A DNA stretch of 64,000 bases from an uncultured candidate division Zixibacteria bacterium (GTDB taxonomy: Bacteria > Zixibacteria > MSB-5A5 > GN15 > FEB-12): contig CAVTJJ010000003.1 in the NCBI GenBank assembly GCA_963735035.1, positions 672,001 to 736,000 of the forward strand, written 5' to 3'. Below are positions 1-64,000 of the stretch, piece by piece. Every line of letters starts with the position of its first letter. The stretch's first letter is position 1. Both the position numbers and the translations under genes were made by a program. Below the pieces are notes generated by a model. That model worked only from the letters and a program-made list of their open reading frames with translations. It had not been told where the DNA came from and made no database searches.

Positions 1-152
1 TAGCCATCGCCGTCGAAATCAGCGCAGAACACCGACCACGGACTTCCACCGATTACGTACTGAGTGGGGTCCTCCAGATGGCCACTTTGGGCCATTACCA
101 TTCCGCAAGGAATGAAGAAGAGACCGAATATGACAAATGCGCTTCTCAGCAT
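1..152 (-). CDS. 5' part of a secreted FG-GAP/VCBS-repeat protein (runs off the window)
   Basis: Own translation of the minus strand from the ATG at 152: MLRSAFVIFGLFFIPCGMVMAQSGHLEDPTQYVIGGSPWSVFCADFDGDG. Signal peptide followed by the FG-GAP-type motif ADFDGDG; G-rich RBS upstream. Not in the ORF track. Confidence 0.75.
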   Translation of the reverse strand, partial: MLRSAFVIFGLFFIPCGMVMAQSGHLEDPTQYVIGGSPWSVFCADFDGDG

Positions 153-397
153 ATAAACCCCCGGTTCGTCTAGTTGCCCAACATTAGTAGTGTCGGACGT
201 AACTAACAATAACTTTGTCTATCGACGGATGGAATTTCCCTATGCCGGCATGGGAAGGTCGAAATTAGGTGCCTGGCGGGCAATTTGGGCTCGCGTACCT
301 ATTTTTGTCGGATGGCGATGTTTACAATTGCAGTCAGGGTAGGTTCGAACTATCTGTACGACCGCCCCGAATACAATCGCGGGCAGACTGAGGTACC

Positions 398-2056
398 ATG
401 GGCTCGTTTATCGATCTGCTGGCAAACAACGATCTGCTGCTGCTGTTCACGGTCATTGGACTCGGCTACCTGATCGGAAACATCAAGATCTTCGGCTTCA
501 ATCTCGGCGTGGCCGCGGTGCTATTCGTCGGGATCGCGTTCTCGGCGATTGACGCACGCTTATCGCTGCCTGATCACATTTATGTAATTGGCTTAGTACT
601 GTTTGTCTACGCCGTAGGTCTGCAGGCCGGACCGGGCTTCTTCGCCTCGTTCCATCGACGCGGCCTCAAGATCAGCGTGATAGCCGCCTTGATATTGTCT
701 GGCGGCGCGATCGTCGCCGGCCTGGTGGGCGGCGCCCTCGGGCTGTCAGCGGCCAGTATCGCCGGTCTGTACTGTGGCGCCTTGACCAACACACCGGCTT
801 TGGCGGCCGCAGTCGAAGCCACCAAGAATATGGCCGCCGCCCTGCCGCCGGATCGAGTTGATTTCTTCGTCAACAGTCCGGTCGTTACTTATGGCCTCGC
901 TTATCCCATTGGCGTTTTCGGTATGATCCTCTGGATGTTCATCTTCACCAAGATCTTCAAGGTGGATTTCAAGAAGGAAACCGAGGATCAGCGTCGTGAA
1001 GCCGAAGCCGAGGCAGTCGTCAGCCGTACCTACCGGGTTTCCAACCCTGCCGTTTGCGGCAAGTCGGTCGATCAGTTCATGAGCTCACTTGAGAATCCAA
1101 ACTTCGTGCTTAGCCGGATCAAGAAGGGCGACCAGGTTATCGTCGTTGGACCGGACACAATTCTCGACGCCAACGATCTGGTGGTCGCCGTCGGACCTTC
1201 GAAAGCCCTTCACACGGTCTATATGCTCCTCGGCGAAGAAAGTAATGAGCACATCGCCGAGCGCCGCGATGAAACCGCCTACCGCTGGTTCTTCGTCTCG
1301 AAGCATGAACTGGTCGGCAAGACGATGGAAGAGCTGCGGCAAATGCGGGCTTATGTCGGTATCGTCACCCGTGTCCGACGCGGCGATGTCGAATTTGTCC
1401 CGACACCGCACACCTCGTTGGAAATGGGCGACCGGGTGCTGGTTGTCTCCCCCCGGGCCGAAATCGACAAAGTATCCGGATTCTTCGGCGACTCGCTCAA
1501 GGGTCTATCGGAAGCCGACTATCTGTCGCTGTCATTGGGAATTGTGTTGGGGGTGATCGTCGGCATGCTGCCGATTCCATTGCCGAATGGTACGTCGTTC
1601 AAGCTCGGCTTCGCCGGTGGGCCGCTGGTGGTGGCGCTGATACTCGGCCGCCTTGAGCGCACCGGCCCGATCCAATGGACTCTTCCCTTCAACGCCAACC
1701 TCGTGCTGCGACATCTCGGTCTGGTCTTCTTTCTGGCCGCGATAGGCACCAAAGCCGGCCACGGCCTGAGCGAGACGATGAAGACCGGAACGTTCGGCCT
1801 GATCCTGGCCGCGGTTCTGATTACATCTTTCGTAGCCGTCACGACCCTTATGGTCGCCTTTCGATATCTCAAACAACCGATGTCCTCGGCTATGGGATTG
1901 CTATCCGGCATTCAGACTCAGCCGGCTTGCCTGGCGTACGCCAATCAGCAGGCCCAGAATGAACTCCCTAACCTGATGTATGCGACCGTTCAGCCGGCGT
2001 CGATGATCGCCAAGATCATGCTGGCGCAGATTATCGTGACGACACTGCTGTTGTAA
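398..2056 (+). CDS. AspT/YidE/YbjL-family transporter with two TrkA-C domains
   Basis: Motifs GLVLFVYAVGLQAGPGFF, GALTNTPALAAA and GGPLVVALILG; soluble TrkA-C-like middle region; GAGG RBS. Confidence 0.9.
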   Translation: MGSFIDLLANNDLLLLFTVIGLGYLIGNIKIFGFNLGVAAVLFVGIAFSAIDARLSLPDHIYVIGLVLFVYAVGLQAGPGFFASFHRRGLKISVIAALILSGGAIVAGLVGGALGLSAASIAGLYCGALTNTPALAAAVEATKNMAAALPPDRVDFFVNSPVVTYGLAYPIGVFGMILWMFIFTKIFKVDFKKETEDQRREAEAEAVVSRTYRVSNPAVCGKSVDQFMSSLENPNFVLSRIKKGDQVIVVGPDTILDANDLVVAVGPSKALHTVYMLLGEESNEHIAERRDETAYRWFFVSKHELVGKTMEELRQMRAYVGIVTRVRRGDVEFVPTPHTSLEMGDRVLVVSPRAEIDKVSGFFGDSLKGLSEADYLSLSLGIVLGVIVGMLPIPLPNGTSFKLGFAGGPLVVALILGRLERTGPIQWTLPFNANLVLRHLGLVFFLAAIGTKAGHGLSETMKTGTFGLILAAVLITSFVAVTTLMVAFRYLKQPMSSAMGLLSGIQTQPACLAYANQQAQNELPNLMYATVQPASMIAKIMLAQIIVTTLLL

Positions 2057-2101
2057 GACTCACATCCGTCATGCGCTCTAGGCCGGGCATCTATTCAGAA
2101 C

Positions 2102-2187
2102 CGTAGGTCAGGCGAACTTGACGACCGACATCTGGTAGGCCGGGTTTACGGAGTCGTGAGCGAAGCGAATGACGACAAACCCGACAT
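2102..2187. repeat. GTAG-led REP-like palindromes downstream of the transporter
   Basis: GTAGGTCAGG...GACCGAC and GTAGGCCGGGTTT...AAACCCGAC imperfect hairpins. Confidence 0.45.
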
Positions 2188-2230
2188 TCGACATCGCGAA
2201 CATGAAGCGGACGTATCACGCATAATTCTA

Positions 2231-2260
2231 TTGACTCCCTTCCGGTTACGGTTGTATCAT
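2231..2260 (+). promoter_or_regulatory. sigma70-type promoter
   Basis: TTGACT-18nt-TATCAT upstream of the GGAG RBS and ATG at 2293. Confidence 0.5.
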
Positions 2261-2292
2261 TGCGCTACAGCTTCGACAGCGGAGATTTCGGA

Positions 2293-3132
2293 ATGACATC
2301 CGTTCCTGACTTTGCCCGGAACATTCTAATCGGTTTTGTGATCTTTGTCGGACTTCCCCTTCTCGCTTGGGGAGTAACCGACCTTCGTGGTTTCTACAAT
2401 GACGAGATCAGGCAGGGTTACCTGGCCATGTTGGTTCTCTTGCAGGTAATTCAAATACTTCAACCTTCGAAGGTCAAGGCGGACGACGATACTTATGACA
2501 TGACCGTGAAACGACAGGAAGGGTCGGTGCGGTTGTTGCAGACCATTTCACTGTCCATTCTCCTCATCACCCCTTATTGTGACGGCCGGAATATTGCTGT
2601 GTTCGAAAGGATATATTGGGTTCAAGTGTGTGGACTATCCCTGATTGCGCTAGGCCTGTACATGATGCATAGGGCCGAAGAAACAATCGGTCGCCTGTTC
2701 AACGTGCAAAGCGCAATTCAGGAAGTGACTCGTTTTGAAACCGATGGAATCTACTGGTATATGCGCCACCCAATGGATTTGGGTGTGATCATGGTAACTC
2801 TCGGCATGTCTCTGGCCTTTCGATCCTGGGTTGGGCTAATACTTACCGCCGCCATTACTCTGGTGATGCTTCGGTGCATCCGTGACGAAGAGAGAGAGAT
2901 GAGCAAACGATTCGAGGAAGATTGGGAGTACCACTGTGGCTGTACCTGGGCACTGTTCCCGCGTCTATCTATTCGTAGGACTATGATAGGGGCTTTACTA
3001 CTGCCATCAGAACCCGATGTGGAGCCACCTGAAGATATAGAAACACCCGGCCGCGATCAGACCACTCGCCGGAATCGTCAGCAACCAGGCCCAGACGATT
3101 CTCCCGGCCACACCCCACTTGATCCCCGATAG
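2293..3132 (+). CDS. Isoprenylcysteine carboxyl methyltransferase (ICMT/PEMT)-family membrane protein
   Basis: Motif TDGIYWYMRHPMDLG...EEREMSKRFEEDWEY; several TM segments. The 3' end overlaps the convergent pit gene by 126 nt, so the true stop may be earlier. Confidence 0.75.
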   Translation: MTSVPDFARNILIGFVIFVGLPLLAWGVTDLRGFYNDEIRQGYLAMLVLLQVIQILQPSKVKADDDTYDMTVKRQEGSVRLLQTISLSILLITPYCDGRNIAVFERIYWVQVCGLSLIALGLYMMHRAEETIGRLFNVQSAIQEVTRFETDGIYWYMRHPMDLGVIMVTLGMSLAFRSWVGLILTAAITLVMLRCIRDEEREMSKRFEEDWEYHCGCTWALFPRLSIRRTMIGALLLPSEPDVEPPEDIETPGRDQTTRRNRQQPGPDDSPGHTPLDPR

Positions 3133-4038
3133 ATTCTGAGTCGCACCGACCCCGACAATGGCGCCGGTAATTGTGTGGGTGGTCGAGACCGGAATCCCCA
3201 TGTGGGTGGCCATGAACAGTGTGGCGGCGCCGGCCGTTTCAGCGCAGAATCCGCCTACCGGCTTAAGCTTGGTGATCTTCATCCCCATCGTCTTGACGAT
3301 CCGCCACCCCCCGAATGCCGTTCCGAGTCCCATCGCCAGAAAACAACTGAGAATGATCCACGAAGTCTGAGGATTCAAGAGCGACAGCTTCTCGTCCGGT
3401 TTCATCACACCACCGGCAATGAGAAGCGCCATGATAATACCCATCGTCTTTTGAGCGTCGTTGCCGCCGTGCCCCAGTGAATACATCGCCGCTGAGACAA
3501 GTTGTCCCTTTCGGAACAGACGATCAATGTCGGTCGGCCGCCAGCGACGAAAGATCCAATATACGGCTATCATGATCCCGAAGCCGACCACCAACCCGAT
3601 AAGCGGCGCGAGCGGAATGAAACGGGCCGTCATCCAGATGGTACTCCATTGGATAACTTCAGTGCCCTTGTAAGCCAACCCTGCCCCGGCGACACCGCCG
3701 ATAAGCGCGTGTGACGAGCTGGTCGGCAAACCCACCCACCAGGTGATCAGGTCCCAGACTACGGCTCCAAGCAGGCCGGCCAGCACCACGTAAACATAGA
3801 CCGTATCAGTGCCATCAATCTTGACGATCTTGGCGATCGTGTCGGCCACCCGCGGCGCAAAAATGAACATCGCAACAAAATTGAAAAACGCCGCCCACCA
3901 GACTGCAACCCTCGGACTGAGTACTCGAGTGGAAACGACAGTGGCGATAGAATTGGCGGAATCGTGAAAACCGTTGATTACGTCAAAGATCAACGCTATC
4001 ACGACCGTGACGATGACGACGATCATAACCGGAGTCAT
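3007..4038 (-). CDS. pit: PiT-family inorganic phosphate transporter
   Basis: Signature motifs NGFHDSANSIATVVSTR, HGGNDAQKTMG and GIPVSTTHTITGAIVGVG. Confidence 0.95.
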   Translation of the reverse strand: MTPVMIVVIVTVVIALIFDVINGFHDSANSIATVVSTRVLSPRVAVWWAAFFNFVAMFIFAPRVADTIAKIVKIDGTDTVYVYVVLAGLLGAVVWDLITWWVGLPTSSSHALIGGVAGAGLAYKGTEVIQWSTIWMTARFIPLAPLIGLVVGFGIMIAVYWIFRRWRPTDIDRLFRKGQLVSAAMYSLGHGGNDAQKTMGIIMALLIAGGVMKPDEKLSLLNPQTSWIILSCFLAMGLGTAFGGWRIVKTMGMKITKLKPVGGFCAETAGAATLFMATHMGIPVSTTHTITGAIVGVGATQNLSGIKWGVAGRIVWAWLLTIPASGLIAAGCFYIFRWLHIGF

Positions 4039-4040
4039 GC

Positions 4041-4671
4041 TCAGGACGCCTCGATCACTATACCCTGGACGATATTGGCGACTTCCTCACACCGGTCGGT
4101 GGCCTTCTCCAGCCTCTCGAACAACTCTTTCCATTTGATCAGTGTCACCGCCTCCCGCTCTTCCTTGAAGAGACGCGCCAGCGCCGCTCGAAGCACCTGG
4201 TCGCCTTCTTTTTCCGCGTCGTAAACCGCCTGGCAGCAACGCTCGATCTCATCGCCATTCTTGCTCAAGTGCTTCAGTTCGCCAATCGCACGTGAAAGAT
4301 GAACGGAGGCTCGCACCAGAACAGTTGTAAGCTGCTTGACTTCGGTGCGCATCGTGGTCATCTCGTAGAGCATCATGCGCGACGCCGATGGCATCGACCG
4401 AATCGATAATGTCATCGAGCCGGGTGATAAGCTTGTGAATATCGGAGCGGTCAATCGGCGTCACGAAGGTTCGGTGAAGGGCGTCGATGCAGCCGTGGGT
4501 TATCCGATCGGCTTCATGCTCGATAGCCTTGATTCGGCTGGCTCGCTCGTATAGCTTGGACGGGTCGGCGCAAATCGCATCCAATTCGGCGCAGGCCTCG
4601 CACGTCAGCTTGGCATGATCCTCGAAATACTTGAAGAAGTTGGTTGTTTGGGGAAGAAGTCGCTTGAACAT
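4041..4671 (-). CDS. DUF47 (PhoU-like) phosphate transport regulator, apparent +1 frameshift near 4386
   Basis: N-half MFKRLLPQ...IEHEADRITH...TFVTPIDRSDI joins C-half ...EKEGD...LEKATDRCEEVANIVQGIVIE if one G is removed from ATCGGCGTCG; lies directly upstream of pit. Confidence 0.85.
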
Positions 4672-4996
4672 TTCCGCGCTCCGATTAGGGCCACACCGCA
4701 CGCCGAATAAGTTGTCAAATCCGGGCTACCACACCGCTATCTCGCCCAAGCGTAACACATGACGGGGCATAGGTCAACGGCATTTTCTACAATTGCTCGG
4801 CGGCGCACGTCCCCGCCCCGCTCCCGCAAGTCGCTGTCGTACGGAATGTTGCGCCACACGCGTCAGTTCGCATGATCGACCTTACCGGCAGAATTAGTTG
4901 CGTAAGGGCTTTGTTCAAGTCTATATTTCGTTATCAGCTTTCTGGACGAAGTGGGTATCGAACAGCAATCGATACTTTGGGCGGCACACCAGCCAA

Positions 4997-5112
4997 GTCA
5001 TTGGGAGTGGAGATGCCCCGCCGCGAGGCGGGACATCGTAGCGCGGCAATCTCGATTCGTCGGCATCTATGCGAGCCGGCAGATGTGGATCAGCCGCGGC
5101 GGACCGGGCACT
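4997..5112 (+). repeat. ~115-bp dispersed palindromic repeat, copy A
   Basis: GTCATTGGGAG...GCGCGGCAATCTC...GAGCCGGCAGATGTGGAT...GGACCGGGCACT; matches the reverse complement of 49590-49705 and 30841-30948. Confidence 0.85.
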
Positions 5113-5355
5113 AGTAGGGGGGCTTGCTACAAGCCCCCACTCCTGACAGGACTACGTGGGTCCTGCTACAAGTCAAGCTACGAATCTACAGTCAGGCTAA
5201 GTTCCGCCTGCCATGAGCTTGTCGAAGGGTCGAAGCCTGAGTTACCCAATGATCACATGTCATCTCACCAAGCCACCCTTCGTCAGGCTCAGGGTGACTT
5301 TTGGGTTGGCTACTATCTTCTGTTGGCGGGTTTGAAGCACCCCCCCCCTACGAAT
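5113..5355. repeat. Mosaic of further REP-like palindromes
   Basis: GTAGGGGGGCTTG-CTA-CAAGCCCCC; inverted pair TGAGCTTGTCGAAGGGT ... ACCCTTCGTCAGGCTCA; a reversed GTAG unit ending in CCTAC near 5350. Confidence 0.6.
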
Positions 5356-5542
5356 CCCATTCCATCGTCGGCAGGTGAATACCCGCTGCGGCGGCCTCGC
5401 GATCACCAGCTCGGGGGGGTTGTTTTTCGCCCCATTCTCCCTTATGTTCCACCCCACATCTTTGGGAAGCCGCCACCGGGCGCACCAGCTAGGACCTGTC
5501 CGATAGAAACGCCGAATGACCGCTCTAGTAAGGAACGCCACC

Positions 5543-8500
5543 ATGCTAAAGACCTGTTGCCACCGGCTCTCGACCCTGGCCGTCGCGATCATCTTCGCCG
5601 CCCCGATTGTCACCGCCGAAGCCCCCCCCTTGAAGACTGCCGACTCAACCAAGCCAAAGTGGGATGTCACCGTCCCGAATGTCCCGAGTGACACCGTTGA
5701 ATTCAAGACTTCCGAAGGTACCTGGATCACTCTGGACGTCTCCCCAGACGGTCGCGAGATCGTGTTCGATCTGCTGGGCGATATCTACAAGATGCCCGTA
5801 ACCGGCGGCGAAGCTGTTCTTCTGGCCGGCGGCCTGGCGTATGAAGTCCAGCCCCGGTTCAGCCCCGACGGCAAGAAGATCATATTCACTTCTGACCGGG
5901 GCGGCGGCGACAACATCTGGATGATGAACGCCGACGGCACCGAACCCGTCCAAATCACCAAAGAAGATTACCGTCTGCTCTGCAATCCGGCCTGGCATCC
6001 CAGCGGCAAGTACATCGTGGCGAAGAAACACTTCACCAGCGAGCGAAGCATGGGTGCGGGCGAAATGTGGATGTACCGCGTACCCGAAGGCGGTGATGGC
6101 GTCCAATTGACCAAGCGCAAGAATGACCAGCAGGACGCCAACGAGCCGGTGTTCTCGCCCGATGGAAAGTATTTGTATTGGGCCGAGGATATGTCTGGGG
6201 GCGATTCATTCGAATACAACAAGGACCCCAACGGCACTATCTATGTCATCCGCCGCCTCGACTTGCAGACCAATGAAATCCAGAACATAATTAGCATAAA
6301 CGGCGGTGCCTGCCGACCGCAAGTTAGTCCCGACGGCAAAACTCTGGCTTTTGTGCGCCGTGTGCGCGAACGATCGGTGCTAAGCCTGTTCAATTTCGAC
6401 AACAATCAGGTGCGTCACCTGTGGGACGGCCTCAGTGAAGACCAGCAGGAAACCTGGGCGCTGTTCGGCGTCTATCCGGGCTTCTCCTGGACTCCCGACG
6501 GCAAGAATATAGTTATCTGGGCACAGGGGAAGATCTGGCGTGTGGATGTTGCTTCCGGCAAACCTACCGAGATCCCGTTCCATGTCACTTCAAAGCAGAT
6601 TGTCGCGAAAGCACTGCGGTTTCCGGTAACGGTCGGCGAGGCAACGTTCCCGGTGAAAGTGATCCGTTGGCCGCAAGTGACTCCAGCCGGCAACGAGACG
6701 GTTTTTCAGGCGCTGGGATACCTATACAAGAAGACACTACCCACCGGCACCGCAACGCGAATCACTCGTCAAACAGATCATTTCGAATTCGCCCCGGCCC
6801 TTTCTCCCAACGGCCGCGAAATCGTTTTCACGACCTGGAACGACACTCTCGGAGGCACGATACGCATTGTCGGCCTCGATGGAACAAAAGAGCGCGTTCT
6901 GGTCGCGCGACCGGGCCATTATGTGTCCGCACAGTTCTCGCCCGACGGCAACTGGGTGGTCTATCAGCGCGGCGACGGTGACGGCTACCGCGGCCGCCTC
7001 TGGCAGAATGATCCGGGCATTTACCTGATCGACGCCGCAGGAAAGACCGAACCCCGGTTCATCTCACGCGATGGCGCCGCTCCTCGTTTCTCGAAAGACG
7101 GCCAGCGCATCTACCTGATTTCCAACGAAGGCGAATCGGCCTGTCTGGCCAGTCTGGACCTGCTCGGATCGGATCGCCGGGTTCTGGCCACCTCAAAACG
7201 CGCCACCGATTTTGTTCTCTCTCCCGATGAACAATGGCTGGCTTTCGAAGAACTCTGGCAGACTTATGTCGTCCCGTTCCCGCACGTCAGCTCTCCAGTC
7301 GAAATTGCCCCTGAGATGAAGAATCTTCCCGTGCGCCAGCTCTCCACCGACGGCGGTACTTATCTGAGCTGGTCGACCGACAGCAAGACCGTGCGCTGGA
7401 GTCTAGGACCGGAGCTCTTCAGTAACGTTCCGACTGCACTCTACTCCAAAGACACGTCGAATATCCCCAAGGCGACGGTGGCCAATCTCGGTTGGAACGA
7501 GAAGGCTGACATCCCCGGCACCGATCTGTATTTCGTCGGCGCCCGTATCCTGCCCATGAACGATTTGTCGGTGATTGAAAACGGCGTCGTTCATGTAAAG
7601 GGAAATCTGATCACCGAAGTCGGCACTCGCGAACAGGTGAAGATTCCGAGCGGCGCTAAGACAATTGATGTCTCCGGCAAGACCCTCATGCCCGGCCTGA
7701 TCGACATCCACGCCCATCCCGGTTCGTCGCGGCAATCCATGTACGCGCAACAGACGTGGGGCTTTCTCGCCAATCTCGCCTTCGGCGTGACGACCATGCA
7801 CGATCCGAGCAACAACAGCGAGATGATTTTCGCCACGGCGGAGCTCGAAAACCAGGGCGTTATGCTCGCGCCGCGCATTTTCAGCACCGGGACGATTCTC
7901 TACGGTGCGGAAGGAAATTTCAAGACCACGATCAACAAGTACGAAGACGCCGTCAACGCGGTCAAACGGACCATCGCCTGGGGAGCAATCTCGGTCAAGA
8001 GCTACAATCAGCCCCGACGCGAACAACGGCAGATGATTATCAAAGCCGCCCGAGAACTGAATACGATGGTTGTCCCCGAGGGTGGTTCGACGCTTAACAA
8101 CATGATGACGATGCTGCTCGACGGCCATACGACGCTCGAGCATCCCGTCCCGGTGACGCCGGTGTACGACCCCGAACTAAGCCTGATGAGCCGATTCGGT
8201 ACCGGCTACACTCCGACTCTGATCGTCGGCTACGGTGGGCTCTGGGGTGAAAACTATTGGTATCAGCACTCTAATGTATGGGAAGACAAACGGCTCGCCC
8301 GTTTCACCCCGCGCTGGGCGCTCGATCCACGGTCTATCCGCCGCACCATGGCGCCGGACTCGGAATACCATCATTTCGCCCTCGCCAGAGTCGCTACGGA
8401 CATTCTTCATCGGGGCGGTAACGTCGAACTTGGCGCGCACGGGCAGCGTCAGGGCCTCGGCGCTCATTGGGAGCTCTGGATGCTGCAGCAGGGCGGCATG

Positions 8501-8794
8501 ACCAACCACGAGGCGCTCCGGTGCGCCACTTGGATGGGCGCGCGCAGTATCGGTCTCGATCACCGGCTTGGCAGTATTCAACCGGGGTTGCTGGCGGATC
8601 TGATTGTCATCGACGGCGATCCGTTGGTGGACATTCGGCAGTCCGAAAACGTCCTATATACGATGATAAACGGCCGTCTGTACGACGCTCAAACGCTGGA
8701 TCAGATCGAGCCGGAGAAGCGCCCCCTGCCCAAGGGACCGAATCTCGAGGGCGTCCTCGGCACCGACGTGAACCACTCGTGTGTGGACCACTGA
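5543..8794 (+). CDS. Secreted amidohydrolase with TolB-like (PD40) beta-propeller repeats
   Basis: Signal peptide, repeated SPDG motifs, then MPGLIDIHAH metal motif and GSIQPGLLADLIVIDGDPL; AGGA RBS before the ATG at 5543. Confidence 0.9.
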   Translation: MLKTCCHRLSTLAVAIIFAAPIVTAEAPPLKTADSTKPKWDVTVPNVPSDTVEFKTSEGTWITLDVSPDGREIVFDLLGDIYKMPVTGGEAVLLAGGLAYEVQPRFSPDGKKIIFTSDRGGGDNIWMMNADGTEPVQITKEDYRLLCNPAWHPSGKYIVAKKHFTSERSMGAGEMWMYRVPEGGDGVQLTKRKNDQQDANEPVFSPDGKYLYWAEDMSGGDSFEYNKDPNGTIYVIRRLDLQTNEIQNIISINGGACRPQVSPDGKTLAFVRRVRERSVLSLFNFDNNQVRHLWDGLSEDQQETWALFGVYPGFSWTPDGKNIVIWAQGKIWRVDVASGKPTEIPFHVTSKQIVAKALRFPVTVGEATFPVKVIRWPQVTPAGNETVFQALGYLYKKTLPTGTATRITRQTDHFEFAPALSPNGREIVFTTWNDTLGGTIRIVGLDGTKERVLVARPGHYVSAQFSPDGNWVVYQRGDGDGYRGRLWQNDPGIYLIDAAGKTEPRFISRDGAAPRFSKDGQRIYLISNEGESACLASLDLLGSDRRVLATSKRATDFVLSPDEQWLAFEELWQTYVVPFPHVSSPVEIAPEMKNLPVRQLSTDGGTYLSWSTDSKTVRWSLGPELFSNVPTALYSKDTSNIPKATVANLGWNEKADIPGTDLYFVGARILPMNDLSVIENGVVHVKGNLITEVGTREQVKIPSGAKTIDVSGKTLMPGLIDIHAHPGSSRQSMYAQQTWGFLANLAFGVTTMHDPSNNSEMIFATAELENQGVMLAPRIFSTGTILYGAEGNFKTTINKYEDAVNAVKRTIAWGAISVKSYNQPRREQRQMIIKAARELNTMVVPEGGSTLNNMMTMLLDGHTTLEHPVPVTPVYDPELSLMSRFGTGYTPTLIVGYGGLWGENYWYQHSNVWEDKRLARFTPRWALDPRSIRRTMAPDSEYHHFALARVATDILHRGGNVELGAHGQRQGLGAHWELWMLQQGGMTNHEALRCATWMGARSIGLDHRLGSIQPGLLADLIVIDGDPLVDIRQSENVLYTMINGRLYDAQTLDQIEPEKRPLPKGPNLEGVLGTDVNHSCVDH

Positions 8795-8834
8795 GAATTG
8801 ACTATTAGCAACTCTAATATTGGAGACCACCGCC

Positions 8835-10181
8835 ATGGCATTGTCTGAAGCAACCGTTGACCTGAAAAGGCAGCAAGATCCGGACTACAATAAGCACCCG
8901 CGCGGCTTCTGGTTCATCTTCTGGGGTGAACTGGCCGAGCGCGCCAGTTTCTACGGCATGAGAACGCTTCTGCTTCTCTACATGATCAACAAGCTCGGCT
9001 ACTCTGATGCCAACAGCGGCACGGTGACCCAGCTCTTTACCGCCTTCTGCTATATTCTGCCGATTGTCGGTGGCTACATTGCCGATCAGTACCTGGGCAA
9101 GTTTAAGACGATTATCTATTTTGCCATCCCGTATCTACTTGGCCATGTCATTCTGGGGACGTTCACCAATGAAGTCGGCTTCTACGTGGCCCTCATGCTT
9201 CTGGCCGGCGGATCGGGCACTATCAAGCCGAATATCAGCACCCTTATGGGTCTGATGTATCAGAAGGCCGGCAAGTCACACTTGATGACCCAGGCGTTCT
9301 CCTGGTTCTACATGGCAATCAACATCGGCGCCGCCGCCACAACTTTCACGCTTCCGTTCATCCGCGACAACTACGGCTATAGCGCCGCTTTCATGGCCCC
9401 GACCATTCTGATGGCTGTATCGCTCGGAATCTTCTTCCTCGGCAAGAAACACTACCCGGTCGAGGAGATCAAACGGGGCGTAGATAAGATTATCAAAACT
9501 TCCGAACAGAAACATGAAGACCGCCAGACACTCCTGCGCCTTTCAGGCCTCTTCCTGATGATTGTCTTCTTCTGGTCGATCTTCGATCAGGCCGAGTCTA
9601 CCTGGACGCTCTTTGCTCGCGATTACATGAACCGTGACATCAGCCTGTTCGGGTGGAACCGGAACATTCCGCCCGACGCTATTCAGAGCTTCAACCCGGT
9701 GCTGATTGTTCTGATGACCCCGCTGTTCGCCTGGATTTGGATGAAATCTGATCGCAGCAAGAAGTTCCGTCTCTCGTCACCCAAGAAGATGCTCCTCGGT
9801 TTCTTCCTGGTCATGCTCTGCATGGGTGTAATGACCGTGGCCGGATACCTTGCAGCAGAGGGCAAAGTCCCGATACTATGGGAGCTGGGAGCCTATGTTT
9901 TGATTACGATGGCGGAATTGTGCATTTCAGTAATCGGTCTCCAATTGGCCTTCGAGGAAGCGCCGGAGAGAATGAAATCGGTCATCACCGGCGTCTGGCT
10001 CTTCACGGTGTTTCTTGGCAACATCTTGGCGGCCTGGTTTGCGCGCATTTATACGTCGATGTCGCCCGGCAATTACTTCGGGATCATGACAATCATGATT
10101 GCAGTCGTTACGGTTCTGTTCTATTTCATTGGCCGTCGTTTCGAACACGGCTCCGGGAACAACTCAACCGCAAGCGCTTAA
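8835..10181 (+). CDS. POT/PTR-family proton-dependent oligopeptide transporter
   Basis: ELAERASFYGMR, GGYIADQYLG and FYMAINIG motifs. Confidence 0.93.
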   Translation: MALSEATVDLKRQQDPDYNKHPRGFWFIFWGELAERASFYGMRTLLLLYMINKLGYSDANSGTVTQLFTAFCYILPIVGGYIADQYLGKFKTIIYFAIPYLLGHVILGTFTNEVGFYVALMLLAGGSGTIKPNISTLMGLMYQKAGKSHLMTQAFSWFYMAINIGAAATTFTLPFIRDNYGYSAAFMAPTILMAVSLGIFFLGKKHYPVEEIKRGVDKIIKTSEQKHEDRQTLLRLSGLFLMIVFFWSIFDQAESTWTLFARDYMNRDISLFGWNRNIPPDAIQSFNPVLIVLMTPLFAWIWMKSDRSKKFRLSSPKKMLLGFFLVMLCMGVMTVAGYLAAEGKVPILWELGAYVLITMAELCISVIGLQLAFEEAPERMKSVITGVWLFTVFLGNILAAWFARIYTSMSPGNYFGIMTIMIAVVTVLFYFIGRRFEHGSGNNSTASA

Positions 10182-10216
10182 CAGCACCGGGGCAAACCCG
10201 CCTATGGTGAATTCTG

Positions 10217-10246
10217 GAACCGACCCTGCCCGGGGTCGGTTCTTTC
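10217..10246 (+). terminator. Hairpin, possible intrinsic terminator
   Basis: GAACCGACCCTG/CGGGGTCGGTTC stem followed by TTTC. Confidence 0.45.
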
Positions 10247-10259
10247 CTGAGAGGTTGAA

Positions 10260-11441
10260 GTGAGTTTCTTCGTAATCGTCATTGCGGTCCTGACTTTGAT
10301 GTACGGCTACGTCGGCTGGCGTTTGATCGTGCCGGCCGCCTTCAGCCTGCCCGTGAATATCCTTCTTTGGATAACACTCGGCGTTTTGCTCATACTCCCC
10401 TTTCTCCCGGTTGCCACCCGACTGCACAGCTCCAACAGTGGCTGGGCGAATCTGATCGCCTGGGTGGCCTACCTGACGTTCGGCTTCATTACCGTGCTCT
10501 TCGCCTTCTTGGTCGTTCGGGACATTCTCCTGCTTCTGGTGTTTCTCGCCCAAAGAACAGTTCATCTATTTGGTTCCGGCGAAGTCGGCGAGAATATTGT
10601 CGACCCCGAGCGCCGTCGCCTGCTTATCAACACGACCAACCTCGGATTACTAGGTATAACGGGCGCCCTGACCAGTTATGGACTTTACGAGGCCACACGT
10701 ACTCCGAGGATCGTACGCGTCGACGTGCCCATCCCCAATCTGCCACCGAGTCTGCAGAACTATACCATAGCTCAGATTACCGATGTGCATGTCAGCCACA
10801 CAATCAGGAGAAAGTTCGTTCAGGCGGTCGTTGACGAAGTGAACATCGCCAAACCGGACTTGATTGCGGTGACGGGTGATCTGGTTGACGGTTCAGTCGA
10901 AATGCTGCGAGATGACGTTGCCCCTCTGGGTGACCTCGTTGCGCCCGACGGTCTCTTCTTCATCACCGGCAATCATGAATACTACTCGGGAGTACAGTCC
11001 TGGATAGACGAGACCCGCCGCCTCGGGTTCACGGTCCTGTTGAATGAACATCGGATGATCGATCGCAGCGGCGCCCGACTCTTGCTTGGCGGCGTCACCG
11101 ATTACTCCGGCGGACAATTTCGAGCCGATCACATATCCGACCCGCATCGAGCCGTCGCCGGCGCCCCTGACAGTCACGTGACAATCCTCTTGGCCCATCA
11201 GCCGGTGAGTATCTACGAGGCCGAAAAAGCCGGATTCGACTATGTCATTTCTGGACATACTCACGGCGGTCAATATTTCCCCTATCATTACCTGGTAGGA
11301 CTTTTTCAACCTTACCTGGCGGGAATGCATCAGCATGGCAAGACACGCATTTATGTCAGCCGAGGTACCGGCTACTGGGGCCCGGAGATACGCATCGGCG
11401 CTCCCTCCGAGATCACGCTGCATCGCTTGATACGGGTCTAG
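10260..11441 (+). CDS. Membrane-anchored metallophosphoesterase (YkuE/YaeI-like)
   Basis: N-terminal TM helices; DVH, GDLVD, GNHEYY, LAHQP and GHTHGGQ calcineurin-like motifs. Confidence 0.92.
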   Translation: MSFFVIVIAVLTLMYGYVGWRLIVPAAFSLPVNILLWITLGVLLILPFLPVATRLHSSNSGWANLIAWVAYLTFGFITVLFAFLVVRDILLLLVFLAQRTVHLFGSGEVGENIVDPERRRLLINTTNLGLLGITGALTSYGLYEATRTPRIVRVDVPIPNLPPSLQNYTIAQITDVHVSHTIRRKFVQAVVDEVNIAKPDLIAVTGDLVDGSVEMLRDDVAPLGDLVAPDGLFFITGNHEYYSGVQSWIDETRRLGFTVLLNEHRMIDRSGARLLLGGVTDYSGGQFRADHISDPHRAVAGAPDSHVTILLAHQPVSIYEAEKAGFDYVISGHTHGGQYFPYHYLVGLFQPYLAGMHQHGKTRIYVSRGTGYWGPEIRIGAPSEITLHRLIRV

Positions 11442-11481
11442 CTTGAGCGTTGGTGCCCCAGGGCTTGCCCTGGGATTATCC

Positions 11482-11760
11482 TTACTTTGCTTCCTCGTCT
11501 GTCATCCGCTCGAGGCGCCAGGTGTTCACCGGGTCGGCTTCGGGACAGCAGAACACCATCTCGTACGAATCGTCCAACCGGGTGGACTCGGCCCCAGACC
11601 GAAGCACCTCAATATGTGGCAAGAGCCGCCTCAGCGCCGCCGAACACATCTCTTCCGGAATCATTCGTCCCACCACGAATTGGTCGCCGACCTGGTGCCT
11701 CGAAGGACATCGTTTCTGCTGAGCGATCAGTGTGATTCGTACGTCGTATTGTACGCCCAT
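11482..11760 (-). CDS. TIGR04076-like small cysteine protein
   Basis: Pattern CPSRHQVGDQF...MCSAA...FCCPE...WRLER; GAGG RBS. Confidence 0.7.
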   Translation of the reverse strand: MGVQYDVRITLIAQQKRCPSRHQVGDQFVVGRMIPEEMCSAALRRLLPHIEVLRSGAESTRLDDSYEMVFCCPEADPVNTWRLERMTDEEAK

Positions 11761-11842
11761 TCTAGCCTCAAGATATCATAGCCCACCGTCTACCGGCGGG
11801 CAGGCCGGGTGGCCCATCCGCCTCGCACTACATTCCCGGACT

Positions 11843-12190
11843 TCACCCAAACACCTGTCGCGCCAGAAAATACGGTATAATGATGTATAGCACTGTATCT
11901 CTTATGAAATAGTAAATCACTACCGCCGCGACTAGTTTCCAGCCATGTCGTTTCAAAATGAAACCCACCCGAGCTGTAAAGCGAGCGAAACGCGATCTCC
12001 GGTCCTGGCCGGGAAGGGGGACTCGCATATCGGCCTTGAAGTCGGCAAGGCTGTCCCTCAAACGACGAAAGACGCCTTTTCTGGCCGGGTGGCCCACCGG
12101 CTTGCGGGTAGGGGTTGCATCGCAAGTGGCGGAGTCGGGCTGCTGAAGCTCGTAATCGGTAAGAGCCGGTTCATTCGGCGAAAACTTCAT
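11843..12190 (-). CDS. Small membrane protein of unknown function
   Basis: C-terminal hydrophobic segment GWKLVAAVVIYYFIRDTVLYIIIPYF; GGAG RBS; overlaps the upstream gene. Confidence 0.65.
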   Translation of the reverse strand: MKFSPNEPALTDYELQQPDSATCDATPTRKPVGHPARKGVFRRLRDSLADFKADMRVPLPGQDRRSRFARFTARVGFILKRHGWKLVAAVVIYYFIRDTVLYIIIPYFLARQVFG

Positions 12191-12476
12191 ACTTCTCCAC
12201 TTTTGAATTCAGATCGACCCGTCCGTCGGCTCCCTTGAACTCGCCGACCCGCTTATGACCTTCCCGGTACTCGTCGCTGCCGACCCAGCCCTCGAAAGCA
12301 CTCTCCGACTCCCAATGCGTCATGATAATGTATTCGTCCCCTTCTTTGGGACGTAGAACTTCTGCCTTGAGAAAGCCGGGTCGACGGTCCACCGCCCTGG
12401 CCCGAGTTGAAAACATCTGTTCGAACCGCTCTCGCTGTTCCGCGGGTACTTTCATTCTATTCATCATTACAAACAT
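12171..12476 (-). CDS. Antibiotic-biosynthesis-monooxygenase family protein (IsdG/HmoA-like)
   Basis: MFVMMNR...FEQMF...PGFL...EVLRP...THWESESAFEGW...GH; AGGAG RBS. Confidence 0.85.
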   Translation of the reverse strand: MFVMMNRMKVPAEQRERFEQMFSTRARAVDRRPGFLKAEVLRPKEGDEYIIMTHWESESAFEGWVGSDEYREGHKRVGEFKGADGRVDLNSKVEKYEVFAE

Positions 12477-12690
12477 TCGGACACTCCTATGATTTGGTTT
12501 GAGGAGCATAACAAACTCGCCGCGTTCTGGTTCACTCAAAGATCATGAGAATCACCATTCCCGTCTTTACCGGATCATTGATACAAAACGCGGAGGCAGA
12601 GCCGCCCGACAACTCTAAAGCGGACTACAAAGGTGCCGATAAGGTCCATAAGCACGGAATCTGAATCCTAAGCCCCCGGAGACGGAGTCT

Positions 12691-14406
12691 ATGAAGAGTT
12701 TTTCGGTAAAAGCCAAAATAATAATGCTGGTTTGCATCTGCGTGGTCGGTGTTTTCGGCCTCGTTGCCATATTCAACGGCCGCCAGCAGACCAACACTTT
12801 GGAGGGTCTTTATACCTCCAGTTCTCACGAGCTGAGTTGGGCCCTTTCGAAACAACTCGAAGAGTGCATGATCTACGGCGACAATGAGAAACTCCAACCG
12901 ATGACGGAAGAAATTGTATCCACGGGGTTACTGCTGGAAGCTACAGTCATCAACGCTGAAAAGGTGGTCAGAAGGTCTTCGGACAAATCTCTTCTGAACA
13001 AACCGTCCGATGCGGTATGGTCGTCCCTCTTCGCCTCCAAGCGTGACACTCTGTTCGACACTTCCGAAAAAGGGAAACCGGTACAGGTGGCCTACCATCT
13101 GCTAACCAACCAGACTGCCTGTGCGAGTTGTCACGATGGCGCTGCCGGGTCGGTTCTGGGCGGTCTCAAGATGGTGCGCTCAACCGAAGTCCTTGCCGAG
13201 GCCACGCGCGCCAATTTGTTCCTGATTCTGATGTGCTCGATCGCCGGGGTCCTTGTTCTCGTCGTGGCTATCATGTTGGCCCTGAACAAACTCGTCTTCC
13301 GGCCTATTCAAATAGTCAAGGCTCGACTATATATGGCCGCCCAGGGAGAAATCGGTCAGGATCTGTCAGCCCGCTCGAACGATGAGATTGGTCAACTTCT
13401 GATGGCTATCCAGAGCCTGATGGAATACATCCGCGGCCTTTGCAACGTCGCCAGCCGGGCCGCCAGCGGCGATCTATCCGCCGAGGTTGTACCCCGCTCC
13501 GAACGTGACGTTCTCGGCACCGCTTTTCACACGATGATTCAGTATCTTCGAAACATGATTCACGAGTTGAGCGACCATTCCCGTCAATTGGCCAGCGCCG
13601 CCACGGAGATCGCTTCTGCCTCTGACGAAATGTCTCGCGGAACAAAAGAGCAGTCGCAGCAGATTACTCAGATTTCCAGCGCCGTTGAGGGCATGGTCAA
13701 CACCATAGTCGAATCTACCAAGAACGCCGGCGACGCCCGCGACCTGGCCCAGAACGCCGCCGGTACCGCCGCTTCCGGCGGACGGATTGTCGGCGACACA
13801 ATTCAGGGTATGCAGCGAATCGCCGACGTTGTCCGCGAATCAGCCGTGCTGGTCGGCCGTCTCTCGCAAGCCGCGGAACAGATCGGCGAAATCGTCCAGG
13901 TCATCGATGACATCGCCGACCAAACCAACATGCTCGCCCTCAACGCCGCTATCGAGGCCGCCCGCGCCGGTGAACAGGGACGCGGCTTTGCCGTGGTAGC
14001 CGACGAAGTACGGAAATTGGCGGAGAGAACCGGCAAGGCGACCGGTGAAGTCAACCAGATGATCCGGGACATTCAAACGCGCACTTCCGAAGCCGTTGAA
14101 AGCATGGAAACAGGCATAAGTGAAGTAGGTCAGGGACGCGAACTGGCCGACCGCGCCGGCGGCAGCTTGGACGAAATCTGCACGCTCGCCCAGCAAGTCG
14201 AGACGGTCATCTCTCAGATAGCCGGAACATCCGAACAGCAGAGCGAAGTGGCTCAACAAATAGCCGCCAATGTCGAACAGATTGCGTCAGTCACCAAGGA
14301 GACGGCTTCCGGTGCTGAACAATCAGCCGCCGCTGCGGAGCAGCTCTCCCGTCAGGCCGAGGGTTTGAGACAGATTGTAGGCCGATTCAAAATCGAAGCC
14401 CAGTGA
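12691..14406 (+). CDS. Methyl-accepting chemotaxis protein with periplasmic CxxCH heme-c sensor and HAMP domains
   Basis: TM-sensor(CASCH)-TM-HAMP architecture; [38 protein letters not shown] signalling tip. Confidence 0.95.
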
Positions 14407-14420
14407 GTCGCGTAGATATT

Positions 14421-14465
14421 GCGGCAGGTCGTATACCCCTTTGGAAGGGACGTGTGACCTGCCGC
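14421..14465. repeat. GCGGCAGGTC...GACCTGCCGC palindrome, copy 1; probable terminator between convergent genes
   Basis: 10-bp perfect stem followed by TTTT; the same arms occur at 45926-45968. Confidence 0.7.
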
Positions 14466-14496
14466 TTTTCATTTGCTTAGCAATATTCCCCGAGTC

Positions 14497-17400
14497 TCAA
14501 TTCTGCACTATCGATTCCACTGACCGATTCATATTCACTCTATAATATAGAATCGGCACCGCCACCCGGCTGATCAGAAGCGAAGCCACTTCACCGGCCA
14601 TCAACGCAATCGCCAGACCCTGAAAGATCGGATCGAACAAGATCACAGTTGCACCCACAATCACAGCGCCCGCCGTCAACAGCATCGGCCGGAACCTCAC
14701 CGCACCGGCATCGATAACAGCGTCCGCCAACGGCATTCCTTCGCGCAGACGTAGTTCGATGAAATCAACCAATATGATCGAGTTGCGGATAACAATCCCG
14801 GCGCCGGCCATGAAACCTATCATAGACGTTGCCGTGAAGAACGCCCCGAAAGCCCCATGGGCCGGCATGATACCGATCAACGAGAACGGAATTGCGGCCA
14901 TGACTACGATCGGCGTCACCATCGAGCGGAACCAGCCCACCATCAGAATGTAGATTAGAATCAGCACGGCCATGAAAGCCACACCCAGATCGCGGAAGAC
15001 TTCGAGCGTAATGTGCCACTCGCCGTCCCACTTGAGCGACGGTTCGAGCGTGGTTGTCGGGAGCGAAGCATTTAGGATGTTCAGTTTAGCATCGCTGCCA
15101 CCGAAATCCCGCATGTCGAGCTGTTTGAGCTTCTCGTTCATACTCTGGATGGCATACACCGGACTCTCGATTTCACCCGCGACATCGCCAATGACATACG
15201 TTACCGGCATCAGGTTCTTGCGGTAGATCGTCTTGTCGGCCACCCGCTCTTCGACCCGCACCAGTTCCGAGAGCGGCACCAGCGGCGGGGCGTATTCCTT
15301 GCCGGCCGACCGGGCATCGGCCGCGCGAACTTGCAGGCCGAGGAGATCATTGGATGACGTCTTTAGCGAACGCGGGAGCTCCAGCACCAGAGCAACATCC
15401 TCGCGTTCATTCGAGCGATGGGCGATGTCGACCTGAATGCCCGTTACAGCCAGACGTAGTGTCTGTGCGATCGTCTCAGCGCTGATACCATGCAGCGCCG
15501 CCTTTTCATGATCGATTACAAACGTAAATTCCCGTTGATCCGCTTCGAGATAAGTATCCACGTCGACCACACCCGGGGTCGATTTGAAGATCTCGCGTAT
15601 TTTCGACGCCAGAGCCGTGCGCGATTCGGTCGTGGGGCCATAGACTTCGGCGACAAGAGTCTGCAGTACCGGCGGGCCGGGGGGTACTTCGGCCACCGCC
15701 ACACGAGCCCCGAACCGTTTGGCCACTTCCTGCACTTCAGGCCGCACCCGCTTCGCAATATCGTGGCTCTGCGCCGAGCGTTCCCCCTTGGATAGCAGGT
15801 TCACCTGGATGTCGGCGACATTCGCCCCCCGCCGCATGAAATAGTGCCGCACCAGGCCGTTGAAATTGTACGGCGCCGACGTACCGGCGTAAATCTGATA
15901 ATCGGTGACTTCCGGTTCTCTGGCAATCGATCCGGATATCTCACGCGCCGCCTCGACCGTCTGCTCGAGCGACGACCCCTCGGGCATATTTATGATCACT
16001 TGAAATTCGTTCTTGTTGTCGAACGGCAACATCTTCACCTGCACCCAGCCGATCCACACGAGACCGAGCGCCACCGCCAGTGCTGCCGTAATTGAGATCA
16101 AGAACGTTCGCCGCTTTCTGGCGTCTCGAATGAGGCCGTTCATCAGACGACGATAGAGGCGGGTTGAGTATCCTTCTTTCGTCTCGCCATGTGCGGCCAG
16201 GTTTGACCCACCTTTCCAAGCGAGCACGCGTACCGCCGCCCACGGGGTTACCATGAAGGCTACTACGAGCGAGAAGAGCATCGCCGCGGTGGCTCCAATC
16301 GGAATCGGCCGCATGTACGGCCCCATCAGGCCGCCTACGAATGCCATCGGAAGAACCGCCGCTATCACTGCCCAGGTGGCAAGAATAGTCGGGTTGCCCA
16401 CTTCAGAAACCGCCTCAATCGCCACCTCGCTCCAGGGCCGTCCACTATTGCGCGCAAGATGCAGATGGCGAGTGATGTTCTCGATCACGACGATGGCGTC
16501 ATCCACGAGGATGCCGATTGAAAAGATCAGCGCAAAGAGGGTGATCCGATTGAGCGTGAAACCGGTCAGATAGAACACCAACAGAGTCAGAGCCAGGGTG
16601 GACGGAATAGCCAGCGCCACAATTATCGATTCCCGCCAGCCGAGACTGATCATGATCAGCAGCGACACGCTAACCACCGCAAGCAACATGTGCAGTAGCA
16701 GTTCATTCGACTTCTCAGCGGCCGTCTCCCCATAATTGCGAGTGATAGTAATATCGACATCTGACGGAATCAGTTTCCCTCTGAGTTTGGTCACACGGTC
16801 GATAACTTCGTCGGCCACATCGATAGCATTCGTGCCCGGACGCTTGGCGATAGAGAGCGTCACGGCTGCTTCGTCTTCATGCTTCTTTCCCGATGCTGCC
16901 CCAGAGCCATAAACCACCACCTGATTCAACTCTTCAGGGCCATCAACTACCTTGGCAACGTCGCGGAGATATACGGGAGCGCCGTCGTAGACTCCGAGCA
17001 CGACCCGCTCGACATCGCTAACGTCGCGCAGGAATCCCCCGGTCTCGACAATTATCTCCTGATTGTTGCGGATCAGGTTACCAGCCTTCGACTGTCGATT
17101 CGCCTGTTGCAGGATTGGAATAAGCGTGACCGGATCAAGATGCCGCGCAGATAGTGCCACCGGATCGAGCTGAATGCGATACTGCCGCCGGAGCCCCCCG
17201 ATCATGTTCGTTTCAGAGACGTCCTTGACCTGCTTGATGTGCTCTTCGACTTCAGCCACCACGCGTCTTAGAAAGTAGTGATCCTCCGTCTTACTGTGGA
17301 AAGTCAGCGCGAGGATCGGAACGTCGTCGATGGAACGCGATTTCAATAGCGGAAACGACACCTGCGGTGGAATGCGATCGAAATTGGATTGCAGTTTCTG

Positions 17401-17766
17401 GTTGAGTTTGACAAGGCTGCGCTCGACATCCTCACCTACCTTGAAACGAACTATGACCAGAGCTTCTTCCGGTCGTGAGATAGAATAGACATACTCCACG
17501 CCGGGAACTTCCCACACCAGCTTCTCCATCGGAGCCGCCACCCGATGTTCCACTTCCTCGGCATTGAAACCGGGCACGGACACCATCACGTCCACCATCG
17601 GGACCTTGATCTGCGGCTCTTCTTCCCGAGGCAGAAGCGTCACAGCCAAAGCGCCAAGCAGCACCGAAGCCATAATGAATAGCGGAGTGAGCTTCGAATT
17701 GACAAATGATCTTGCCAGCAATCCGGCCAGACCTTGCGATTTCGGGTCGGTATCGGAATTCATCAT
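14497..17766 (-). CDS. RND efflux transporter permease (AcrB-like)
   Basis: [25 protein letters not shown] and RFRPMLLT motifs; 1089 aa. Confidence 0.95.
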
Positions 17767-18788
17767 AGCGCCACCCTGACCGAATCACCGTCCGAGAGAT
17801 CGCGCTGTCCTTCAACAACGACACGTTCGTTCTCCCTAAGCCCGGCGAGGATTTCCAGCCGGTCCGGAAACTGCCGCCCGATTCTGACCAGTCGCAACGC
17901 CGCCCTCTGGTTGTCGCCAACGACATATACCAAGTCCAACTGACCGCGCTGGACAAGAGCGTTACGCGGAATGAAAATCGTCTGATCTCCCGCGGCCACG
18001 AGTTGCAGCCTACCGAACTGCCCCGGTCGGATTGCAGCCATAGCCGGGATGGCGACCTTGGCGGTAAACGTCCGGCTGACCGGATCAGCGCTGGGGGAAA
18101 GTTCGATCACCTGCCCCTTGACGACGGTGTCAATTGAAGTCAGGGCCACGATGGCGCTGTCGCCGACCGAGACCTGACCCATCTTTGACTCTGGAAGCGC
18201 CGCCTCGAATCTCAGATGTCCCGACTCTTCCAATGTAAATAAGGGACGACCCGGCACTGCCAGATCACCGACATCAATCAATTTCTCGGTCACGCTGCCG
18301 TCAAACGGAGCCTCGATCCGGGCGTAGCTCAGATATGTCCGGGCTTCGCTCAGTGACGCCTCAGCCACCGCTTTGCGCGCCTTGACCGCATCGAACTCCT
18401 GTTGCGTAGCAGCCCGCTCCGCCAATAACGCTTCAAACCGGGTCAGATCGCTGGCCGTCTGCTGATAGACAGCCTCAGCTTGCTCTACTCTGGCCTGGTA
18501 CTCGCGGACATCCAACTCGGCCAGCAGATCACCGGCTTTCACGACACTGCCGAGCGTGACAGGGATTCGTTCGACCCGCGCCTGAATCTTGGATTCGATA
18601 CCAGCTCGATTGCGCGCGACTACCGTCCCCATGAATTCTTCGCGTGACGATTCGGCCACTCTCTGAGCGGTCGCCACCGTAACTTCCTTGGGAGTCTCCC
18701 CGGATCGGTCGGCTTGATGTGCGCGATCACCACACGAGGTCAGGACAAGCGAGCTCAGTGCAGACAACATGAACGATTTTTGCAACAT
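17763..18788 (-). CDS. RND periplasmic adaptor (MFP) lipoprotein
   Basis: Lipobox LTSC, lipoyl/coiled-coil pattern, IEAPFDG motif; GGAG RBS before the ATG at 18788. Confidence 0.92.
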
Positions 18789-18857
18789 CTGTATCTCTCC
18801 AATTATTGGCGGCAAGGTGCCTCTGCCCGGCTCGTTACCGGACAGGGCGACTTCTAA

Positions 18858-19052
18858 TTAGACGCTTTCTTTATGGCACATCCGCTTGATGAATATTTCG
18901 GCCGGGCAGAAACCGGTAAAGGCGGATTGGAACAGATTGAGCCCCACGAACGCGGTTAGAAACAGCCAATAATGATTTACCCACACTGCCAGGGCCAGAC
19001 TGATCAGGATGATTGTGCCGGCGATGGCGCGGACCTTGTGTTCAACGGTCAT
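18858..19052 (-). CDS. DUF2892 / YgaP-like membrane protein
   Basis: RAIAG...FVGLNLFQSAFTGFCP signature; AGGAG RBS. Confidence 0.88.
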   Translation of the reverse strand: MTVEHKVRAIAGTIILISLALAVWVNHYWLFLTAFVGLNLFQSAFTGFCPAEIFIKRMCHKESV

Positions 19053-19111
19053 ATCGTATCGCTCCTTGTATAAGTGTCGCTCGTCAAAACGTCTCGGACG
19101 TCAATTTGTTC

Positions 19112-19143
19112 TTGACAACCACATAAATATATTGTTATATATT
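19112..19143 (+). promoter_or_regulatory. arsR promoter with overlapping palindromic operator
   Basis: TTGACA at 19112; -10-like TATATA near 19136; perfect inverted repeat AATATAT-TGTT-ATATATT at 19126-19143. Confidence 0.65.
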
Positions 19144-19147
19144 AACT

Positions 19148-19492
19148 ATGACAAGAGAAAAAACAAGCGATTTTTCCGAAATAACCGCGCCGATGCTCGA
19201 TCTGGTCGCCGGCTGCTTCCATGCCCTCAGCGACCCTACCCGACTTAACCTGTTGCGGGAGTTGAAGAACGGCCCTAAGACAGTCCAGGAGCTGGTCGCC
19301 CGGTTCGACTGGACTCAGCCCAACATTTCGCGCCACCTTTCGATCCTGGCCGCCGCCGGTCTCGTGAAGAAGTCCAAAACTGGGGCGCATGTCGTCTACC
19401 GCATCGCCAACCCGAGGGTTTTCCGCCTTTGTGACATGATCTGTACCCATGTCCGCTCTACCATCGCGGACTATTCCTCGCCCGGCCATTGA
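19148..19492 (+). CDS. ArsR/SmtB-family transcriptional regulator
   Basis: FHALSDPTRL...TQPNISRHLSILAAAGLV...VVYRI HTH; three Cys residues. Confidence 0.93.
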   Translation: MTREKTSDFSEITAPMLDLVAGCFHALSDPTRLNLLRELKNGPKTVQELVARFDWTQPNISRHLSILAAAGLVKKSKTGAHVVYRIANPRVFRLCDMICTHVRSTIADYSSPGH

Positions 19493-19597
19493 GCCGCTTC
19501 ATCGCCTCCAAACATAAACCTTGATTCGCCGGTGTGGATGATTTATGCCTGTCTCAGCATTACGGTAGAATGACAACTCCCCAAGGAGAACAGGCTC

Positions 19598-21088
19598 ATG
19601 ACCCCACCCTCGACTGCGCCCCATGCGACCGGCGGCGAGTTTCAGCGAAAGCTCCGGCTGCTCGATACCAGCATGCTCGTGATCGGATCCATGATCGGCT
19701 CCGGCATCTTTATCGTCAGCGCCGATATCGCCCGCACTGTCGGCTCCCCCGGATACCTTCTCCTGGTCTGGCTCATCGCCGGCATCATGACTGTCATCTG
19801 CGCTCTCAGCTACGGTGAGTTGGCGGGAATGATGCCACACGCCGGAGGGCAATACGTCTATCTGCGCGAGGCCTATAATCCCCTCATCGGATTTCTCTAC
19901 GGATGGACTTTATTCCTGGTAATACAAACCGGCACTATAGCCGCGGTCGCGGTCGCTTTCGCCAAGTTCACGGCGGTGTTGTTTCCGTCAGTCGCCGACA
20001 CCAACGTACTGATGACTCTTGCGGGGATAAAAATCACTGCCGCCCGTCTCCTCGCGGTGGGTACGGTTTTCCTGCTCACCTACTTCAGCACCCGCGGCAT
20101 CCAGGGCGGCAAGATTCTTCAGGACATTTTCACGAGCGCCAAGACACTGGCCCTGATCGGTCTGATTCTCCTCGGTTTCGTGATTTCGCGGAGCGCGGCT
20201 ACCTGGAATACCAACTTCGCCGACTTCTGGAACCCCACCTGGACGCATTTCGTCGACGGCAAAGTTGTGAGTGTCGAACCCTTGTCCGGCCTCACACTTC
20301 TCGCGGCTATATGTGTCGCAATGGTCGGATCGTTGTTTGCCGCCGATGCCTGGAATAACGTCACCTTCACGGCCGGTGAGGTTGTCAAACCGACACGCAA
20401 CATTCCGCTCGGCCTGGTTATCGGCGCCGGATCGGTCATCCTGCTCTACCTGGCCGCCAATGTCTCGTACCTGATGGTTCTTCCGCTGCGTGGCACACCC
20501 GACGCGGCTGATGTGTTAGGGCGGGGCATTCAGTTCGCCTCCTTCGATCGGGTCGGCACCGCCGCTACCACTGTGATGTTCGGTGATATCGCTACGACCA
20601 TAATGGCCGTGCTCATCATGGTCTCGACGTTTGGCTGCAATAACGGTCTCATTCTGGCCGGAGCGCGAGTCACCTACGCAATGGCACGTGACAACCTCTT
20701 CTTCGCACCGGTCGGCCGCCTCAACAAGTCCGGTGTCCCGGCCGTGGCTCTTTGGGTGCAGGCGCTCTGGACATCCATCCTGTGCCTGAGCGGTACTTAC
20801 GGTGATCTGCTTGACTACGTCGTGTTCGCCGTCCTCGTATTCTATATCCTGACCATGATTGGAATCTTCATCCTGCGACGCACCCGACCCGACGCCGAGC
20901 GACCCTACCGCGCCTTCGGCTATCCAGTGCTGCCTGCTCTGTACATTGCCGCCGCGGCCATAATATGTTCGGTGCTACTCATTTACAAGCCGACCTACAC
21001 CTGGCCGGGGGTATTCATCGTACTCCTCGGCATCCCGGTGTATTTTGTTTGGAAACGGTTCGCAGGATCGGCCGCGCGAACAGAATAG
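19598..21088 (+). CDS. APC-family amino acid permease
   Basis: GSMIGSGIF, YGELAGMMPHAGGQYVYLREAY and RPYRAFGYP motifs. Confidence 0.93.
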   Translation: MTPPSTAPHATGGEFQRKLRLLDTSMLVIGSMIGSGIFIVSADIARTVGSPGYLLLVWLIAGIMTVICALSYGELAGMMPHAGGQYVYLREAYNPLIGFLYGWTLFLVIQTGTIAAVAVAFAKFTAVLFPSVADTNVLMTLAGIKITAARLLAVGTVFLLTYFSTRGIQGGKILQDIFTSAKTLALIGLILLGFVISRSAATWNTNFADFWNPTWTHFVDGKVVSVEPLSGLTLLAAICVAMVGSLFAADAWNNVTFTAGEVVKPTRNIPLGLVIGAGSVILLYLAANVSYLMVLPLRGTPDAADVLGRGIQFASFDRVGTAATTVMFGDIATTIMAVLIMVSTFGCNNGLILAGARVTYAMARDNLFFAPVGRLNKSGVPAVALWVQALWTSILCLSGTYGDLLDYVVFAVLVFYILTMIGIFILRRTRPDAERPYRAFGYPVLPALYIAAAAIICSVLLIYKPTYTWPGVFIVLLGIPVYFVWKRFAGSAARTE

Positions 21089-21109
21089 CTGTCTGAAGTA
21101 TCGGCCCTG

Positions 21110-22832
21110 TCAGAATCGTCGGGTCAACATGAGACGACCGGCCGCCTCGTTGAATTGTGAGGCCTTGGCCCCGCCGCGATTGTGGGTCGATTCCATTTCC
21201 GCGGAAAGTGTCAAGTCGCGGCCGAGAGGATAAGCGAACCTGAGGCTCGGACGAATGGTAGTATTTACGTTGCCGACCGCCACCGCTACCGTTGCTGACG
21301 ACGTCAGCTTCCCGTTGAGCCCGAGATGTCTCGCCGACGCCGAGTAGTTCTGCGTAAATGTTCGCTTACCGGTGCCAATCTGGGTGCTCATCAACCCGGC
21401 CGTAGCCACGGTTTCGAGATTTCGACTTATCGCAATTGTCCCACTCGAAGTGGCCGAGTGCGACTCAAGATCGGAGCTTTGACGAAGCGGGTTCTGATCT
21501 CCCGAAGTCTGAAAGGTGTAGTCGAACGAAAGACTTCTCAATCCGAAACTGCGGTTGAACGAGAAATAGTGGCCTGTGCGCAGCACCCAGCTCGAGAAAT
21601 CGACTCGTCGCACATTCTCCGAAGCATCATTGCTTACTCCGGTGAATATGATTCCCAGCGTGGCGTTCCAGCGAGGACGCAGACGGTGGCTGACCATCGC
21701 GCTCAACCGGGTGCGGTCGGTCGTACTTGATTTCTGGTCAATCAGATTGTCGCTCTGAAGGGCACCGTCGATCTTTACCATGCCTCCCCGATGTCTCGCC
21801 ATGACACCGACCGTGACCTCGCGTTTGTCGGCAATCATCGAGGCGAGTCCAAGCGAAATATATCCGGGGCCGATATAGTGATATCCCGCGCTCACGGTTA
21901 CTTTAGAAATGTCCATACTAATGTCAGTGGTATAAGCATAATCCGCCCGAGTACTCACCCGGGGCGTAAAGATCTTCTTCAGCGATTCCGGGATGTCGGA
22001 GCTTTCCGGTTCAGCGGAACGGCGGTCCCGCGTCAGCGCGCTCACCCCGGCTTCATTGCGCCACCGAAACTTCCTCTTGAACAGCGCCAGATTCGTGACT
22101 GCCGAAACAACCAGATTCTCCTGTGGTGTGACCGACACCGGGTTCTGCTCGGCATCCGAAAACAACGTGTCAGTCACCGACACCGTATCGTGCACATCGG
22201 CAATCGATGACAGCTTGTCCTTGGCGCTGACGAAGTACAGATCGAACCCGGTCCCCCCCTCGCGACCCACGCCGAGCCGCCCTCCGGTGATCTGACGTTC
22301 GTAGGTTCGATTATTGTCCGTGCTGGATACCGACCGTCGCGTCAAACCGGTAATGAACGTTACTTTCATCGCACCCGGCGTCAACAACACCCCGCCCCCT
22401 CGTACCTGCACGCCCCCCATCGTCAGCGGCGTCAAGGCTCTCGCTAAAGTCGCCCAGGTGCGCCTGTCCCCAACGCCACTTGGGATTGAAATCGAGTTGA
22501 TTTATCTGCTGACGCGCCGAATTTCCTTCGGTGGATAACATCACATTGAAATTGGCCGACATGCTGTTCCAGGCGGTCAGGGTCGAGCGAAGATACAGCC
22601 GTCCGGTGCTCTTGGGGCGACGAGCCTCGATACCGGACATGCTGTACAGCTCGCCGAATGTACCAAGCTCACCCTTCAATACGAAAGCCCTGCTCGATCC
22701 GGTCGAACTCGACGACTCCGATTGTGCATTGTCAGACGTCTGAGCCTGAGCGCCCGCCAGGACAGGCATAAAACAAGGCAGGACGATCAGGGCGAGTAGT
22801 ATGAAACGAATATATCGCTTGTGGCAAGCCAT
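21110..22832 (-). CDS. Outer-membrane beta-barrel protein, apparent +1 frameshift near 22436
   Basis: ORFs 22311-22841 and 21110-22435 join (HLGDFSES-LTPLTMGG) if one base is removed; signal peptide, alternating beta-strand pattern, C-terminal Phe. Confidence 0.7.
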
Positions 22833-22847
22833 GCAGAGCATCCTCGG

Positions 22848-24920
22848 TTAGTCGTACAAGAATGAGACCTCAGCACTCCGGTCGCTTTCAGCGCCGGACT
22901 GATCGACACACGAAACCGAATAGTAATACCGCTCGCCCGCCTTGGCGGAGGCATCGCGATATTCCGTCACGCCCATTGGGACAATCGTCGGTGTAACCGA
23001 CGCGGCGGCATCCTGCTCACCGTGGCGATAGACCCGGTACCCGGCAACCGAAGACTGGTACGTCTTATCCCAATATATTTTGAGCGCCGTTCCCTCGCGG
23101 GTGACTCGTACTCCCCCGGGTGGAAGGGGCACAGCCTCAAAGGCAAAGATGCGAACATTGTGTGACCAGGCCCCAGCGACCTGAGACGTGTTAATCGACT
23201 GGATTCGATACTGATAGGCCGTGCCTTTGCGTACTGTGCTGTCGGTGAACTCACCAGCTTCCCGTCCCAGCGGAACGGTCGTGATCTTTTCCCATTTGAG
23301 ACTGTCACCGTCGAGGGCGCGATAGACATTGTACCCTGAAATCATATTGTCATCAAGGCGCGCCCAAAACAGCCTGGCGCCTGAAACATCGTAGTAACCA
23401 AAGAACGAAGCTGGTGCGCCGGTGGCTTCCTGCTTTTCCGGAGCGGTCGCGGCCGGAAGCGAATATTGACTCGTAATACCCGTGTAGTTGATCGCTTGCG
23501 CCAGATACCAGTATTGACCCCGGGACGACAGATATGCGCTCGTATCGAGATATTCGGTTGTGTCCCTGCCGATCAGCGGCGAGACCTGACTCAACTCGCC
23601 GTTATAGCTGTCGGCGCGAAAGACATAGTATCCTTGGACGTCTACCTCATCGGACTTCACCCACTGTACCCGGATGCCGTTCGTGCGGGACTCCACTTTC
23701 ACGCCCTGCGGCGGAACAGGCGGGAGATAGTTCCCAAACAGCGACACCGAGCGGGGCGATTTCTCCGATTCATTTCCCGCCCGGTCAATCGCGGTCACCC
23801 GATAGAAGTACCGGTCGCTCAGGGTCGTGGACTTATCCTCGTAGTATCCGGTGTCGGCTGGGAGTATCACCGCATTCAAACGCACATAATTGCTGTCGGC
23901 GTCCAGACTTCGATACAGGTTATAACCCGCTACATCGGCGGCTGCAACTTTGTCCCAGGTTACTGTGATTCCGAGATCCGACGGATTCGCAAAGACATTC
24001 TGAGGAATAGGCGGGGCGACTATGTCGGCGCGATTCCAAATCAACTGCGGCGTGCGCGGGCTTTCGTTTCCGGCGAAGTCGACTGAAACCACTGAATAGT
24101 AATAGGTGCGACCCACCTGAGCCGTCGTGTCGATGAACGTCCCGTGCTCCGTCGATCCGCTCTCGTCCGGAAGATATGCCAGTGGCGAACGGTTCAGGCA
24201 TAGATATGCGCCGTTCGAATCGGGGCAACGATACACGGAATAGGTCAGAGCTCCAGAGTCGGCCGGATTTGCGTCCCAAGTAATTTCTATTCCGTTGTCT
24301 TTCGACTTGCCGCCGACCTCGATCGGGCCCACCAGCGGCAGCGACGGGACACCGAAAGTCGCCTGCTGCGGTTCGCTCGGCGCTGATTCCCTTCCGTTCG
24401 CATCCACCATGGTCGCCCGGTATTGATACGTCTTGCCGCGTTCTAGTTTGTTGTCCCAGACGAGCAGCCCAATCGCCTTGCGGAAGTTCTTGCTCAGCAG
24501 AGTCAGCGCCAGGACACTTGAATCGTTATGTTCGATACGTTGCCACAATTCCAGTTTCGAATTGAGCCCGGCGAACTTCTCGAATCCGTCGATAGATCCG
24601 CCCATGGCTTGTTCCAACTCAGCCAACGTGCCAGGACGTGAAATCGGCGCGGAGGTAACTCGAACAAATCCAGTGTCGCCCTGAACCCGACGATAGATAT
24701 GATACCCCACCCAACCGCCGTTATCGGCGGCGCTGTTCGGATGAAGCGTCGGTCCGCCTATGACCAGCAGCATCCCGTTCGGTCCGGACAGGGGAACGAC
24801 CACGAACGACGCCTCAACTTGCGCCAGGCACGGTGCAGCAAGACAGAGCGACGCCAGCACGAGAATCAGCAGCAGTCCAACCGTGGGCCGCGAGAGTGTG
24901 ATCTGATATTGGTAACTCAT
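22848..24920 (-). CDS. Secreted fibronectin type III repeat protein
   Basis: Signal peptide; about six repeats of W...GY(N/H)(I/V)YR...Y(E/L)D...YxYxV...GxES. Confidence 0.88.
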   Translation of the reverse strand: MSYQYQITLSRPTVGLLLILVLASLCLAAPCLAQVEASFVVVPLSGPNGMLLVIGGPTLHPNSAADNGGWVGYHIYRRVQGDTGFVRVTSAPISRPGTLAELEQAMGGSIDGFEKFAGLNSKLELWQRIEHNDSSVLALTLLSKNFRKAIGLLVWDNKLERGKTYQYRATMVDANGRESAPSEPQQATFGVPSLPLVGPIEVGGKSKDNGIEITWDANPADSGALTYSVYRCPDSNGAYLCLNRSPLAYLPDESGSTEHGTFIDTTAQVGRTYYYSVVSVDFAGNESPRTPQLIWNRADIVAPPIPQNVFANPSDLGITVTWDKVAAADVAGYNLYRSLDADSNYVRLNAVILPADTGYYEDKSTTLSDRYFYRVTAIDRAGNESEKSPRSVSLFGNYLPPVPPQGVKVESRTNGIRVQWVKSDEVDVQGYYVFRADSYNGELSQVSPLIGRDTTEYLDTSAYLSSRGQYWYLAQAINYTGITSQYSLPAATAPEKQEATGAPASFFGYYDVSGARLFWARLDDNMISGYNVYRALDGDSLKWEKITTVPLGREAGEFTDSTVRKGTAYQYRIQSINTSQVAGAWSHNVRIFAFEAVPLPPGGVRVTREGTALKIYWDKTYQSSVAGYRVYRHGEQDAAASVTPTIVPMGVTEYRDASAKAGERYYYSVSCVDQSGAESDRSAEVSFLYD

Positions 24921-24947
24921 CTCAATCATCCTCATTTCCGATTCCCG

Positions 24948-27900
24948 TTAGAAACTGACATCGACGTTCAAGCCGCGCTTGTTGCTGTACTCGACCGCTG
25001 CGTTCATACCGATACATCCCTTGGCGCCGGTCGGTAGCGCAAACACACAGGCGCCGAATATGCGGCAGTAGCATTTCCAGCAGATCGACCAGCAGCCCGC
25101 GTTGGGACATGAGCCGATCGTGCCTTCGAGACTGAAGCTGCCGTTCGCCCCGGCTGCGACTTCGTCATCGCGAACTGTCACGTTCGCCCCGAGAGCAAAC
25201 CGACCGCGCGCCTCGATCAGGTCGAGCGAGAATAGGCCGAGATCGAAGCCGATCCAGGCATAGGCGCTACCCGACATTTGGATCGACCCTGTCACCCCGT
25301 GGTTCCAGTCGATATCGAGTTTCGCGCGCTGCTCCAGATTCAGACCGAACTTGATGACATACCAGTTGGCGTTGTAACCAAACGAACTGCCCACTTCGAT
25401 ATAGATGCCGGTCATTAAACGGGTCTGGCCGTTGTATTGCCATTCCCAGTTGTTGGCGATGACGATTATGCCATCGGCCTTGATAATCTCAATTACGTTG
25501 AGATTGGCCCGGCCGTAGATGTACCAGTAGCGGCCGAACTGAACGCCCAGATCAAGCTGTGCCGATGCCTTCGCCGCCTTGAAGTCCATGGCGAAGACGA
25601 TCGAGCCGGTGACTCTCTCTTCCGGTATGTTGATTTCGAATGTGGCGCGACCGACATTCATGTCGCCGCCCACCTGGACGTTGGCATTGCCCAGGATGAT
25701 GACACCTTTGGGCGTCTTCTGGACTTCAACCAGGATGTCGAGCTTGATCCCCTTGTCCGCCTTGGCCGGCGCTACAATGCCACCGAGGCTGAACTTCCAC
25801 GTATCATCCTTGCGCCCGATGCCACCCGAGGCCTGGACAATTTCAGCCGGACCGATCGGGATTCTCGTGCCCGAGATGATCCGCACCCACCAGTCGGTCG
25901 AGCCACCATAGCGGAACTCCGCTCCAGCGCTGAAGACCGGCCTTACCGCCAACAGCCCCTTCCCCTCGAATACACCGTCGGCGTACGAAACGCGAATGTC
26001 CACACTGGCGGGACCCGCCACGAAACCGAGTGCTATCTCGCGGAACGTTACCGCTCCGTCGAAATAGAATCTTAGGTCGCTCGCCTGCACGTTCAGACCG
26101 TTGATGGCGCCGAACTTCACCCCGCCTGTCAAGCCGATAAACTGTTCCGTCCGGGACGAATCGTAACCGAGCTCAATTGACTCAAGTGTGAGGGTGACTA
26201 CATTCTTGAATGATACCGACTGATTGAACTCCAGCTTGCCGGTGAACCTGCCCTTTTCGGAGTAGCGAAGCTTCATCCCCACCGGCTTGTCGAGAGCGGT
26301 AACTGTGAGCTTGCCCGCGAAGGCGAAATACTTGGTGTGCTCGAGCGTCGTCGACTCGAAGTTCTCAGTGCCAAACTCGAGCGACTCGATCTGGAATTTC
26401 TGGCCGTGGACGTTAATCGTGCCGTTCTTTTCGTCGGCTGTGAGCGTCAGACTGAGGAACTCGCCCTCGGGAGAGATACGCAGATCCTTGAAACCGTACT
26501 CCCGGTTGTCCAGCGCGTTGAGCACGATTGCACCGCTCGCCCGGAACCCGGTCGCCTCCCAGCTCATCGAGCTGTCGACAACAGTAAAGACGCCGAATGG
26601 GATCTTGATCGCGGGCTCAGTCTTGAGGGTGACCGACTTAAGCGTGATCTCGCCGTCGGTGTCGCGACCGATCAGCATCTCCTCAAAACCAACCTTGAAC
26701 TTGGAGCCGAACTCGATTGATCCGAACAGATGCAGGCCGGCCGTATCAACACAACTCTTCGTGTAATCCAGGCCGAGCTTCACCGACTTGATCTGGACCT
26801 GGACTTCCTTGTTGGTCACCGTGATGCCGTACTTGCTCAGGCCACGGTTGACACCACCCGCCCAGAACGACGGCGCATACGACTTCGGAATCTTGAAATC
26901 TATGAACTTCGTCTCGGGAAGGATCTTCGAGATCGGGTCTTTGATCGTCACATCACCGCAGATGCGCCCGGCCTTGACCGAATCCACCCATTCCAGTCGC
27001 AGACCGCCGTCGAACGACATGGAGCCTTCGACCCCAAAGATGTTGATATCAACGGAGGACGTTGTCAGCTTGACCGTATCCGACACCGGACGATAATTTG
27101 ACCCCACTTCCAGGGCGGCGAAATTGAGCGACGTGCCCGGATTCTTCAGTTGGACGCCAAATGTGGCCGGAACATCGATCAGCGCTCCCCAGGCTTTGTT
27201 CTTTCCGTCCGATCCCGCTTGTATCGAATCGAGTGCCACTGCGAAACCGAAGAGCGAATCCATCGGCGACGGTTCCATTTCGATCGCCAGCCCGGTGACC
27301 TTCGCCCCCGCTTCGATACGCTTATCGTGTTTGAGTCGCGCCGTCTTAAACCCGGCTTTACGTGCTATCAGAGTGACCGACTCGCCGGTCGGGACGTTGC
27401 GAAGTTTGAAGACACCATTCAGATCGGTGGTCGCGGTTACTTTATCGTTGCCTTCAATCGTAATCGCTACTTTTTCAATCGGGAGGCCGCCCTCCTTCGC
27501 CTTGACCGTTCCCTCGATCCGCGCCGCCGGCGCCAACTCCACAATCACCGGCGCAGCGTTCAATCCCGGGTAAACGGTCACCTGGGACTCGACCGCCTCA
27601 TAGTCCTGAGCGTAGCTGTCATCCGACGGAGGCATCACCTTGAGCTTTTGCTGCCCGGTCGGAGCCTCGTCAAAATAGGCCACGCCGTCCGCATCGGTGG
27701 TAACCGGGACCGTGTCACCCAGTGTGACCTTCATGTCCTTCAGCCGCTTATCCGCGCTGCCCTTCTCTACGACCCGCACGAACACCTGCCCGATACTTCG
27801 AGCAATGGTCACGGATACCTTCAGCGTATCATTGGCGGTAACTACGACCGTCGTGTCGAGATCGGCGTAACCCAATTTGCGCAACTGCAGATGCACGCTG

Positions 27901-30647
27901 TCGGCAATCGCATCCGAGATCTGCAGCAAGCCATCTTTATTGGTGAAGCCGATAAGCGACGGTATCTCCGGCGATTTGACGCAAACGTCGCTGACACCCT
28001 TCTTATCCTTGTTCGTAACATTCAGCGAGATGAATCCCTTGGCGGCGCTGAGTTCCTCGTCGCGCTGGAACCGGTCACCGTAGTTGACGGCGAACTCCCC
28101 AGTGATTAGAGTAGCGCATCCGGTCTTGGAGAACTTAATGCGATAGACACCGGGCATGAGATTCGCGAAACTGTAGGCGCCGTCGCCCCCCGATTCCATC
28201 CATCCCGCACTGAGATTCCAGGCGGTCCGTCCGTCCGGAAGGGAGTCGATGCGATTCAACTGAACCCGCACACCGCTGAGCTGAGTGCCGGCGGAACTGG
28301 TTACGCGTCCAAAGATAATACCGCCTACCCGGGTCAGTCCGAAATTGACCGTATCAACTTCGTTCTCGGCGTCGATCCGATCCCCCTTTGTAGCCGAGCC
28401 GTAACCCTGGGCCTCGACCCAGACCAAATATCGCTCGGTTACTTGTTCGGGATCATTGATCGGAACATTCGCCAGAGCATAGTTGCCGGTCTGATCGGTC
28501 TGATACATATCGAGCGGCTCGCCGGCCGGCTTCTGATTGGCGGTATTACCCCAGGTCGTATCGACTACCGGAGCCGATCCTCCGCCCGCCGATTCACCCT
28601 CGCCGGAACCGAGCGAGCTCTTCGAATTGCCGGAGCCTCCACCGGACCCCTGATTGCCACTCCGCTGCCGTCGCGTGGCCGGATAGAGATAAACGCTCGC
28701 CCCCTCGACCGGCAGACTGTCGCACAACACACGGCCTACTATACTCCCCGCCTTCGGCTGCAGTAGATGCTCACCCGTATCAGTGGTCTCTCCCGCCGCG
28801 AGCGTAATCGACTCGGGTGACGTATACGGTCTGTAGCGAGCGTCGTTTACAACAATCTTATAGGAATAGCTGAGCGGCGCGGAAGTTGTTACCAGCATCG
28901 GGAGTCTGGCGTTCCCCACATTCATGTACTGGACTTTTACAGTTGCCGCTTTTTCCTGGCTGATCCCCAGAAGGCGGAAGAGTCCACCTCCGTCAGTGTA
29001 CGCGGTCTGTTGGCAGTCGACCGTGATCTCCTGTTGGACCGATCCAACGGTTGCACCCCATAGCTTGGTGGTGATCTGAACCGTTGCGGTGCGCGACAAC
29101 TGCACCAGCGCCCGAGGCACCGGCTTGTAGGTTCCCGCCACGATCGACTTGACCACACCGGTGATAACGCCGGCATTTGGCTTGATCAGGAAGATGTACT
29201 GGTCGATATCTCCCTGTTGGCGCTGATCCGGTCCGATGTCCACCGCCGGGAGATACGACGGCGATTTCTCGGCGCGCAGACTGAAATACGACGAATCCGC
29301 CGCCTGCAGGAATTCGAAACGACCCTCCGCGTCGGTTGTGGCAACCAGCACCTTGCGAGCGACCTCGACATATTGGAACTGGGCGCCGCCGGATGAATCC
29401 GACGTGCGCACTACGTCGACCGCATGGTAAGTCACCGGCGCGTTGGCTACCGGCTCATTACTGAAGAAATCTTTCAACACACCCGCGAGGCGACGGGTCC
29501 CCGGCGAAGCATAGGCAAGACGAACGGTCTTGTTTCTGACATCGCCGTCTTGATACTGCTCCCGCCCGCTCAGAAGCAGGGTGGTGTAATCCTTCCGGCT
29601 GATTTCGAGCGTGTAGAAGCTCTTGTTATAGGCGGAGTCGATTCGGAATGCCCCGGTCGGCCCGGTATAACAAACCGTTGAATCTTCGCCCGCCGTCCAG
29701 GTCGTATCTCCGGCGCTGATGCTTCGAGAGATAGGACGATACACCAGTCGTGCGGAATCCAGCGGGCGGCCGTTTTCGGCGTCAAGCACCTGTCCGGCCA
29801 GCGTGCGAAGTTCCACCGGTGTTGTTGTATCGGCGTCAAACCGGAATGACCAGATCTCACTGCGACCGTCATTGGTCGACGGCGGGTACCCCTTAGAATC
29901 CAATACCTGCACCTGCCAGGCGTACGTGCGATCCTTTACGAATGCCTGAGCATAAATCGGATACTGCAGGCTGGGGTTGCCAATATTCTTGTCTTCAAAT
30001 TGTGGCACATCGGCGGCCAGCGCCTGTGCGGCCGTCTGTCCGGGCAAGACCTCGGCCATCCGAAGATTGTAGTGCACTCCGAAACCTGCTGGAACTTGCA
30101 CCGGCGTCCACTGAAACACCGGAAACTTGCTTAGGACCGCCTCGCCATCGGTGGGATATACCAGATAGGGCGGATCGGGATAGACAATCGTGAATTCAGC
30201 ACACTTGTTGTCGGCCAGGATCGTTCCGTTCTCATCCTCGATCCGAAGACAAGCTTGATAGGTTCCTTCGGGCAGACGTCCCGTGCGAATTGCTATATCT
30301 TCAATGTCGTTGTTGTACTCAATCGAGGGGTCATCGATGATATCGCGGGTCGTGATATTGGACGACGGTCCCGGCGGAAAGTCGAGCATTTTGCTGTTGG
30401 CGCTGGCAATCTGCTGACTTCCTCGGCTGACTGTAAGGTATATGCGCACATGGACCGTATCAGCCAACGGGTTCACAATTAGGGCCTGACCAATACCGGC
30501 GTTGTTCTCCCAATCCGTGAGATATGGCGACGGGTAAGGATCGAATATGAGCGTGGCTTCCCAGCCCCCTTGGGCCAACGTGGAAGACGCTATAAGAAAT
30601 ATGAGCAGGCACAGAAAGAGTGCGCGCAACCTGCCAGCATTACTCAT
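24948..30647 (-). CDS. Giant secreted protein (1899 aa): TANFOR-like N-terminus, carboxypeptidase-regulatory/Cna-B-like repeats, long beta-rich C-terminal region
   Basis: Signal peptide; PYPSPYL...LPEGTYQAC...PPYLVYPTDG...FQWTP...YAWQVQV...GRSEIWSF; repeated GxV...GAxV...TDxxGxF; AGGAG RBS. Confidence 0.8.
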   Translation of the reverse strand: MSNAGRLRALFLCLLIFLIASSTLAQGGWEATLIFDPYPSPYLTDWENNAGIGQALIVNPLADTVHVRIYLTVSRGSQQIASANSKMLDFPPGPSSNITTRDIIDDPSIEYNNDIEDIAIRTGRLPEGTYQACLRIEDENGTILADNKCAEFTIVYPDPPYLVYPTDGEAVLSKFPVFQWTPVQVPAGFGVHYNLRMAEVLPGQTAAQALAADVPQFEDKNIGNPSLQYPIYAQAFVKDRTYAWQVQVLDSKGYPPSTNDGRSEIWSFRFDADTTTPVELRTLAGQVLDAENGRPLDSARLVYRPISRSISAGDTTWTAGEDSTVCYTGPTGAFRIDSAYNKSFYTLEISRKDYTTLLLSGREQYQDGDVRNKTVRLAYASPGTRRLAGVLKDFFSNEPVANAPVTYHAVDVVRTSDSSGGAQFQYVEVARKVLVATTDAEGRFEFLQAADSSYFSLRAEKSPSYLPAVDIGPDQRQQGDIDQYIFLIKPNAGVITGVVKSIVAGTYKPVPRALVQLSRTATVQITTKLWGATVGSVQQEITVDCQQTAYTDGGGLFRLLGISQEKAATVKVQYMNVGNARLPMLVTTSAPLSYSYKIVVNDARYRPYTSPESITLAAGETTDTGEHLLQPKAGSIVGRVLCDSLPVEGASVYLYPATRRQRSGNQGSGGGSGNSKSSLGSGEGESAGGGSAPVVDTTWGNTANQKPAGEPLDMYQTDQTGNYALANVPINDPEQVTERYLVWVEAQGYGSATKGDRIDAENEVDTVNFGLTRVGGIIFGRVTSSAGTQLSGVRVQLNRIDSLPDGRTAWNLSAGWMESGGDGAYSFANLMPGVYRIKFSKTGCATLITGEFAVNYGDRFQRDEELSAAKGFISLNVTNKDKKGVSDVCVKSPEIPSLIGFTNKDGLLQISDAIADSVHLQLRKLGYADLDTTVVVTANDTLKVSVTIARSIGQVFVRVVEKGSADKRLKDMKVTLGDTVPVTTDADGVAYFDEAPTGQQKLKVMPPSDDSYAQDYEAVESQVTVYPGLNAAPVIVELAPAARIEGTVKAKEGGLPIEKVAITIEGNDKVTATTDLNGVFKLRNVPTGESVTLIARKAGFKTARLKHDKRIEAGAKVTGLAIEMEPSPMDSLFGFAVALDSIQAGSDGKNKAWGALIDVPATFGVQLKNPGTSLNFAALEVGSNYRPVSDTVKLTTSSVDINIFGVEGSMSFDGGLRLEWVDSVKAGRICGDVTIKDPISKILPETKFIDFKIPKSYAPSFWAGGVNRGLSKYGITVTNKEVQVQIKSVKLGLDYTKSCVDTAGLHLFGSIEFGSKFKVGFEEMLIGRDTDGEITLKSVTLKTEPAIKIPFGVFTVVDSSMSWEATGFRASGAIVLNALDNREYGFKDLRISPEGEFLSLTLTADEKNGTINVHGQKFQIESLEFGTENFESTTLEHTKYFAFAGKLTVTALDKPVGMKLRYSEKGRFTGKLEFNQSVSFKNVVTLTLESIELGYDSSRTEQFIGLTGGVKFGAINGLNVQASDLRFYFDGAVTFREIALGFVAGPASVDIRVSYADGVFEGKGLLAVRPVFSAGAEFRYGGSTDWWVRIISGTRIPIGPAEIVQASGGIGRKDDTWKFSLGGIVAPAKADKGIKLDILVEVQKTPKGVIILGNANVQVGGDMNVGRATFEINIPEERVTGSIVFAMDFKAAKASAQLDLGVQFGRYWYIYGRANLNVIEIIKADGIIVIANNWEWQYNGQTRLMTGIYIEVGSSFGYNANWYVIKFGLNLEQRAKLDIDWNHGVTGSIQMSGSAYAWIGFDLGLFSLDLIEARGRFALGANVTVRDDEVAAGANGSFSLEGTIGSCPNAGCWSICWKCYCRIFGACVFALPTGAKGCIGMNAAVEYSNKRGLNVDVSF

Positions 30648-30840
30648 GACCGGTACTCCTTTCGCAGGGCCGATCAGTCTGATTTCAGAAAGCTTGGCGG
30701 AGATCGGGCCTGGGAAGCAGAATCTGTTATGTCATGGATAATATTGGCAACTAACTCAATGCAGTCAATAATAATACAGTGGATGATACTATGCGAAGGT
30801 TGTGCCAATTATGGGAAGACCGGGGTAAAGGACTCTCTCA

Positions 30841-30948
30841 AGTGCCCGGCAGATGCCCACATCTGCCGGCTCGTATTGATGCCGTCGAATTGAGATTTCC
30901 ACGCTACGCTGTCCCGCCTGTTGGTGGGCCATCTCCGCTCGCGATGAC
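30841..30948 (-). repeat. ~115-bp dispersed palindromic repeat, copy B (slightly shortened)
   Basis: AGTGCCCGG...CACATCTGCCGGCTCGTATTGATG...GGGCCATCTCCGCTCGCGATGAC; same orientation as copy C. Confidence 0.85.
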
Positions 30949-30983
30949 GATTGGACAGGCTTTTAGCAGACACACAACAAAAG

Positions 30984-31014
30984 AGGCCAGGGAAGCGGTG
31001 ACTTACCCTGGCCT
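30984..31014 (-). terminator. Intrinsic terminator of the XRE/Sel1 operon
   Basis: AGGCCAGGG...CCCTGGCCT stem with a CTTTTGTT tail on the minus strand. Confidence 0.65.
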
Positions 31015-31042
31015 TTGCCTCTCGACTATGATAGCCGAACTA

Positions 31043-31876
31043 CTATTTCTTCGCTTTGGCTTGCCATTCCGCAATCAACGGCTCGGCCTGTTTGAGTTGT
31101 TCCTTGGTCAGTTTCTTGCCCAGTTCTACGCATCTCTCCGAATAGGCCTGTTTCTGCTCCAGATTCCAGAAACGGTCTAGCGATGCCGAGTAGAGAGCAT
31201 ATGCCAGAACACTGTCCAGCGGCACGCCCCTGCCGTCGAGATAGCAGTGGCCAAGTCCCCAGATACAATCGGCATCGCCCAGTTCGGCCCCTTTGCGGAA
31301 CCACTTTATCGCCTCTGAATTATCCTGCTCAATTCCCATACCCAAGGAATTCATCATAGCCAGGTGTTGGACGGCCTCCGTATGATTTTGTTCGGCCGCC
31401 AGCCGATACCATTTCATTGCTTCGACCGGATCGGCCTTCACACCGCCCGGGATTCTTTCGCCGGCCTCATATACTAGCCCCACGCTAAACTGACAGTCAG
31501 CGTTTCCCTTTTCCGCGCCGGTTTTCCAATAGTCTATGGCTCGTGGTAAATCCTCCTTGACGCCAGCGGTGTTTGCATAAATGAACCCCAGGTCATACCA
31601 AGCCTGAGTCTTGCCGGCATCTGCGGCCTTTTGCAGCCAATGCAATGCTTCCGTCGCGCCAGAATCAGTGCCCTGTTCGGGAATCAGTTTTTCCCCGAGT
31701 TGAAGCATGGCGTCGGCATTGCCGCCGTTCGCCAGCGTCTTCACTTGCTCCATCGACATGGCCGAGTCGATAACCGGTGAATCATCTGCGGCGGTCGCGA
31801 CTGCCACCAGACTCAACACCAGCGATACGGCCAGTGCGGTTCTCCTGATTCGCGATCCTGTCCGTTTCATAATCAT
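31043..31876 (-). CDS. Secreted Sel1-repeat protein
   Basis: Signal peptide; repeats of A..W(Y/F)..AA..G...A...LG..Y..G.G. Confidence 0.92.
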   Translation of the reverse strand: MIMKRTGSRIRRTALAVSLVLSLVAVATAADDSPVIDSAMSMEQVKTLANGGNADAMLQLGEKLIPEQGTDSGATEALHWLQKAADAGKTQAWYDLGFIYANTAGVKEDLPRAIDYWKTGAEKGNADCQFSVGLVYEAGERIPGGVKADPVEAMKWYRLAAEQNHTEAVQHLAMMNSLGMGIEQDNSEAIKWFRKGAELGDADCIWGLGHCYLDGRGVPLDSVLAYALYSASLDRFWNLEQKQAYSERCVELGKKLTKEQLKQAEPLIAEWQAKAKK

Positions 31877-31914
31877 CGCTCCTTCCTATGAGTAGATATG
31901 TATTCCGAGTAATC

Positions 31915-32622
31915 TCACGCGGTCTTCTCCGGTTTCACATCATGTTCACTTTGGTCACCGATAAAGAGGCAGATACCTGCAAGTATCAGCGGTACTCCTA
32001 TCAAGGCAGCGACCACGATCTGTGTCCACAGAGACCCTGAGTTCCTTAGACCAACGGTCATAACAAAGATCAGCATCAACGCGGTCATAATAAAGACGAT
32101 TATTCCCATTACCCGGGGGTATTTCTTTGACAAGAACCCGGCTGCCGCGATCACGAGCCACGGCCACGCCTGCATAAATGCCCCGACAATCGAGCCGCCG
32201 TCCATGGCCGCAAATGTGGCAATCAACAGACCTGCCGAAATGATTATTTTCGAAGCTGCTTCGCGATAGTTCTTGACCAGGATGACGTTTAACAGACCCT
32301 TCGCGACGAGACCAACGATTATCGCCGTCGCGAACAACTCGAAGTCGTGGTTGCCCTCGGTCTCCAGCTTGGCCATGAAAATGACACAGGTGATGAGTAG
32401 GACGGCGAACCCAATATTGCCGGAGCGGTAGTTGATCGTCATCTGGCGCTCATCGACATTCTTCCGGGCGATTCCTAGCGACGCCAGAGTTGGTCGAAGC
32501 AGATACGACCCTATTCCCAGGGCTATCCAAAACTGGTTTTGGGTGATCGCAAAAAGCGCAAAGCCCAGCACCAGAATGCCGGCCGCACACCAGAAAATCG
32601 GATCTTTCTTAAGCATGGTCAT
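31915..32622 (-). CDS. Multi-pass membrane protein (DUF2178-like DER motif)
   Basis: About 7-8 hydrophobic segments; VDERQMTINYRSG motif; directly downstream of the XRE gene. Confidence 0.7.
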   Translation of the reverse strand: MTMLKKDPIFWCAAGILVLGFALFAITQNQFWIALGIGSYLLRPTLASLGIARKNVDERQMTINYRSGNIGFAVLLITCVIFMAKLETEGNHDFELFATAIIVGLVAKGLLNVILVKNYREAASKIIISAGLLIATFAAMDGGSIVGAFMQAWPWLVIAAAGFLSKKYPRVMGIIVFIMTALMLIFVMTVGLRNSGSLWTQIVVAALIGVPLILAGICLFIGDQSEHDVKPEKTA

Positions 32623-32667
32623 TACCTTCCTATCTGAACTTGTTTCAGGCGATAACCGGAGTCTGGC

Positions 32668-32877
32668 CTAGTCATGATCTGACTCCTCCAATAGGAAGAG
32701 TTCTTCGACCGTCGTATCGAGCTTGAAGGCGAGTTGGAGGGCCAGTTTCACCGACGGGCTATAATCCCCTTTTTCAATCGAGACGATAGTCTGCCGGGAA
32801 ACCGAGACCATATCGGCTAGTTGCTGTTGGCTTAGCTCGCCTCGTTCAAATCTGAATCTTCGAAGGTTGGTTTTCAT
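32668..32877 (-). CDS. Cro/XRE-family HTH regulator
   Basis: LSQQQLADMVSVSRQTIVSIEKGDYSPSVKLA...VEELF. Confidence 0.93.
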   Translation of the reverse strand: MKTNLRRFRFERGELSQQQLADMVSVSRQTIVSIEKGDYSPSVKLALQLAFKLDTTVEELFLLEESDHD

Positions 32878-32918
32878 GGTTGTTCTTAGGGTTTTCGTTT
32901 CATCTCTATTCTCGCCCT

Positions 32919-32947
32919 ATTGTATAGTATTCTTTACATTCTGTCAA
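32919..32947 (-). promoter_or_regulatory. sigma70 promoter with overlapping operator palindrome for the XRE operon
   Basis: Minus strand reads TTGACA-17nt-TACAAT; imperfect palindrome TGTATAG-TATT-CTTTACA at 32921-32938. Confidence 0.75.
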
Positions 32948-32998
32948 GCAAATTGTTCACAAAGACAAGAAAAATGTACCGCTATTACCAAACCATAG

Positions 32999-33024
32999 AC
33001 CGAGGTCCCCCCTCGGACCTCGGT
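32999..33024. terminator. Hairpin downstream of the hydrogenase operon (terminator or REP)
   Basis: ACCGAGGTCC-CCCCTC-GGACCTCGGT perfect 10-bp stem. Confidence 0.5.
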
Positions 33025-33087
33025 TATCACATTGAGATAGAGTATGTTACACAGAAGCAGATAGTGTTGAGCGGTCAGCTTTGCGAG

Positions 33088-33396
33088 CTACTGTTTGATG
33101 CCCGGTCGGTAGGCGAACTCGGATGCTGCCATCGACGCCGGTACCGGGTAGAAGCCCGCCCCCGAGCAGAGCGGACAGGGATTGCGATCGACCTGTCTGA
33201 CTTCGATCAGGCCGGTCCCGTGGCAGGCGTAGCACGGGTTTTCAAGGGCGTCGAACCCTTTCCCGTCACAGTACATGCACTTGTGCGAATGGTCCGGTGT
33301 GATACACCGATTATCTACCCAGCCCCGGCCGCGGCACTCCGGGCAGACTTTTGGTTCGCCCTCGGGCGACGGCTTCTTTCTGGTCTCTGTCCCCAT
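33088..33396 (-). CDS. Stand-alone DnaJ-type zinc-finger protein
   Basis: Four CxxCxGxG repeats (CPECRGRG, CMYCDGKG, CYACHGTG, CPLCSGAG); GAGGTG RBS. Confidence 0.8.
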   Translation of the reverse strand: MGTETRKKPSPEGEPKVCPECRGRGWVDNRCITPDHSHKCMYCDGKGFDALENPCYACHGTGLIEVRQVDRNPCPLCSGAGFYPVPASMAASEFAYRPGIKQ

Positions 33397-33871
33397 ACTT
33401 CACCTCGCACGTTCTATTGCGAATCCATTCTTCGACTAAAGTAATCGCCGGCTCCACAGCCGCCGTAACGGCCGGGGTCATCTCTTCCGACAGCGTCTGC
33501 ACATCGGCCGCTTCCACGGCCAGGACGTCTATATTCTCCGGCATCTCATAACCAAGAAGCCTTCCAAGCCGGAGCGCCGTCGGCAGACTTATCTCGTGAC
33601 TTGATACCAACCCTCGACCGGGGGTCCAATATCCGTTCGGGAAGAAATGCAGTGTCCCTGGAATCGCTTTGCTCGTCAGCACTGTATCCACTACCAGCAC
33701 GGCCTCACGGCTGTGCATCAGATCCAGCAATGCGAACCCCGCCACCGAGGCGGTACAGACATCGGCGCGTTCGGTCACTTCCGGCCGAGTCAGACTCTCC
33801 CCCACCCGCAGACCAAAAGCGTCGTCGGTCAGCACATCATTTCCCAGACACAGGATCAGAATCGGTTTCAA
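33311..33871 (-). CDS. [NiFe]-hydrogenase maturation protease (HyaD/HycI family)
   Basis: LCLGNDVLTDDAFG, VLVVD and SSHEI motifs; TTG start overlaps the large-subunit stop; C-terminal tail overlaps the next gene. Confidence 0.9.
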   Translation of the reverse strand: MKPILILCLGNDVLTDDAFGLRVGESLTRPEVTERADVCTASVAGFALLDLMHSREAVLVVDTVLTSKAIPGTLHFFPNGYWTPGRGLVSSHEISLPTALRLGRLLGYEMPENIDVLAVEAADVQTLSEEMTPAVTAAVEPAITLVEEWIRNRTCEVKYGDRDQKEAVARGRTKSLPGVPRPGLGR

Positions 33872-35353
33872 CCGTCTCTCCGTTTCGAGTCAATAATTTC
33901 GCCGGTCGCAGCGTCGTGCACAATCAGCTCCAGCGGCATCTCGCCCGGCAGCGAATGCGTGGCGCATCCGAAACAGGGATCGTACGCCCTAAACGCCATC
34001 TCAATCCGGTTGAGAATGCCTTCGGTGAGCGTCGTACCCTTCTTGATCAAGCCTTCCGCGGCCCGTTTGATTGACATAGTAATCGGGGCATTGTTGTTCG
34101 TGGTACCGACGATCAGGTTGGCTTCGGTGATGATCCCTCGGTTGTCGGTCTTATAATGATGCGTCAGCGTTCCCCGAGGCGCTTCGACAATGCCAACCCC
34201 TTCGCCCACAATGCCTGTCGGCGGCTCGAAGATCTTGTCGGATGTGATTTCTTCATCCTGGGCCTGTTGCAGCACTGCCTCGCAGGCAAACACCAGCTCA
34301 ACTACCCTCGCCCAGTGCGTGGCCAGAGTAGCGTTGACCGGCGTTCTGCCGGTACGATCCCCGGTCAGCGTCTCATAGAACCGTTCGTACTCAGCTTGAG
34401 CCAGCGGCGTAGCCATACCGTCCGAGACGTTGAGCCGACTCAGCGGAGTCGCCTTGTAGACGCCTGAATCCTTGCCGTCGATAAATCCCTTCCACCCGAC
34501 CTTCTTCAGGAACGGATATTTCAGATAGCTATATGGCTCGACATGCTCGGCGACATATTCGAGATAATCTTTCGGCGCATATTTGGCGTGTTCGGTGCCG
34601 TCGGGCGCGGTCACCCGCACCATACCATCATAGAAAGTCACCTTGTTGTTGGCGTCCACCAGCCCCATGTTGTACGTCTTGTGGCAGAACAGGTCACCTA
34701 CTATCAGATTGACATAATGCTTTGTTCGCAAGAACCACGTCGTTGAGCACCTGAATCGTAAACTTGGCGAACTCAACCATATCCCGGCCGATCTTGATCA
34801 TCTCCTGCTGTTCTTCCTTGGTGACCCGTTTGGACATGCCTCCCGGAAGCGCCGTCACCGGATGTACTTTCTTGCCGCCGATGATCTCGATAATTCTCTG
34901 ACCGCGCGCTCTTTGAGCAATGACCTTCTTGCCGGCGTCGATGCCCACCTTGGCGATTACGCCAAGGATATTGCGCTCAAGCGGGGGCGCATCAGGACCG
35001 CAAACGAAATCCGGTCCGCCCAGAGCATAGAAATGGGTGGTATGATCGCCCGCATAGAATCCGTTATAGACCAGTTCGCGTAGCTTGCGCGCCGCCGATG
35101 GAATCGTCACTCCGTAAACCGCATCGGCCGCTTTCGCCGCCGCCATGTGGTGGGCATCGGGACAAACCCCACAAATGCGGGTCGTAATGCGACACATCTC
35201 CTCAACCGGCCGCCCAACACAGAACTTCTCGAACCCGCGCAGTTCCGGCACTTGGAAATAGCAGTTGGCCAGCGAGCCGTCGTCGTTGATGAATAGGTGT
35301 ATCTTGCCGTGGCCCTCGAGCCGGGTGATCGGATCAATCAGGACCGTTCTCAT
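33868..35353 (-). CDS. mvhA: Group 3c-like [NiFe]-hydrogenase large subunit, apparent +1 frameshift near 34715-34723
   Basis: IDPITRLEGH, L1 motif RICGVC, EAPRGTLTHHY, L2 motif RAYDPCFGCATH plus cleavable tail; halves join as VLANK-(H/A)YVNLI. Confidence 0.9.
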
Positions 35354-36321
35354 ACTTGTACTCTCCTGATCATTGATGCCGGAAGACTGAAACGATAGAA
35401 CGTGCCGACCGGATCGGCGATGGTCCCGATGATCTCGTCGATCTCCTCCGGATCGGTGGAATCAATCACGCTGGCCAGCGCCGAAACCATCTTCGCCCCC
35501 TGATCGCGGACGTTCACCGGAAGGCCATAGCAGCCCCGGCAGGGCACCCCGGCCGTTGAACATTTCGCACCGCAGCCTGCCCGAGTCGCCGGTCCCATGC
35601 AGACAATACCCTGTTCCAGCAGACATAGATTGGCGTCGATCCTGATCTCATGCGGCCGGTAGAATTTCTTGATCTTCTTGATATTCTTTTCGCGCAGACA
35701 TTCATCGCAACAAGTCTTGTCGGTCGCCCCGAGAATCGTCCCTTTCGGGGGCAGCGGTTTGCCGTTTTTCAGGATATCGATCACCGCTTCGACCACTGCC
35801 GCAATCTGATTCGACTGGGGCGGACAGCCGGGAATGATATAATCGACCTCGACCACCTGCGGCAGCGTCCGCACCGTATTCCACAAGTATGGGATGTGAA
35901 GCTCACCCTCGGGGACTTTGACAGTCGGTTGCGGTACTACTACGCTCCCCTTTTCCAAAGAGGGCGACTTCTTGTAGACATAATCCATAATCGCGTCTTT
36001 AGTCACCAGATTGGCCATCCCGGGAATACACCCCTCCGAGGCGCAACTGCCGAACGCACACAGCACCACCGACTTGGCCCGCATGAGCTTGGCCATCTCG
36101 TAGTTTTCGTCGCTGCGAATGGCCCCGTTGAACAAAGTCAGCGTGATTGACTTATCGTCCATCCGACGGATATCGTCATACTTCGTATCCATCGCACATG
36201 GCCAGAAGATCGGGTCGAAGAAATCCGCCACGGCCAGAATCTTCTCCTCGATATCCAGAATTGCGATATCACAACCGCCGCACGACGATGCCCAATAGAT
36301 TGCCAGTTTCGGTTTAGCCAT
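35350..36321 (-). CDS. mvhG: [NiFe]-hydrogenase small subunit
   Basis: WASSCGGC, AFGSCA, PGCPP, CCDEC, CLLEQGIVCMGPATRAGCGAKC, PCRGCYG; GGAG RBS before the ATG at 36321. Confidence 0.92.
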   Translation of the reverse strand: MAKPKLAIYWASSCGGCDIAILDIEEKILAVADFFDPIFWPCAMDTKYDDIRRMDDKSITLTLFNGAIRSDENYEMAKLMRAKSVVLCAFGSCASEGCIPGMANLVTKDAIMDYVYKKSPSLEKGSVVVPQPTVKVPEGELHIPYLWNTVRTLPQVVEVDYIIPGCPPQSNQIAAVVEAVIDILKNGKPLPPKGTILGATDKTCCDECLREKNIKKIKKFYRPHEIRIDANLCLLEQGIVCMGPATRAGCGAKCSTAGVPCRGCYGLPVNVRDQGAKMVSALASVIDSTDPEEIDEIIGTIADPVGTFYRFSLPASMIRRVQV

Positions 36322-36326
36322 GTTTG

Positions 36327-36809
36327 TCACTCCCTGCTCACAACCAAATCGTGGCTCGCGACTGAGGCGTGGCGCGTGTCCGCCTCGCCCGGCTCGAACG
36401 TCCAATCCTTCAGGTGAAGCGGCCCCAGTTCGCGAATCTGTTCGGTAAATTCGCCGATCACTTCCTGGAACCGCACTCCTTCGGACGCCGAGACCCATTC
36501 GAGGCGAAGCCGCCGCTTATCGACCCCCATCGCTTCTAGTAACTTGAGAGTCAGCGGCACGCGACGCATGCACTTGTAGTTGCCCTCGACATAATGGCAG
36601 TCGCCCGGATGACACCCGCAGATCAGGACCCCGTCGGCCCCTTTCTGGAACGCATCCAGCACGAATCCGGGATCGACCCGACCGCTGCACATCACCCGAA
36701 GGCTCAGGATATTGGGGGGATATTTAAGCCGCGCCGTGCCGGCGAGGTCGGCGCCAGTATAACTGCACCAATTGCAGAGGAAACCTATGATCTTGGGTTC
36801 GAAGCTCAT
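36327..36809 (-). CDS. mvhD: [2Fe-2S] adaptor subunit (MvhD/FlpD)
   Basis: GFLCNWCSYTGADLAG, RVMCSGRVD, GCHPGDCHY and WVSASEG motifs. Confidence 0.95.
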   Translation of the reverse strand: MSFEPKIIGFLCNWCSYTGADLAGTARLKYPPNILSLRVMCSGRVDPGFVLDAFQKGADGVLICGCHPGDCHYVEGNYKCMRRVPLTLKLLEAMGVDKRRLRLEWVSASEGVRFQEVIGEFTEQIRELGPLHLKDWTFEPGEADTRHASVASHDLVVSRE

Positions 36810-38564
36810 ACCAACATCCCCTCTATTTGGGCGTAAATTTGTTCGTCGGTGAAATGTCTCGCGACAATCGCACCGGCCGGGCAGGCGGCCACACAGGTGC
36901 CACAGGCTTTGCACAACGCCGAATTCACGACGCTGACTTTCTTATCGGTCAGGTAATCAATCGCATTGTACGGACACAGTTCATTGCATACGCGACAACC
37001 ACCGCAATATTCTTCCTGAATTGCCGCATATGCGGCATCCATCATTATTTCGCGCTGACAAAGTAACTTGAGCGCATGTGAGGCTGCCGCCCCTCCCTGA
37101 GCTACTGTATCCGGAATATCCTTAGCGCCCTGACAGGCTCCGGCCAGGAATACGCCATCGGTGGTTGTCGAAACCGGCCCAAGTTTCGGATGTGCCTCTA
37201 TAAACCAGCCGTCGGCGCCAACTGAAATGTTGAACTTCCTCGCCGTCTCCTTGGCGTCCTTGCGTGCTTCCAGTGCCGTGCAGAGGATCACCATGTCGAC
37301 CGGAATCTCGCGGAACTTGCCTATCAGCGTGTCCTCGCACATGACCAGCAAGTGGCCTTCCTCGCCCCGACGGAACCCCGACGGCACCACTTCGGCTGCT
37401 TTGCCGCGGATAAGATTCACATCTTCATCGAGAATGCGCTGATAGAACTCTTCGTACCCCTTGCCGAAACTGCGCACGTCGATATAGAGTTGGTAGACTT
37501 CCGCCGAGGTCTTTTCCTTCACCAGATGCGAGAACTTGAAAGCGTACATGCAGCAGACCCGACTGCAGTACTTGTGATAGTTTTGATCGCGGCTGCCGAT
37601 GCAGTGCAGAATGGCAATCGCCCGCGGCTCCTCGCCGTTTTCCAGCACGATCTTGCCCCCGGTCGGACCGGCGGCGTTGTTCATCATTTCGAATTCTTCG
37701 GCCGAGATGACATTCGGATACTTGCCGTAGCCGTACTGCTTCATCGGTGTGGGGTCAAAGCTGTCAAAGCCGGTGGCCATGACAACGACGCCAACATCGA
37801 ATTCCTCGAACTGATCCTGATCGTCGTAGTGAATACAGTCTTTCGGGCAGACTTTCGAGCAAACCTTGCACTCACCCGTATTGAAGTGTATGCACTTGTC
37901 CGGATCGATGAACGGGACGTTCGGCACGGCTTGGCGAAACGGCAGCGAAATCGCCGAGTTCGGCCCGAGCGATATCTCGCTGTGTACAATTGAACGCCCG
38001 TGAATTTCTTCCATCTTGATATGCCCGGTCGGACATACACTGGCGCAGGCGCCGCACAAGATACAGTCGTCGCTGCCAGCCTCCGAACGGCGTGGCGACT
38101 TCCCGATAAATGCCCCGGTTACTGAAAGCGAGCGCATGCGCGCCGACGACTTCGTCGCATACCCGCACGCACAGACCGCACAGAATACACGTGTCCTCAC
38201 CCGTGCCCCAGCGCGGCTTGTCGATTCCGAATTGCTCCGCCAACTGCTGCAACACCGGAACCGGCGCGCAGCGACTCATGAGCATTTCGAGATTGACCCG
38301 GCGAGCGTTTATCACACGCGGCGTCGAAGTGTGTATTTCCAGACCGTCCCAGACCGGATAGTTACAGGCCGTGACAATCTTGCTCCAACCTCGGCCGTCG
38401 CGCGCCTCGACCGCACAGATACGGCAGGCGGCGTACGGGGTCATATACGGATAGTGGCAGAGAGTCGGGATGTACGCTCCGAGCGCGCGGGCGCCGTCGA
38501 GAACAAACGCTCCTTCTTCCATCTCCACCGAATGTCCGTCGATCTTTACATTCACTTTGGCCAT
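36806..38564 (-). CDS. Fusion of a NuoG/HoxU/HydA-N-like Fe-S domain to the C-terminal half of HdrA, apparent +1 frameshift near 38083
   Basis: IPTLCH...CRIC...TAC [2Fe-2S]; CILCGLCVRVC; (shift TPF-EAGSDD) CILCGACASVCP; then HdrA sequence AISLPFRQAVP, VMATGF, CIGSRD...CSRVCCMYAFK, GVFLAGACQGAKDIPD and a C-terminal 2[4Fe-4S] domain. Confidence 0.85.
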
Positions 38565-40585
38565 CAAATCCTCCTACGCCACCGTGGCCGCTTCGCGCCT
38601 GACCGATGTCTCCCAGACCTGAACTGCTTTAGTCTTGAATGCCCGTCGCCTTCACCTCGTTTGACGCGCACGATGGCGTCGTGCTTGCAGATCTGGTAGC
38701 AGGCACCGCACTGGATGCATTTGTCCTGGATGATACTGTGCAGCTCTTTCGGCTTGCCTACAATTGCCTTAGTCGGGCACGGCTTCAAACATGCCACACA
38801 GCCGGTGCATTTCTCGGTAATGGCGTGCGACACTAATTCTTTGCAGACTCCGGCCGGACACCGCTTATCACGAATATGCGCCATGTACTCCTGTCGGAAA
38901 TACTTGACCGTCGACAGAATCGGGTTCGGCGCACTACCGCCCAACTGACAGAGACTGGTATCCACCAGTACCTGTCCTAGTTCTTCCAGCAGTGACAGAT
39001 CTTCGACCGTCCCTCGACCATCGCAGATCCGGGTCAGCACTTCCAGCATGGTCCGGATGCCTTCCCTGCAGGGCAGACACTTCCCGCAGCTTTCTTCCTG
39101 CAGGAAAGTGAGGAAATACCTGGCGACATCGACCATACATGAATCTTCGTCCATCACAATCATGCCGCCCGAACCCATCATCGAACCGACTTTGGTGAGC
39201 TCGTCGAAATCTACCGGCAGATCAAGCAGGCTAACCACTTCCTGATCATCGCGGATATCGCCGTGCGCCACCAGGCTGTCGTGAATCTTCTTCTCACCGG
39301 TTTCGACTATCAGCGTCCCCCCCGACGGCCCACCGGTTTGCACCGCCTTGAATCTCTTGGTGCCTCTCACACCGCCACCGATATCATATAGGATTTCGCG
39401 AAGTGTGATGCCCATTGGCACCTCGACCAGACCGGTGTTGTTGACCTTGCCGGTCAGGGCGAAGACCTTGGTTCCCTTTGAGCCCTCGGTTCCGATCCTG
39501 GCATAGGCTTTGGCCCCCATCTCGATGATGATTGGGACATTGGCCCAGGTCTCTACGTTATTCAGGTTGCTCGGCTTGTCCCACAAGCCGGATTCGACTG
39601 TGTGAATATACTTGGCGCGGGGTTCGCCGGTTTTCCCTTCGAGCGAGGCCATCAGCGCGGTCGATTCTCCGCACACAAACGCCCCGCCGCCACGCGAAAC
39701 CTCGATGTCGAAATCGAATCCCGTCCCGAGTATGTTCTTCCCCAGAAGGCCGCATTCACGGGCCGCGTCGATTGCGATCATCAGATTCTTGACCGCGAGA
39801 GGATACTCGTTGCGCACATAGACGAACCCCTCATTGCTGCCTATGGCATACGCACCGATAATCATCCCCTCGATAACAGAATGCGGATTGCCTTCGAGCA
39901 GGGAGCGATCCATGAACGCGCCGGGATCGCCTTCGTCCGCGTTGCAGATGACATATTTCGGCGTTCCTTTCGCCTTTCGACAGGTCGCCCATTTCTTGCC
40001 CGTGGGATATCCTCCACCCCCTCGACCACGCAGACCGGAGGTAGCTACTTCCTGAATGATCTCCTCAGGCTTCATCTTGAGCGCCTTAACCATGGGTCCG
40101 TATCCGCCCAGAGCGATGTAGTCACCTATCGAAGTCGGATCCATGTGACCGTTCTTCCCGAAAATCAAGCGCATCTGCTTTTTGTAGAACGGTATATCTG
40201 CTTCGTGAATGATCGTCTCTTTGGTAAGCGGATCGCTATAGAGCAGGCGGTTGACTATCTGCCCCGCTTTGATCGTCTGGTTGACTATCAGCTTGGCATC
40301 GGACGCTTTCACCCGCTGATAGAAGATGCCCTGCGGATGAACCACCACCAGCGGACCCCGCTCACAGAAACCGTGACACCCGGTTCGTTTTAGTTCGACT
40401 TCTTTATCCAGGTGACCCGCCACGAGTGCCTCGTGAAGGGCATTGCTTACCTTCTCGCAACCGCACGCCAAACATCCGGTCCCCGAGCAAACTGAAATAG
40501 TTGTTCTCTCTTCCTTACGGTGCTTGACGAGACTGGCTCGAAATTCTTCGAGCCCCGCAGCCGAGGTGATCCGTGTCATGTTCAT
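38564..40585 (-). CDS. NuoF/HoxF/HydB-like FMN/NADH diaphorase subunit with N-terminal [2Fe-2S] and C-terminal 2[4Fe-4S] domains
   Basis: CSGTGC...[62 protein letters not shown]...CIQCGAC. Confidence 0.93.
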
Positions 40586-41100
40586 GATTCCTCCTCACCC
40601 TCTGCAGCACCGGTCGCTTTGCCCTTCAACCCATCAAGCATGCGGTCGACTTTCGACACCGTCATGTTGCCGTAATAGACTTCATCAGCCGTCACCAGCG
40701 GCCCCAGGGCGCAGGCCCCGAGACAGTTCACCGTCTCCAGGCTGAATTCCCGGTCGTCGGTAGTCAGGCCGGGTTTGATGCCCAGCGACGTCTCCAGCCT
40801 GTCCACAATGACCGACGCCTGGCGAACGTGACAGGCCGTCCCGGTACAGACACAGATGTGATGCTTCCCCTTAGGGGTCAGACTGAATGAGCGATAGAAC
40901 GTGGCCACACCAAATACCTGGGCCACCGGCAGCTCCATCTTCCTGGCCACCAACTTGAGGGCTTCAATCGGCAGGTAGCGATAATGCTTTTGCACATCCT
41001 GAAGGATCATGATGAGGGCGGTTTGTTTCGCCTCATACTTGTTGACGATACTATCGATCGCTTCGGCCAGATCGTAGTGGCTCTGCACGGCCGTTGTCAC
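40582..41100 (-). CDS. NuoE/HoxE/HydC-like [2Fe-2S] subunit
   Basis: [16 protein letters not shown] and [10 protein letters not shown] motifs; GTG start behind a GGAGG RBS. Confidence 0.93.
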
Positions 41101-42071
41101 TTCGAGCCTCCTTCCACCGGCACCGACAGCGGCTCCGGCATCGGCTGCGCGCCGGTCAGCAGGGTCAAATCGTGGTCGGGACCCAGGACACCACGATGAC
41201 TCATGTCGAGCGCCTTCCCTTCTCTGACCACCTGCTTACCGAGAAACAATCTTCGCTCGCGGGGATACGGCTTGCTGGGACACGCCTCGTAACATGAGCC
41301 GCAACTGTTGCACAGGGTCGGATCGACATAGCGCGCCTTCTTACGAACCTTCACTTTGAAGTTGCCTATGTATCCCTTGACTTCCTCGACTTCCGCATAA
41401 GTCATCAATTTGATATGCGGATGCTTCCCCACCGATACCATCTTGGGAGTCAGAATACAGGCGGCGCAATCAAGCGTGGGAAAGGTCTTGTCGAATTGTG
41501 ACATGTGGCCGCCGATCGACGGCTCTCTCTCGACCAGCACCACTTCAAAACCGGCGTCGGCAATTTGCAGGGCCGCTTCGATTCCGGCGATACCGCCCCC
41601 GACAATCAATACCCGCTGGAAGATCGGTACCCGGCGCATTTCGAGCGCTTCGTGGAACTTCACCCGCGCCACCGCGCCGCGCAGCAGAGCGAGCGCTTTG
41701 GTGGTCGCCATCCGAGGATCGACTGTTACCCAACTTACCTGCTCGCGAATATTGGTCATCTCAAAGAAATACCGGTTCAGGCCGCCGTCCTCGACCGCTT
41801 TACGGAAAGTCGCTTCGTGCATGAGCGGACTGCACGCCGCCACCACTACCCGATCGAGTTTCAGTTCTCTGATATCCTTCTGAATGAGTTCCTGTCCGGG
41901 GTCCGAACACATGAATCGATAGTGACGCGCGATCACCACTCCCGGCGCTTCGGCTATGGTCTCTGCAACTTTGACCACATCAACCGTCTTGGCGATATTC
42001 GTCCCGCAGTGACAGATATACACTCCCACCCGGGGGGTACCATTGCCGGACGCATGTTCAAGCGAGCTCAT
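41097..42071 (-). CDS. hdrA: N-terminal half of heterodisulfide reductase subunit A
   Basis: VGVYICHCGTNIA, FMCSDPGQ, AACSP, GGGIAG FAD motif, DKTFPTLDCAACILTPKM; ends after CNSCGSCYEACP plus a ~60-aa tail. Confidence 0.92.
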   Translation of the reverse strand: MSSLEHASGNGTPRVGVYICHCGTNIAKTVDVVKVAETIAEAPGVVIARHYRFMCSDPGQELIQKDIRELKLDRVVVAACSPLMHEATFRKAVEDGGLNRYFFEMTNIREQVSWVTVDPRMATTKALALLRGAVARVKFHEALEMRRVPIFQRVLIVGGGIAGIEAALQIADAGFEVVLVEREPSIGGHMSQFDKTFPTLDCAACILTPKMVSVGKHPHIKLMTYAEVEEVKGYIGNFKVKVRKKARYVDPTLCNSCGSCYEACPSKPYPRERRLFLGKQVVREGKALDMSHRGVLGPDHDLTLLTGAQPMPEPLSVPVEGGSK

Positions 42072-42952
42072 ACCGCCACCCCTTCCGCCAGCGCCCGAAG
42101 TTTGACCGGATCTACCAGCAACTTATCCAGCCCCATCTCGTGCGATGAAATCCCCAGCGCCGCCCCTACCAGATGACTGAAATAGACCACCGGAATCTTG
42201 AAATCGCGCCCAAACGTCTTGCTGATCTTGCCCTGATAGGCTTCGAGATTCATCTGACAGAGCGGACAGGCGGTGGCAATTATCTCGGCGTTGGTGTCGT
42301 TGGCCGCCTGAAGCAGCTTCATGTTCAGATCGAGCGCGACGTCTTCCTGGGTGGTCATCAACATACCACCGCAGCAGCGTACTTTACAGGGGTAAGGGAC
42401 CACCTCGGCTCCCAGCGCGGTCAGCAGTCGATCCATCGTAACCGGTTCGTCGACATCGTCGAAATGCCCGTGCGGCCGGACGATCTGGCAGCCGTAGTAG
42501 GTCGCCACCCTGATGCCCGCCAGACTGTGCTTCATCCTGGCCTTGATCGCCGGAAGCCCGAAATCGTTTACCAGGATATCAAGCGGGTGCCGGACATCGA
42601 CCAGCGTGTCATACTTAAGTCCCGCCGCCGCCAGGGCTTCGTTGATCTTGGCGCGTTCTTTCGGATCCCACGCGATGTGGCGATTGGTCTTCCGTAGAAT
42701 CGTGTAACAACTGCTGCAAGGGGCGCATATCTGCATGCCCATGTTCTGCGCCAGTGCCAGATTGCGGGCGCTTATCGCGTAGCCCACAATCTTCTTGACC
42801 GACATGTACATGGTCGCGCCGCAGCAGTTCCAGTCCTCGATTTCGTGCAGGGCGATCCCGAGCGTCTTGAAAATAGCCCGGATCGACTTGTCGTACGGAC
42901 TGGCGGTGTGTTCCAGGCTACAGCCTGGATAGTATGCATATTGGAGCATCAT
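42068..42952 (-). CDS. hdrB: Heterodisulfide reductase subunit B (CCG domains)
   Basis: YYPGCSL, WNCCGA, PCSSC, YYGCQ, RCCGG and ACPLCQMNL motifs. Confidence 0.95.
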   Translation of the reverse strand: MMLQYAYYPGCSLEHTASPYDKSIRAIFKTLGIALHEIEDWNCCGATMYMSVKKIVGYAISARNLALAQNMGMQICAPCSSCYTILRKTNRHIAWDPKERAKINEALAAAGLKYDTLVDVRHPLDILVNDFGLPAIKARMKHSLAGIRVATYYGCQIVRPHGHFDDVDEPVTMDRLLTALGAEVVPYPCKVRCCGGMLMTTQEDVALDLNMKLLQAANDTNAEIIATACPLCQMNLEAYQGKISKTFGRDFKIPVVYFSHLVGAALGISSHEMGLDKLLVDPVKLRALAEGVAV

Positions 42953-43536
42953 CCTTCTCCAAATTCATTGGCCTTATTGATGATGGCCCGTATGTCTTTT
43001 ATTCTTCTTAACTTTCTTGGAATCAAGCCCATCCGCCCCCGGCGAATCATCGACCACCCCATACCGGCGTTCGAAATAAGACGACTGATTTCGGTCCGCG
43101 CGAAATACCGGATGCCCAACCCCAACTCATAGTTGCGGCCGTACCTATAGACGTTATCCACAAAAGCTCCCGACAGTACGTGCACGAGGAAGCGGCCCGG
43201 ATACATCTTCTTCGCCATCGCAATCCGCTTCAGAGCGTACATGGTGTCAGTCACCCGGATGTCCGCGGGACAGCGGACCGTACATGAATAGCATGATGCG
43301 CAGAGCCAGATGGCTCGGCTTTGCAGTATCTCTTCAATATGGCCGGCCCGAAACATGGCCACGATCTGACGAGGGGTCAGGTCCATGGCATAGGACACCG
43401 GACAGGTCCCCGTACAGGTTCCGCACTGCAGACAGCGCTTAATCTTGAACCCCTCCGGAAAACTTCCGACCTGTTCCCAAAAGGCCGCCCGAAGCTCGGC
43501 CTCCTTTTTAGGGAGAAATTCGATCTTCCCTATCAT
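42949..43536 (-). CDS. hdrC: Heterodisulfide reductase subunit C (2x[4Fe-4S])
   Basis: CLQCGTCTGTCP and IWLCASCYSCTVRCP; AGGAG RBS. Confidence 0.93.
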   Translation of the reverse strand: MIGKIEFLPKKEAELRAAFWEQVGSFPEGFKIKRCLQCGTCTGTCPVSYAMDLTPRQIVAMFRAGHIEEILQSRAIWLCASCYSCTVRCPADIRVTDTMYALKRIAMAKKMYPGRFLVHVLSGAFVDNVYRYGRNYELGLGIRYFARTEISRLISNAGMGWSMIRRGRMGLIPRKLRRIKDIRAIINKANEFGEG

Positions 43537-43848
43537 AAGGTCTCCTTGCTGGCTCGGACTGACAAAGATCGTAATCAGATACTAAAATGGGCTTTGTGAT
43601 CCGTAAAGCTTGCCCGACTACAGTTAACCCTATCGACGATACACAAAGCGGTCAAGGGATATCTTTCACAAGGCGCTTACGTCCCGCCAGTTTGAAGCAA
43701 TACCTAAAAGACTGATATGATCCAAGTTACACGTTTGTAACATGGTCTATTAAGACTAATATTAACGCAATCTAATACGCTATATTACTGTGAGTTAGTA
43801 CCAGCTAACATAGTCTCCATCGCCCTCAAATTCGCTCAGGACAGACGT

Positions 43849-43989
43849 TGTAACCATGAGGTGACAACTTGGATGGTTTGTCACAAAGCAGTGACATATA
43901 CTCCCCCGGGGGAAATTTGAAACGAAATTGCTCCATCCGCCTCGTGAATATGACCCAATTCCACCCCCTTCTGTCACTGAGAAGTGACT
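43849..43989. promoter_or_regulatory. Three copies of a TGTCAC-N6-GTGACA operator-like palindrome
   Basis: 43849 TGTAAC-CATGAG-GTGACA; 43879 TGTCAC-AAAGCA-GTGACA; 43972 TGTCAC-TGAGAA-GTGACT, which abuts TTGACA at 43989. Confidence 0.7.
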
Positions 43990-44080
43990 TGACAGAATCC
44001 AATTTGATTTGCAGTCTACCTTATCGACTGCACTCAAACCGACGGCTCCGTTCGGGACAGCCGTCCAAGGAGTAGGTCCG

Positions 44081-44704
44081 ATGATTCGAGACAAAGAGGC
44101 CACTCGGGCCAGGATTCTTGCCGCCGTGGGAACCGTTCTCTCGCGCCGGGGCTTTGCGAAATTCGGGATCAATTCAATCGCCAAGGAGGCCGGAGTAGAC
44201 AAGGTATTAATCTACCGATACTTCGGCGGTCTCGATCGGCTCTTGAAAGCTTACGCCGAGGAAAATCTGGACGCGTACACGATTCCCCCACTGGCCTGGC
44301 CGCCGCACGAGAAGAACATTCCCCCCGCCCTGACCACTTCGGTGCTGTTGCGCGACCAACTCGAGGAACTCCGCCGACGACCTGTCGCACAGGAGACGCT
44401 CCGATGGGAATTGCAGAGCCCCAACACTCTCACTGATCTGATAGCGACGGCTCGGGAAAAGATGGCGAAAGAGTATCTCGCGCGACTCCCCTTCGATCAT
44501 GAGAAACATCCCGACTGCGATCTCGGCGCCCTCTTCGCCCTGCTTCACGCCGGCATTACCCATATGGTCGCCAGCGCCCCGAAGCTTGACTATTACCAGG
44601 GCATTGACTTGAAATCAGCACGCGGCTGGAAGCGGATCGAGCAGATGATCGATGCTCTGGTGCAGGCCTATTTCGGTCGGCATGCGGCACAGCCTTCGAA
44701 ATAG
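44081..44704 (+). CDS. TetR/AcrR-family regulator
   Basis: TRARILAA...GINSIAKEAGVDKVLIYRYFGG HTH; AGGAG RBS. Confidence 0.92.
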   Translation: MIRDKEATRARILAAVGTVLSRRGFAKFGINSIAKEAGVDKVLIYRYFGGLDRLLKAYAEENLDAYTIPPLAWPPHEKNIPPALTTSVLLRDQLEELRRRPVAQETLRWELQSPNTLTDLIATAREKMAKEYLARLPFDHEKHPDCDLGALFALLHAGITHMVASAPKLDYYQGIDLKSARGWKRIEQMIDALVQAYFGRHAAQPSK

Positions 44705-44767
44705 ACTCTCTTGCTTTCTTGGGTTTAGCGCAAGATATCAGCGACTCATAACTAACAATCGGTTACG

Positions 44768-45793
44768 CTAGTGGCTGTGCCGATGGTGTAGGTCGGGCCA
44801 GTGGGGGTGAGCATGTGCGATCGGATCATGACGATGACGGTGCGTATGGCGGTTGTCCTCCTCGCCTTCCCGGTGATCGTGTCGATGGTGCCCGTCGTCA
44901 TGCCGATGACTATGCTCGTGTTCCAACTCTTCGTGCCGGTGCTGGTGTTCATGTTTGTCGCGGAAGACCAATACGAGCGATACGCCGAGACCCGCTATCG
45001 CTACCATTTGCAGCACGGAAATAGACTCGCCGAGGAAAATGGCCGAGAGCAACACTCCGAAGAACGGACTGCTGGCGAAAAACATCTGCCCTCGCGCCGC
45101 TCCGATATTTTGCGCCGCCGTGATGTACAAAATGATGCTGGCTCCATAGGAAAACGCTCCCACCCCAAGCGCTCCAAACGTCGTGGACGTGGAGCCACCC
45201 CAATCCTGCGACGAGAGACCTATTCCGAGATTGATAACCCCAGCCACGATTCCTTTCCAGAACGTGCTCTGGGCAGGAGTTATGCCGTCGATAAGAGCCG
45301 TGAAATTGTTATCAAATCCCCAGCAGGCGCAGGCGGCCAGAACCAGCAGCCCAGCCTTGATCCCGGCTGTTCCCTCGCCCACGCACAGCAGGACACTCGC
45401 CGCTACAACTCCGAGCATGCCCAGCCAGCCAAACATCCCCAGGTGATCGTTAAAGAGCCAACGCCCCAAAATGGCAGTTGCCACCAGTTCAAGCGGCAGC
45501 CAGAGCGAGACGGATGCCGCCGATGCCACCTTGAGACCAAACAGGAGAAACAGCGGCGCCAACACCCCGCCGAAAAGCACTGCACCGGAGAGCCGGAACA
45601 TGTTACGGCGATCCATGCGCCAGGGTTGGGTCTGACCCTTCTTGAAAGCAACGACAGACGCCCCCAGTGCCGCGCCGAGATAGAGCAGTCCCGCCAACTG
45701 AAAGGCGCTGAACGAATCCAACAGCGCCTTGCTTAACGGAGTAGCGGCGCCGAACAGCGCGGCCGAGAGAAGCGCGAGCATAACATAGAACAT
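44768..45793 (-). CDS. DMT/EamA-family transporter with His-rich C-terminal tail (probable divalent metal handling)
   Basis: Ten TM segments (LFGAATPLSK, CWGFDNNFT); tail HEHQHRHEELEHEHSHRHDDGHH...HWPDLHHRHSH. Confidence 0.88.
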   Translation of the reverse strand: MFYVMLALLSAALFGAATPLSKALLDSFSAFQLAGLLYLGAALGASVVAFKKGQTQPWRMDRRNMFRLSGAVLFGGVLAPLFLLFGLKVASAASVSLWLPLELVATAILGRWLFNDHLGMFGWLGMLGVVAASVLLCVGEGTAGIKAGLLVLAACACWGFDNNFTALIDGITPAQSTFWKGIVAGVINLGIGLSSQDWGGSTSTTFGALGVGAFSYGASIILYITAAQNIGAARGQMFFASSPFFGVLLSAIFLGESISVLQMVAIAGLGVSLVLVFRDKHEHQHRHEELEHEHSHRHDDGHHRHDHREGEEDNRHTHRHRHDPIAHAHPHWPDLHHRHSH

Positions 45794-45894
45794 TGCGCGG
45801 TCAAGAAACGAAATCCAATCCACTTGTGCAATATGGTGACGTGGAGACGAGTCGGTTATTACTGTGGGCGGCACACTGCCTGCCCCCGACTTGA

Positions 45895-46045
45895 GGGCCT
45901 TTTGAAGAACTGCTCGAATGTTGTTGCGGCAGGTCTTGCGTCGCCGAAGGCGGCGTGTGACCTGCCGCGTTGCATTGACCTAGCGAGATGCTTACTATCA
46001 CTCGTAGACGATGCGTGATAAGAGAACGACTCTTTCAAGAGGCCC
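45895..46045. mobile_element. 151-bp MITE-like element with terminal inverted repeats and a 4-bp target-site duplication
   Basis: Left end GGGCCTTTTGAA, right end (reverse complement) GGGCCTCTTGAA; TTGA flanks both sides (45891-94 and 46046-49); internal palindrome at 45926-45968. Confidence 0.7.
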
Positions 46046-46089
46046 TTGATCGGGGGTCCCCTTGTGCCCCCGATTCGTGGAATAGAAAA

Positions 46090-46133
46090 CGACCGGCGCA
46101 ACCACCTCAAGTGAAGTCTGGTCGCGCCGGTCG
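46090..46133 (-). terminator. Intrinsic terminator of the YHS gene
   Basis: CGACCGGCGC...GCGCCGGTCG stem followed by TTTTC on the minus strand. Confidence 0.6.
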
Positions 46134-46159
46134 ATACAATCTTGACCTAAGGGGCGTTC

Positions 46160-46651
46160 TTACTTGTGTCCGCCCATTCCCTTCATGTCCATGGTCGGCT
46201 TCTCGGACTTGGTCGGTTCATCCATCATCTTCAGGTATTCCTGCGGCTTGGCCTTGAACTTGTCCACGCATTTGGAGCAGCAGAAATTGATACGACGACC
46301 TTCATAATCGGTGTAAGTATTCTTGTCGGTCAGGGTGTCGCCTGTGACCGGGCAGGTTTTCTGTATGTTCTGAAACAGAACGCCTTCGGCTGCTGCTGCC
46401 TTGAAATACTTATCCGGGTCGGCTTTCACTTTGTCCGGACAACCTTTACAGCAGAAATACACGCGCTGACCCTGGATATCCAGATAGACAGATGAGTCTA
46501 TCGGTTTTCCCATGACCGGACAAACGGTCTGGTTATGCAATTTCGTGACCGTCGCCGCAGCGGTTGCTGTCGTCGTACCCTCTGAAAATGCCAGAGCTGC
46601 GATCACGGCTACCAGCGACATGGCCAATACAAATAATCTGATTGTCTTCAC
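46160..46651 (-). CDS. Periplasmic protein with two YHS (TRASH-like) metal-binding domains and a Met/His tail
   Basis: Signal peptide; CPVMG...VYFCCKGC and CPVTG...INFCCSKC; tail MDMKGMGGHK; GTG start behind AGGAGG. Confidence 0.88.
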   Translation of the reverse strand: MKTIRLFVLAMSLVAVIAALAFSEGTTTATAAATVTKLHNQTVCPVMGKPIDSSVYLDIQGQRVYFCCKGCPDKVKADPDKYFKAAAAEGVLFQNIQKTCPVTGDTLTDKNTYTDYEGRRINFCCSKCVDKFKAKPQEYLKMMDEPTKSEKPTMDMKGMGGHK

Positions 46652-46738
46652 GAAAGGATCCTCCTTACGGCTGCTTTCCGGCCTCGATAACAACTATTGA
46701 GGCCTTCACGTTTTCCATTACTCATGCACTGTTCTACC

Positions 46739-46753
46739 ACAAAGATCGTGCCA
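46739..46753 (-). promoter_or_regulatory. sigma54 promoter for the YHS gene
   Basis: Minus strand reads TGGCAC-GATCT-TTGT, one mismatch to the -24/-12 consensus. Confidence 0.6.
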
Positions 46754-46848
46754 TAGCCCAACGTTTGTGTAAACGATTGACAAATAACACGTTATCTGAA
46801 CATCCGAATCCTCCATCAACTCCCGCAAGATAATAGTGTTGGTTATTG

Positions 46849-46866
46849 AAGAATATTCTTCGGTAG
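46849..46866 (-). promoter_or_regulatory. Putative enhancer (UAS), copy 1
   Basis: Reverse complement CTACCGAAGAATATTCTT is identical to 49758-49775; core palindrome AAGAATATTCTT. Confidence 0.7.
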
Positions 46867-47020
46867 TTGACGATTATAAGGATATGGAATAAGCTTTGGC
46901 GCGTGCCACACAGACCCTTGAGAATTGCAACCGGTTGTCCTGCATGACAAGCGCAGGTATTGCTGGTTAGGGTCGAATCGACAAGAGCCTTTGGCACGAA
47001 TGTTTCAATAGGTCTAGTTA

Positions 47021-48106
47021 ATGAGCGCGTTCTCCAAATATTCCGAGATCATGCGTTTCACCCGTGTGAAGCTGCTTGTACTTGCGGCGATCATGGCACT
47101 CACGGTCACAATTCACTACGGCTGGCTGACCGACGCGCTTTTCGGACACGTCCACTGGCTGCACGCCCTGCACAGCCGCTTCTGTTACATCCCGATCGCT
47201 GTCGCCGCCTCCTGGTTCGGACTGCGCGGCGGCATCCTGAGCGCTCTGGCTATCTCTCTGATGGTTCTCCCGTATCTTCTGAGCACGGCTTCGAATACGA
47301 CTGATCTGTCTCAGGAACTCGTCGAGATATTCTTCTACTTCGCAATCGGCATCCTGATCGGTGCCCTCATCGATCGAGAGATGCGTGTCCGACGCAAGCA
47401 CGAGGAAGTCAAATTGCAGTTGGAGCGCAGCCGACACCTCTCCCTCGTAGGCCAGATGGCCGCCGGTGTGGCTCACGAAATCAAGAACCCGCTCGCTTCA
47501 ATCAAAGGCGCCCTCGAGATAATCCGCGATGACAAAGTGCCGCAATCGGATCGCAACGAATTCAGCGACATTGCTTTCAAAGAAGTCAAACGGATTGACA
47601 GCACAGTCGCCGAGTTTCTCCAGTACGCCCGACCGAAAGCGACCCAAAGGCAGGACGTGGATTTGTCGGCGCTGGTGGAATCCGGCCTCAAACAATTGAA
47701 CCCCCAGATGGCCAAGGCCTCACTGAGTCTGCAGACGAGCATACAGACAGATGTCCATATCCTGGCCGATTGGGAACAGATCCATCAGGCGTTGCTCAAC
47801 CTGGTCATCAACGCCATGGAAGCATCGCAGCCCGGTGGTTCAATCGAAGTTAAGCTGAGTCACGCCAGTACCGATCGCGTTGTCCTGTCGATTTCCGATA
47901 CCGGTTCGGGCATGAACTCGGCTCAGCAGGAACAGGCGTTCGATCCATTCTATACCACCAAGGCGGCGGGTACCGGTCTGGGTCTGGCTATTGTGAAATC
48001 AATCATCGACGGACACCACGGCCAAATTGAAATACAAAGCGAAGCAGGCCGTGGGACGCGAGTGAATGTCACGCTGCCCGCACTTGAAGTAAAGGCCGGA
48101 TCATGA
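47021..48106 (+). CDS. Sensor histidine kinase (NtrB/ZraS-like)
   Basis: Membrane N-terminus; AHEIKNPL H-box, NLVINAMEA, DTGSG and FYTTKAAGTGLGL motifs. Confidence 0.93.
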   Translation: MSAFSKYSEIMRFTRVKLLVLAAIMALTVTIHYGWLTDALFGHVHWLHALHSRFCYIPIAVAASWFGLRGGILSALAISLMVLPYLLSTASNTTDLSQELVEIFFYFAIGILIGALIDREMRVRRKHEEVKLQLERSRHLSLVGQMAAGVAHEIKNPLASIKGALEIIRDDKVPQSDRNEFSDIAFKEVKRIDSTVAEFLQYARPKATQRQDVDLSALVESGLKQLNPQMAKASLSLQTSIQTDVHILADWEQIHQALLNLVINAMEASQPGGSIEVKLSHASTDRVVLSISDTGSGMNSAQQEQAFDPFYTTKAAGTGLGLAIVKSIIDGHHGQIEIQSEAGRGTRVNVTLPALEVKAGS

Positions 48107-49458
48107 ATATCTTGCTTGTCGATGACGATGCCGCCCTTCGCCGCATAATCGAATTCAAATTGAAGCAGCGCGGCTATCATGTGACTGCTGTCGGCGACGG
48201 CGAACAAGCGCTGGCAAAGCTTCGGGAAGCACGATTCGATCTGGTCCTGTCGGATATGAAGATGCCCGGCCTGAGCGGTCTCGATCTGCTCAGTCGGGCC
48301 AAGCGAATCCAGCCCCATCTTGAAGTTATCCTCATGACCGCCTACGCCGCCGTTTCCCAGGCAGTCGAAGCGGTCAAACAGGGAGCGTTTGATTACCTGA
48401 CCAAGCCTTTCGACGACGATCAATTGTTGGTCACAATCGAAAAGGCAGTCAAGTTCAAGAATCTCGAGAACGAGAATCGACTGCTCAAAGAGCAACTCAC
48501 AACCGCTGGTCAGATCAGACCGATGGTCGGCGTGGCGCCGTCATTCAAACAGCTTCTCGAACTGATCGACAAAGTCGCTCCGACCGACGCCACAATCTTA
48601 ATCACCGGCGAATCCGGTACCGGCAAGGAATTGGTGGCCAGAACCCTGCATCGTCAGAGCAACCGCGCCCAGCGCGAGTTCGTGGCGGTGAACTGTGCAG
48701 CCATCCCCAGAGATCTGCTGGAATCGGAATTGTTTGGCCATGTCAAGGGAGCTTTCACCGGAGCGGTTCGGGACAAGAAAGGTAAATTCGAACAGGCCGG
48801 CGGCGGCACACTTCTGCTCGACGAAGTCAGCGAGCTGGGCATGGAACTGCAGGCCAAACTCCTGCGCGCCGTTCAGGAACGGGTGATCGAACCGGTCGGC
48901 TCGGAGCGACCCGTTGAAATCGATGTGCGCCTGTTGGCCGCCACCAATGTCAACCTTCGCGATCTGGTCGCCTCGGGGCGCTTTCGCGAGGATCTGTATT
49001 ACCGGCTCAATGTCATCCCCCTGCACGTGCCGCCGCTCCGCGAGAGACGGGAAGACATCCCTCTACTTGTGAAAACATTTCTTGAGCGATTTGCCCCCGG
49101 AGCGGATATCAGCGTGGCCGCCGACCTGATGACAACTCTAAAGCAACACCCCTGGCCGGGGAATATCCGGGAATTGGAAAACCTGATGGAGCGCATGGTC
49201 ATCCTGCGCAACTCAAATGAGCTGACATCGGCCGATCTACCGCCGGATTTTGGTCACGTCGGCCGAACGAACGAACCTGCTGAGGCGACTGGCTCGAGCG
49301 AGCACGTGACATTCTATGAAAATGAGAAGAATCTCATTATCGCCGCGCTTGAAAAGTTCGCCTGGAACAGAACGAGGGCTGCCGCCTACCTTGACATCCC
49401 CCGCCATGTCTTGATCTATCGCATCAAGAAGCTCGGCATCACTCCGGACAGCGCTTGA
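48103..49458 (+). CDS. sigma54-dependent response regulator (NtrC/ZraR-like)
   Basis: Receiver domain, GESGTGKE, GAFTGA, FREDLYYRLNV, WPGNIRELEN and Fis HTH. Confidence 0.96.
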   Translation: MNILLVDDDAALRRIIEFKLKQRGYHVTAVGDGEQALAKLREARFDLVLSDMKMPGLSGLDLLSRAKRIQPHLEVILMTAYAAVSQAVEAVKQGAFDYLTKPFDDDQLLVTIEKAVKFKNLENENRLLKEQLTTAGQIRPMVGVAPSFKQLLELIDKVAPTDATILITGESGTGKELVARTLHRQSNRAQREFVAVNCAAIPRDLLESELFGHVKGAFTGAVRDKKGKFEQAGGGTLLLDEVSELGMELQAKLLRAVQERVIEPVGSERPVEIDVRLLAATNVNLRDLVASGRFREDLYYRLNVIPLHVPPLRERREDIPLLVKTFLERFAPGADISVAADLMTTLKQHPWPGNIRELENLMERMVILRNSNELTSADLPPDFGHVGRTNEPAEATGSSEHVTFYENEKNLIIAALEKFAWNRTRAAAYLDIPRHVLIYRIKKLGITPDSA

Positions 49459-49504
49459 TGAACATCTAGTCGATCTCCAATCGGACTGATCTACCTAATC
49501 AACC

Positions 49505-49732
49505 GGGAGTGCTGAAATGGTCCCTTCCTCGTCATCGCGAGTCTTGGCCGCGCTTCGCGGACGAGACGTGGCGATCTCAAATGTCACTGAGTGCCCGGTC
49601 CGCCGCGGCGGATCCACATCTGCCGGCTCGTATTGATGTGATTGGATTGAGATTGCCGCGCTACGCTGTCCCTCCTGGCGGCGGGCCATCTCCGCTCGCA
49701 ATGACGATTAGACAGACTTTTTCAACAGGCCC
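49505..49732. repeat. Degenerate MITE-like composite containing copy C (49590-49705) of the ~115-bp repeat and an inverted partner unit (49531-49578)
   Basis: GTCATCGCGAG...CGTGGCGATCTC faces GAGATTGCCGCG...CTCGCAATGAC; right end GACTTTTTCAACAGGCCC resembles the ends of the 45895 element. Confidence 0.7.
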
Positions 49733-49757
49733 CCACCCCTTCAGATAGTATTCCTCC

Positions 49758-49775
49758 CTACCGAAGAATATTCTT
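49758..49775 (+). promoter_or_regulatory. Putative enhancer (UAS), copy 2
   Basis: CTACCGAAGAATATTCTT, about 80 nt upstream of a sigma54 promoter. Confidence 0.7.
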
Positions 49776-49852
49776 TACACCCAGGCGAACGGGGACTGAG
49801 CAGTGTTTTTTAATTGTATGTCGTGGTTGCACTTAGGTAGATAGGAAGGGTT

Positions 49853-49867
49853 TGGCACATCTCTTGC
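49853..49867 (+). promoter_or_regulatory. sigma54 promoter for the cus-like operon
   Basis: TGGCAC-ATCTC-TTGC, a perfect -24/-12 consensus. Confidence 0.85.
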
Positions 49868-49921
49868 GAATTGCAGGTCGTTATGAAGATATCAAGTACA
49901 TTAATCTATAATGGTGACTGT

Positions 49922-51244
49922 TTGGCGAAGACTCGCATCACCTGGTATGTCCTGGCTGTCATGTTGGGGGCAAGTCTCGCCTTCTCCGCCTCAGCACAGA
50001 CACCCAATTCTCTCGGTCTGGATCAAGTCATCCGAGACGTTGTCCAGCACAACGACCGCATCGCTGCCGCACGTTACATGGAACAAGCCGCCCAGGCCAA
50101 AGTAGGTCCGGCCGGAGCGTGGGACGACCCCATGCTCATGCTCGGAGTACAAAACCTGCCGACCAATTTCGATTTCACGATGGACGATATGACCATGAAG
50201 ATGGTCGGCCTGAGCCAGAACATCCCGTACTCAGGATATAAGCACTTAGCCCGCAAGTCGGCGTCTTCTGAATCAAGAGCATCATCCGACGAACGCCGCG
50301 CGGATGAACTGACTCTGGTGACCTCCGCCAAGCAAGCGTTCTTCGACCTGTATTACCGTCAGCTCAACTTGAAGGCGCTCGAAAGCCAGCGAGAAATTCA
50401 GCAGCAAATCGTAGCTTCGACTACCGCCAAGCTTCGAGTCAATCAAGCCGGACAAGAAGAAGTCCTTGGCTCCCAGGCGGAACTGTGGCGGCTCGAATCG
50501 ACTATCCTCTCCGCTCAGCAGGAACTGACAGCATCGGCCAACAGTCTGTATGTCTTGCGCGGCCTCGACACACCCAAAGACATTCCAGCTTTGAGTGCCC
50601 CCCCGGCCGTAACCGTTCCCGAGTCGAGCGCGGCCTGGTCGGATGCGGCGCGTCAGGTCTATCCTCCCCTGAAACGCCTGAAGAATCAGTCGGAAGCGTA
50701 TGCTTTCTCTGCGCAATCATCCCGACGTATGCGCTGGCCGATGCTTGGACTTTCAGCCAGTTATGGTATACGCACCGGAGAATTCACTATGCCTAGTATG
50801 GGACGCATAATGAGAGACAATATGGTCAGTTTCGGACTGCAGTTCTCGCTGCCGATATTCTCCGGTCGCCAGCAGGGACGGATGGCAAAATCGATGACGG
50901 CAATGCAGATGAGCGCCGACGCAGAATCGGCCCAGTTGTGGCGGGAAGTGCAGTCCGATCTGGCTACCTTGCATCAGCGCGCGCTAAGAATTCAGCAGAG
51001 TCTGGCGCTCTATCGCGATCGCATCGTCCCGGCTTCCGAGGAAGCTTTCCGCAGCGCCCTGTCCGCTTACACGAACAATAATTCGACCCTGGTTTCTTTG
51101 CTGGCGTATTCGTCAGCTGTCTACCGAGACCGTATTACCGCCAACGAACTGGCCAACGATTTAGCAACTACTATGGCACAGGTAGAGCAATACACGACCG
51201 ACCCGAGCGTGTGGGAACCCATAACTTCAGATTCGGGCAAGTAG
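49922..51244 (+). CDS. TolC-family outer-membrane efflux protein (CusC-like); start could be the ATG at 49883
   Basis: Signal peptide, OEP helical pattern, DDPMLMLG and FSLPIF motifs; first gene of an HME-RND operon. Confidence 0.88.
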   Translation: MAKTRITWYVLAVMLGASLAFSASAQTPNSLGLDQVIRDVVQHNDRIAAARYMEQAAQAKVGPAGAWDDPMLMLGVQNLPTNFDFTMDDMTMKMVGLSQNIPYSGYKHLARKSASSESRASSDERRADELTLVTSAKQAFFDLYYRQLNLKALESQREIQQQIVASTTAKLRVNQAGQEEVLGSQAELWRLESTILSAQQELTASANSLYVLRGLDTPKDIPALSAPPAVTVPESSAAWSDAARQVYPPLKRLKNQSEAYAFSAQSSRRMRWPMLGLSASYGIRTGEFTMPSMGRIMRDNMVSFGLQFSLPIFSGRQQGRMAKSMTAMQMSADAESAQLWREVQSDLATLHQRALRIQQSLALYRDRIVPASEEAFRSALSAYTNNNSTLVSLLAYSSAVYRDRITANELANDLATTMAQVEQYTTDPSVWEPITSDSGK

Positions 51245-51285
51245 CACAAGAAGAGCAAGAAGCACGAGAAAGACGAGTAGAGATT

Positions 51286-52871
51286 ATGTCAGACGATCAT
51301 CAACTATACAATCCGGATGACAGCGAAGTGATGCCCGAAGGCGAAGAAGCACCTCCGCCCTACACGCACACCATGGCTATAGTGCGCTGGGTACTCCTGG
51401 GTGCAATGACCCTGTTCGCGGTCGTTATGGTACTTCATTACTTCGGCGCCACCCCCTGGCAGAGCGCGTCCGCTCAGGCGACCCAGTACCACTGCCCGAT
51501 GCACCCCACTTATGTCAGCAACCAACCAGGCGAATGTCCAATATGCGGCATGAACCTTGTCCCGATCGACAAAGAGGGACATGAGATGGCCGCGAGCAAG
51601 GATACCGACGAGCATGGCGGGAATGCCGGGAATGGCAGAACCGGCCAAACCGAAAGCCAAACCAGGGCAGTACACCTGCCCGATGGACCCGGAGAGTAAT
51701 TTCGGACACCCCCGGCAAGTGCCCGATTTGTGGCATGAACCTTGAGCTTGTGCCCCCCGATACGACCACCACCGCTTCGACACCTGCCGCCCCATCGACC
51801 GCGATGCCGATGCCGAATCCATCCCCGGTGCCGGGACTCGTATCCGTGACAATCGAACCACAGCGACTGCAGTTAATCGGCGTGAAGACCGGCCCTGTCG
51901 AAATGCGCAAGATCGAAGGCGGAATCAAACTCGTGGGCTACGTCACGCCCGACGAAACGAAAGTCTCCAATCTGAATATCAGGGTCAGCGGCTGGGTTCA
52001 AAAGCTGTATGTCGACCAGACCGGCCAGTTGGTCTCAGAGGGTCAACCCTTGCTTTCAATATACAGTCAGGATTTATACCAGGCCCAGCAGGACTATCTG
52101 GTAGCGCTGGCGACGTCCGGGCAGATGACGGGTGACGCGGTTCTCGGATCGGCGCGAACGCAAATCGTCGATGCCGCTCGCGAGCGGCTGCGGCTTCTGG
52201 GCATACCCGACGAGGACGTCACCACTCTCGTAGCCGACGGCAAAGCAAGTTCAGAACTGACTCTTCGCAGCCAGTTCACCGGCATCGTCCTCAATAAGAA
52301 TGTCAACCAGGGGCAATTTGTCGGCCCGGGTCAGGACTTGTTTACTATCGCCGATCTCCGAAAAGTGTGGGTCCTCGCCGACGTCTACGAGAAAGACCTT
52401 TCGCAGATTCGTGTCGGGCAGGAAGTCACCGTGACCGCATCGGGAGTCGATGAAGAATTTCAGGGCACCGTGCAATTCATCTATCCCACCGTAGCCGAGC
52501 AGACGCGCACGGCCAAGCTGCGCATCGAACTGTCGAACCCACAGATGAAACTTCGCCCCGGCATGTACGCCGACGTTCGACTCACCGACGACAGCAAGCC
52601 AGTTCTGGCGATGCCGTTCGACGCCTTGATGGACGGCGGCGAGACGCGGTACGCCTTTGTCGTACACAACGGAACTCACTTCGAGCCACGATTGCTCAAC
52701 ATCGGCCGTCGCTCTGACGAATGGGTCGAAGTGCTCTCGGGACTTTCGGCCGGTGAGGTCGTGGTCACCAGCGCCAATTTCCTAATTGATTCCGAGAGTC
52801 GGCTGAAAGCCGCTATATCAGGGATGGGAAGCACTGAACCCAACGCCCATGCCGGCCACAGTGGCATGTAG
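51286..52871 (+). CDS. cusB: CusB-like efflux adaptor with two heavy-metal-binding (YxCPM) domains, two apparent frameshifts near 51605 and 51695
   Basis: YHCPMHP...[11 protein letters not shown]; a second [24 protein letters not shown] spread across frames; then the MFP core ending SANFLIDSESRL. Confidence 0.85.
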
Positions 52872-52888
52872 GAGATGAGAAGATCGAT

Positions 52889-55800
52889 ATGATAAGCGCC
52901 CTGATAGATTTCTGCGCCCGAAACAAGGCGGTAGTGTTCATAGCGACCGTCTTCGCGATTCTGGGCGCATGGTACTCGATCCACAACATCGCCCTCGATG
53001 CGATCCCCGATCTGTCCGACACCCAGGTGATTCTCTACACCGAGTGGATGGGACGCGGTCCCGATCTGGTGGAGGATCAGATCACCTACCCGATGGTGTC
53101 CGCTCTGCTGTCGGCCCCGAAAGTAACCGCCGTGCGCGGGTATTCCATGTTCGGCATGTCGTTCGTATACGTCATCTTCGAAGACGGCACCGACATCTAC
53201 TGGGCCCGCAGCCGGGTGATGGAGTACATGAAGCAGTTCGAGTCCAAGCTGCCGACCGGAATCACTCCAATTATCGGACCTGACGCCACTTCGGTCGGAT
53301 GGGTGTTCCAGTACGCCCTGGTAGACAAGACCGGCAAGCATGACCTGGCTGATCTACGGACGTTTCAGGACTTCAATCTCCGTTATGCACTCTCGGCGGT
53401 CTCGGGAGTCGCCGAGGTAGCCTCAATCGGCGGGTATCAGAAACAATACCAGGTAGAAATCGACCCGACCAAGCTACAGGCGTATGGACTGTCCATAGGC
53501 GATGTTACCCGCGCCATCCGTGCAAGCAACAACGATGTCGGCGGACGCGTTCTCGAGATGTCCGGTCGCGAGTACTACGTCCGCGGACGGGGTTATATCA
53601 AAGATCTCGAAGCCCTGCGGCAAATCTCACTCGGCCGTAGTCCGACCGGCACACCGATCCTGCTCGACAATGTCGCCACTCTCAGTTTCGGCCCGGATAT
53701 CCGTCGCGGCCTGGGCGAGCTGGACGGCATCGGCGAGGCGGTCGGCGGCATCGTGGTCATGCGTTTCGGCGAAAACGCGCTGGATGTAATCGAGCGGGTT
53801 AAACAGAAGATCCAGGAACTTCAGCCCTCGTTTCCGGAAGGTGTCGAGCTCAAGATCGTCTATGATCGCAGCAATCTGATCGACCGGGCCATCCACACCC
53901 TGAAGCACAGCTTAATCGAGGAAGGCATCGTGGTCGCAGCGGTCATTATCATCTTCCTGATGCATTTCGGAAGTTCTCTGGTGCCGATTATAGTCCTGCC
54001 CATCGCGGTCGCACTGGCTTTCATCCCCATGTACTTCTTTGGCATCAATTCCAACATCATGAGCCTGGGAGGTATTGCCATCGCCATCGGCGCAATGGTC
54101 GACGCCACTATTGTACTGGTGGAGAACGCCCATAAACGTCTTGAGAAAGCCCCGCCGGCGCCAGTCGCTCTGAAGTTATCATCGCCGCCGCGAAAGAGGT
54201 CGGCCCCGCTATCTTTTTCGCACAGTTGATCATTACGGTAGGCTTCCTGCCGATTTTCGCCCTCACCGGTCAGGCGGGCAAACTCTTCACACCGCTGGCC
54301 TTCACCAAGACGTTCGCCATGTTCTTCTCGGCCGTCGCGGCGATGACTATCGCTCCGGCCCTTATGATGTTGTTCATGCGCGGCAAAGTTCATCCGGAGT
54401 CCAAGCATCCGGTCTCGAAGCTGCTTATCGCGGTGTACAAACCATTTGTTTACGTGGCTCTCCGTAATCCGAGAACGACCATTGCCATCGGCATTATGGC
54501 GATCATTTCGGCCATTCCAATGATCCCCAAGATCGGCTCCGAGTTCATGCCGCCGCTCAACGAAGGGGACATTCTCTACATGCCGACCACTTTCCCGAAT
54601 ATTGCTATCGAGCAAGCCAAACAGTACATGCAGTACCAGGATCGCGTGATCAAATCTTTCCCCGAAGTGATCTCGGTCTACGGCAAAGCCGGTCGTGCCG
54701 AAACCCCTACCGATCCGGCCCCGCTCAGCATGCTTGAAACAGTCGTGCAGTTGAAACCGCGCGAGGAATGGCGCAAGGTGCCGCAGGAGCGCTGGTACTC
54801 TTCATGGGCGCCGGAATTCATGAAGAAGGCTCTTCGCCCCATTTGGCCGGAAGAACGCATCATCGATTGGAAAGAACTGATCGCGGAATTTGACAAGGCG
54901 ATGCAAATGCCGGGCTGGACCAACGCCTGGACCATGCCTATCAAAACTAGAATCGACATGCTCTCGACCGGTATCCGCACCCCTATCGGCGTCAAAATTT
55001 TCGGAACGAGTCTCGATGAAATCGAACGGATCGGTCAGGAGCTCGAAAAGTCGCTGTCGAAACTTCCCGGTACCCGCTCGGTGTACTCCGATCGCAACAC
55101 CGGCGGGTTCTTTATTGATATCATCCCGGACCGCGAGGCGATAGCCCGCTACGGCCTCACCATGCAGGATGTGAATGACGTCATCGAGGCGGCTATCGGC
55201 GGCATGCCGGTGAGCGTCACGGTCGAAGGCCGCAACCGCTTCTCGGTCAACGTTCGCTATCCCCGCGAACTGCGCCAGAATGTCGACCGACTGAAAGAGA
55301 TCCTCATTCCTCTACCCGCCTCTGCAGGCGACAAATCCAGCAGTGGAATGCCTACCATGGGCGCCCTGCCAACGTTCACCGAACCGCCGCTCCTGGCCTC
55401 GAATGACCCTATAGTCGATTACCAGGCTTTGGCAAAGACTGTACAATTCGCCCAGATGGGCAACATGCCCGCCGGCGGCGGAAGTATTGACCGCCCCTTC
55501 CCCGGCGCCGGAATGAGTTCAGGCCAGATGGCGCCGAGCAAGATGCCGGCCAATGCCGCGGGCATGTCCGGATCATCGAGCACGCCAACTTTCAAGCTCC
55601 CGGAAGGCCGTGCGAGCATTCCGCTGGGCCAGATTGCCGAAGTCAAAATAGTCGGTGGACCGCCGATGATTCGCGATGAAAACGGCATGCTGGTCGGCTA
55701 TGTCTATGTCGACATGGATCAAACCAAGCGCGACATCGGCGGCTATGTGGACGAAGCCAAGAAGACGGTCGCAGCCGAAATTTCGATACCGGCCGGGTAT

Positions 55801-56391
55801 TATCTGAAATGGACCGGTCAGTACGAACTGCTTGAAGCGATGGCCAAGCGCATGAAGATCGTAATTCCGATCACGCTGATTCTGGTCGTCATACTCCTGT
55901 ACCTGAACTTCCGCAACGTGACCGAAACCTTGATCGTGCTCGCCTCGGTACCGTTTGCTCTCGTGGGCAGTATCTGGCTGATGTACTTCCTGGGGTACAA
56001 CTACTCCACCGCGACCCTGGTGGGCATTATTGCACTGGTAGGATTGGCAACCCAGACCGGCATTGTAATGGTGCTATATCTCGATCACGCCTATGAACGG
56101 CGCAAGAAGGCCGGCAAGATTCGTGATCTCAACGATATTATCTGGGCGCACATGGAAGGTACTGTGATGCGCGTCCGACCCAAGCTCATGACGGTGACTA
56201 CTACGGCCGTCGGCCTGATACCGCTCCTTTGGGCTTCTGGAACGGGCGCAGACGTCATGAAGAGAATCGCGGCGCCGATGGTCGGCGGGCTGATTACGTC
56301 TACCTTCCTGACGCTTGAGATTATCCCGGTGGTCTACACTTACTGGCGACTCTGGCAAATTAGGCGGGAGAAGCTCCAATCCCAGCATTAG
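52889..56391 (+). CDS. cusA: CusA/SilA-type heavy-metal RND permease, apparent -1 frameshift near 54155
   Basis: DAIPDLSDTQV, GAMVDATIVLVENAHK, EFMPPLNEGDILYMP, DPAPLSMLET, WTMPIKTRIDML and RVRPKLMT motifs. Confidence 0.92.
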
Positions 56392-56488
56392 TATTTGACA
56401 ATCCGACGACATGTCAGCAAGTTACGCTCTACGGCAGGAAAGCGACAATCCAAGCGAGAAAGCGACCTGCCGAGACTGATAGGCCGCT

Positions 56489-57199
56489 ATGTCTGACAAA
56501 ACCGTTCTGGTCATAGAAGACGATAACGACATTCGTGAACTCATCACGTACAATCTAGTTCGTGAGGGATACCAGGTTTTGGAATCGTCTGACGGAGAAG
56601 ACGGTCTGTCCAAGGCCAAATCGAAGCCGTGTGACTTGATACTTCTTGATCTGATGCTGCCCGGCGTTAGCGGCCTTGAAATCTGCAAGAACCTGAGAGC
56701 CGCTCCAAAAACGGCCAACATTCCCATTATCATGGTCACAGCCAAGGGCGAGGAAGCGGACATAGTCGTTGGTCTAGAACTTGGAGCTGATGACTATGTC
56801 GTCAAACCGTTCAGCCCGAAAGTGCTCATGTCCCGAGTGCGAGCGGTGCTCAGGCGACAGCGTACTAGCACCGACGCTACATCAGGAGCACCCATCAAGT
56901 TCGACAATCTCGAAATCCACTCCGGAAAACGCGAAGTCCTGATCGATAGTAAACCGATTGATCTGACCTACACCGAGTTTCAGATTCTATATTTTCTTGC
57001 TTCGCGACCCGGCTGGGTCTTCACCCGGTATCAGATTGTCGATGCGGCCAAAGGTGAAGGTTACCCGGTAACCGACCGGGCCGTCGATGTACATATCGTC
57101 AGCCTGCGCAAGAAGCTGGGAGCGTGTGGCAAGTATATCGAAACGATACGCGGTGTCGGCTACCGCTTCGCCGAACAGATACCCGAGGCCGAGGAATAA
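56489..57199 (+). CDS. phoB: OmpR/PhoB-family response regulator
   Basis: LDLMLPG, GLELGADDYVVKPFSP and IETIRGVGYRF; precedes phoR-like and pst genes. Confidence 0.85.
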   Translation: MSDKTVLVIEDDNDIRELITYNLVREGYQVLESSDGEDGLSKAKSKPCDLILLDLMLPGVSGLEICKNLRAAPKTANIPIIMVTAKGEEADIVVGLELGADDYVVKPFSPKVLMSRVRAVLRRQRTSTDATSGAPIKFDNLEIHSGKREVLIDSKPIDLTYTEFQILYFLASRPGWVFTRYQIVDAAKGEGYPVTDRAVDVHIVSLRKKLGACGKYIETIRGVGYRFAEQIPEAEE

Positions 57200-57202
57200 A
57201 CT

Positions 57203-58990
57203 GTGGCTAAGCGCCCCCTGTTCTGGCAACTCTTCCCCTCATATCTGGCGGTTCTATTCCTTGCCCTCGCTGCGGCGAGTTGGTTTGTGGTGCATTCCAT
57301 AAAGGACTTCTATCTCAGCCACACGGCTCAGGAACTTGAGGCTCGCGCTGTGCTATTGCGGGAGCAACTCGCAGGTTACAGCTTCGACTCCGAACCTACC
57401 AAGATTGACAGCCTGTGTAAGCGGCTCGGCCGCGAGAGCGGGACACGTATTACGGTGATGTTGCCTTCGGGAACAGTCATCGGCGATAGTGACGACAACC
57501 CACCTACCATGGAGAATCACGCCAATCGACCCGAATTTCAAGATGCCCTGAACGGCCGCACCGGAGTTGCTACTCGCTTCAGTCACACTCTGCAAAAGAC
57601 CATGATGTACGCGGCGATTCCAATTAAATCAAATGGCCAGCTAAGAGGCATCATACGAACATCCATGCCCATCAACGAAATTGAGCACACCTTCGGCTCC
57701 ATCTATACCAAGTTGAGCGGTGGACTTCTCTTGATCGCTCTGCTTGCCGCATTTGTCAGTCTGTTCATTTCGCGCCAGCTTGCCCAGCCGCTGGTTAAGA
57801 TGCGACTGGCCGCAGAGCGCTTTGCCGTGGGTGATTTCAGTCACCACCTCCCGGCGGGAACCAGCCAGGAAACCGATCAACTGGCCCGGACCATGAATGA
57901 AATGGCGGCCCAGCTCGACGATAAGATTCGAGCCATCACCGACCAGAGAAACGAACGTGACGCCGTCCTGTCGAGCATGGTGGAAGGCGTGATTGCGGTC
58001 GATACGAACGAACGTGTCATCAGTCTTAACCGTGCCGCCACTCAGATGCTGGATGTTGAATCGCATACGGTGGTCGGCCGCTATCTTCAGGAGGCTTTCC
58101 GAGTCGCCGATCTGCAGCAATTCGTGGCAACAATTCTCCGTACTCAATCAACCCAGGAAAGCCAGTTCAGCCTTCAGGGATCGAGTACCCGGATAGTGCA
58201 GGCTCTCGGCGCGCCCCTAAAAGGTGATTCGGGTCAGAACCTGGGAGCGGTGGTAGTGCTGCACGACATAACCCGGCTGCACCAACTCGAAGTCGTTCGT
58301 CGTGATTTTGTCGCCAATGTTTCCCACGAACTCCGCACCCCGATTACTTCGATCAAGGGATTCGTGGAGACTCTTCGCGATGGTGCTATGGCAGACACCG
58401 AGCAAGCAACCCGATTCCTGGACATAATCTCTCGCCAGACCGACCGCCTCAATTCTATAATCACCGACTTGCTCACTCTGTCCGAGTTGGAGCAATCCTC
58501 ACGAGGCGCCATCGGCCTTCAGCCCTCCGATCTCAAGGCCCTTCTGGAAGGAGCCATCGAGTTGGTGCGTCCGAAAGCGGAGACGGCGAGAATCAACATC
58601 TCACTACAATGCAACCCCTCTCTTGAAATCACGGTCAATCCCCCCCTCATGGAGCAGGCCATCGCCAATCTGCTGGACAACGCCATCAAGTACAGCAACG
58701 CCGGTGAAGCAATCGAAGTAACCGCCCAGATTGCCAATCAGCGGGTCTCGATAAGTGTCCGTGACCACGGTTGTGGTATCGAACGAACGCACCTGCCGCG
58801 CCTGTTCGAACGATTCTATGTGGTCGATCGGGCCCGCAGCCGCGAACTCGGCGGCACAGGGCTGGGTCTCTCGATTGTTAAGCATATCGTTTCGGTTCAC
58901 GGCGGCGAGGTTACAGTCGAGAGCACCCCCGACAAAGGCAGTATCTTTACTATCAGCCTGCCTTACTCTCCGACCAACATTAATCTCTAA
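57203..58990 (+). CDS. phoR: PhoR-like sensor kinase (periplasmic domain, HAMP, PAS, HisKA)
   Basis: ENHANRPEF, RRDFVANVSHELRTPITSIKGFVETL and RARSRELGGTGLGL motifs. Confidence 0.88.
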   Translation: MAKRPLFWQLFPSYLAVLFLALAAASWFVVHSIKDFYLSHTAQELEARAVLLREQLAGYSFDSEPTKIDSLCKRLGRESGTRITVMLPSGTVIGDSDDNPPTMENHANRPEFQDALNGRTGVATRFSHTLQKTMMYAAIPIKSNGQLRGIIRTSMPINEIEHTFGSIYTKLSGGLLLIALLAAFVSLFISRQLAQPLVKMRLAAERFAVGDFSHHLPAGTSQETDQLARTMNEMAAQLDDKIRAITDQRNERDAVLSSMVEGVIAVDTNERVISLNRAATQMLDVESHTVVGRYLQEAFRVADLQQFVATILRTQSTQESQFSLQGSSTRIVQALGAPLKGDSGQNLGAVVVLHDITRLHQLEVVRRDFVANVSHELRTPITSIKGFVETLRDGAMADTEQATRFLDIISRQTDRLNSIITDLLTLSELEQSSRGAIGLQPSDLKALLEGAIELVRPKAETARINISLQCNPSLEITVNPPLMEQAIANLLDNAIKYSNAGEAIEVTAQIANQRVSISVRDHGCGIERTHLPRLFERFYVVDRARSRELGGTGLGLSIVKHIVSVHGGEVTVESTPDKGSIFTISLPYSPTNINL

Positions 58991-59067
58991 CGCCATACCC
59001 GGCATCTAACTACAGCAGCGAGGGCCCTTCTTCCCTTTCTTCGGGGAATAAGACGGGTATACCTATT

Positions 59068-59096
59068 TCTAACTAGTCCTTAACAGAATCTTAACA
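59068..59096 (+). promoter_or_regulatory. Pho box-like direct repeats
   Basis: TCTAACT / CTTAACA / CTTAACA at an 11-nt period (59068, 59079, 59090). Confidence 0.75.
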
Positions 59097-59187
59097 GGCC
59101 CCCGGTTTATAGGGGCATCTGAGTGAACGTATTCCCGCGTGACTCGGCAGGAACTTGGCAGGAATCTGGGAAGAGAAAGGAACTATA

Positions 59188-60429
59188 ATGAGAAAGGCGC
59201 TAATCGTAGCCCTGGTAATTGCAGCAACGGCAGCCGGTCGTGGGGCGGGCCAGTCATCGAGCGACAGCACTTTGACTCCACAGGAAATCAGCGACCGCCT
59301 TGCCGGCATAAACGAAAACCTGAACACGCTGAACGGTGATGTCGCCATCCTCAAAAGCCTCAAAGCCAGCGGCTATCTCCAGGCCCGATACGAGTACAAT
59401 GATACCTCGCAGACCGGCGACCTGGTCAACGGAACGGTCGTTAATCGAAACGCCAACAATTTCTATATCCGCCGCGGCCGGATCAAATTCACTTTCCAGC
59501 CCGCCCAGTCGAGCAAATACGTGATTTACTTCGACGCCTCCAAGAATAGCATCTCTATGAAAGAAGCTTATCTGGAACTCTACCGCTCGTTCGATAAGCA
59601 CAATTTCGCCTTTACGGCCGGCCAGTTCAACATTCCGTTTGGATACGAGATCGAGTACTCGTCCTCAAAGCGTGACTTCCCCGAACGAAGCATGGCCGAG
59701 AACAAACTGTTTCCCGGCGAGCGCGATCGCGGGATCAATCTTACCTACACTGCCCCCAAGTACTTGCAGTTGAATGCGGGAGTACTTCAGGGGAACGGAA
59801 TTGACGGCGCCTGGAATACACCAAGGAAAGCCAAAGATGTGGTAGCACGCGCTAAGGCCAAGTTCGGCTTTATCGATGTCGGCATGTCCGGCTACTGGGG
59901 AAAATCTTACGTCGCCAGCACCGCCGCCGTCGTGGGTTCGAGTTCCTGGTACGACGCTAACAAGAACAACCAGATAGATTCGGGCGAAGTCAAGACCACT
60001 TCCCCCAAAGCGGCCGTTCAAGGATCGACCTGGGACAAGGACCGCTACGGGCTCGACGCCCAGGCGTATCTCGACCTGCTTCCGATCGGCAGCACAGGCC
60101 TTCGAGGCGAATTCTACCTGGCCAGAGATTACAATAAAGACATCAAGAATGTAGCCCATGAGCAGGGCTGGTATCTTTGGCTATCACAGAATCTCGGCAA
60201 GAAATTCGGCGCTGCCGCTCGCTACGATTACTGGAGCCCGAATACCCGCCTGGCCAACAACGCCACCGGCACCTGGTCGTTTGCGACTAGCTACTTCTAC
60301 GACGGCAACGTCCGTATCACCCTTGGGTACGATATTCCCAAGTTGCTGAAAGGGAAATCTACCTTCTCCAAGTCGGAAAAGGATCGCAAGGACAACCGGC
60401 TCACCCTTCAATTCCAATACACGATATAG
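59188..60429 (+). CDS. Phosphate-selective porin (OprO/OprP-like)
   Basis: Signal peptide, SGYLQARY, FYIRRGRIKF, AGQFNIPFGYE, terminal beta-strand LQFQYTI; lies upstream of pstS. Confidence 0.8.
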   Translation: MRKALIVALVIAATAAGRGAGQSSSDSTLTPQEISDRLAGINENLNTLNGDVAILKSLKASGYLQARYEYNDTSQTGDLVNGTVVNRNANNFYIRRGRIKFTFQPAQSSKYVIYFDASKNSISMKEAYLELYRSFDKHNFAFTAGQFNIPFGYEIEYSSSKRDFPERSMAENKLFPGERDRGINLTYTAPKYLQLNAGVLQGNGIDGAWNTPRKAKDVVARAKAKFGFIDVGMSGYWGKSYVASTAAVVGSSSWYDANKNNQIDSGEVKTTSPKAAVQGSTWDKDRYGLDAQAYLDLLPIGSTGLRGEFYLARDYNKDIKNVAHEQGWYLWLSQNLGKKFGAAARYDYWSPNTRLANNATGTWSFATSYFYDGNVRITLGYDIPKLLKGKSTFSKSEKDRKDNRLTLQFQYTI

Positions 60430-60460
60430 ATAAGACCAATAGGCGTAAGGAGCCCAAAAT

Positions 60461-61324
60461 ATGAAAAACGAAAAATTGACAAAGAAGCTGCTTACGGTTC
60501 TTGTGTATGGAACCGTGGCCCTGACCATCGCCCTCTGTCTATGCGACGCTGTTTTTGCCGCACAGACTGTTACGGTCAAAGGATCGGATACTATGCTCCT
60601 CCTGGGGCAGAGATGGTCCGAAGTTTTTATGAGCAAGAACCCGAATGTGTCGATCCAGGTAATGGGCGGTGGATCTGGTGTCGGGATCGCCGCTCTAATC
60701 AATGGTTCGACCGACATTTGCGAAGCCTCTCGTTCGATGAAGCCCAGCGAAGTCGACAAACTGAAGGAACGGTTCAACAGCCCCGGAGTGGAAATTCCGG
60801 TAGCTCGTGACGGACTCTCGGTATACGTCAGTGAAGCCAACACCGTAACTGAACTTACAATCGACCAATTGAAGCAGATCTACCTCGGCAAGATTACTAA
60901 TTGGAAAGACGTCGGCGGATCGGATGCGCGGATCATTATGTACGGACGTGAGAACAGCTCCGGCACTTACGCCTTCTTCAAGGAAAACGTTCTGGCCAAC
61001 AAAGACTTCGCCCCCCAGGTGCAGGGTCTGCCGGGGACTGCGGCCGTCGTGAATGCTGTCGCCAAAGATAACTCCGGAATCGGCTACGGCGGCGCCGCCT
61101 ACGCCAAAGGGGTAAGACTCCTCAAGCTCAAGAAGGACGATAAGAGCCCGGCCTATGAGCCATCGCTCGAAAACGTCAAGAGCGGTCAGTACCCGTTGTC
61201 GCGACACTTGTTCTGGTACCTGCGGAACAAGCCGACCGGCGATCTGAAGAAGCTGGTCGATTTTGTCCTCTCCCCTGAAGGACAGGAGATTGTTACCAAG
61301 GTCGGGTATTTCCCGGTCAACTAA
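60461..61324 (+). CDS. pstS: Phosphate ABC transporter substrate-binding protein
   Basis: VKGSDT, GGGSGVGIAAL, GRENSSGT and YPLSR motifs. Confidence 0.95.
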   Translation: MKNEKLTKKLLTVLVYGTVALTIALCLCDAVFAAQTVTVKGSDTMLLLGQRWSEVFMSKNPNVSIQVMGGGSGVGIAALINGSTDICEASRSMKPSEVDKLKERFNSPGVEIPVARDGLSVYVSEANTVTELTIDQLKQIYLGKITNWKDVGGSDARIIMYGRENSSGTYAFFKENVLANKDFAPQVQGLPGTAAVVNAVAKDNSGIGYGGAAYAKGVRLLKLKKDDKSPAYEPSLENVKSGQYPLSRHLFWYLRNKPTGDLKKLVDFVLSPEGQEIVTKVGYFPVN

Positions 61325-61335
61325 CCAGGGTTTTC

Positions 61336-61361
61336 GGAGGGGAGCACTGCTCCCCTCCTTT
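61336..61361 (+). terminator. Hairpin/terminator after pstS
   Basis: GGAGGGGAGC-ACT-GCTCCCCTCC followed by TTT. Confidence 0.7.
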
Positions 61362-61403
61362 CATTCCACCGCCCCATCTCTCGGGCGGCCAATTTTATGT
61401 TTT

Positions 61404-61421
61404 CTTAACCAAATCTTAACA
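61404..61421 (+). promoter_or_regulatory. Second Pho box upstream of pstC
   Basis: CTTAACC-AAAT-CTTAACA, 11-nt period. Confidence 0.7.
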
Positions 61422-61583
61422 TTACGAAGGTAGATAATTGAAGTATATGAAGACGATACGGATTCTGAGAAGGCAACTCCCGACCGGTGGTGGGCAATCG
61501 AGAGTCAGAAGATTGCTGCACAAATCAATTACTTCCCGCCGGCGCTGGACTATACGGAGAAGCGTGCGCTAAAGTAGGCAGCC

Positions 61584-62543
61584 ATGCAAGCATATCGATT
61601 CAAGCCCAAATCGAGAGTCCGAGAGTTTGTTGGTGAGAAGATCATCCAACTGTCGGCTTTTGCCGCCTTGCTTGGCATCGTCCTGATATTCATTTTTGTC
61701 TTCAAGGAATCGCTGCCCATCTTCACCGATCCTACAGTACGCTCTGAAGCGAGTGTCGACAAGCTCGTATTCAAACAACAGTTCTACGATGACCAGGAAC
61801 CGAACTGGGCCTGGCAGCCGACCTCGGACTCCCCAAAATATTCGATAATGCCGCTGGTTGTCGGCACACTCAAAGCGGCCCTCATAGCCATGCTTCTTGC
61901 CGCGCCGCTTGGTATAGCAGCCGCCGTGTATACATCGGAGTTCGCCTCCAAACGCGCCCGTGAATGGATCAAACCGACTATCGAACTTCTCGCCGGAATC
62001 CCCTCGGTCGTGCTTGGTTTCTTCGCGCTGATCGTACTCGCATCGATGCTTCAGAAAATGTTTGACCTGACCTACCGCCTGAATGCCCTTAACGCCGGAA
62101 TTGCGCTCGGCATCACGATTATCCCGGTGATCTTTACCATCGCCGAAGACGCCATGTCTTCGGTGCCAGGGACGCTTCGGGACGCCGCTACCGCGCTCGG
62201 CGCCAACAAGTGGCAGGTAGCCACTACAATGGTTCTTCCCGCGGCACTTCCAGGCATCGCCGCCGGAGTCGTGCTCGGTTTCGGACGGGCCATCGGCGAG
62301 ACGATGATTGTGCTTATGGCTTCGGGTAACGCCGCATTGTTGTCGGCGAATCCAGCCGAGTCGGTACGGACGATGTCGGCGACGATAGCGGCTGAGTTGG
62401 CTGAGGTTGTATTTGGAGGGGCTCATTACAGTGTGCTATTCTTCATCGGCACCCTTCTCTTCGTATTCACGTTCCTTATCAACCTGGGCGGCGACATGGT
62501 GCTGACCAAGCTCAAAGAGCGGATTCAGGGAAGGAGCGCCTGA
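61584..62543 (+). CDS. pstC: Phosphate ABC transporter permease
   Basis: ELLAGIPSVVLG and GRAIGETMIVLMASGN motifs. Confidence 0.95.
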   Translation: MQAYRFKPKSRVREFVGEKIIQLSAFAALLGIVLIFIFVFKESLPIFTDPTVRSEASVDKLVFKQQFYDDQEPNWAWQPTSDSPKYSIMPLVVGTLKAALIAMLLAAPLGIAAAVYTSEFASKRAREWIKPTIELLAGIPSVVLGFFALIVLASMLQKMFDLTYRLNALNAGIALGITIIPVIFTIAEDAMSSVPGTLRDAATALGANKWQVATTMVLPAALPGIAAGVVLGFGRAIGETMIVLMASGNAALLSANPAESVRTMSATIAAELAEVVFGGAHYSVLFFIGTLLFVFTFLINLGGDMVLTKLKERIQGRSA

Positions 62544-63499
62544 TGACTCCCACAACTTCCGGCCCATCCGTTGCTAACTCCGGCCCGATCATCAGTCTCA
62601 CACCCAAAGGAACGGCACCACTTCCGCGCGCGCTCATGCTTCTGTCCGTAATCATCATTCTGGCCATCCTGGCCGTGCTAATAGTTCACGTCATGATCGG
62701 TGGGCTCGGAACGATAAGCTGGGAGTTCTTCAGCAGCCCACCCACGCAGGGAATGGAAGCCGGTGGCATCTTCCCTGCTCTCTTCGGAACCGTTCTGCTG
62801 GTCCTCCTGATGGTTATCGCGGCCGTTCCGGTCGGTGTGCTGACGGCGGTCTATCTTCAGGAATACACGAACCCGCAATCCCGACTCACCCGGATGCTTC
62901 GCGTGGCTATCAACAATCTCGCGGGTGTACCCTCAATCGTATTCGGCCTTTTCGGTCTGGGATTCTTCGTCGGTTTCATCGGCGGCGGGCTGGACAAATT
63001 GCTTCATCCTGCCTCCGGCCCCGTCTGGGGACAACCGGCTATCATCTGGGCTTCGCTCACAATGGCGTTACTGACCCTGCCGGTCGTAATTGTCTCAACA
63101 GAAGAAGCCCTGCGCGCTATCCCTCGCGAACTCAAAGAAGCGAGCTATGCCCTGGGTGCGACCAAACTTCAAACCATCATCCGGATTGTCATCCCGCAGG
63201 CTCTTCCCGGCATATTCACCGGCGCTATTCTGGCCGTCGGGCGTGGCGCAGGCGAAGTTGCCCCGATCATGTTCACCGGCGCCGCTTACTACCTGCCGCA
63301 TCTGCCGGCGCACTTGAACGACCAGTTCATGGTGCTCGGCTATCATGTCTACGTCATGGCGACACAATCACCGGATATCGAAAAGACCAAACCGATTCTG
63401 TACGGTACGGTGCTGGTATTGCTCGTCCTGACGTTTCTTCTGAACGTTGTCGCTATCGTGATCCGGTCACGTATAAGATCGAGGCGCATCAGTGGTTGA
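62543..63499 (+). CDS. pstA: Phosphate ABC transporter permease
   Basis: [24 protein letters not shown] and [10 protein letters not shown] motifs. Confidence 0.95.
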
Positions 63500-63506
63500 G
63501 AACACT

Positions 63507-64000
<494 letters not shown>

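Follow-up and report, generated by a model that had tools for sequence, protein, structure and literature searches.

FlxABCD-HdrABC of Desulfovibrio is a bacterial combination of an NADH-binding module with HdrA and MvhD, for which a non-methanogenic disulfide has been proposed as substrate. The nuoEFG-mvhD-hdrA clusters of Desulfotignum phosphitoxidans are alike in these features, and the passages that describe them mention neither a split hdrA, nor a fusion, nor an Mvh hydrogenase alongside (PMC4046663). A hydrogenase-Hdr cluster of the kind considered here, MvhADG/HdrABC, has been reported in the same phylum from Zixibacteria RBG-1, which lacks CoM and CoB synthesis; neither a NuoEF-like insertion nor a split of hdrA is mentioned in the passages on this cluster (Castelle et al. 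2013, PMC3903129). The closest precedent for HydBC/Bfu-type and HdrA-type modules in a single complex is the class II benzoyl-CoA reductase Bam[(BC)2DEFGHI]2 of Geobacter metallireducens (bioRxiv 10.64898/2026.04.10.717634), and a literature search found no other characterised enzyme that links the two module types. In Bam, the Bfu-type BamGHI feeds the HdrA-type BamE at its input: electrons pass BamI, the MvhD-like BamF and then the C-terminal ferredoxin domain. The tungsten active site is reached through the inserted ferredoxin domain (10.64898/2026.04.10.717634).

The window analysed here is a 64,000-nucleotide stretch of a probable Zixibacteria genome (assembly of 6 contigs, 3.6 Mb). A Pfam search of the minus strand between 43536 and 33088 found 13 reading frames with the expected domains, in the order hdrC-hdrB-hdrA(N)-nuoE-nuoF-nuoG(N)::hdrA(C)-mvhD-mvhG-mvhA-protease-zinc finger. 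The region appears to be one operon for a cytoplasmic [NiFe]-hydrogenase/heterodisulfide reductase of the MvhAGD-HdrABC type. Its features are as follows.

42949..43536, minus strand: hdrC, 195 aa, two [4Fe-4S] motifs, Pfam Fer4_8/Fer4_17
42068..42952, minus strand: hdrB, 294 aa, two CCG domains with a CCG motif in each, Pfam CCG in 2 stretches (E 1.8e-28)
41097..42071, minus strand: hdrA N-terminal part, 324 aa, Pfam Pyr_redox_2/FAD and one Fer4 motif
40582..41100, minus strand: bfuC (nuoE/hydC-like), 172 aa, [2Fe-2S], Pfam 2Fe-2S_thioredx (profile 1-144 of 145, E 1.9e-50)
38574..40585, minus strand: bfuB (long nuoF/hydB-like), ORF as read reaching 38564, frameshift at about 38641-38646
36806..38564, minus strand: bfuA N-domain fused to the HdrA C-terminal part, frameshift within 38072-38084
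36327..36809, minus strand: mvhD, about 160 aa, [2Fe-2S] adaptor, Pfam FlpD (profile 1-123 of 123, E 8e-54)
35350..36321, minus strand: mvhG, hydrogenase small subunit, 323 aa from MAKPKL, Pfam Oxidored_q6
33868..35353, minus strand: mvhA, [NiFe] large subunit, Pfam NiFeSe_Hases, one extra base at 34716-34717
33311..33871, minus strand: hycI-type maturation endopeptidase, 186 aa, Pfam HycI (E 2e-9)
33088..33396, minus strand: DnaJ-type CXXCXGXG zinc-finger protein, 102 aa, Pfam DnaJ_CXXCXGXG and Anti-TRAP
32999..33024, minus strand: terminator-like hairpin 3' of the last gene, 10 pairs (7 G-C), a consensus match only, such matches overall being no more frequent than in shuffles

Gene content, order, strand and coordinates are those given in a preliminary description of this DNA. 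The overlapping start and stop codons it noted take the form of 4-base overlaps at six junctions (hdrC/hdrB, hdrB/hdrA-N, hdrA-N/nuoE, nuoE/nuoF, mvhG/mvhA and mvhA/hycI). The mvhD start also overlaps the stop of the fusion gene, and the zinc-finger gene and hycI share 86 bases. Of the 53 fusion-type loci, 26 have the zinc-finger gene; none of the 26 unsplit loci does. The start of mvhG is identical in five relatives (L001-L005). The motifs quoted earlier, 24 residues in all besides H...CPAGVC, are all present in the translations. The operon description held for the gene order and overlooked three single-base frameshifts, in the 3' end of nuoF, in nuoG::hdrA and in mvhA.

All six subunit types of the methanogen MvhAGD-HdrABC complex (PDB 5ODC, 8RVU; group 3c) are encoded at this locus. 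[NiFe] large subunits carry the patterns RxCGxCxxxH at the N-terminus and DPCxxCxxH at the C-terminus, which are present in MvhA as RICGVCPDAHH and DPCFGCATH. Among solved chains, the MvhA orthologue of the relative L001 best matches MvhA itself (5ODC chain F, 386 bits), followed by 7T2R chain D (359 bits) and 5XF9 chain D (316 bits). The MvhD (FlpD) and MvhG (Oxidored_q6) genes beside hdrA-C in the same operon and the two-CCG HdrB are further similarities. The host, unlike that of the methanogen complex, is bacterial, and no match to ComA (CoM synthesis) was found in its 96.9%-complete genome, which speaks against CoM-S-S-CoB as the HdrB substrate. The preliminary description had proposed searching the genome for dsrC, and a two-cysteine dsrC does lie outside the window; DsrC does not track with the operon across the phylum, being found in 33 of 48 genomes with the fused gene and in 185 of 285 overall. 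G035-G037, the three nearest genomes (97-100% complete) in which the operon is unbroken, gave no DsrC match better than E 4e-5.

The main difference from the methanogen complex lies in HdrA, which is encoded not as one polypeptide but as two parts with bfuC and bfuB between them. HdrA-N comprises the N-terminal cluster domain, the first half of the FAD domain and, from the inserted ferredoxin domain, the first Cys motif; a Cys-free tail of about 55 aa follows. The alignment of HdrA-N covers residues 4-268 in 5ODC chain A and 11-267 in 8RVU chain a. HdrA-C, aligning to residues 244-650 of 5ODC chain A, continues with the second motif of the inserted ferredoxin domain, the remaining FAD domain and the C-terminal ferredoxin domain, so that the two parts together cover residues 4-650. 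The gene is cut inside its inserted ferredoxin domain, and the gap holds BfuC (NuoE-like), BfuB (long NuoF-like) and the BfuA N-domain, the last being translationally fused to HdrA-C. This fusion, which implies physical coupling, is a single 585-aa ORF in relatives L001, L002, L003 and L005. The inserted ferredoxin domain is described as the low-potential output of HdrA-type enzymes (preprint 10.64898/2026.04.10.717634), and the insertion point of the Bfu genes corresponds to this exit rather than to the input. The Glu of EEFE and the Lys of CCMYAFK, both in HdrA-C and earlier assigned to positions of the bifurcating FAD, correspond to E356 and K409, residues that mark bifurcating HdrA (PMC12054007), in the alignment with Methanothermococcus HdrA (5ODC chain A; hand-counted positions).

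As judged from its domains and clusters, the NuoEFG-like part is a Type-2 Bfu module. BfuB has the Pfam layout of an N-terminal 2Fe-2S_thioredx, Complex1_51K, SLBB, NADH_4Fe-4S and a C-terminal Fer4 pair, corresponding to an N-terminal [2Fe-2S], an FMN/NAD site, a [4Fe-4S], an H-x5-C-x4-C site and a C-terminal 2x[4Fe-4S]. Bifurcating BfuB proteins are characterised by an N-terminal [2Fe-2S], His and Cys residues at the B2 site and, at the C-terminus, a 2x[4Fe-4S] domain that binds ferredoxin, and the H-x5-C-x4-C site is absent from non-bifurcating homologues (Schut et al., PMC9304861). The B2-site His and Cys residues are retained here. Nine solved sequences of the Bfu family (WorB, NiFe-HydB, FeFe-HydB of three organisms, one of them represented by two constructs, NfnB from two organisms, and 8OH5 chain B) gave scores of 583-768 bits with this protein, compared to at most 374 bits for the non-bifurcating NuoF, Nqo1 and FdsB. 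The top matches were WorB (768 bits) and then NiFe-HydB (748 bits), and alignment to 9MQX chain B and 7T2R chain B proceeds without loss, a 13-residue motif stretch included. A clade-specific insertion of 24 aa (approximately residues 426-450) is absent from all solved structures, those of WorABCSL and NiFe-HydABCSL among them.

The BfuA N-domain (Fer2_4 and Fer4_Nqo3) carries a [2Fe-2S] cluster A1 and two [4Fe-4S] clusters, A2 and A4. The His-ligated A3 is missing: the stretch expected to hold its ligands has one Cys and no His. Clusters A1, A2 and A4 without A3 and A5 are the Type-2 composition (PMC9304861; nomenclature PMC12318220), and the L001 orthologue matches, along its entire length, residues 5-183 of WorA from the Type-2 enzyme WorABCSL (PDB 9MQX, chain A) and, like WorA, has no A3; NiFe-HydABCSL (PDB 7T2R) is Type 3 according to Schut et al. 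(PMC9304861). Unlike in both of these enzymes, BfuA at this locus is not free-standing and has no C-terminal domain of its own, running straight into HdrA-C, and its third substrate would be another bifurcating flavoprotein instead of an aldehyde or H2 site.

The arrangement also departs from that of Bam. Here the MvhD input serves the hydrogenase, and the fusion joins the Bfu module to the output, the inserted ferredoxin domain. No tungsten enzyme or aldehyde-oxidoreductase-type domain was found by Pfam among the 13 ORFs of the operon. HdrB keeps both CCG motifs, whereas the distal cluster of BamD is described as degenerate (10.64898/2026.04.10.717634).

The fusion was found in 53 of 80 related loci, and the full split layout (hdrA-N, bfuC, bfuB and the fusion together) in 40 of the 80; mvhD, mvhG and mvhA were also seen in 32 of these 40. 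Among the 284 other genomes of the phylum, 47 have full-length fused matches, which makes about 48 of 285 in all. Loci L036 and L048 have the split and the fusion with no bfuC or bfuB in between, so the BfuA N-domain can exist without local BfuBC. Identity to L001 is 78% for DNA and 83-94% for the proteins, except for the protease (61%). Both same-genus genomes (77% and 100% complete) lack the fused gene, which indicates that the operon is accessory. A full-text literature search found no published description of such a split-hdrA/Bfu operon.

Each of the three frameshifts is a one-base insertion. In bfuB it displaces the true C-terminus into another frame, which runs to a TAG at 38574-38576; the fusion gene is read as two ORFs (37872-38567 and 36806-38200), as is mvhA (34694-35353 and 33868-34776). 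The contig of a relative of about 94% identity is one base shorter at 34717. The nuoF, fusion and mvhA genes are unbroken in relatives, with MvhA being a single ORF of 493-494 aa in L001, L002, L003, L005 and L007. CusA-like and PhoU-like genes in the window are also frameshifted. A second hydrogenase large subunit appears split as well. Since the relatives are intact and at least two unrelated genes of the window are broken too, the three frameshifts are probably assembly errors rather than signs of gene decay.

On balance, the locus is best explained as one MvhAGD-HdrABC operon with a Type-2 Bfu module at the HdrA output, predicted to bifurcate in series, the frameshifts most likely being errors. 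Were the frameshifts real, this would be a recent pseudogene cluster making no complex in this organism. Three frame breaks within 10.4 kb and the absence of the fused gene from both same-genus genomes, hence a dispensable operon, speak for such decay. It is nevertheless improbable, given that the frames are fully open except for three single bases, that the same kind of one-base insertion accounts for every break, that the proteins remain 83-94% identical to intact orthologues (the protease 61%), and that unrelated genes of the window, apparently the other hydrogenase too, are similarly affected. Another reading would be an Mvh-Hdr complex and a Bfu enzyme that work independently and are merely encoded side by side; nothing speaks for it beyond the general caution due to neighbouring genes. 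It is already contradicted by the BfuA-N::HdrA-C fusion, one polypeptide in relatives, as well as by the position of the Bfu genes inside the hdrA coding region and the start/stop overlaps along the operon, and we consider it extremely unlikely.

Two further readings accept a single complex and differ in what it does. It may run in reverse, with BfuBC confurcating NADH and reduced ferredoxin and passing electrons via the inserted ferredoxin domain to HdrA, MvhDGA and H2, as a fermentative H2-evolving enzyme; HdrBC would then add electrons from thiol oxidation or form a regulatory branch. Bfu enzymes are reversible and BamGH serves as a confurcating input (preprint 10.64898/2026.04.10.717634), and, as Castelle et al. 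(2013, PMC3903129) noted, RBG-1 has no other hydrogenase that evolves H2 by which to re-oxidise ferredoxin. For the MvhA orthologue of L001, the score against the large subunit of the reversible NiFe-HydABCSL comes close to that against MvhA. However, the intact CCG motifs of HdrB argue for a real disulfide/thiol site, and H2 evolution coupled to the oxidation of thiols has no physiological role known to us. Group 3c hydrogenases, as far as characterised, are all stated to oxidise H2 in cells (PMC11216029), and operation in reverse seems unlikely to us. Slightly less likely still is a NuoEFG-like module acting only as a non-bifurcating NAD(P)H diaphorase, which would leave one bifurcation site rather than two; HdrA would pass electrons to NAD(P)+ instead of free ferredoxin, or take NADH as a further electron source. 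The sulfate-reducer nuoEFG-mvhD-hdrA clusters have been read as NADH-linked (PMC4046663), and a review notes that some HydABC enzymes need no ferredoxin. Against this, every feature of bifurcating BfuB listed by Schut et al. is kept, and the nearest solved BfuB relatives all bifurcate.

The hydrogenase-Hdr-NuoEFG-like complex with two candidate bifurcation sites, as put forward in the preliminary description, is consistent with E356/K409, the BfuB ranking, the H-x5-C-x4-C site and the fusion, which all agree. A single enzyme probably unites two distinct electron-bifurcating machines in fixed connection, and is predicted to couple H2, NAD(H), ferredoxin and a disulfide. In the favoured operon model, H2 would be oxidised at MvhA, and MvhG and MvhD would carry the electrons to the HdrA FAD, the usual mid-potential input presumably being retained. 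Bifurcation at this FAD would send the high-potential branch via HdrC and HdrB to a putative disulfide, and the low-potential branch through the inserted ferredoxin domain to BfuA, with no release to free ferredoxin. Cluster A4, the third-substrate port of the Bfu module, would be tethered to the HdrA low-potential exit, a cluster-to-cluster wiring deduced from chain connectivity and not from coordinates. From BfuA the electrons would enter the BfuBC core and reach NAD+ and ferredoxin in a second bifurcation in series. Delivering electrons of very low potential to an NAD+-reducing module looks wasteful, unless a product of still lower potential is needed.

We put forward only tentatively that the HdrA low-potential output is the input of the Bfu core in a series double-bifurcation enzyme. 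If true, H2 at the low partial pressures of sediments could be used to reduce ferredoxin far below the H2 potential, to about −600 mV or lower by rough arithmetic, the price being the reduction of a disulfide and of NAD+. Such an enzyme would represent a second mode of stacking, output to input, as opposed to the confurcation-then-bifurcation order of class II benzoyl-CoA reductase.

The operon is a compact row of genes on the minus strand, running from 43536 to 33088 as defined by open reading frames and their translation, and all reading frames of the row receive Pfam domain assignments. The gene order and coordinates of the preliminary description were correct, and the motifs quoted there are all present in the translations. 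Neighbouring genes overlap by 4 bases at six junctions.

Genes of the operon, in order from 43536 to 33088.
Minus strand: HdrC, with two [4Fe-4S] motifs (Pfam)
Minus strand: HdrB, with two CCG stretches (Pfam)
Minus strand: N-part of HdrA, 324 aa (Pfam)
Minus strand: BfuC, a NuoE-like protein with a [2Fe-2S] motif (Pfam)
Minus strand: BfuB, a NuoF-like protein of 673 aa as read, with an additional [2Fe-2S] domain at the N-terminus and two [4Fe-4S] motifs at the C-terminus
37872-38567 and 36806-38200, minus strand: Fer2_4/NuoG-N-like frame (N-domain of BfuA), then C-part of HdrA (Pfam)
Minus strand: MvhD, MvhG and MvhA (Pfam)
Minus strand: HycI-type protease (Pfam)
33088-33396, minus strand: DnaJ-type zinc-finger gene at the operon end, overlapping hycI by 86 bases

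A promoter scan with a sigma-70-like pattern gave no convincing minus-strand site ahead of hdrC, with no more hits than in shuffled sequences. A hairpin of 10 pairs lies 3′ of the last gene; hits in that scan were no more frequent than in shuffles.

When aligned to Methanothermococcus HdrA (5ODC chain A), the N-part of HdrA covers residues 4-268 and the C-part covers residues 244-650. Judged by these alignments, the two parts are one HdrA, cut within the inserted ferredoxin domain. By hand count on the alignment, the glutamate of EEFE corresponds to E356 and the lysine of CCMYAFK to K409, which places both, as previously claimed, at the positions associated with the bifurcating FAD. These two residues have been put forward as what distinguishes bifurcating HdrA from the non-bifurcating form (PMC12054007, 2025).

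The assignment of the NuoF-like subunit to the bifurcating HydB type is also supported at the sequence level. Its best matches among solved structures are WorB of WorABCSL (9MQX, 768 bits) and HydB of NiFe-HydABCSL (7T2R, 748 bits), followed by FeFe-HydB of three organisms and NfnB-type subunits (583-720 bits), whereas the non-bifurcating FdsB, Nqo1 and NuoF reach at most 374 bits. BfuB retains the His-x5-Cys-x4-Cys site, whose histidine occurs in nearly all BfuB and is absent from non-bifurcating homologues (Schut et al., PMC9304861). The BfuA N-domain, examined in the uninterrupted orthologue of locus L001, aligns over its full length to residues 5-183 of WorA and, like WorA, lacks the His-ligated A3 cluster. 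By its motifs, this domain has the Type-2 BfuA layout, which comprises clusters A1, A2 and A4 (PMC9304861, PMC12318220). Among solved chains, the intact MvhA of L001 scores highest against MvhA of 5ODC (386 bits), ahead of the large subunits of NiFe-HydABCSL (359 bits) and of a NAD-reducing hydrogenase (316 bits).

In addition, BfuB carries a 24-aa insertion at about residues 426-450 (window 39236-39310, minus strand), directly after the GGPSGG motif. It is kept in 42 of 48 BfuB copies from related loci among the best 80 of 529, and is missing from the six Hdr-linked BfuB that are more distant, from every solved Bfu structure and from both other Bfu-type paralogues in the genome, the complex-I-like copy lying outside this comparison. 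The insertion may be a docking surface.

Three frame breaks, not noticed in the preliminary description, interrupt the operon. The NuoG-N frame (37872-38567) overlaps the HdrA-C frame (36806-38200) in a different frame, with the switch located within 38072-38084. MvhA is read as two ORFs, 34694-35353 and 33868-34776, the break being due to one additional base at 34716-34717. At the end of the NuoF-like ORF, ~25 residues are read in the wrong frame owing to an extra G at about 38641-38646; its conserved C-terminus resumes in another frame and ends at the TAG codon 38574-38576. In related loci from other genomes these genes are uninterrupted: the fusion of BfuA-N with HdrA-C is a single ORF of 585 aa in L001, L002, L003 and L005, MvhA is a single ORF of 493-494 aa in these four and in L007, and the BfuB C-termini of the closest relatives agree with the window's shifted frame. 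Programmed frameshifting was ruled out, because the genes of the closest relatives continue through the breaks at all three sites. The assembly consists of 6 contigs (3.6 Mb), and the large subunit of the second [NiFe] hydrogenase of the genome is apparently split too. Read support is weak: the single public run with 6% of the sampled words contains relatives of 90-99% identity belonging to other strains than the window's; one contig of that run is without a base at 34717, and the run has no coverage near 38080. No RNA run was among those listed as containing the sampled words. The three breaks are very probably assembly indels.

Reading frames elsewhere in the window were also inspected. A CusA/AcrB-family RND pump (52889-56391, plus strand), which stands in a cusCBA-like row together with genes for OEP, HlyD and two-component regulators, is read as two ORFs matching the Pfam profile from 4 to 415 and then up to 1018, with a frame switch near 54150-54180. 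The PhoU_div (DUF47) gene at 3950-4701 (minus strand), which adjoins a PHO4 phosphate transporter, is frameshifted, and its conserved sequence resumes in the other frame. At 22848-30647 (minus strand), a CarboxypepD_reg-repeat protein of 1899 aa adjoins a fibronectin type III protein of 695 aa; both frames are intact despite their length, and both are probably large surface proteins.

The distribution of the gene arrangement was studied in 549 candidate stretches, one genome per species, 529 of which contain a relative of HdrA-C. The best 80 were sorted using local tblastn, with hits covering at least half of each query.

Gene arrangement in the best 80 of 529 loci.
hdrA-N, bfuC, bfuB and fusion together: 40 of 80
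bfuC, bfuB and fusion without visible hdrA-N: 6 of 80
Fusion with truncated or unclear upstream part: 5 of 80
Split and fusion without bfuC/bfuB between: 2 of 80, L036 (2622-5317) and L048 (2304-4993)
Ordinary unsplit hdrA, 49-57% identity: 26 of 80
Cut off: 1 of 80

Fusion-type loci thus make up 53 of the best 80. Records with related loci beyond the phylum are labelled KSB1, Calditrichaeota and others, and those with unsplit hdrA are labelled Chloroflexota, Thermoguttaceae and others. The DnaJ-type zinc-finger gene accompanies 26 of the 53 fusion-type loci and none of the 26 unsplit ones in this set. More distant BfuB (55-57% identity) occur in six loci, L016, L021, L027, L030, L034 and L047; in L021, L027, L034 and L047, a distance of ~4 kb separates bfuC from hdrA-N upstream of it. 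The gap in L021 (3821-6743) contains five small genes, including, by sequence reading, PHP-like and histidine-kinase-ATPase-like proteins, which is reminiscent of the accessory genes found in HydABC clusters; the gaps in the other three loci are of similar size.

Of the 284 other genomes in the phylum, 47 match at full length across the fusion junction with at least 61% identity, and one more (G211) has a match with 43% identity. The design is therefore common rather than exotic, being present in 53 of the best 80 loci and in roughly one of every six species-level genomes in the phylum. Both other genomes of the genus, G096 and G097 (77% and 100% complete), are without a full-length match across the junction, while the fusion is present in several further genera of the family. 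This patchy distribution suggests loss or transfer.

The attachment point of the Bfu module can be read from the junction itself. The final Cys motif in the BfuA N-domain (CILCGACASVCP) lines up with the last N-domain motif of WorA, and within about 25 residues it is followed by homology to the middle of the HdrA inserted ferredoxin domain and then by the second Cys motif of that domain, the first standing at the end of HdrA-N. The four Cys motifs in all are enough for four [4Fe-4S] clusters, namely A2, A4 and the two of the inserted domain. Under either pairing of motifs with clusters, the distal BfuA cluster would adjoin the inserted ferredoxin domain. Low-potential electrons leave HdrA-type enzymes through that domain, and the input comes from MvhD-type adaptors by way of the C-terminal ferredoxin domain of HdrA (preprint 10.64898/2026.04.10.717634).

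We infer the mechanism of the complex from sequence, and working in the H2-oxidising direction appears most likely. MvhAG would oxidise H2 and pass electrons via MvhD to the HdrA FAD, where they would be bifurcated. The high-potential branch would lead to HdrCB and then to a disulfide; the low-potential branch would run from the inserted domain through BfuA to the BfuBC core, which would reduce NAD+ and ferredoxin. The complex might instead work in reverse, producing H2 from NADH and reduced ferredoxin, but this is unlikely: all characterised group 3c hydrogenases are H2 oxidisers in cells (PMC11216029), and the H2-oxidising direction is favoured for that reason. A purely NADH-linked role of the Bfu module, in place of joint reduction of NAD+ and ferredoxin by the BfuBC core, is considered quite improbable.

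The operon contains the only Hdr set of the genome. The genome search for disulfide carriers suggested in the preliminary description was partly productive, giving a single DsrC, which has its two C-terminal cysteines, and a single GCV_H match located far from the operon; TusA and ComA had no match in the genome. The dsrC gene lies 109 kb from the window's end amid unrelated genes, and dsrA was not found in the genome. DsrC is above the cut-off in 185 of 285 genomes of the phylum and in 33 of the 48 fused-gene genomes (the window's included), which is no enrichment by these hand counts of related, non-independent genomes. The three closest intact-operon genomes have only DsrC matches of E 4e-5 or weaker. 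As an obligatory disulfide substrate DsrC was rejected, its gene being isolated, unaccompanied by dsrA and not enriched with the fused gene. Since DsrC is no commoner with the fused gene and has only such weak matches in those three genomes, it is a possible, non-obligatory candidate.

Several related sets were observed elsewhere in the genome. A second, group-3b-like [NiFe] hydrogenase (L085, G000:C4:731800-741600) adjoins hypF, hypC, hypD and hypE, and comprises a Fer4_22 subunit, a NAD_binding_1 subunit, small and large subunits, the latter as two ORFs, and HycI. Two further Bfu-type modules are located at G000:C6:184000-190000 (L083) and G000:C2:6650-9163 (L084). One of them adjoins pyruvate:ferredoxin-oxidoreductase genes (Por-Bfu-like); in the other, BfuB is fused to a GltD-like Fer4_20 and Pyr_redox_2 part (837 aa). 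The NuoEF-like set at C6:145700-148100, the fourth in the genome, probably represents complex I.

An MvhADG/HdrABC cluster has been described in a Zixibacteria genome (Castelle et al. 2013, PMC3903129); the passages on it mention no NuoEF-like insertion. Clusters of nuoEFG-mvhD-hdrA occur in a sulfate reducer (PMC4046663), and Bam-Bfu is listed as the Bfu enzyme with an HdrA module in addition (Schut et al. 2022, PMC9304861). An Hdr-Mvh-Bfu type was not found in the main-text passages of the latter. Experimental coupling of HydBC-type and HdrA-type modules comes from class II benzoyl-CoA reductase (10.64898/2026.04.10.717634); there the Bfu-type module stands at the HdrA input, while in this operon it stands at the output. 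Full-text searches of the literature retrieved no account of such a split or fused arrangement. The operon represents a genuine variant, conserved and so far uncharacterised, in which two known bifurcating systems are joined by gene split and fusion, with three probable assembly errors in the window copy.

Flavin-based electron bifurcation permits anaerobes to live near the thermodynamic limit. To our knowledge, no enzyme had been shown to couple two bifurcation modules before the 2026 benzoyl-CoA reductase preprint. The operon predicts a second such coupling, wired differently, and its design offers a concrete object for purification or cryo-EM work. The design also sharpens the question of what bacterial HdrBC reduces, DsrC not being an obligatory partner here. 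The design could explain how H2, NADH and ferredoxin are used or balanced in uncultured sediment bacteria.

Follow-up and report, generated by a model that had tools for sequence, protein, structure and literature searches.

A divided HdrA and a Bfu-type NAD(H)/ferredoxin cassette in a hydrogenase-heterodisulfide reductase locus of an uncultured Zixibacteria bacterium

Gene order of the locus

The window, a stretch of 64,000 nucleotides from an uncultured Zixibacteria bacterium (contig CAVTJJ010000003.1), holds ten genes on its minus strand in the order hdrC, hdrB, hdrA-N, nuoE-like, nuoF-like, NuoG-like::HdrA-C, mvhD, mvhG, mvhA and maturation protease. The hdrC gene (42949..43536) encodes a 4Fe-4S dicluster subunit of 195 aa (Pfam Fer4_8/Fer4_17), and its position is kept in relatives. 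HdrB (42068..42952, 294 aa) contains two CCG domains (PF02754, two stretches, 1.8e-28) and is the sole two-CCG HdrB found in the genome. The adjoining hdrA-N gene (41097..42071, 324 aa) encodes, by comparison with 5ODC chain A, an N-terminal four-cysteine domain, the FAD-binding GxGxxG motif, the first cysteine motif of the inserted ferredoxin domain and a conserved tail of 59 aa.

The hydrogenase genes lie downstream of the fusion gene: mvhD (36327..36809; PF02662, 8e-54), mvhG for the small subunit of a [NiFe] hydrogenase (35350..36321; PF01058, 3e-20; start MAKPKL..), mvhA for the large subunit (33868..35353; two ORFs as read, PF00374 on both) and the gene for the maturation protease (33311..33871; TIGR00072, 8.1e-28). 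The start of MvhD (MSFEPK..) was set by comparison with the relative G027, in which the MvhG homolog has 323 aa. MvhD and both hydrogenase subunits adjoin the hdr genes (PF02662, PF01058, PF00374; synteny in relatives), as is characteristic of group 3c [NiFe] hydrogenases (Mvh). A promoter scan gave 9 sites, compared with 7.0 ± 2.8 in shuffled sequences.

HdrA is divided between two genes

HdrA-N corresponds to residues 4-268 of 5ODC chain A (E = 4.9e-99) and carries both the N-terminal [4Fe-4S] site and the GxGxxG motif. Residues Cys18, Cys20, Cys53 and Cys78, together with Gly156, Gly158 and Gly161, are invariant in 43 sequences, and Pfam places FAD/NAD folds at 153-246. The chain contains CNSCGSCYEACP and stops 59 aa after this motif; positions in the tail are conserved too. 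Its stop codon, TGA, shares bases with the GTG start of the nuoE-like gene (GTGA), which has a GGAGG 6 nt upstream. The earlier note had read this end of the locus in the same way: HdrA ending soon after the first cysteine motif of the inserted ferredoxin domain, its stop lying over the start of a nuoE-like gene with a ribosome-binding site of its own, and a nuoF-like gene following in the gap. The DNA itself, comparison with 5ODC_A and Pfam (40582-41100 and 38564-40585 for the two genes in the gap) bear out these points.

The remainder of HdrA is located in another gene, 2.5 kb downstream of hdrA-N, which likely starts at the ATG at 38564. The 5' part of this fusion gene (38080..38564) encodes a BfuA-like N-domain with a [2Fe-2S] site and a first four-cysteine motif (PF13510, 2.8e-14). 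Its 3' part (36806..38079), assigned through a relative's match to 5ODC_A, encodes the second BfuA cysteine motif, a linker, the second half of the inserted ferredoxin domain, the remainder of the FAD domain and the C-terminal ferredoxin domain; the HdrA-C part in the window is 93% identical to that of the nearest relative, L040. Residues 165-584 of the relative's fusion protein match 5ODC_A 244-650 (E = 3e-108) and comprise the second half of the FAD domain, a cysteine cluster (HCIGSRD, CSRVCCMY) and a C-terminal 2x[4Fe-4S] domain, with Cys321, Cys333, Cys337, Cys338 and Cys520-Cys561 invariant. A CxxCxxCxxxCP motif flanks the break on both sides, as CNSCGSCYEACP in HdrA-N and as CILCGACASVCP in the fusion protein, where it forms the second motif of the ferredoxin-like domain of BfuA.

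Neither in the window nor in its relatives are the FAD domain and the inserted ferredoxin domain found in a single polypeptide. The split of hdrA is genuine and no artefact, because both halves are conserved in length (314-334 aa at 68-90% identity for HdrA-N and 579-604 aa for the fusion protein, among the best 120 clusters), all Fe-S cysteines are invariant in both, and the gene order is repeated across loci. The view that the break after the first cysteine motif is not an indel therefore stands. Although the assembly does hold indels, we reject the idea that a one-chain HdrA was split here by mis-assembly or indel: two complete genes occupy the gap, the short HdrA-N and the fusion protein recur in the best 120 clusters of each search, and the layout is present in independent assemblies labelled as many phyla.

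Frame breaks in this assembly

The single NuoG-like::HdrA-C gene described earlier exists in three relatives, as one frame of 585 aa. In the window it is read as two overlapping ORFs in different frames, a NuoG-like one (37872-38567), genuine up to ...ATPFGG, and an HdrA-C one (36806-38200), genuine from ...SDDCILCGAC. DNA alignment with the three relatives identifies exactly one extra base, at about 38079 (frame break at 38075..38085); a doubt raised earlier about the sequence near 38083 had pointed to the right place. The last ~25 codons of the nuoF-like gene are likewise out of frame owing to two extra bases at about 38644-38645, its true stop being a conserved TAG at 38576-38574, and mvhA has one extra base at about 34717, relatives being intact at 493-494 aa (both by DNA alignment). 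A programmed frameshift in the fusion gene is out, as the three relatives share the codons without the extra base. Selenocysteine or an alternative genetic code is also out as the cause of the breaks, since the ORF pairs are in different frames and there is no in-frame TGA.

Across the genome, 8 of 68 queries are frame-split; they map to 7 places, of which three fall within 11 kb of contig C6 (C6:299-311 kb). Because splits recur in this way (7 places, 68 genes), assembly error is the most probable cause of the window's frame breaks. Those in nuoF, mvhA and the fusion gene might instead reflect real mutations in an operon that is decaying in this genome. This is improbable, but it keeps some weight because the locus has three indel sites within some 10 kb, a somewhat higher density than in the rest of the genome, where a frame-split gene is met about every 13 kb; in addition, rpoB and rpoC are intact. 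On the other hand, stop codons are absent and all cysteines are kept, and the HdrA-C part is close in sequence to that of L040. The gene cusA, also in the window, is frame-broken too, and this, together with the cluster at C6:299-311 kb, is the pattern of regional consensus errors. The operon, moreover, holds the sole HdrA found in the genome, no second one having been returned by the HdrA query used.

A Bfu-type module occupies the gap

The gap in hdrA is occupied by the nuoE-like gene (40582..41100, 172 aa, [2Fe-2S]; PF01257, 1.9e-50) and the nuoF-like gene (38564..40585, 673 aa as read). According to Schut et al. 2022, a BfuBC core consists of a BfuB with 51K FMN, SLBB, NADH 4Fe-4S and 4Fe-4S ferredoxin domains and a NuoE-like BfuC. 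The nuoE-like protein has the BfuC domain (PF01257). The nuoF-like protein comprises an N-terminal [2Fe-2S], an FMN, an NADH_4Fe-4S and a C-terminal 2x[4Fe-4S] domain, and Pfam finds the whole BfuB set in it (PF01512, PF10531, PF10589, a Fer4 dicluster and an N-terminal PF01257). Its top solved matches are all Bfu enzymes (E 1e-181 to 1e-229), led by 9mqx_B (1.3e-229) and 7t2r_B (1.4e-223) and including 8a6t_B, whereas complex I Nqo1 is matched at 1e-105. Residues 27-640 align end-to-end with residues 5-596 of 7t2r_B.

The BfuA-like part of the fusion protein (residues 4-192 in the relative) matches 9mqx_A 5-194 (3.2e-34). The [2Fe-2S] ligands Cys36, Cys47, Cys50 and Cys67 and the two four-cysteine motifs are invariant, and the aligned fusion proteins show no His-Cys3 motif between them. 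This is the type 2 arrangement of the BfuA N-domain, with clusters A1, A2 and A4 and without A3, which is also the cluster set of WorA (PMC12318220). These sequence matches identify the cassette as an NAD/ferredoxin core of the Bfu (HydBC) type and the N-terminal part of the fusion protein as a WorA-like BfuA. Of the earlier description as a NuoEFG/HydCBA-like diaphorase, the likeness to HydCBA is retained, while a plain NuoEFG or Hox diaphorase disagrees with the Pfam and PDB matches.

Two-chain model of HdrA

We modelled HdrA-N with the fusion protein of G027 and FAD, leaving out BfuBC, HdrBC and Mvh. The ipSAE was 0.82 in three runs, compared with 0.00 for the best of three controls; at least 85% of the contacts were common to the runs, and the pLDDT of the partners was at least 87. 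Among solved complexes, 116 of 157 attain the ipSAE pass mark, as do 2 of 215 mismatched pairs; these figures apply here only roughly, and the high score may owe much to the solved one-chain HdrA.

The contacts of highest confidence pair the GxGxxG strand (HdrA-N 152-156) with the ATGF strand (fusion 257-264). HdrA-N 231-288, with the first cysteine motif, contacts fusion 201-246, with the second. The predicted assembly fits a rebuilt HdrA flavin fold and supports the earlier proposal that the FAD site and the inserted ferredoxin domain are each put together from two polypeptides. HdrA-N contacts the BfuA ferredoxin-like domain as well, so the pairing of the cysteine motifs may be swapped.

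Distribution and origin of the layout

Of 80 loci kept, 28 carry the fusion gene, under about a dozen phylum labels. The order hdrA-N, nuoE, nuoF, fusion is found in 22 of these 28 and is interrupted by contig ends in 4 more. The earlier note had suggested searching other genomes for this synteny, and the split-and-fuse layout is indeed widespread in uncultured microbes. A literature search of limited reach returned no description of it, and it is apparently undescribed. In three loci (L072, L104, L109) HdrA-N is fused in frame to NuoE, which suggests that the C-terminus of HdrA-N lies beside BfuC. A search of representatives gave HdrA-N only in 41 of the 150 best, many of which are fragments.

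In a tree of the HdrA-C part, type III HdrA forms are interleaved with split forms (L077 confirmed by Pfam). An AU test on this part rejected a single split clade (delta lnL 271.5, p-AU 4e-75; 29 split and 40 one-chain rows, with 14 partial or ambiguous and 3 long-branch rows dropped beforehand), although it was run after a quick tree had been viewed, and recombination could yield an equal result. The split layout may have more than one origin, at an HdrA hotspot. The BfuA/HdrA-C junction is, however, identically placed in all 28 fusion proteins, which keeps a single origin plausible.

The metagenome-assembled genomes bearing the layout come from sediment and subsurface under many phylum labels, and their loci are annotated merely as MvhADG/HdrABC. 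Metabolic models therefore probably misassign the links between the H2, NADH and ferredoxin pools in these organisms.

Proposed mechanism

[quoted passage not shown] Here the gene structure itself joins them, with the cassette inside hdrA and one end of it fused, or both ends in some lineages. The layout shows where the modules touch and provides a defined set of ten genes to express and to study by cryo-EM.

We propose, with a probability of roughly 55%, that the products of the ten genes assemble into a single soluble complex, made up of an Mvh-type [NiFe] hydrogenase, HdrBC, a two-chain HdrA and an NAD(H)/ferredoxin core of the Bfu type. The proposal builds on the order of the genes, on their domain identities and conservation and on the confident two-chain model, from which we infer the remainder. 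The FAD fold would be rebuilt by HdrA-N together with the HdrA-C part of the fusion protein; the two chains would also share the inserted ferredoxin domain, HdrA-N supplying the first cysteine motif and the fusion protein the second. In one-chain HdrA this domain is the ferredoxin site, according to the accessible part of PMC12054007. The BfuA-like part, with A1, A2 and A4, is covalently continuous with it. Because BfuA is fused to the domain by which electrons leave for ferredoxin, the low-potential electron of HdrA would pass via BfuA to BfuBC and not to free ferredoxin. In the H2-oxidizing direction, electron flow from H2 to a disulfide via HdrBC would likely drive BfuBC to reduce NAD+ and ferredoxin, a coupling that would help at low H2; the net reaction may also go in reverse. 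A gene of the DsrC/TusE family, sought as a candidate disulfide partner, is present in the genome (96.9% complete), in which DsrA was not found.

More tentatively, the HdrA FAD and the FMN/Fe-S core of BfuBC, two mechanistically different bifurcating devices, may act in series in one enzyme, a suggestion to which we give somewhat less than even odds. The low-potential electron of HdrA would then go into Bfu by the port normally used for mid-potential electrons. If true, one H2-oxidizing complex would couple four redox partners (H2, a disulfide, NAD and ferredoxin), and potentials or H2 levels beyond the reach of either module alone may become accessible.

In the same complex, the NuoEF-like pair could be a plain, non-bifurcating NAD(H) diaphorase, with NAD+ replacing ferredoxin as the acceptor of the low-potential branch of HdrA, as has been suggested for the GltD insertion of type III HdrA. 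NuoF homologs of HydB architecture exist in non-bifurcating enzymes, according to excerpts of PMC5861303. In type III HdrA, whose forms sit among the split ones in our tree, the equivalent site is occupied by an NAD(P)H module that re-uses the inserted ferredoxin (PMC12054007). We nevertheless consider a plain diaphorase unlikely, since the nuoF-like protein retains every extra domain of the Bfu type (N-terminal [2Fe-2S], C-terminal 2x[4Fe-4S]) and matches solved Bfu enzymes far better than complex I Nqo1.

It is also quite unlikely that the complex runs chiefly the other way, with BfuBC confurcating NADH and reduced ferredoxin and sending electrons of ~-400 mV into HdrA, which would bifurcate them to a disulfide and, via Mvh, to H+, H2 being released. 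Such an order was proposed by Schut et al. 2022 for BamGHI and the HdrA module (PMC9304861, in part), and excerpts of PMC5861303 describe Bfu and Nfn enzymes as reversible. However, Bfu enters HdrA at the inserted ferredoxin domain, which is the low-potential arm and not the site of mid-potential donors. Wagner et al. are said to have described, in 2017, a separate HdrA site for donors of that kind, such as MvhD.

Comparison with known systems

The proposed complex shares with MvhAGD-HdrABC of hydrogenotrophic methanogens (5ODC, 8RVU; group 3c) all six subunit types in one operon. Its HdrA halves align to residues 4-268 and 244-650 of 5ODC_A with the cofactor-binding cysteines retained. In contrast to the one-chain HdrA of methanogens, which feeds free ferredoxin or a polyferredoxin, HdrA consists of two chains here, with a BfuCBA cassette and a BfuA::HdrA-C fusion, and the hosts are bacteria without known CoM-S-S-CoB.

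[quoted passage not shown] The same part groups the BfuB of Bam with Wor-Bfu in clade 45; the BfuA of Wor-Bfu carries only A1, A2 and A4. Unlike at our locus, the Bam genes are separate and intact, HdrA is unsplit, the active site is a tungsten-pterin and a hydrogenase is lacking (ibid.).

Type III HdrA, or HdrL, has an NAD(P)H-binding module at the equivalent HdrA site, a GltD-like domain lying in-chain next to the inserted ferredoxin domain, and likewise occurs in operons with mvhDGA (L077, L092 and L117; Pfam for L077). It is a single polypeptide with one FAD/NAD(P)H domain and, in the accessible part of PMC12054007, is without FMN, BfuBC core, gene break or BfuA fusion. The HdrA described here has no in-chain GltD-like domain, and Pfam detects neither Fer4_20 nor a second Pyr_redox_2 in either half, unlike in L077. 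The earlier note had judged HdrL, with its in-chain insertion, and BamE/BamGHI, with separate intact genes, to be related but different.

Among solved structures, the nuoF-like protein is matched best by WorABCSL (9MQX, PMC12318220) and NiFe-HydABCSL (7T2R/7T30), and WorA, which lacks cluster A3 like the BfuA-like part here, is the best match of that part. In these two enzymes BfuA recruits its partner through a helix or domain at its C-terminus, whereas here BfuA runs covalently into one half of HdrA.

Organization of the operon

Ten closely packed genes run along the minus strand from 43536 to 33311 (Pfam and NCBIfam): hdrC (42949-43536), hdrB with two CCG domains (42068-42952), a short N-terminal hdrA termed hdrA-N (41097-42071; 324 aa), a nuoE-like gene (40582-41100), a nuoF-like gene (38564-40585), a fusion gene encoding a NuoG-like part followed by the C-terminal part of HdrA (38564 to 36806), mvhD (36327-36809), mvhG (35350-36321), mvhA (33868-35353) and a gene for a hydrogenase maturation protease (33311-33871). 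The end of the protease gene is overlapped by a small DnaJ-type zinc-finger ORF (33088-33396, minus strand; 102 aa). The strongest terminator-like hairpin of the region lies 3' of this ORF (33024-32999) and is likely the end of the operon. Three large consecutive ORFs are located on the same strand at 24948-30647 (1899 aa), 22848-24935 (695 aa) and 21110-22435 (441 aa); the first and third have no NCBIfam match and the second has a weak and partial one.

HdrA-N matches residues 4-268 of the solved HdrA (PDB 5ODC; E 4.9e-99), and its C-terminus lies 59 residues past CNSCGSCYEACP. The break and gene overlap are as described in the earlier note: the TGA of hdrA-N and the GTG of the nuoE-like gene share the bases GTGA, with a GGAGG six bases upstream.

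Identity of the inserted module

The nuoF-like protein contains an N-terminal thioredoxin-like [2Fe-2S] domain, FMN, SLBB and NADH 4Fe-4S domains, and a C-terminal 2x[4Fe-4S] domain (Pfam), which agrees with the definition by domains that the main text of Schut et al. 2022 (PMC9304861) gives for the BfuBC core of HydABC-type NAD/ferredoxin (Bfu) modules. The top matches among solved structures all belong to Bfu-type enzymes, namely WorB (9mqx_B, 1.3e-229), NiFe-HydB (7t2r_B, 1.4e-223, matched end to end), HydB (8a6t, 7q4v, 7p5h) and NfnB (9n5u). The match to complex I Nqo1 is weaker (1.8e-104) and covers the core alone. The N-terminal part of the fusion matches WorA (9mqx_A 5-194, 3.2e-34) and has a [2Fe-2S] site and two 4-Cys motifs, between which no His-Cys3 motif occurs in an alignment of 43 sequences. 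It is predicted to hold clusters A1, A2 and A4 without A3, like WorA as described in the available text of PMC12318220. The Bfu-type matches, the domain set and the WorA-like N-terminal part together identify the diaphorase cassette of the earlier note, described there as NuoEFG/HydCBA-like, as a Bfu module, with BfuC, BfuB and a BfuA-like part in gene order, distinct from a plain NuoEFG or Hox diaphorase.

Relative to WorB (9mqx_B), the nuoF-like protein carries an insertion of ~25 residues (~426-450) in the SLBB/NADH 4Fe-4S interval, also found in the relatives G027 and G030. Some split-HdrA operons encode a nuoF-like protein of ~1030-1050 aa (loci L047, 4897-7983; L057; L072). At L047 a C-terminal GltD-like part (Fer4_20 and Pyr_redox_2) replaces the ferredoxin domain, which suggests a putative NADPH-linked version.

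Frame breaks in the assembly

The gene 3' of the nuoF-like gene is read in the window as two ORFs in different frames, not as one open frame. The NuoG-like part extends through ...ATPFGG (37872-38567), and the other frame runs from ...SDDCILCGAC onward into HdrA-C (36806-38200). DNA alignment with three relatives locates exactly one surplus base, at ~38079, and in G027 and G010 the gene is a single frame of 585 aa. The NuoG-like::HdrA-C gene that the earlier note read here therefore exists intact in relatives and is frame-broken by one extra base in this assembly. One extra base also breaks mvhA (~34717), and two at ~38644-38645 put the last ~25 codons of the nuoF-like gene out of frame, so that its conserved TAG (38576-38574) is not read.

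To assess the breaks, 68 ORFs with a minimum length of 200 aa, drawn from 21 stretches of the complete G027 genome, were searched by tblastn against the window's genome (26,176 aa aligned). Two-frame matches were obtained for 8 queries at 7 distinct places. Two of these places fall in this operon; of the other five, three lie within 299-311 kb of contig C6. The genes rpoB and rpoC are intact, no stop codon or lost cysteine is seen, and HdrA-C shares 93% identity with its nearest relative. The breaks are probably regional assembly errors and not signs of decay. A CusA/CzcA-type RND pump gene (52889-56391, plus strand) is likewise read as two ORFs, 52889-54229 (profile 1-424 of 1051) and 54226-56391, and is a further frame break in the window.

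Conservation and origin of the split

The best 120 clusters found with HdrA-N are all 314-334 aa long (identity 68-90%, coverage 92-100%), and those found with the intact G027 fusion are 579-604 aa (65-86%, 99-100%). All Fe-S cysteines are invariant in alignments of 43 sequences of each protein. They comprise the N-terminal cluster, the CxxC and the first ferredoxin motif in HdrA-N; the [2Fe-2S] site and two 4-Cys motifs in the BfuA part of the fusion; and the second inserted-ferredoxin motif, HCIGSRD/CSRVCCMY and the C-terminal dicluster in its HdrA-C part. The HdrA-N tail conserves, among others, P266, P268, R271 and the stretch GP.HDLT.LTGAQPMPE.

Among the best 80 loci kept from 622 relatives (one genome per species), 28 encode the BfuA-like part and HdrA-C in one ORF. 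A search of these genomes for the order hdrA-N, nuoE, nuoF, fusion, as the earlier note had suggested, recovered it at 22 of the 28; four others are cut by contig ends, at L047 the end of hdrA-N lies 3.7 kb upstream, and L097 has none. The junction is alike in all 28: the second BfuA motif ...CPTG, a linker of ~20-25 residues, LGP..AI..P..QAVP and the second ferredoxin motif. In their record titles the loci are assigned to Zixibacteria, Ignavibacteria, GN15, Calditrichaeota, Bryobacterales, Aminicenantes, Armatimonadetes, Verrucomicrobiota, Anaerolineae, Desulfobacterales, Planctomycetaceae and an archaeon, some of these MAG labels being possibly wrong. At three loci (L072, L109 and, by Pfam, L104) HdrA-N is fused in frame to NuoE via ~20 residues, so that the cassette is joined to hdrA at both ends; the C-terminus of HdrA-N would then adjoin BfuC in the assembled enzyme. 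In a set of 40 genomes related to that of the window, the short HdrA-N form is whole in three, in two frames in one and on two contigs in one, and is absent from both genomes of the same genus; its distribution is patchy. Judged from these comparisons of sequence, the split of HdrA is a real, widespread and conserved design.

A quick tree of HdrA-C (86 rows) does not unite the split forms in one clade but interleaves them with one-chain HdrA and ~1150-aa forms, one of which (L077) has a GltD-like insertion (Pfam). An AU test on the HdrA-C part, made after this tree had been inspected and with some rows dropped beforehand, rejected a single clade (p-AU 4e-75). Either the layout arose repeatedly at a hotspot for insertion, or the split halves recombined with ordinary hdrA; the uniform junction in 28 of 28 loci does not decide between the two.

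Several loci depart from this layout. On one public contig of an Ignavibacteria-labelled MAG (L014, 6524-8989, and L039), the fusion continues in frame into mid-MvhG (821-828 aa) without mvhD, which is a deletion or mis-join in that assembly. In a 'delta proteobacterium' MAG (L073, 7126-9784), hdrA-N is followed directly by a frame-split BfuA-like::HdrA-C gene without nuoE or nuoF between, a variant with the BfuA domain only. The Desulfobacterota-labelled L067, L068, L072 and L073 lack mvhG and mvhA; their downstream genes are mvhD, one for a double-HdrA protein (~1160-1255 aa) and hdrC, in some cases with hdrB. At the Chloroflexota loci L099, L059 and L065, hdrA consists of two adjacent stop-to-stop ORFs (~200-220 and ~455-460 aa), an arrangement found in three tandem copies at L099, with a break point different from that of hdrA-N and possibly due to an in-frame TGA (selenocysteine). 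Single TGAs also occur inside HdrA matches among the 40 relatives.

Predicted assembly from two chains

HMMER aligns CILCGACA.VCP of the fusion to the first inserted-ferredoxin motif of HdrA, which is thus present twice: HdrA-N carries one copy at its end, and the second BfuA motif is the other. Four motifs would suffice for four [4Fe-4S] clusters, distributed over two ferredoxin-like folds. Most naturally, BfuA motifs 1 and 2 would form one pair and the motifs of HdrA-N and HdrA-C the other, in trans; the swapped arrangement is also possible.

G027 HdrA-N and fusion were modelled with their own alignments and FAD, without BfuBC, HdrBC and Mvh. The ipSAE was 0.82 in all three runs, compared with 0.00 for the best of three controls, with 559-589 contacts, at least 85% common to the runs, and partner pLDDT of at least 87. 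In calibration, 116 of 157 solved complexes but also 2 of 215 mismatched pairs attain the tool's mark; these figures apply only roughly here. The model is most confident for contacts of HdrA-N 152-156, the strand before GGGIAG, with fusion 257-264 (...IMATGF), predicting one Rossmann sheet from two chains; HdrA-N 231-288 contacts fusion 201-246 and also 123-176. The model thereby fits the earlier proposal that FAD site and inserted ferredoxin assemble from two polypeptides. Because one-chain HdrA has been solved, the score may reflect likeness to that structure and not binding.

Proposed mechanism

The link of BfuA to the inserted ferredoxin domain leads us to propose an electron path into BfuBC. 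H2 would be oxidized at MvhA and the electrons passed to the HdrA FAD. From there, one electron would travel via HdrC and HdrB to a disulfide, and the other via the inserted ferredoxin clusters and A4-A2-A1 to BfuBC, which would reduce NAD+ and ferredoxin. The overall reaction could be 4 H2 + 2 RSSR' + NAD+ + 2 Fd(ox) -> 4 thiols + NADH + 2 Fd(red). Sediments are low in H2, which makes the reduction of NAD+, and above all of ferredoxin, by H2 an uphill reaction; the disulfide would drive it. The window's genome (96.9% complete) contains a DsrC/TusE-family gene; DsrA was not found in it, nor was a second HdrA with the query used. Alternatively, this Mvh-Hdr-Bfu enzyme might run in reverse, as the main text of PMC9304861 proposes for Bam-Bfu, or the Bfu-type module might be a non-bifurcating diaphorase, as NuoF homologs of the same build can be according to the available text of PMC5861303.

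Comparison with known systems

Mvh-Hdr and Bfu are known systems, and their combination in one complex has already been conceived (Bam-Bfu). The apparently new features are an hdrA cut inside its inserted ferredoxin with a bfuCBA cassette in the gap and BfuA fused to HdrA-C, the occasional fusion of BfuC to HdrA-N, and the predicted union of this topology with a [NiFe] hydrogenase and HdrBC. No description of the layout was found in the literature searched, which included the main text of Schut et al. 2022, where neither a disulfide nor an Hdr-Mvh class appears. The available text of Castelle 2013 (PMC3903129) names the Zixibacteria cluster simply MvhADG/HdrABC. The layout, which the earlier note did not recognise, is not among the HdrA classes in the available text of PMC12054007, whose scope is methane-metabolising archaea and which distinguishes only types I, Ia, II and III. 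According to the same text, the inserted ferredoxin domain of one-chain HdrA serves ferredoxin reduction, and type III HdrA carries an inserted GltD domain that is presumed to block this site and re-use it for NAD(P)H. In the present system it is BfuA that is covalently joined to the inserted ferredoxin domain.
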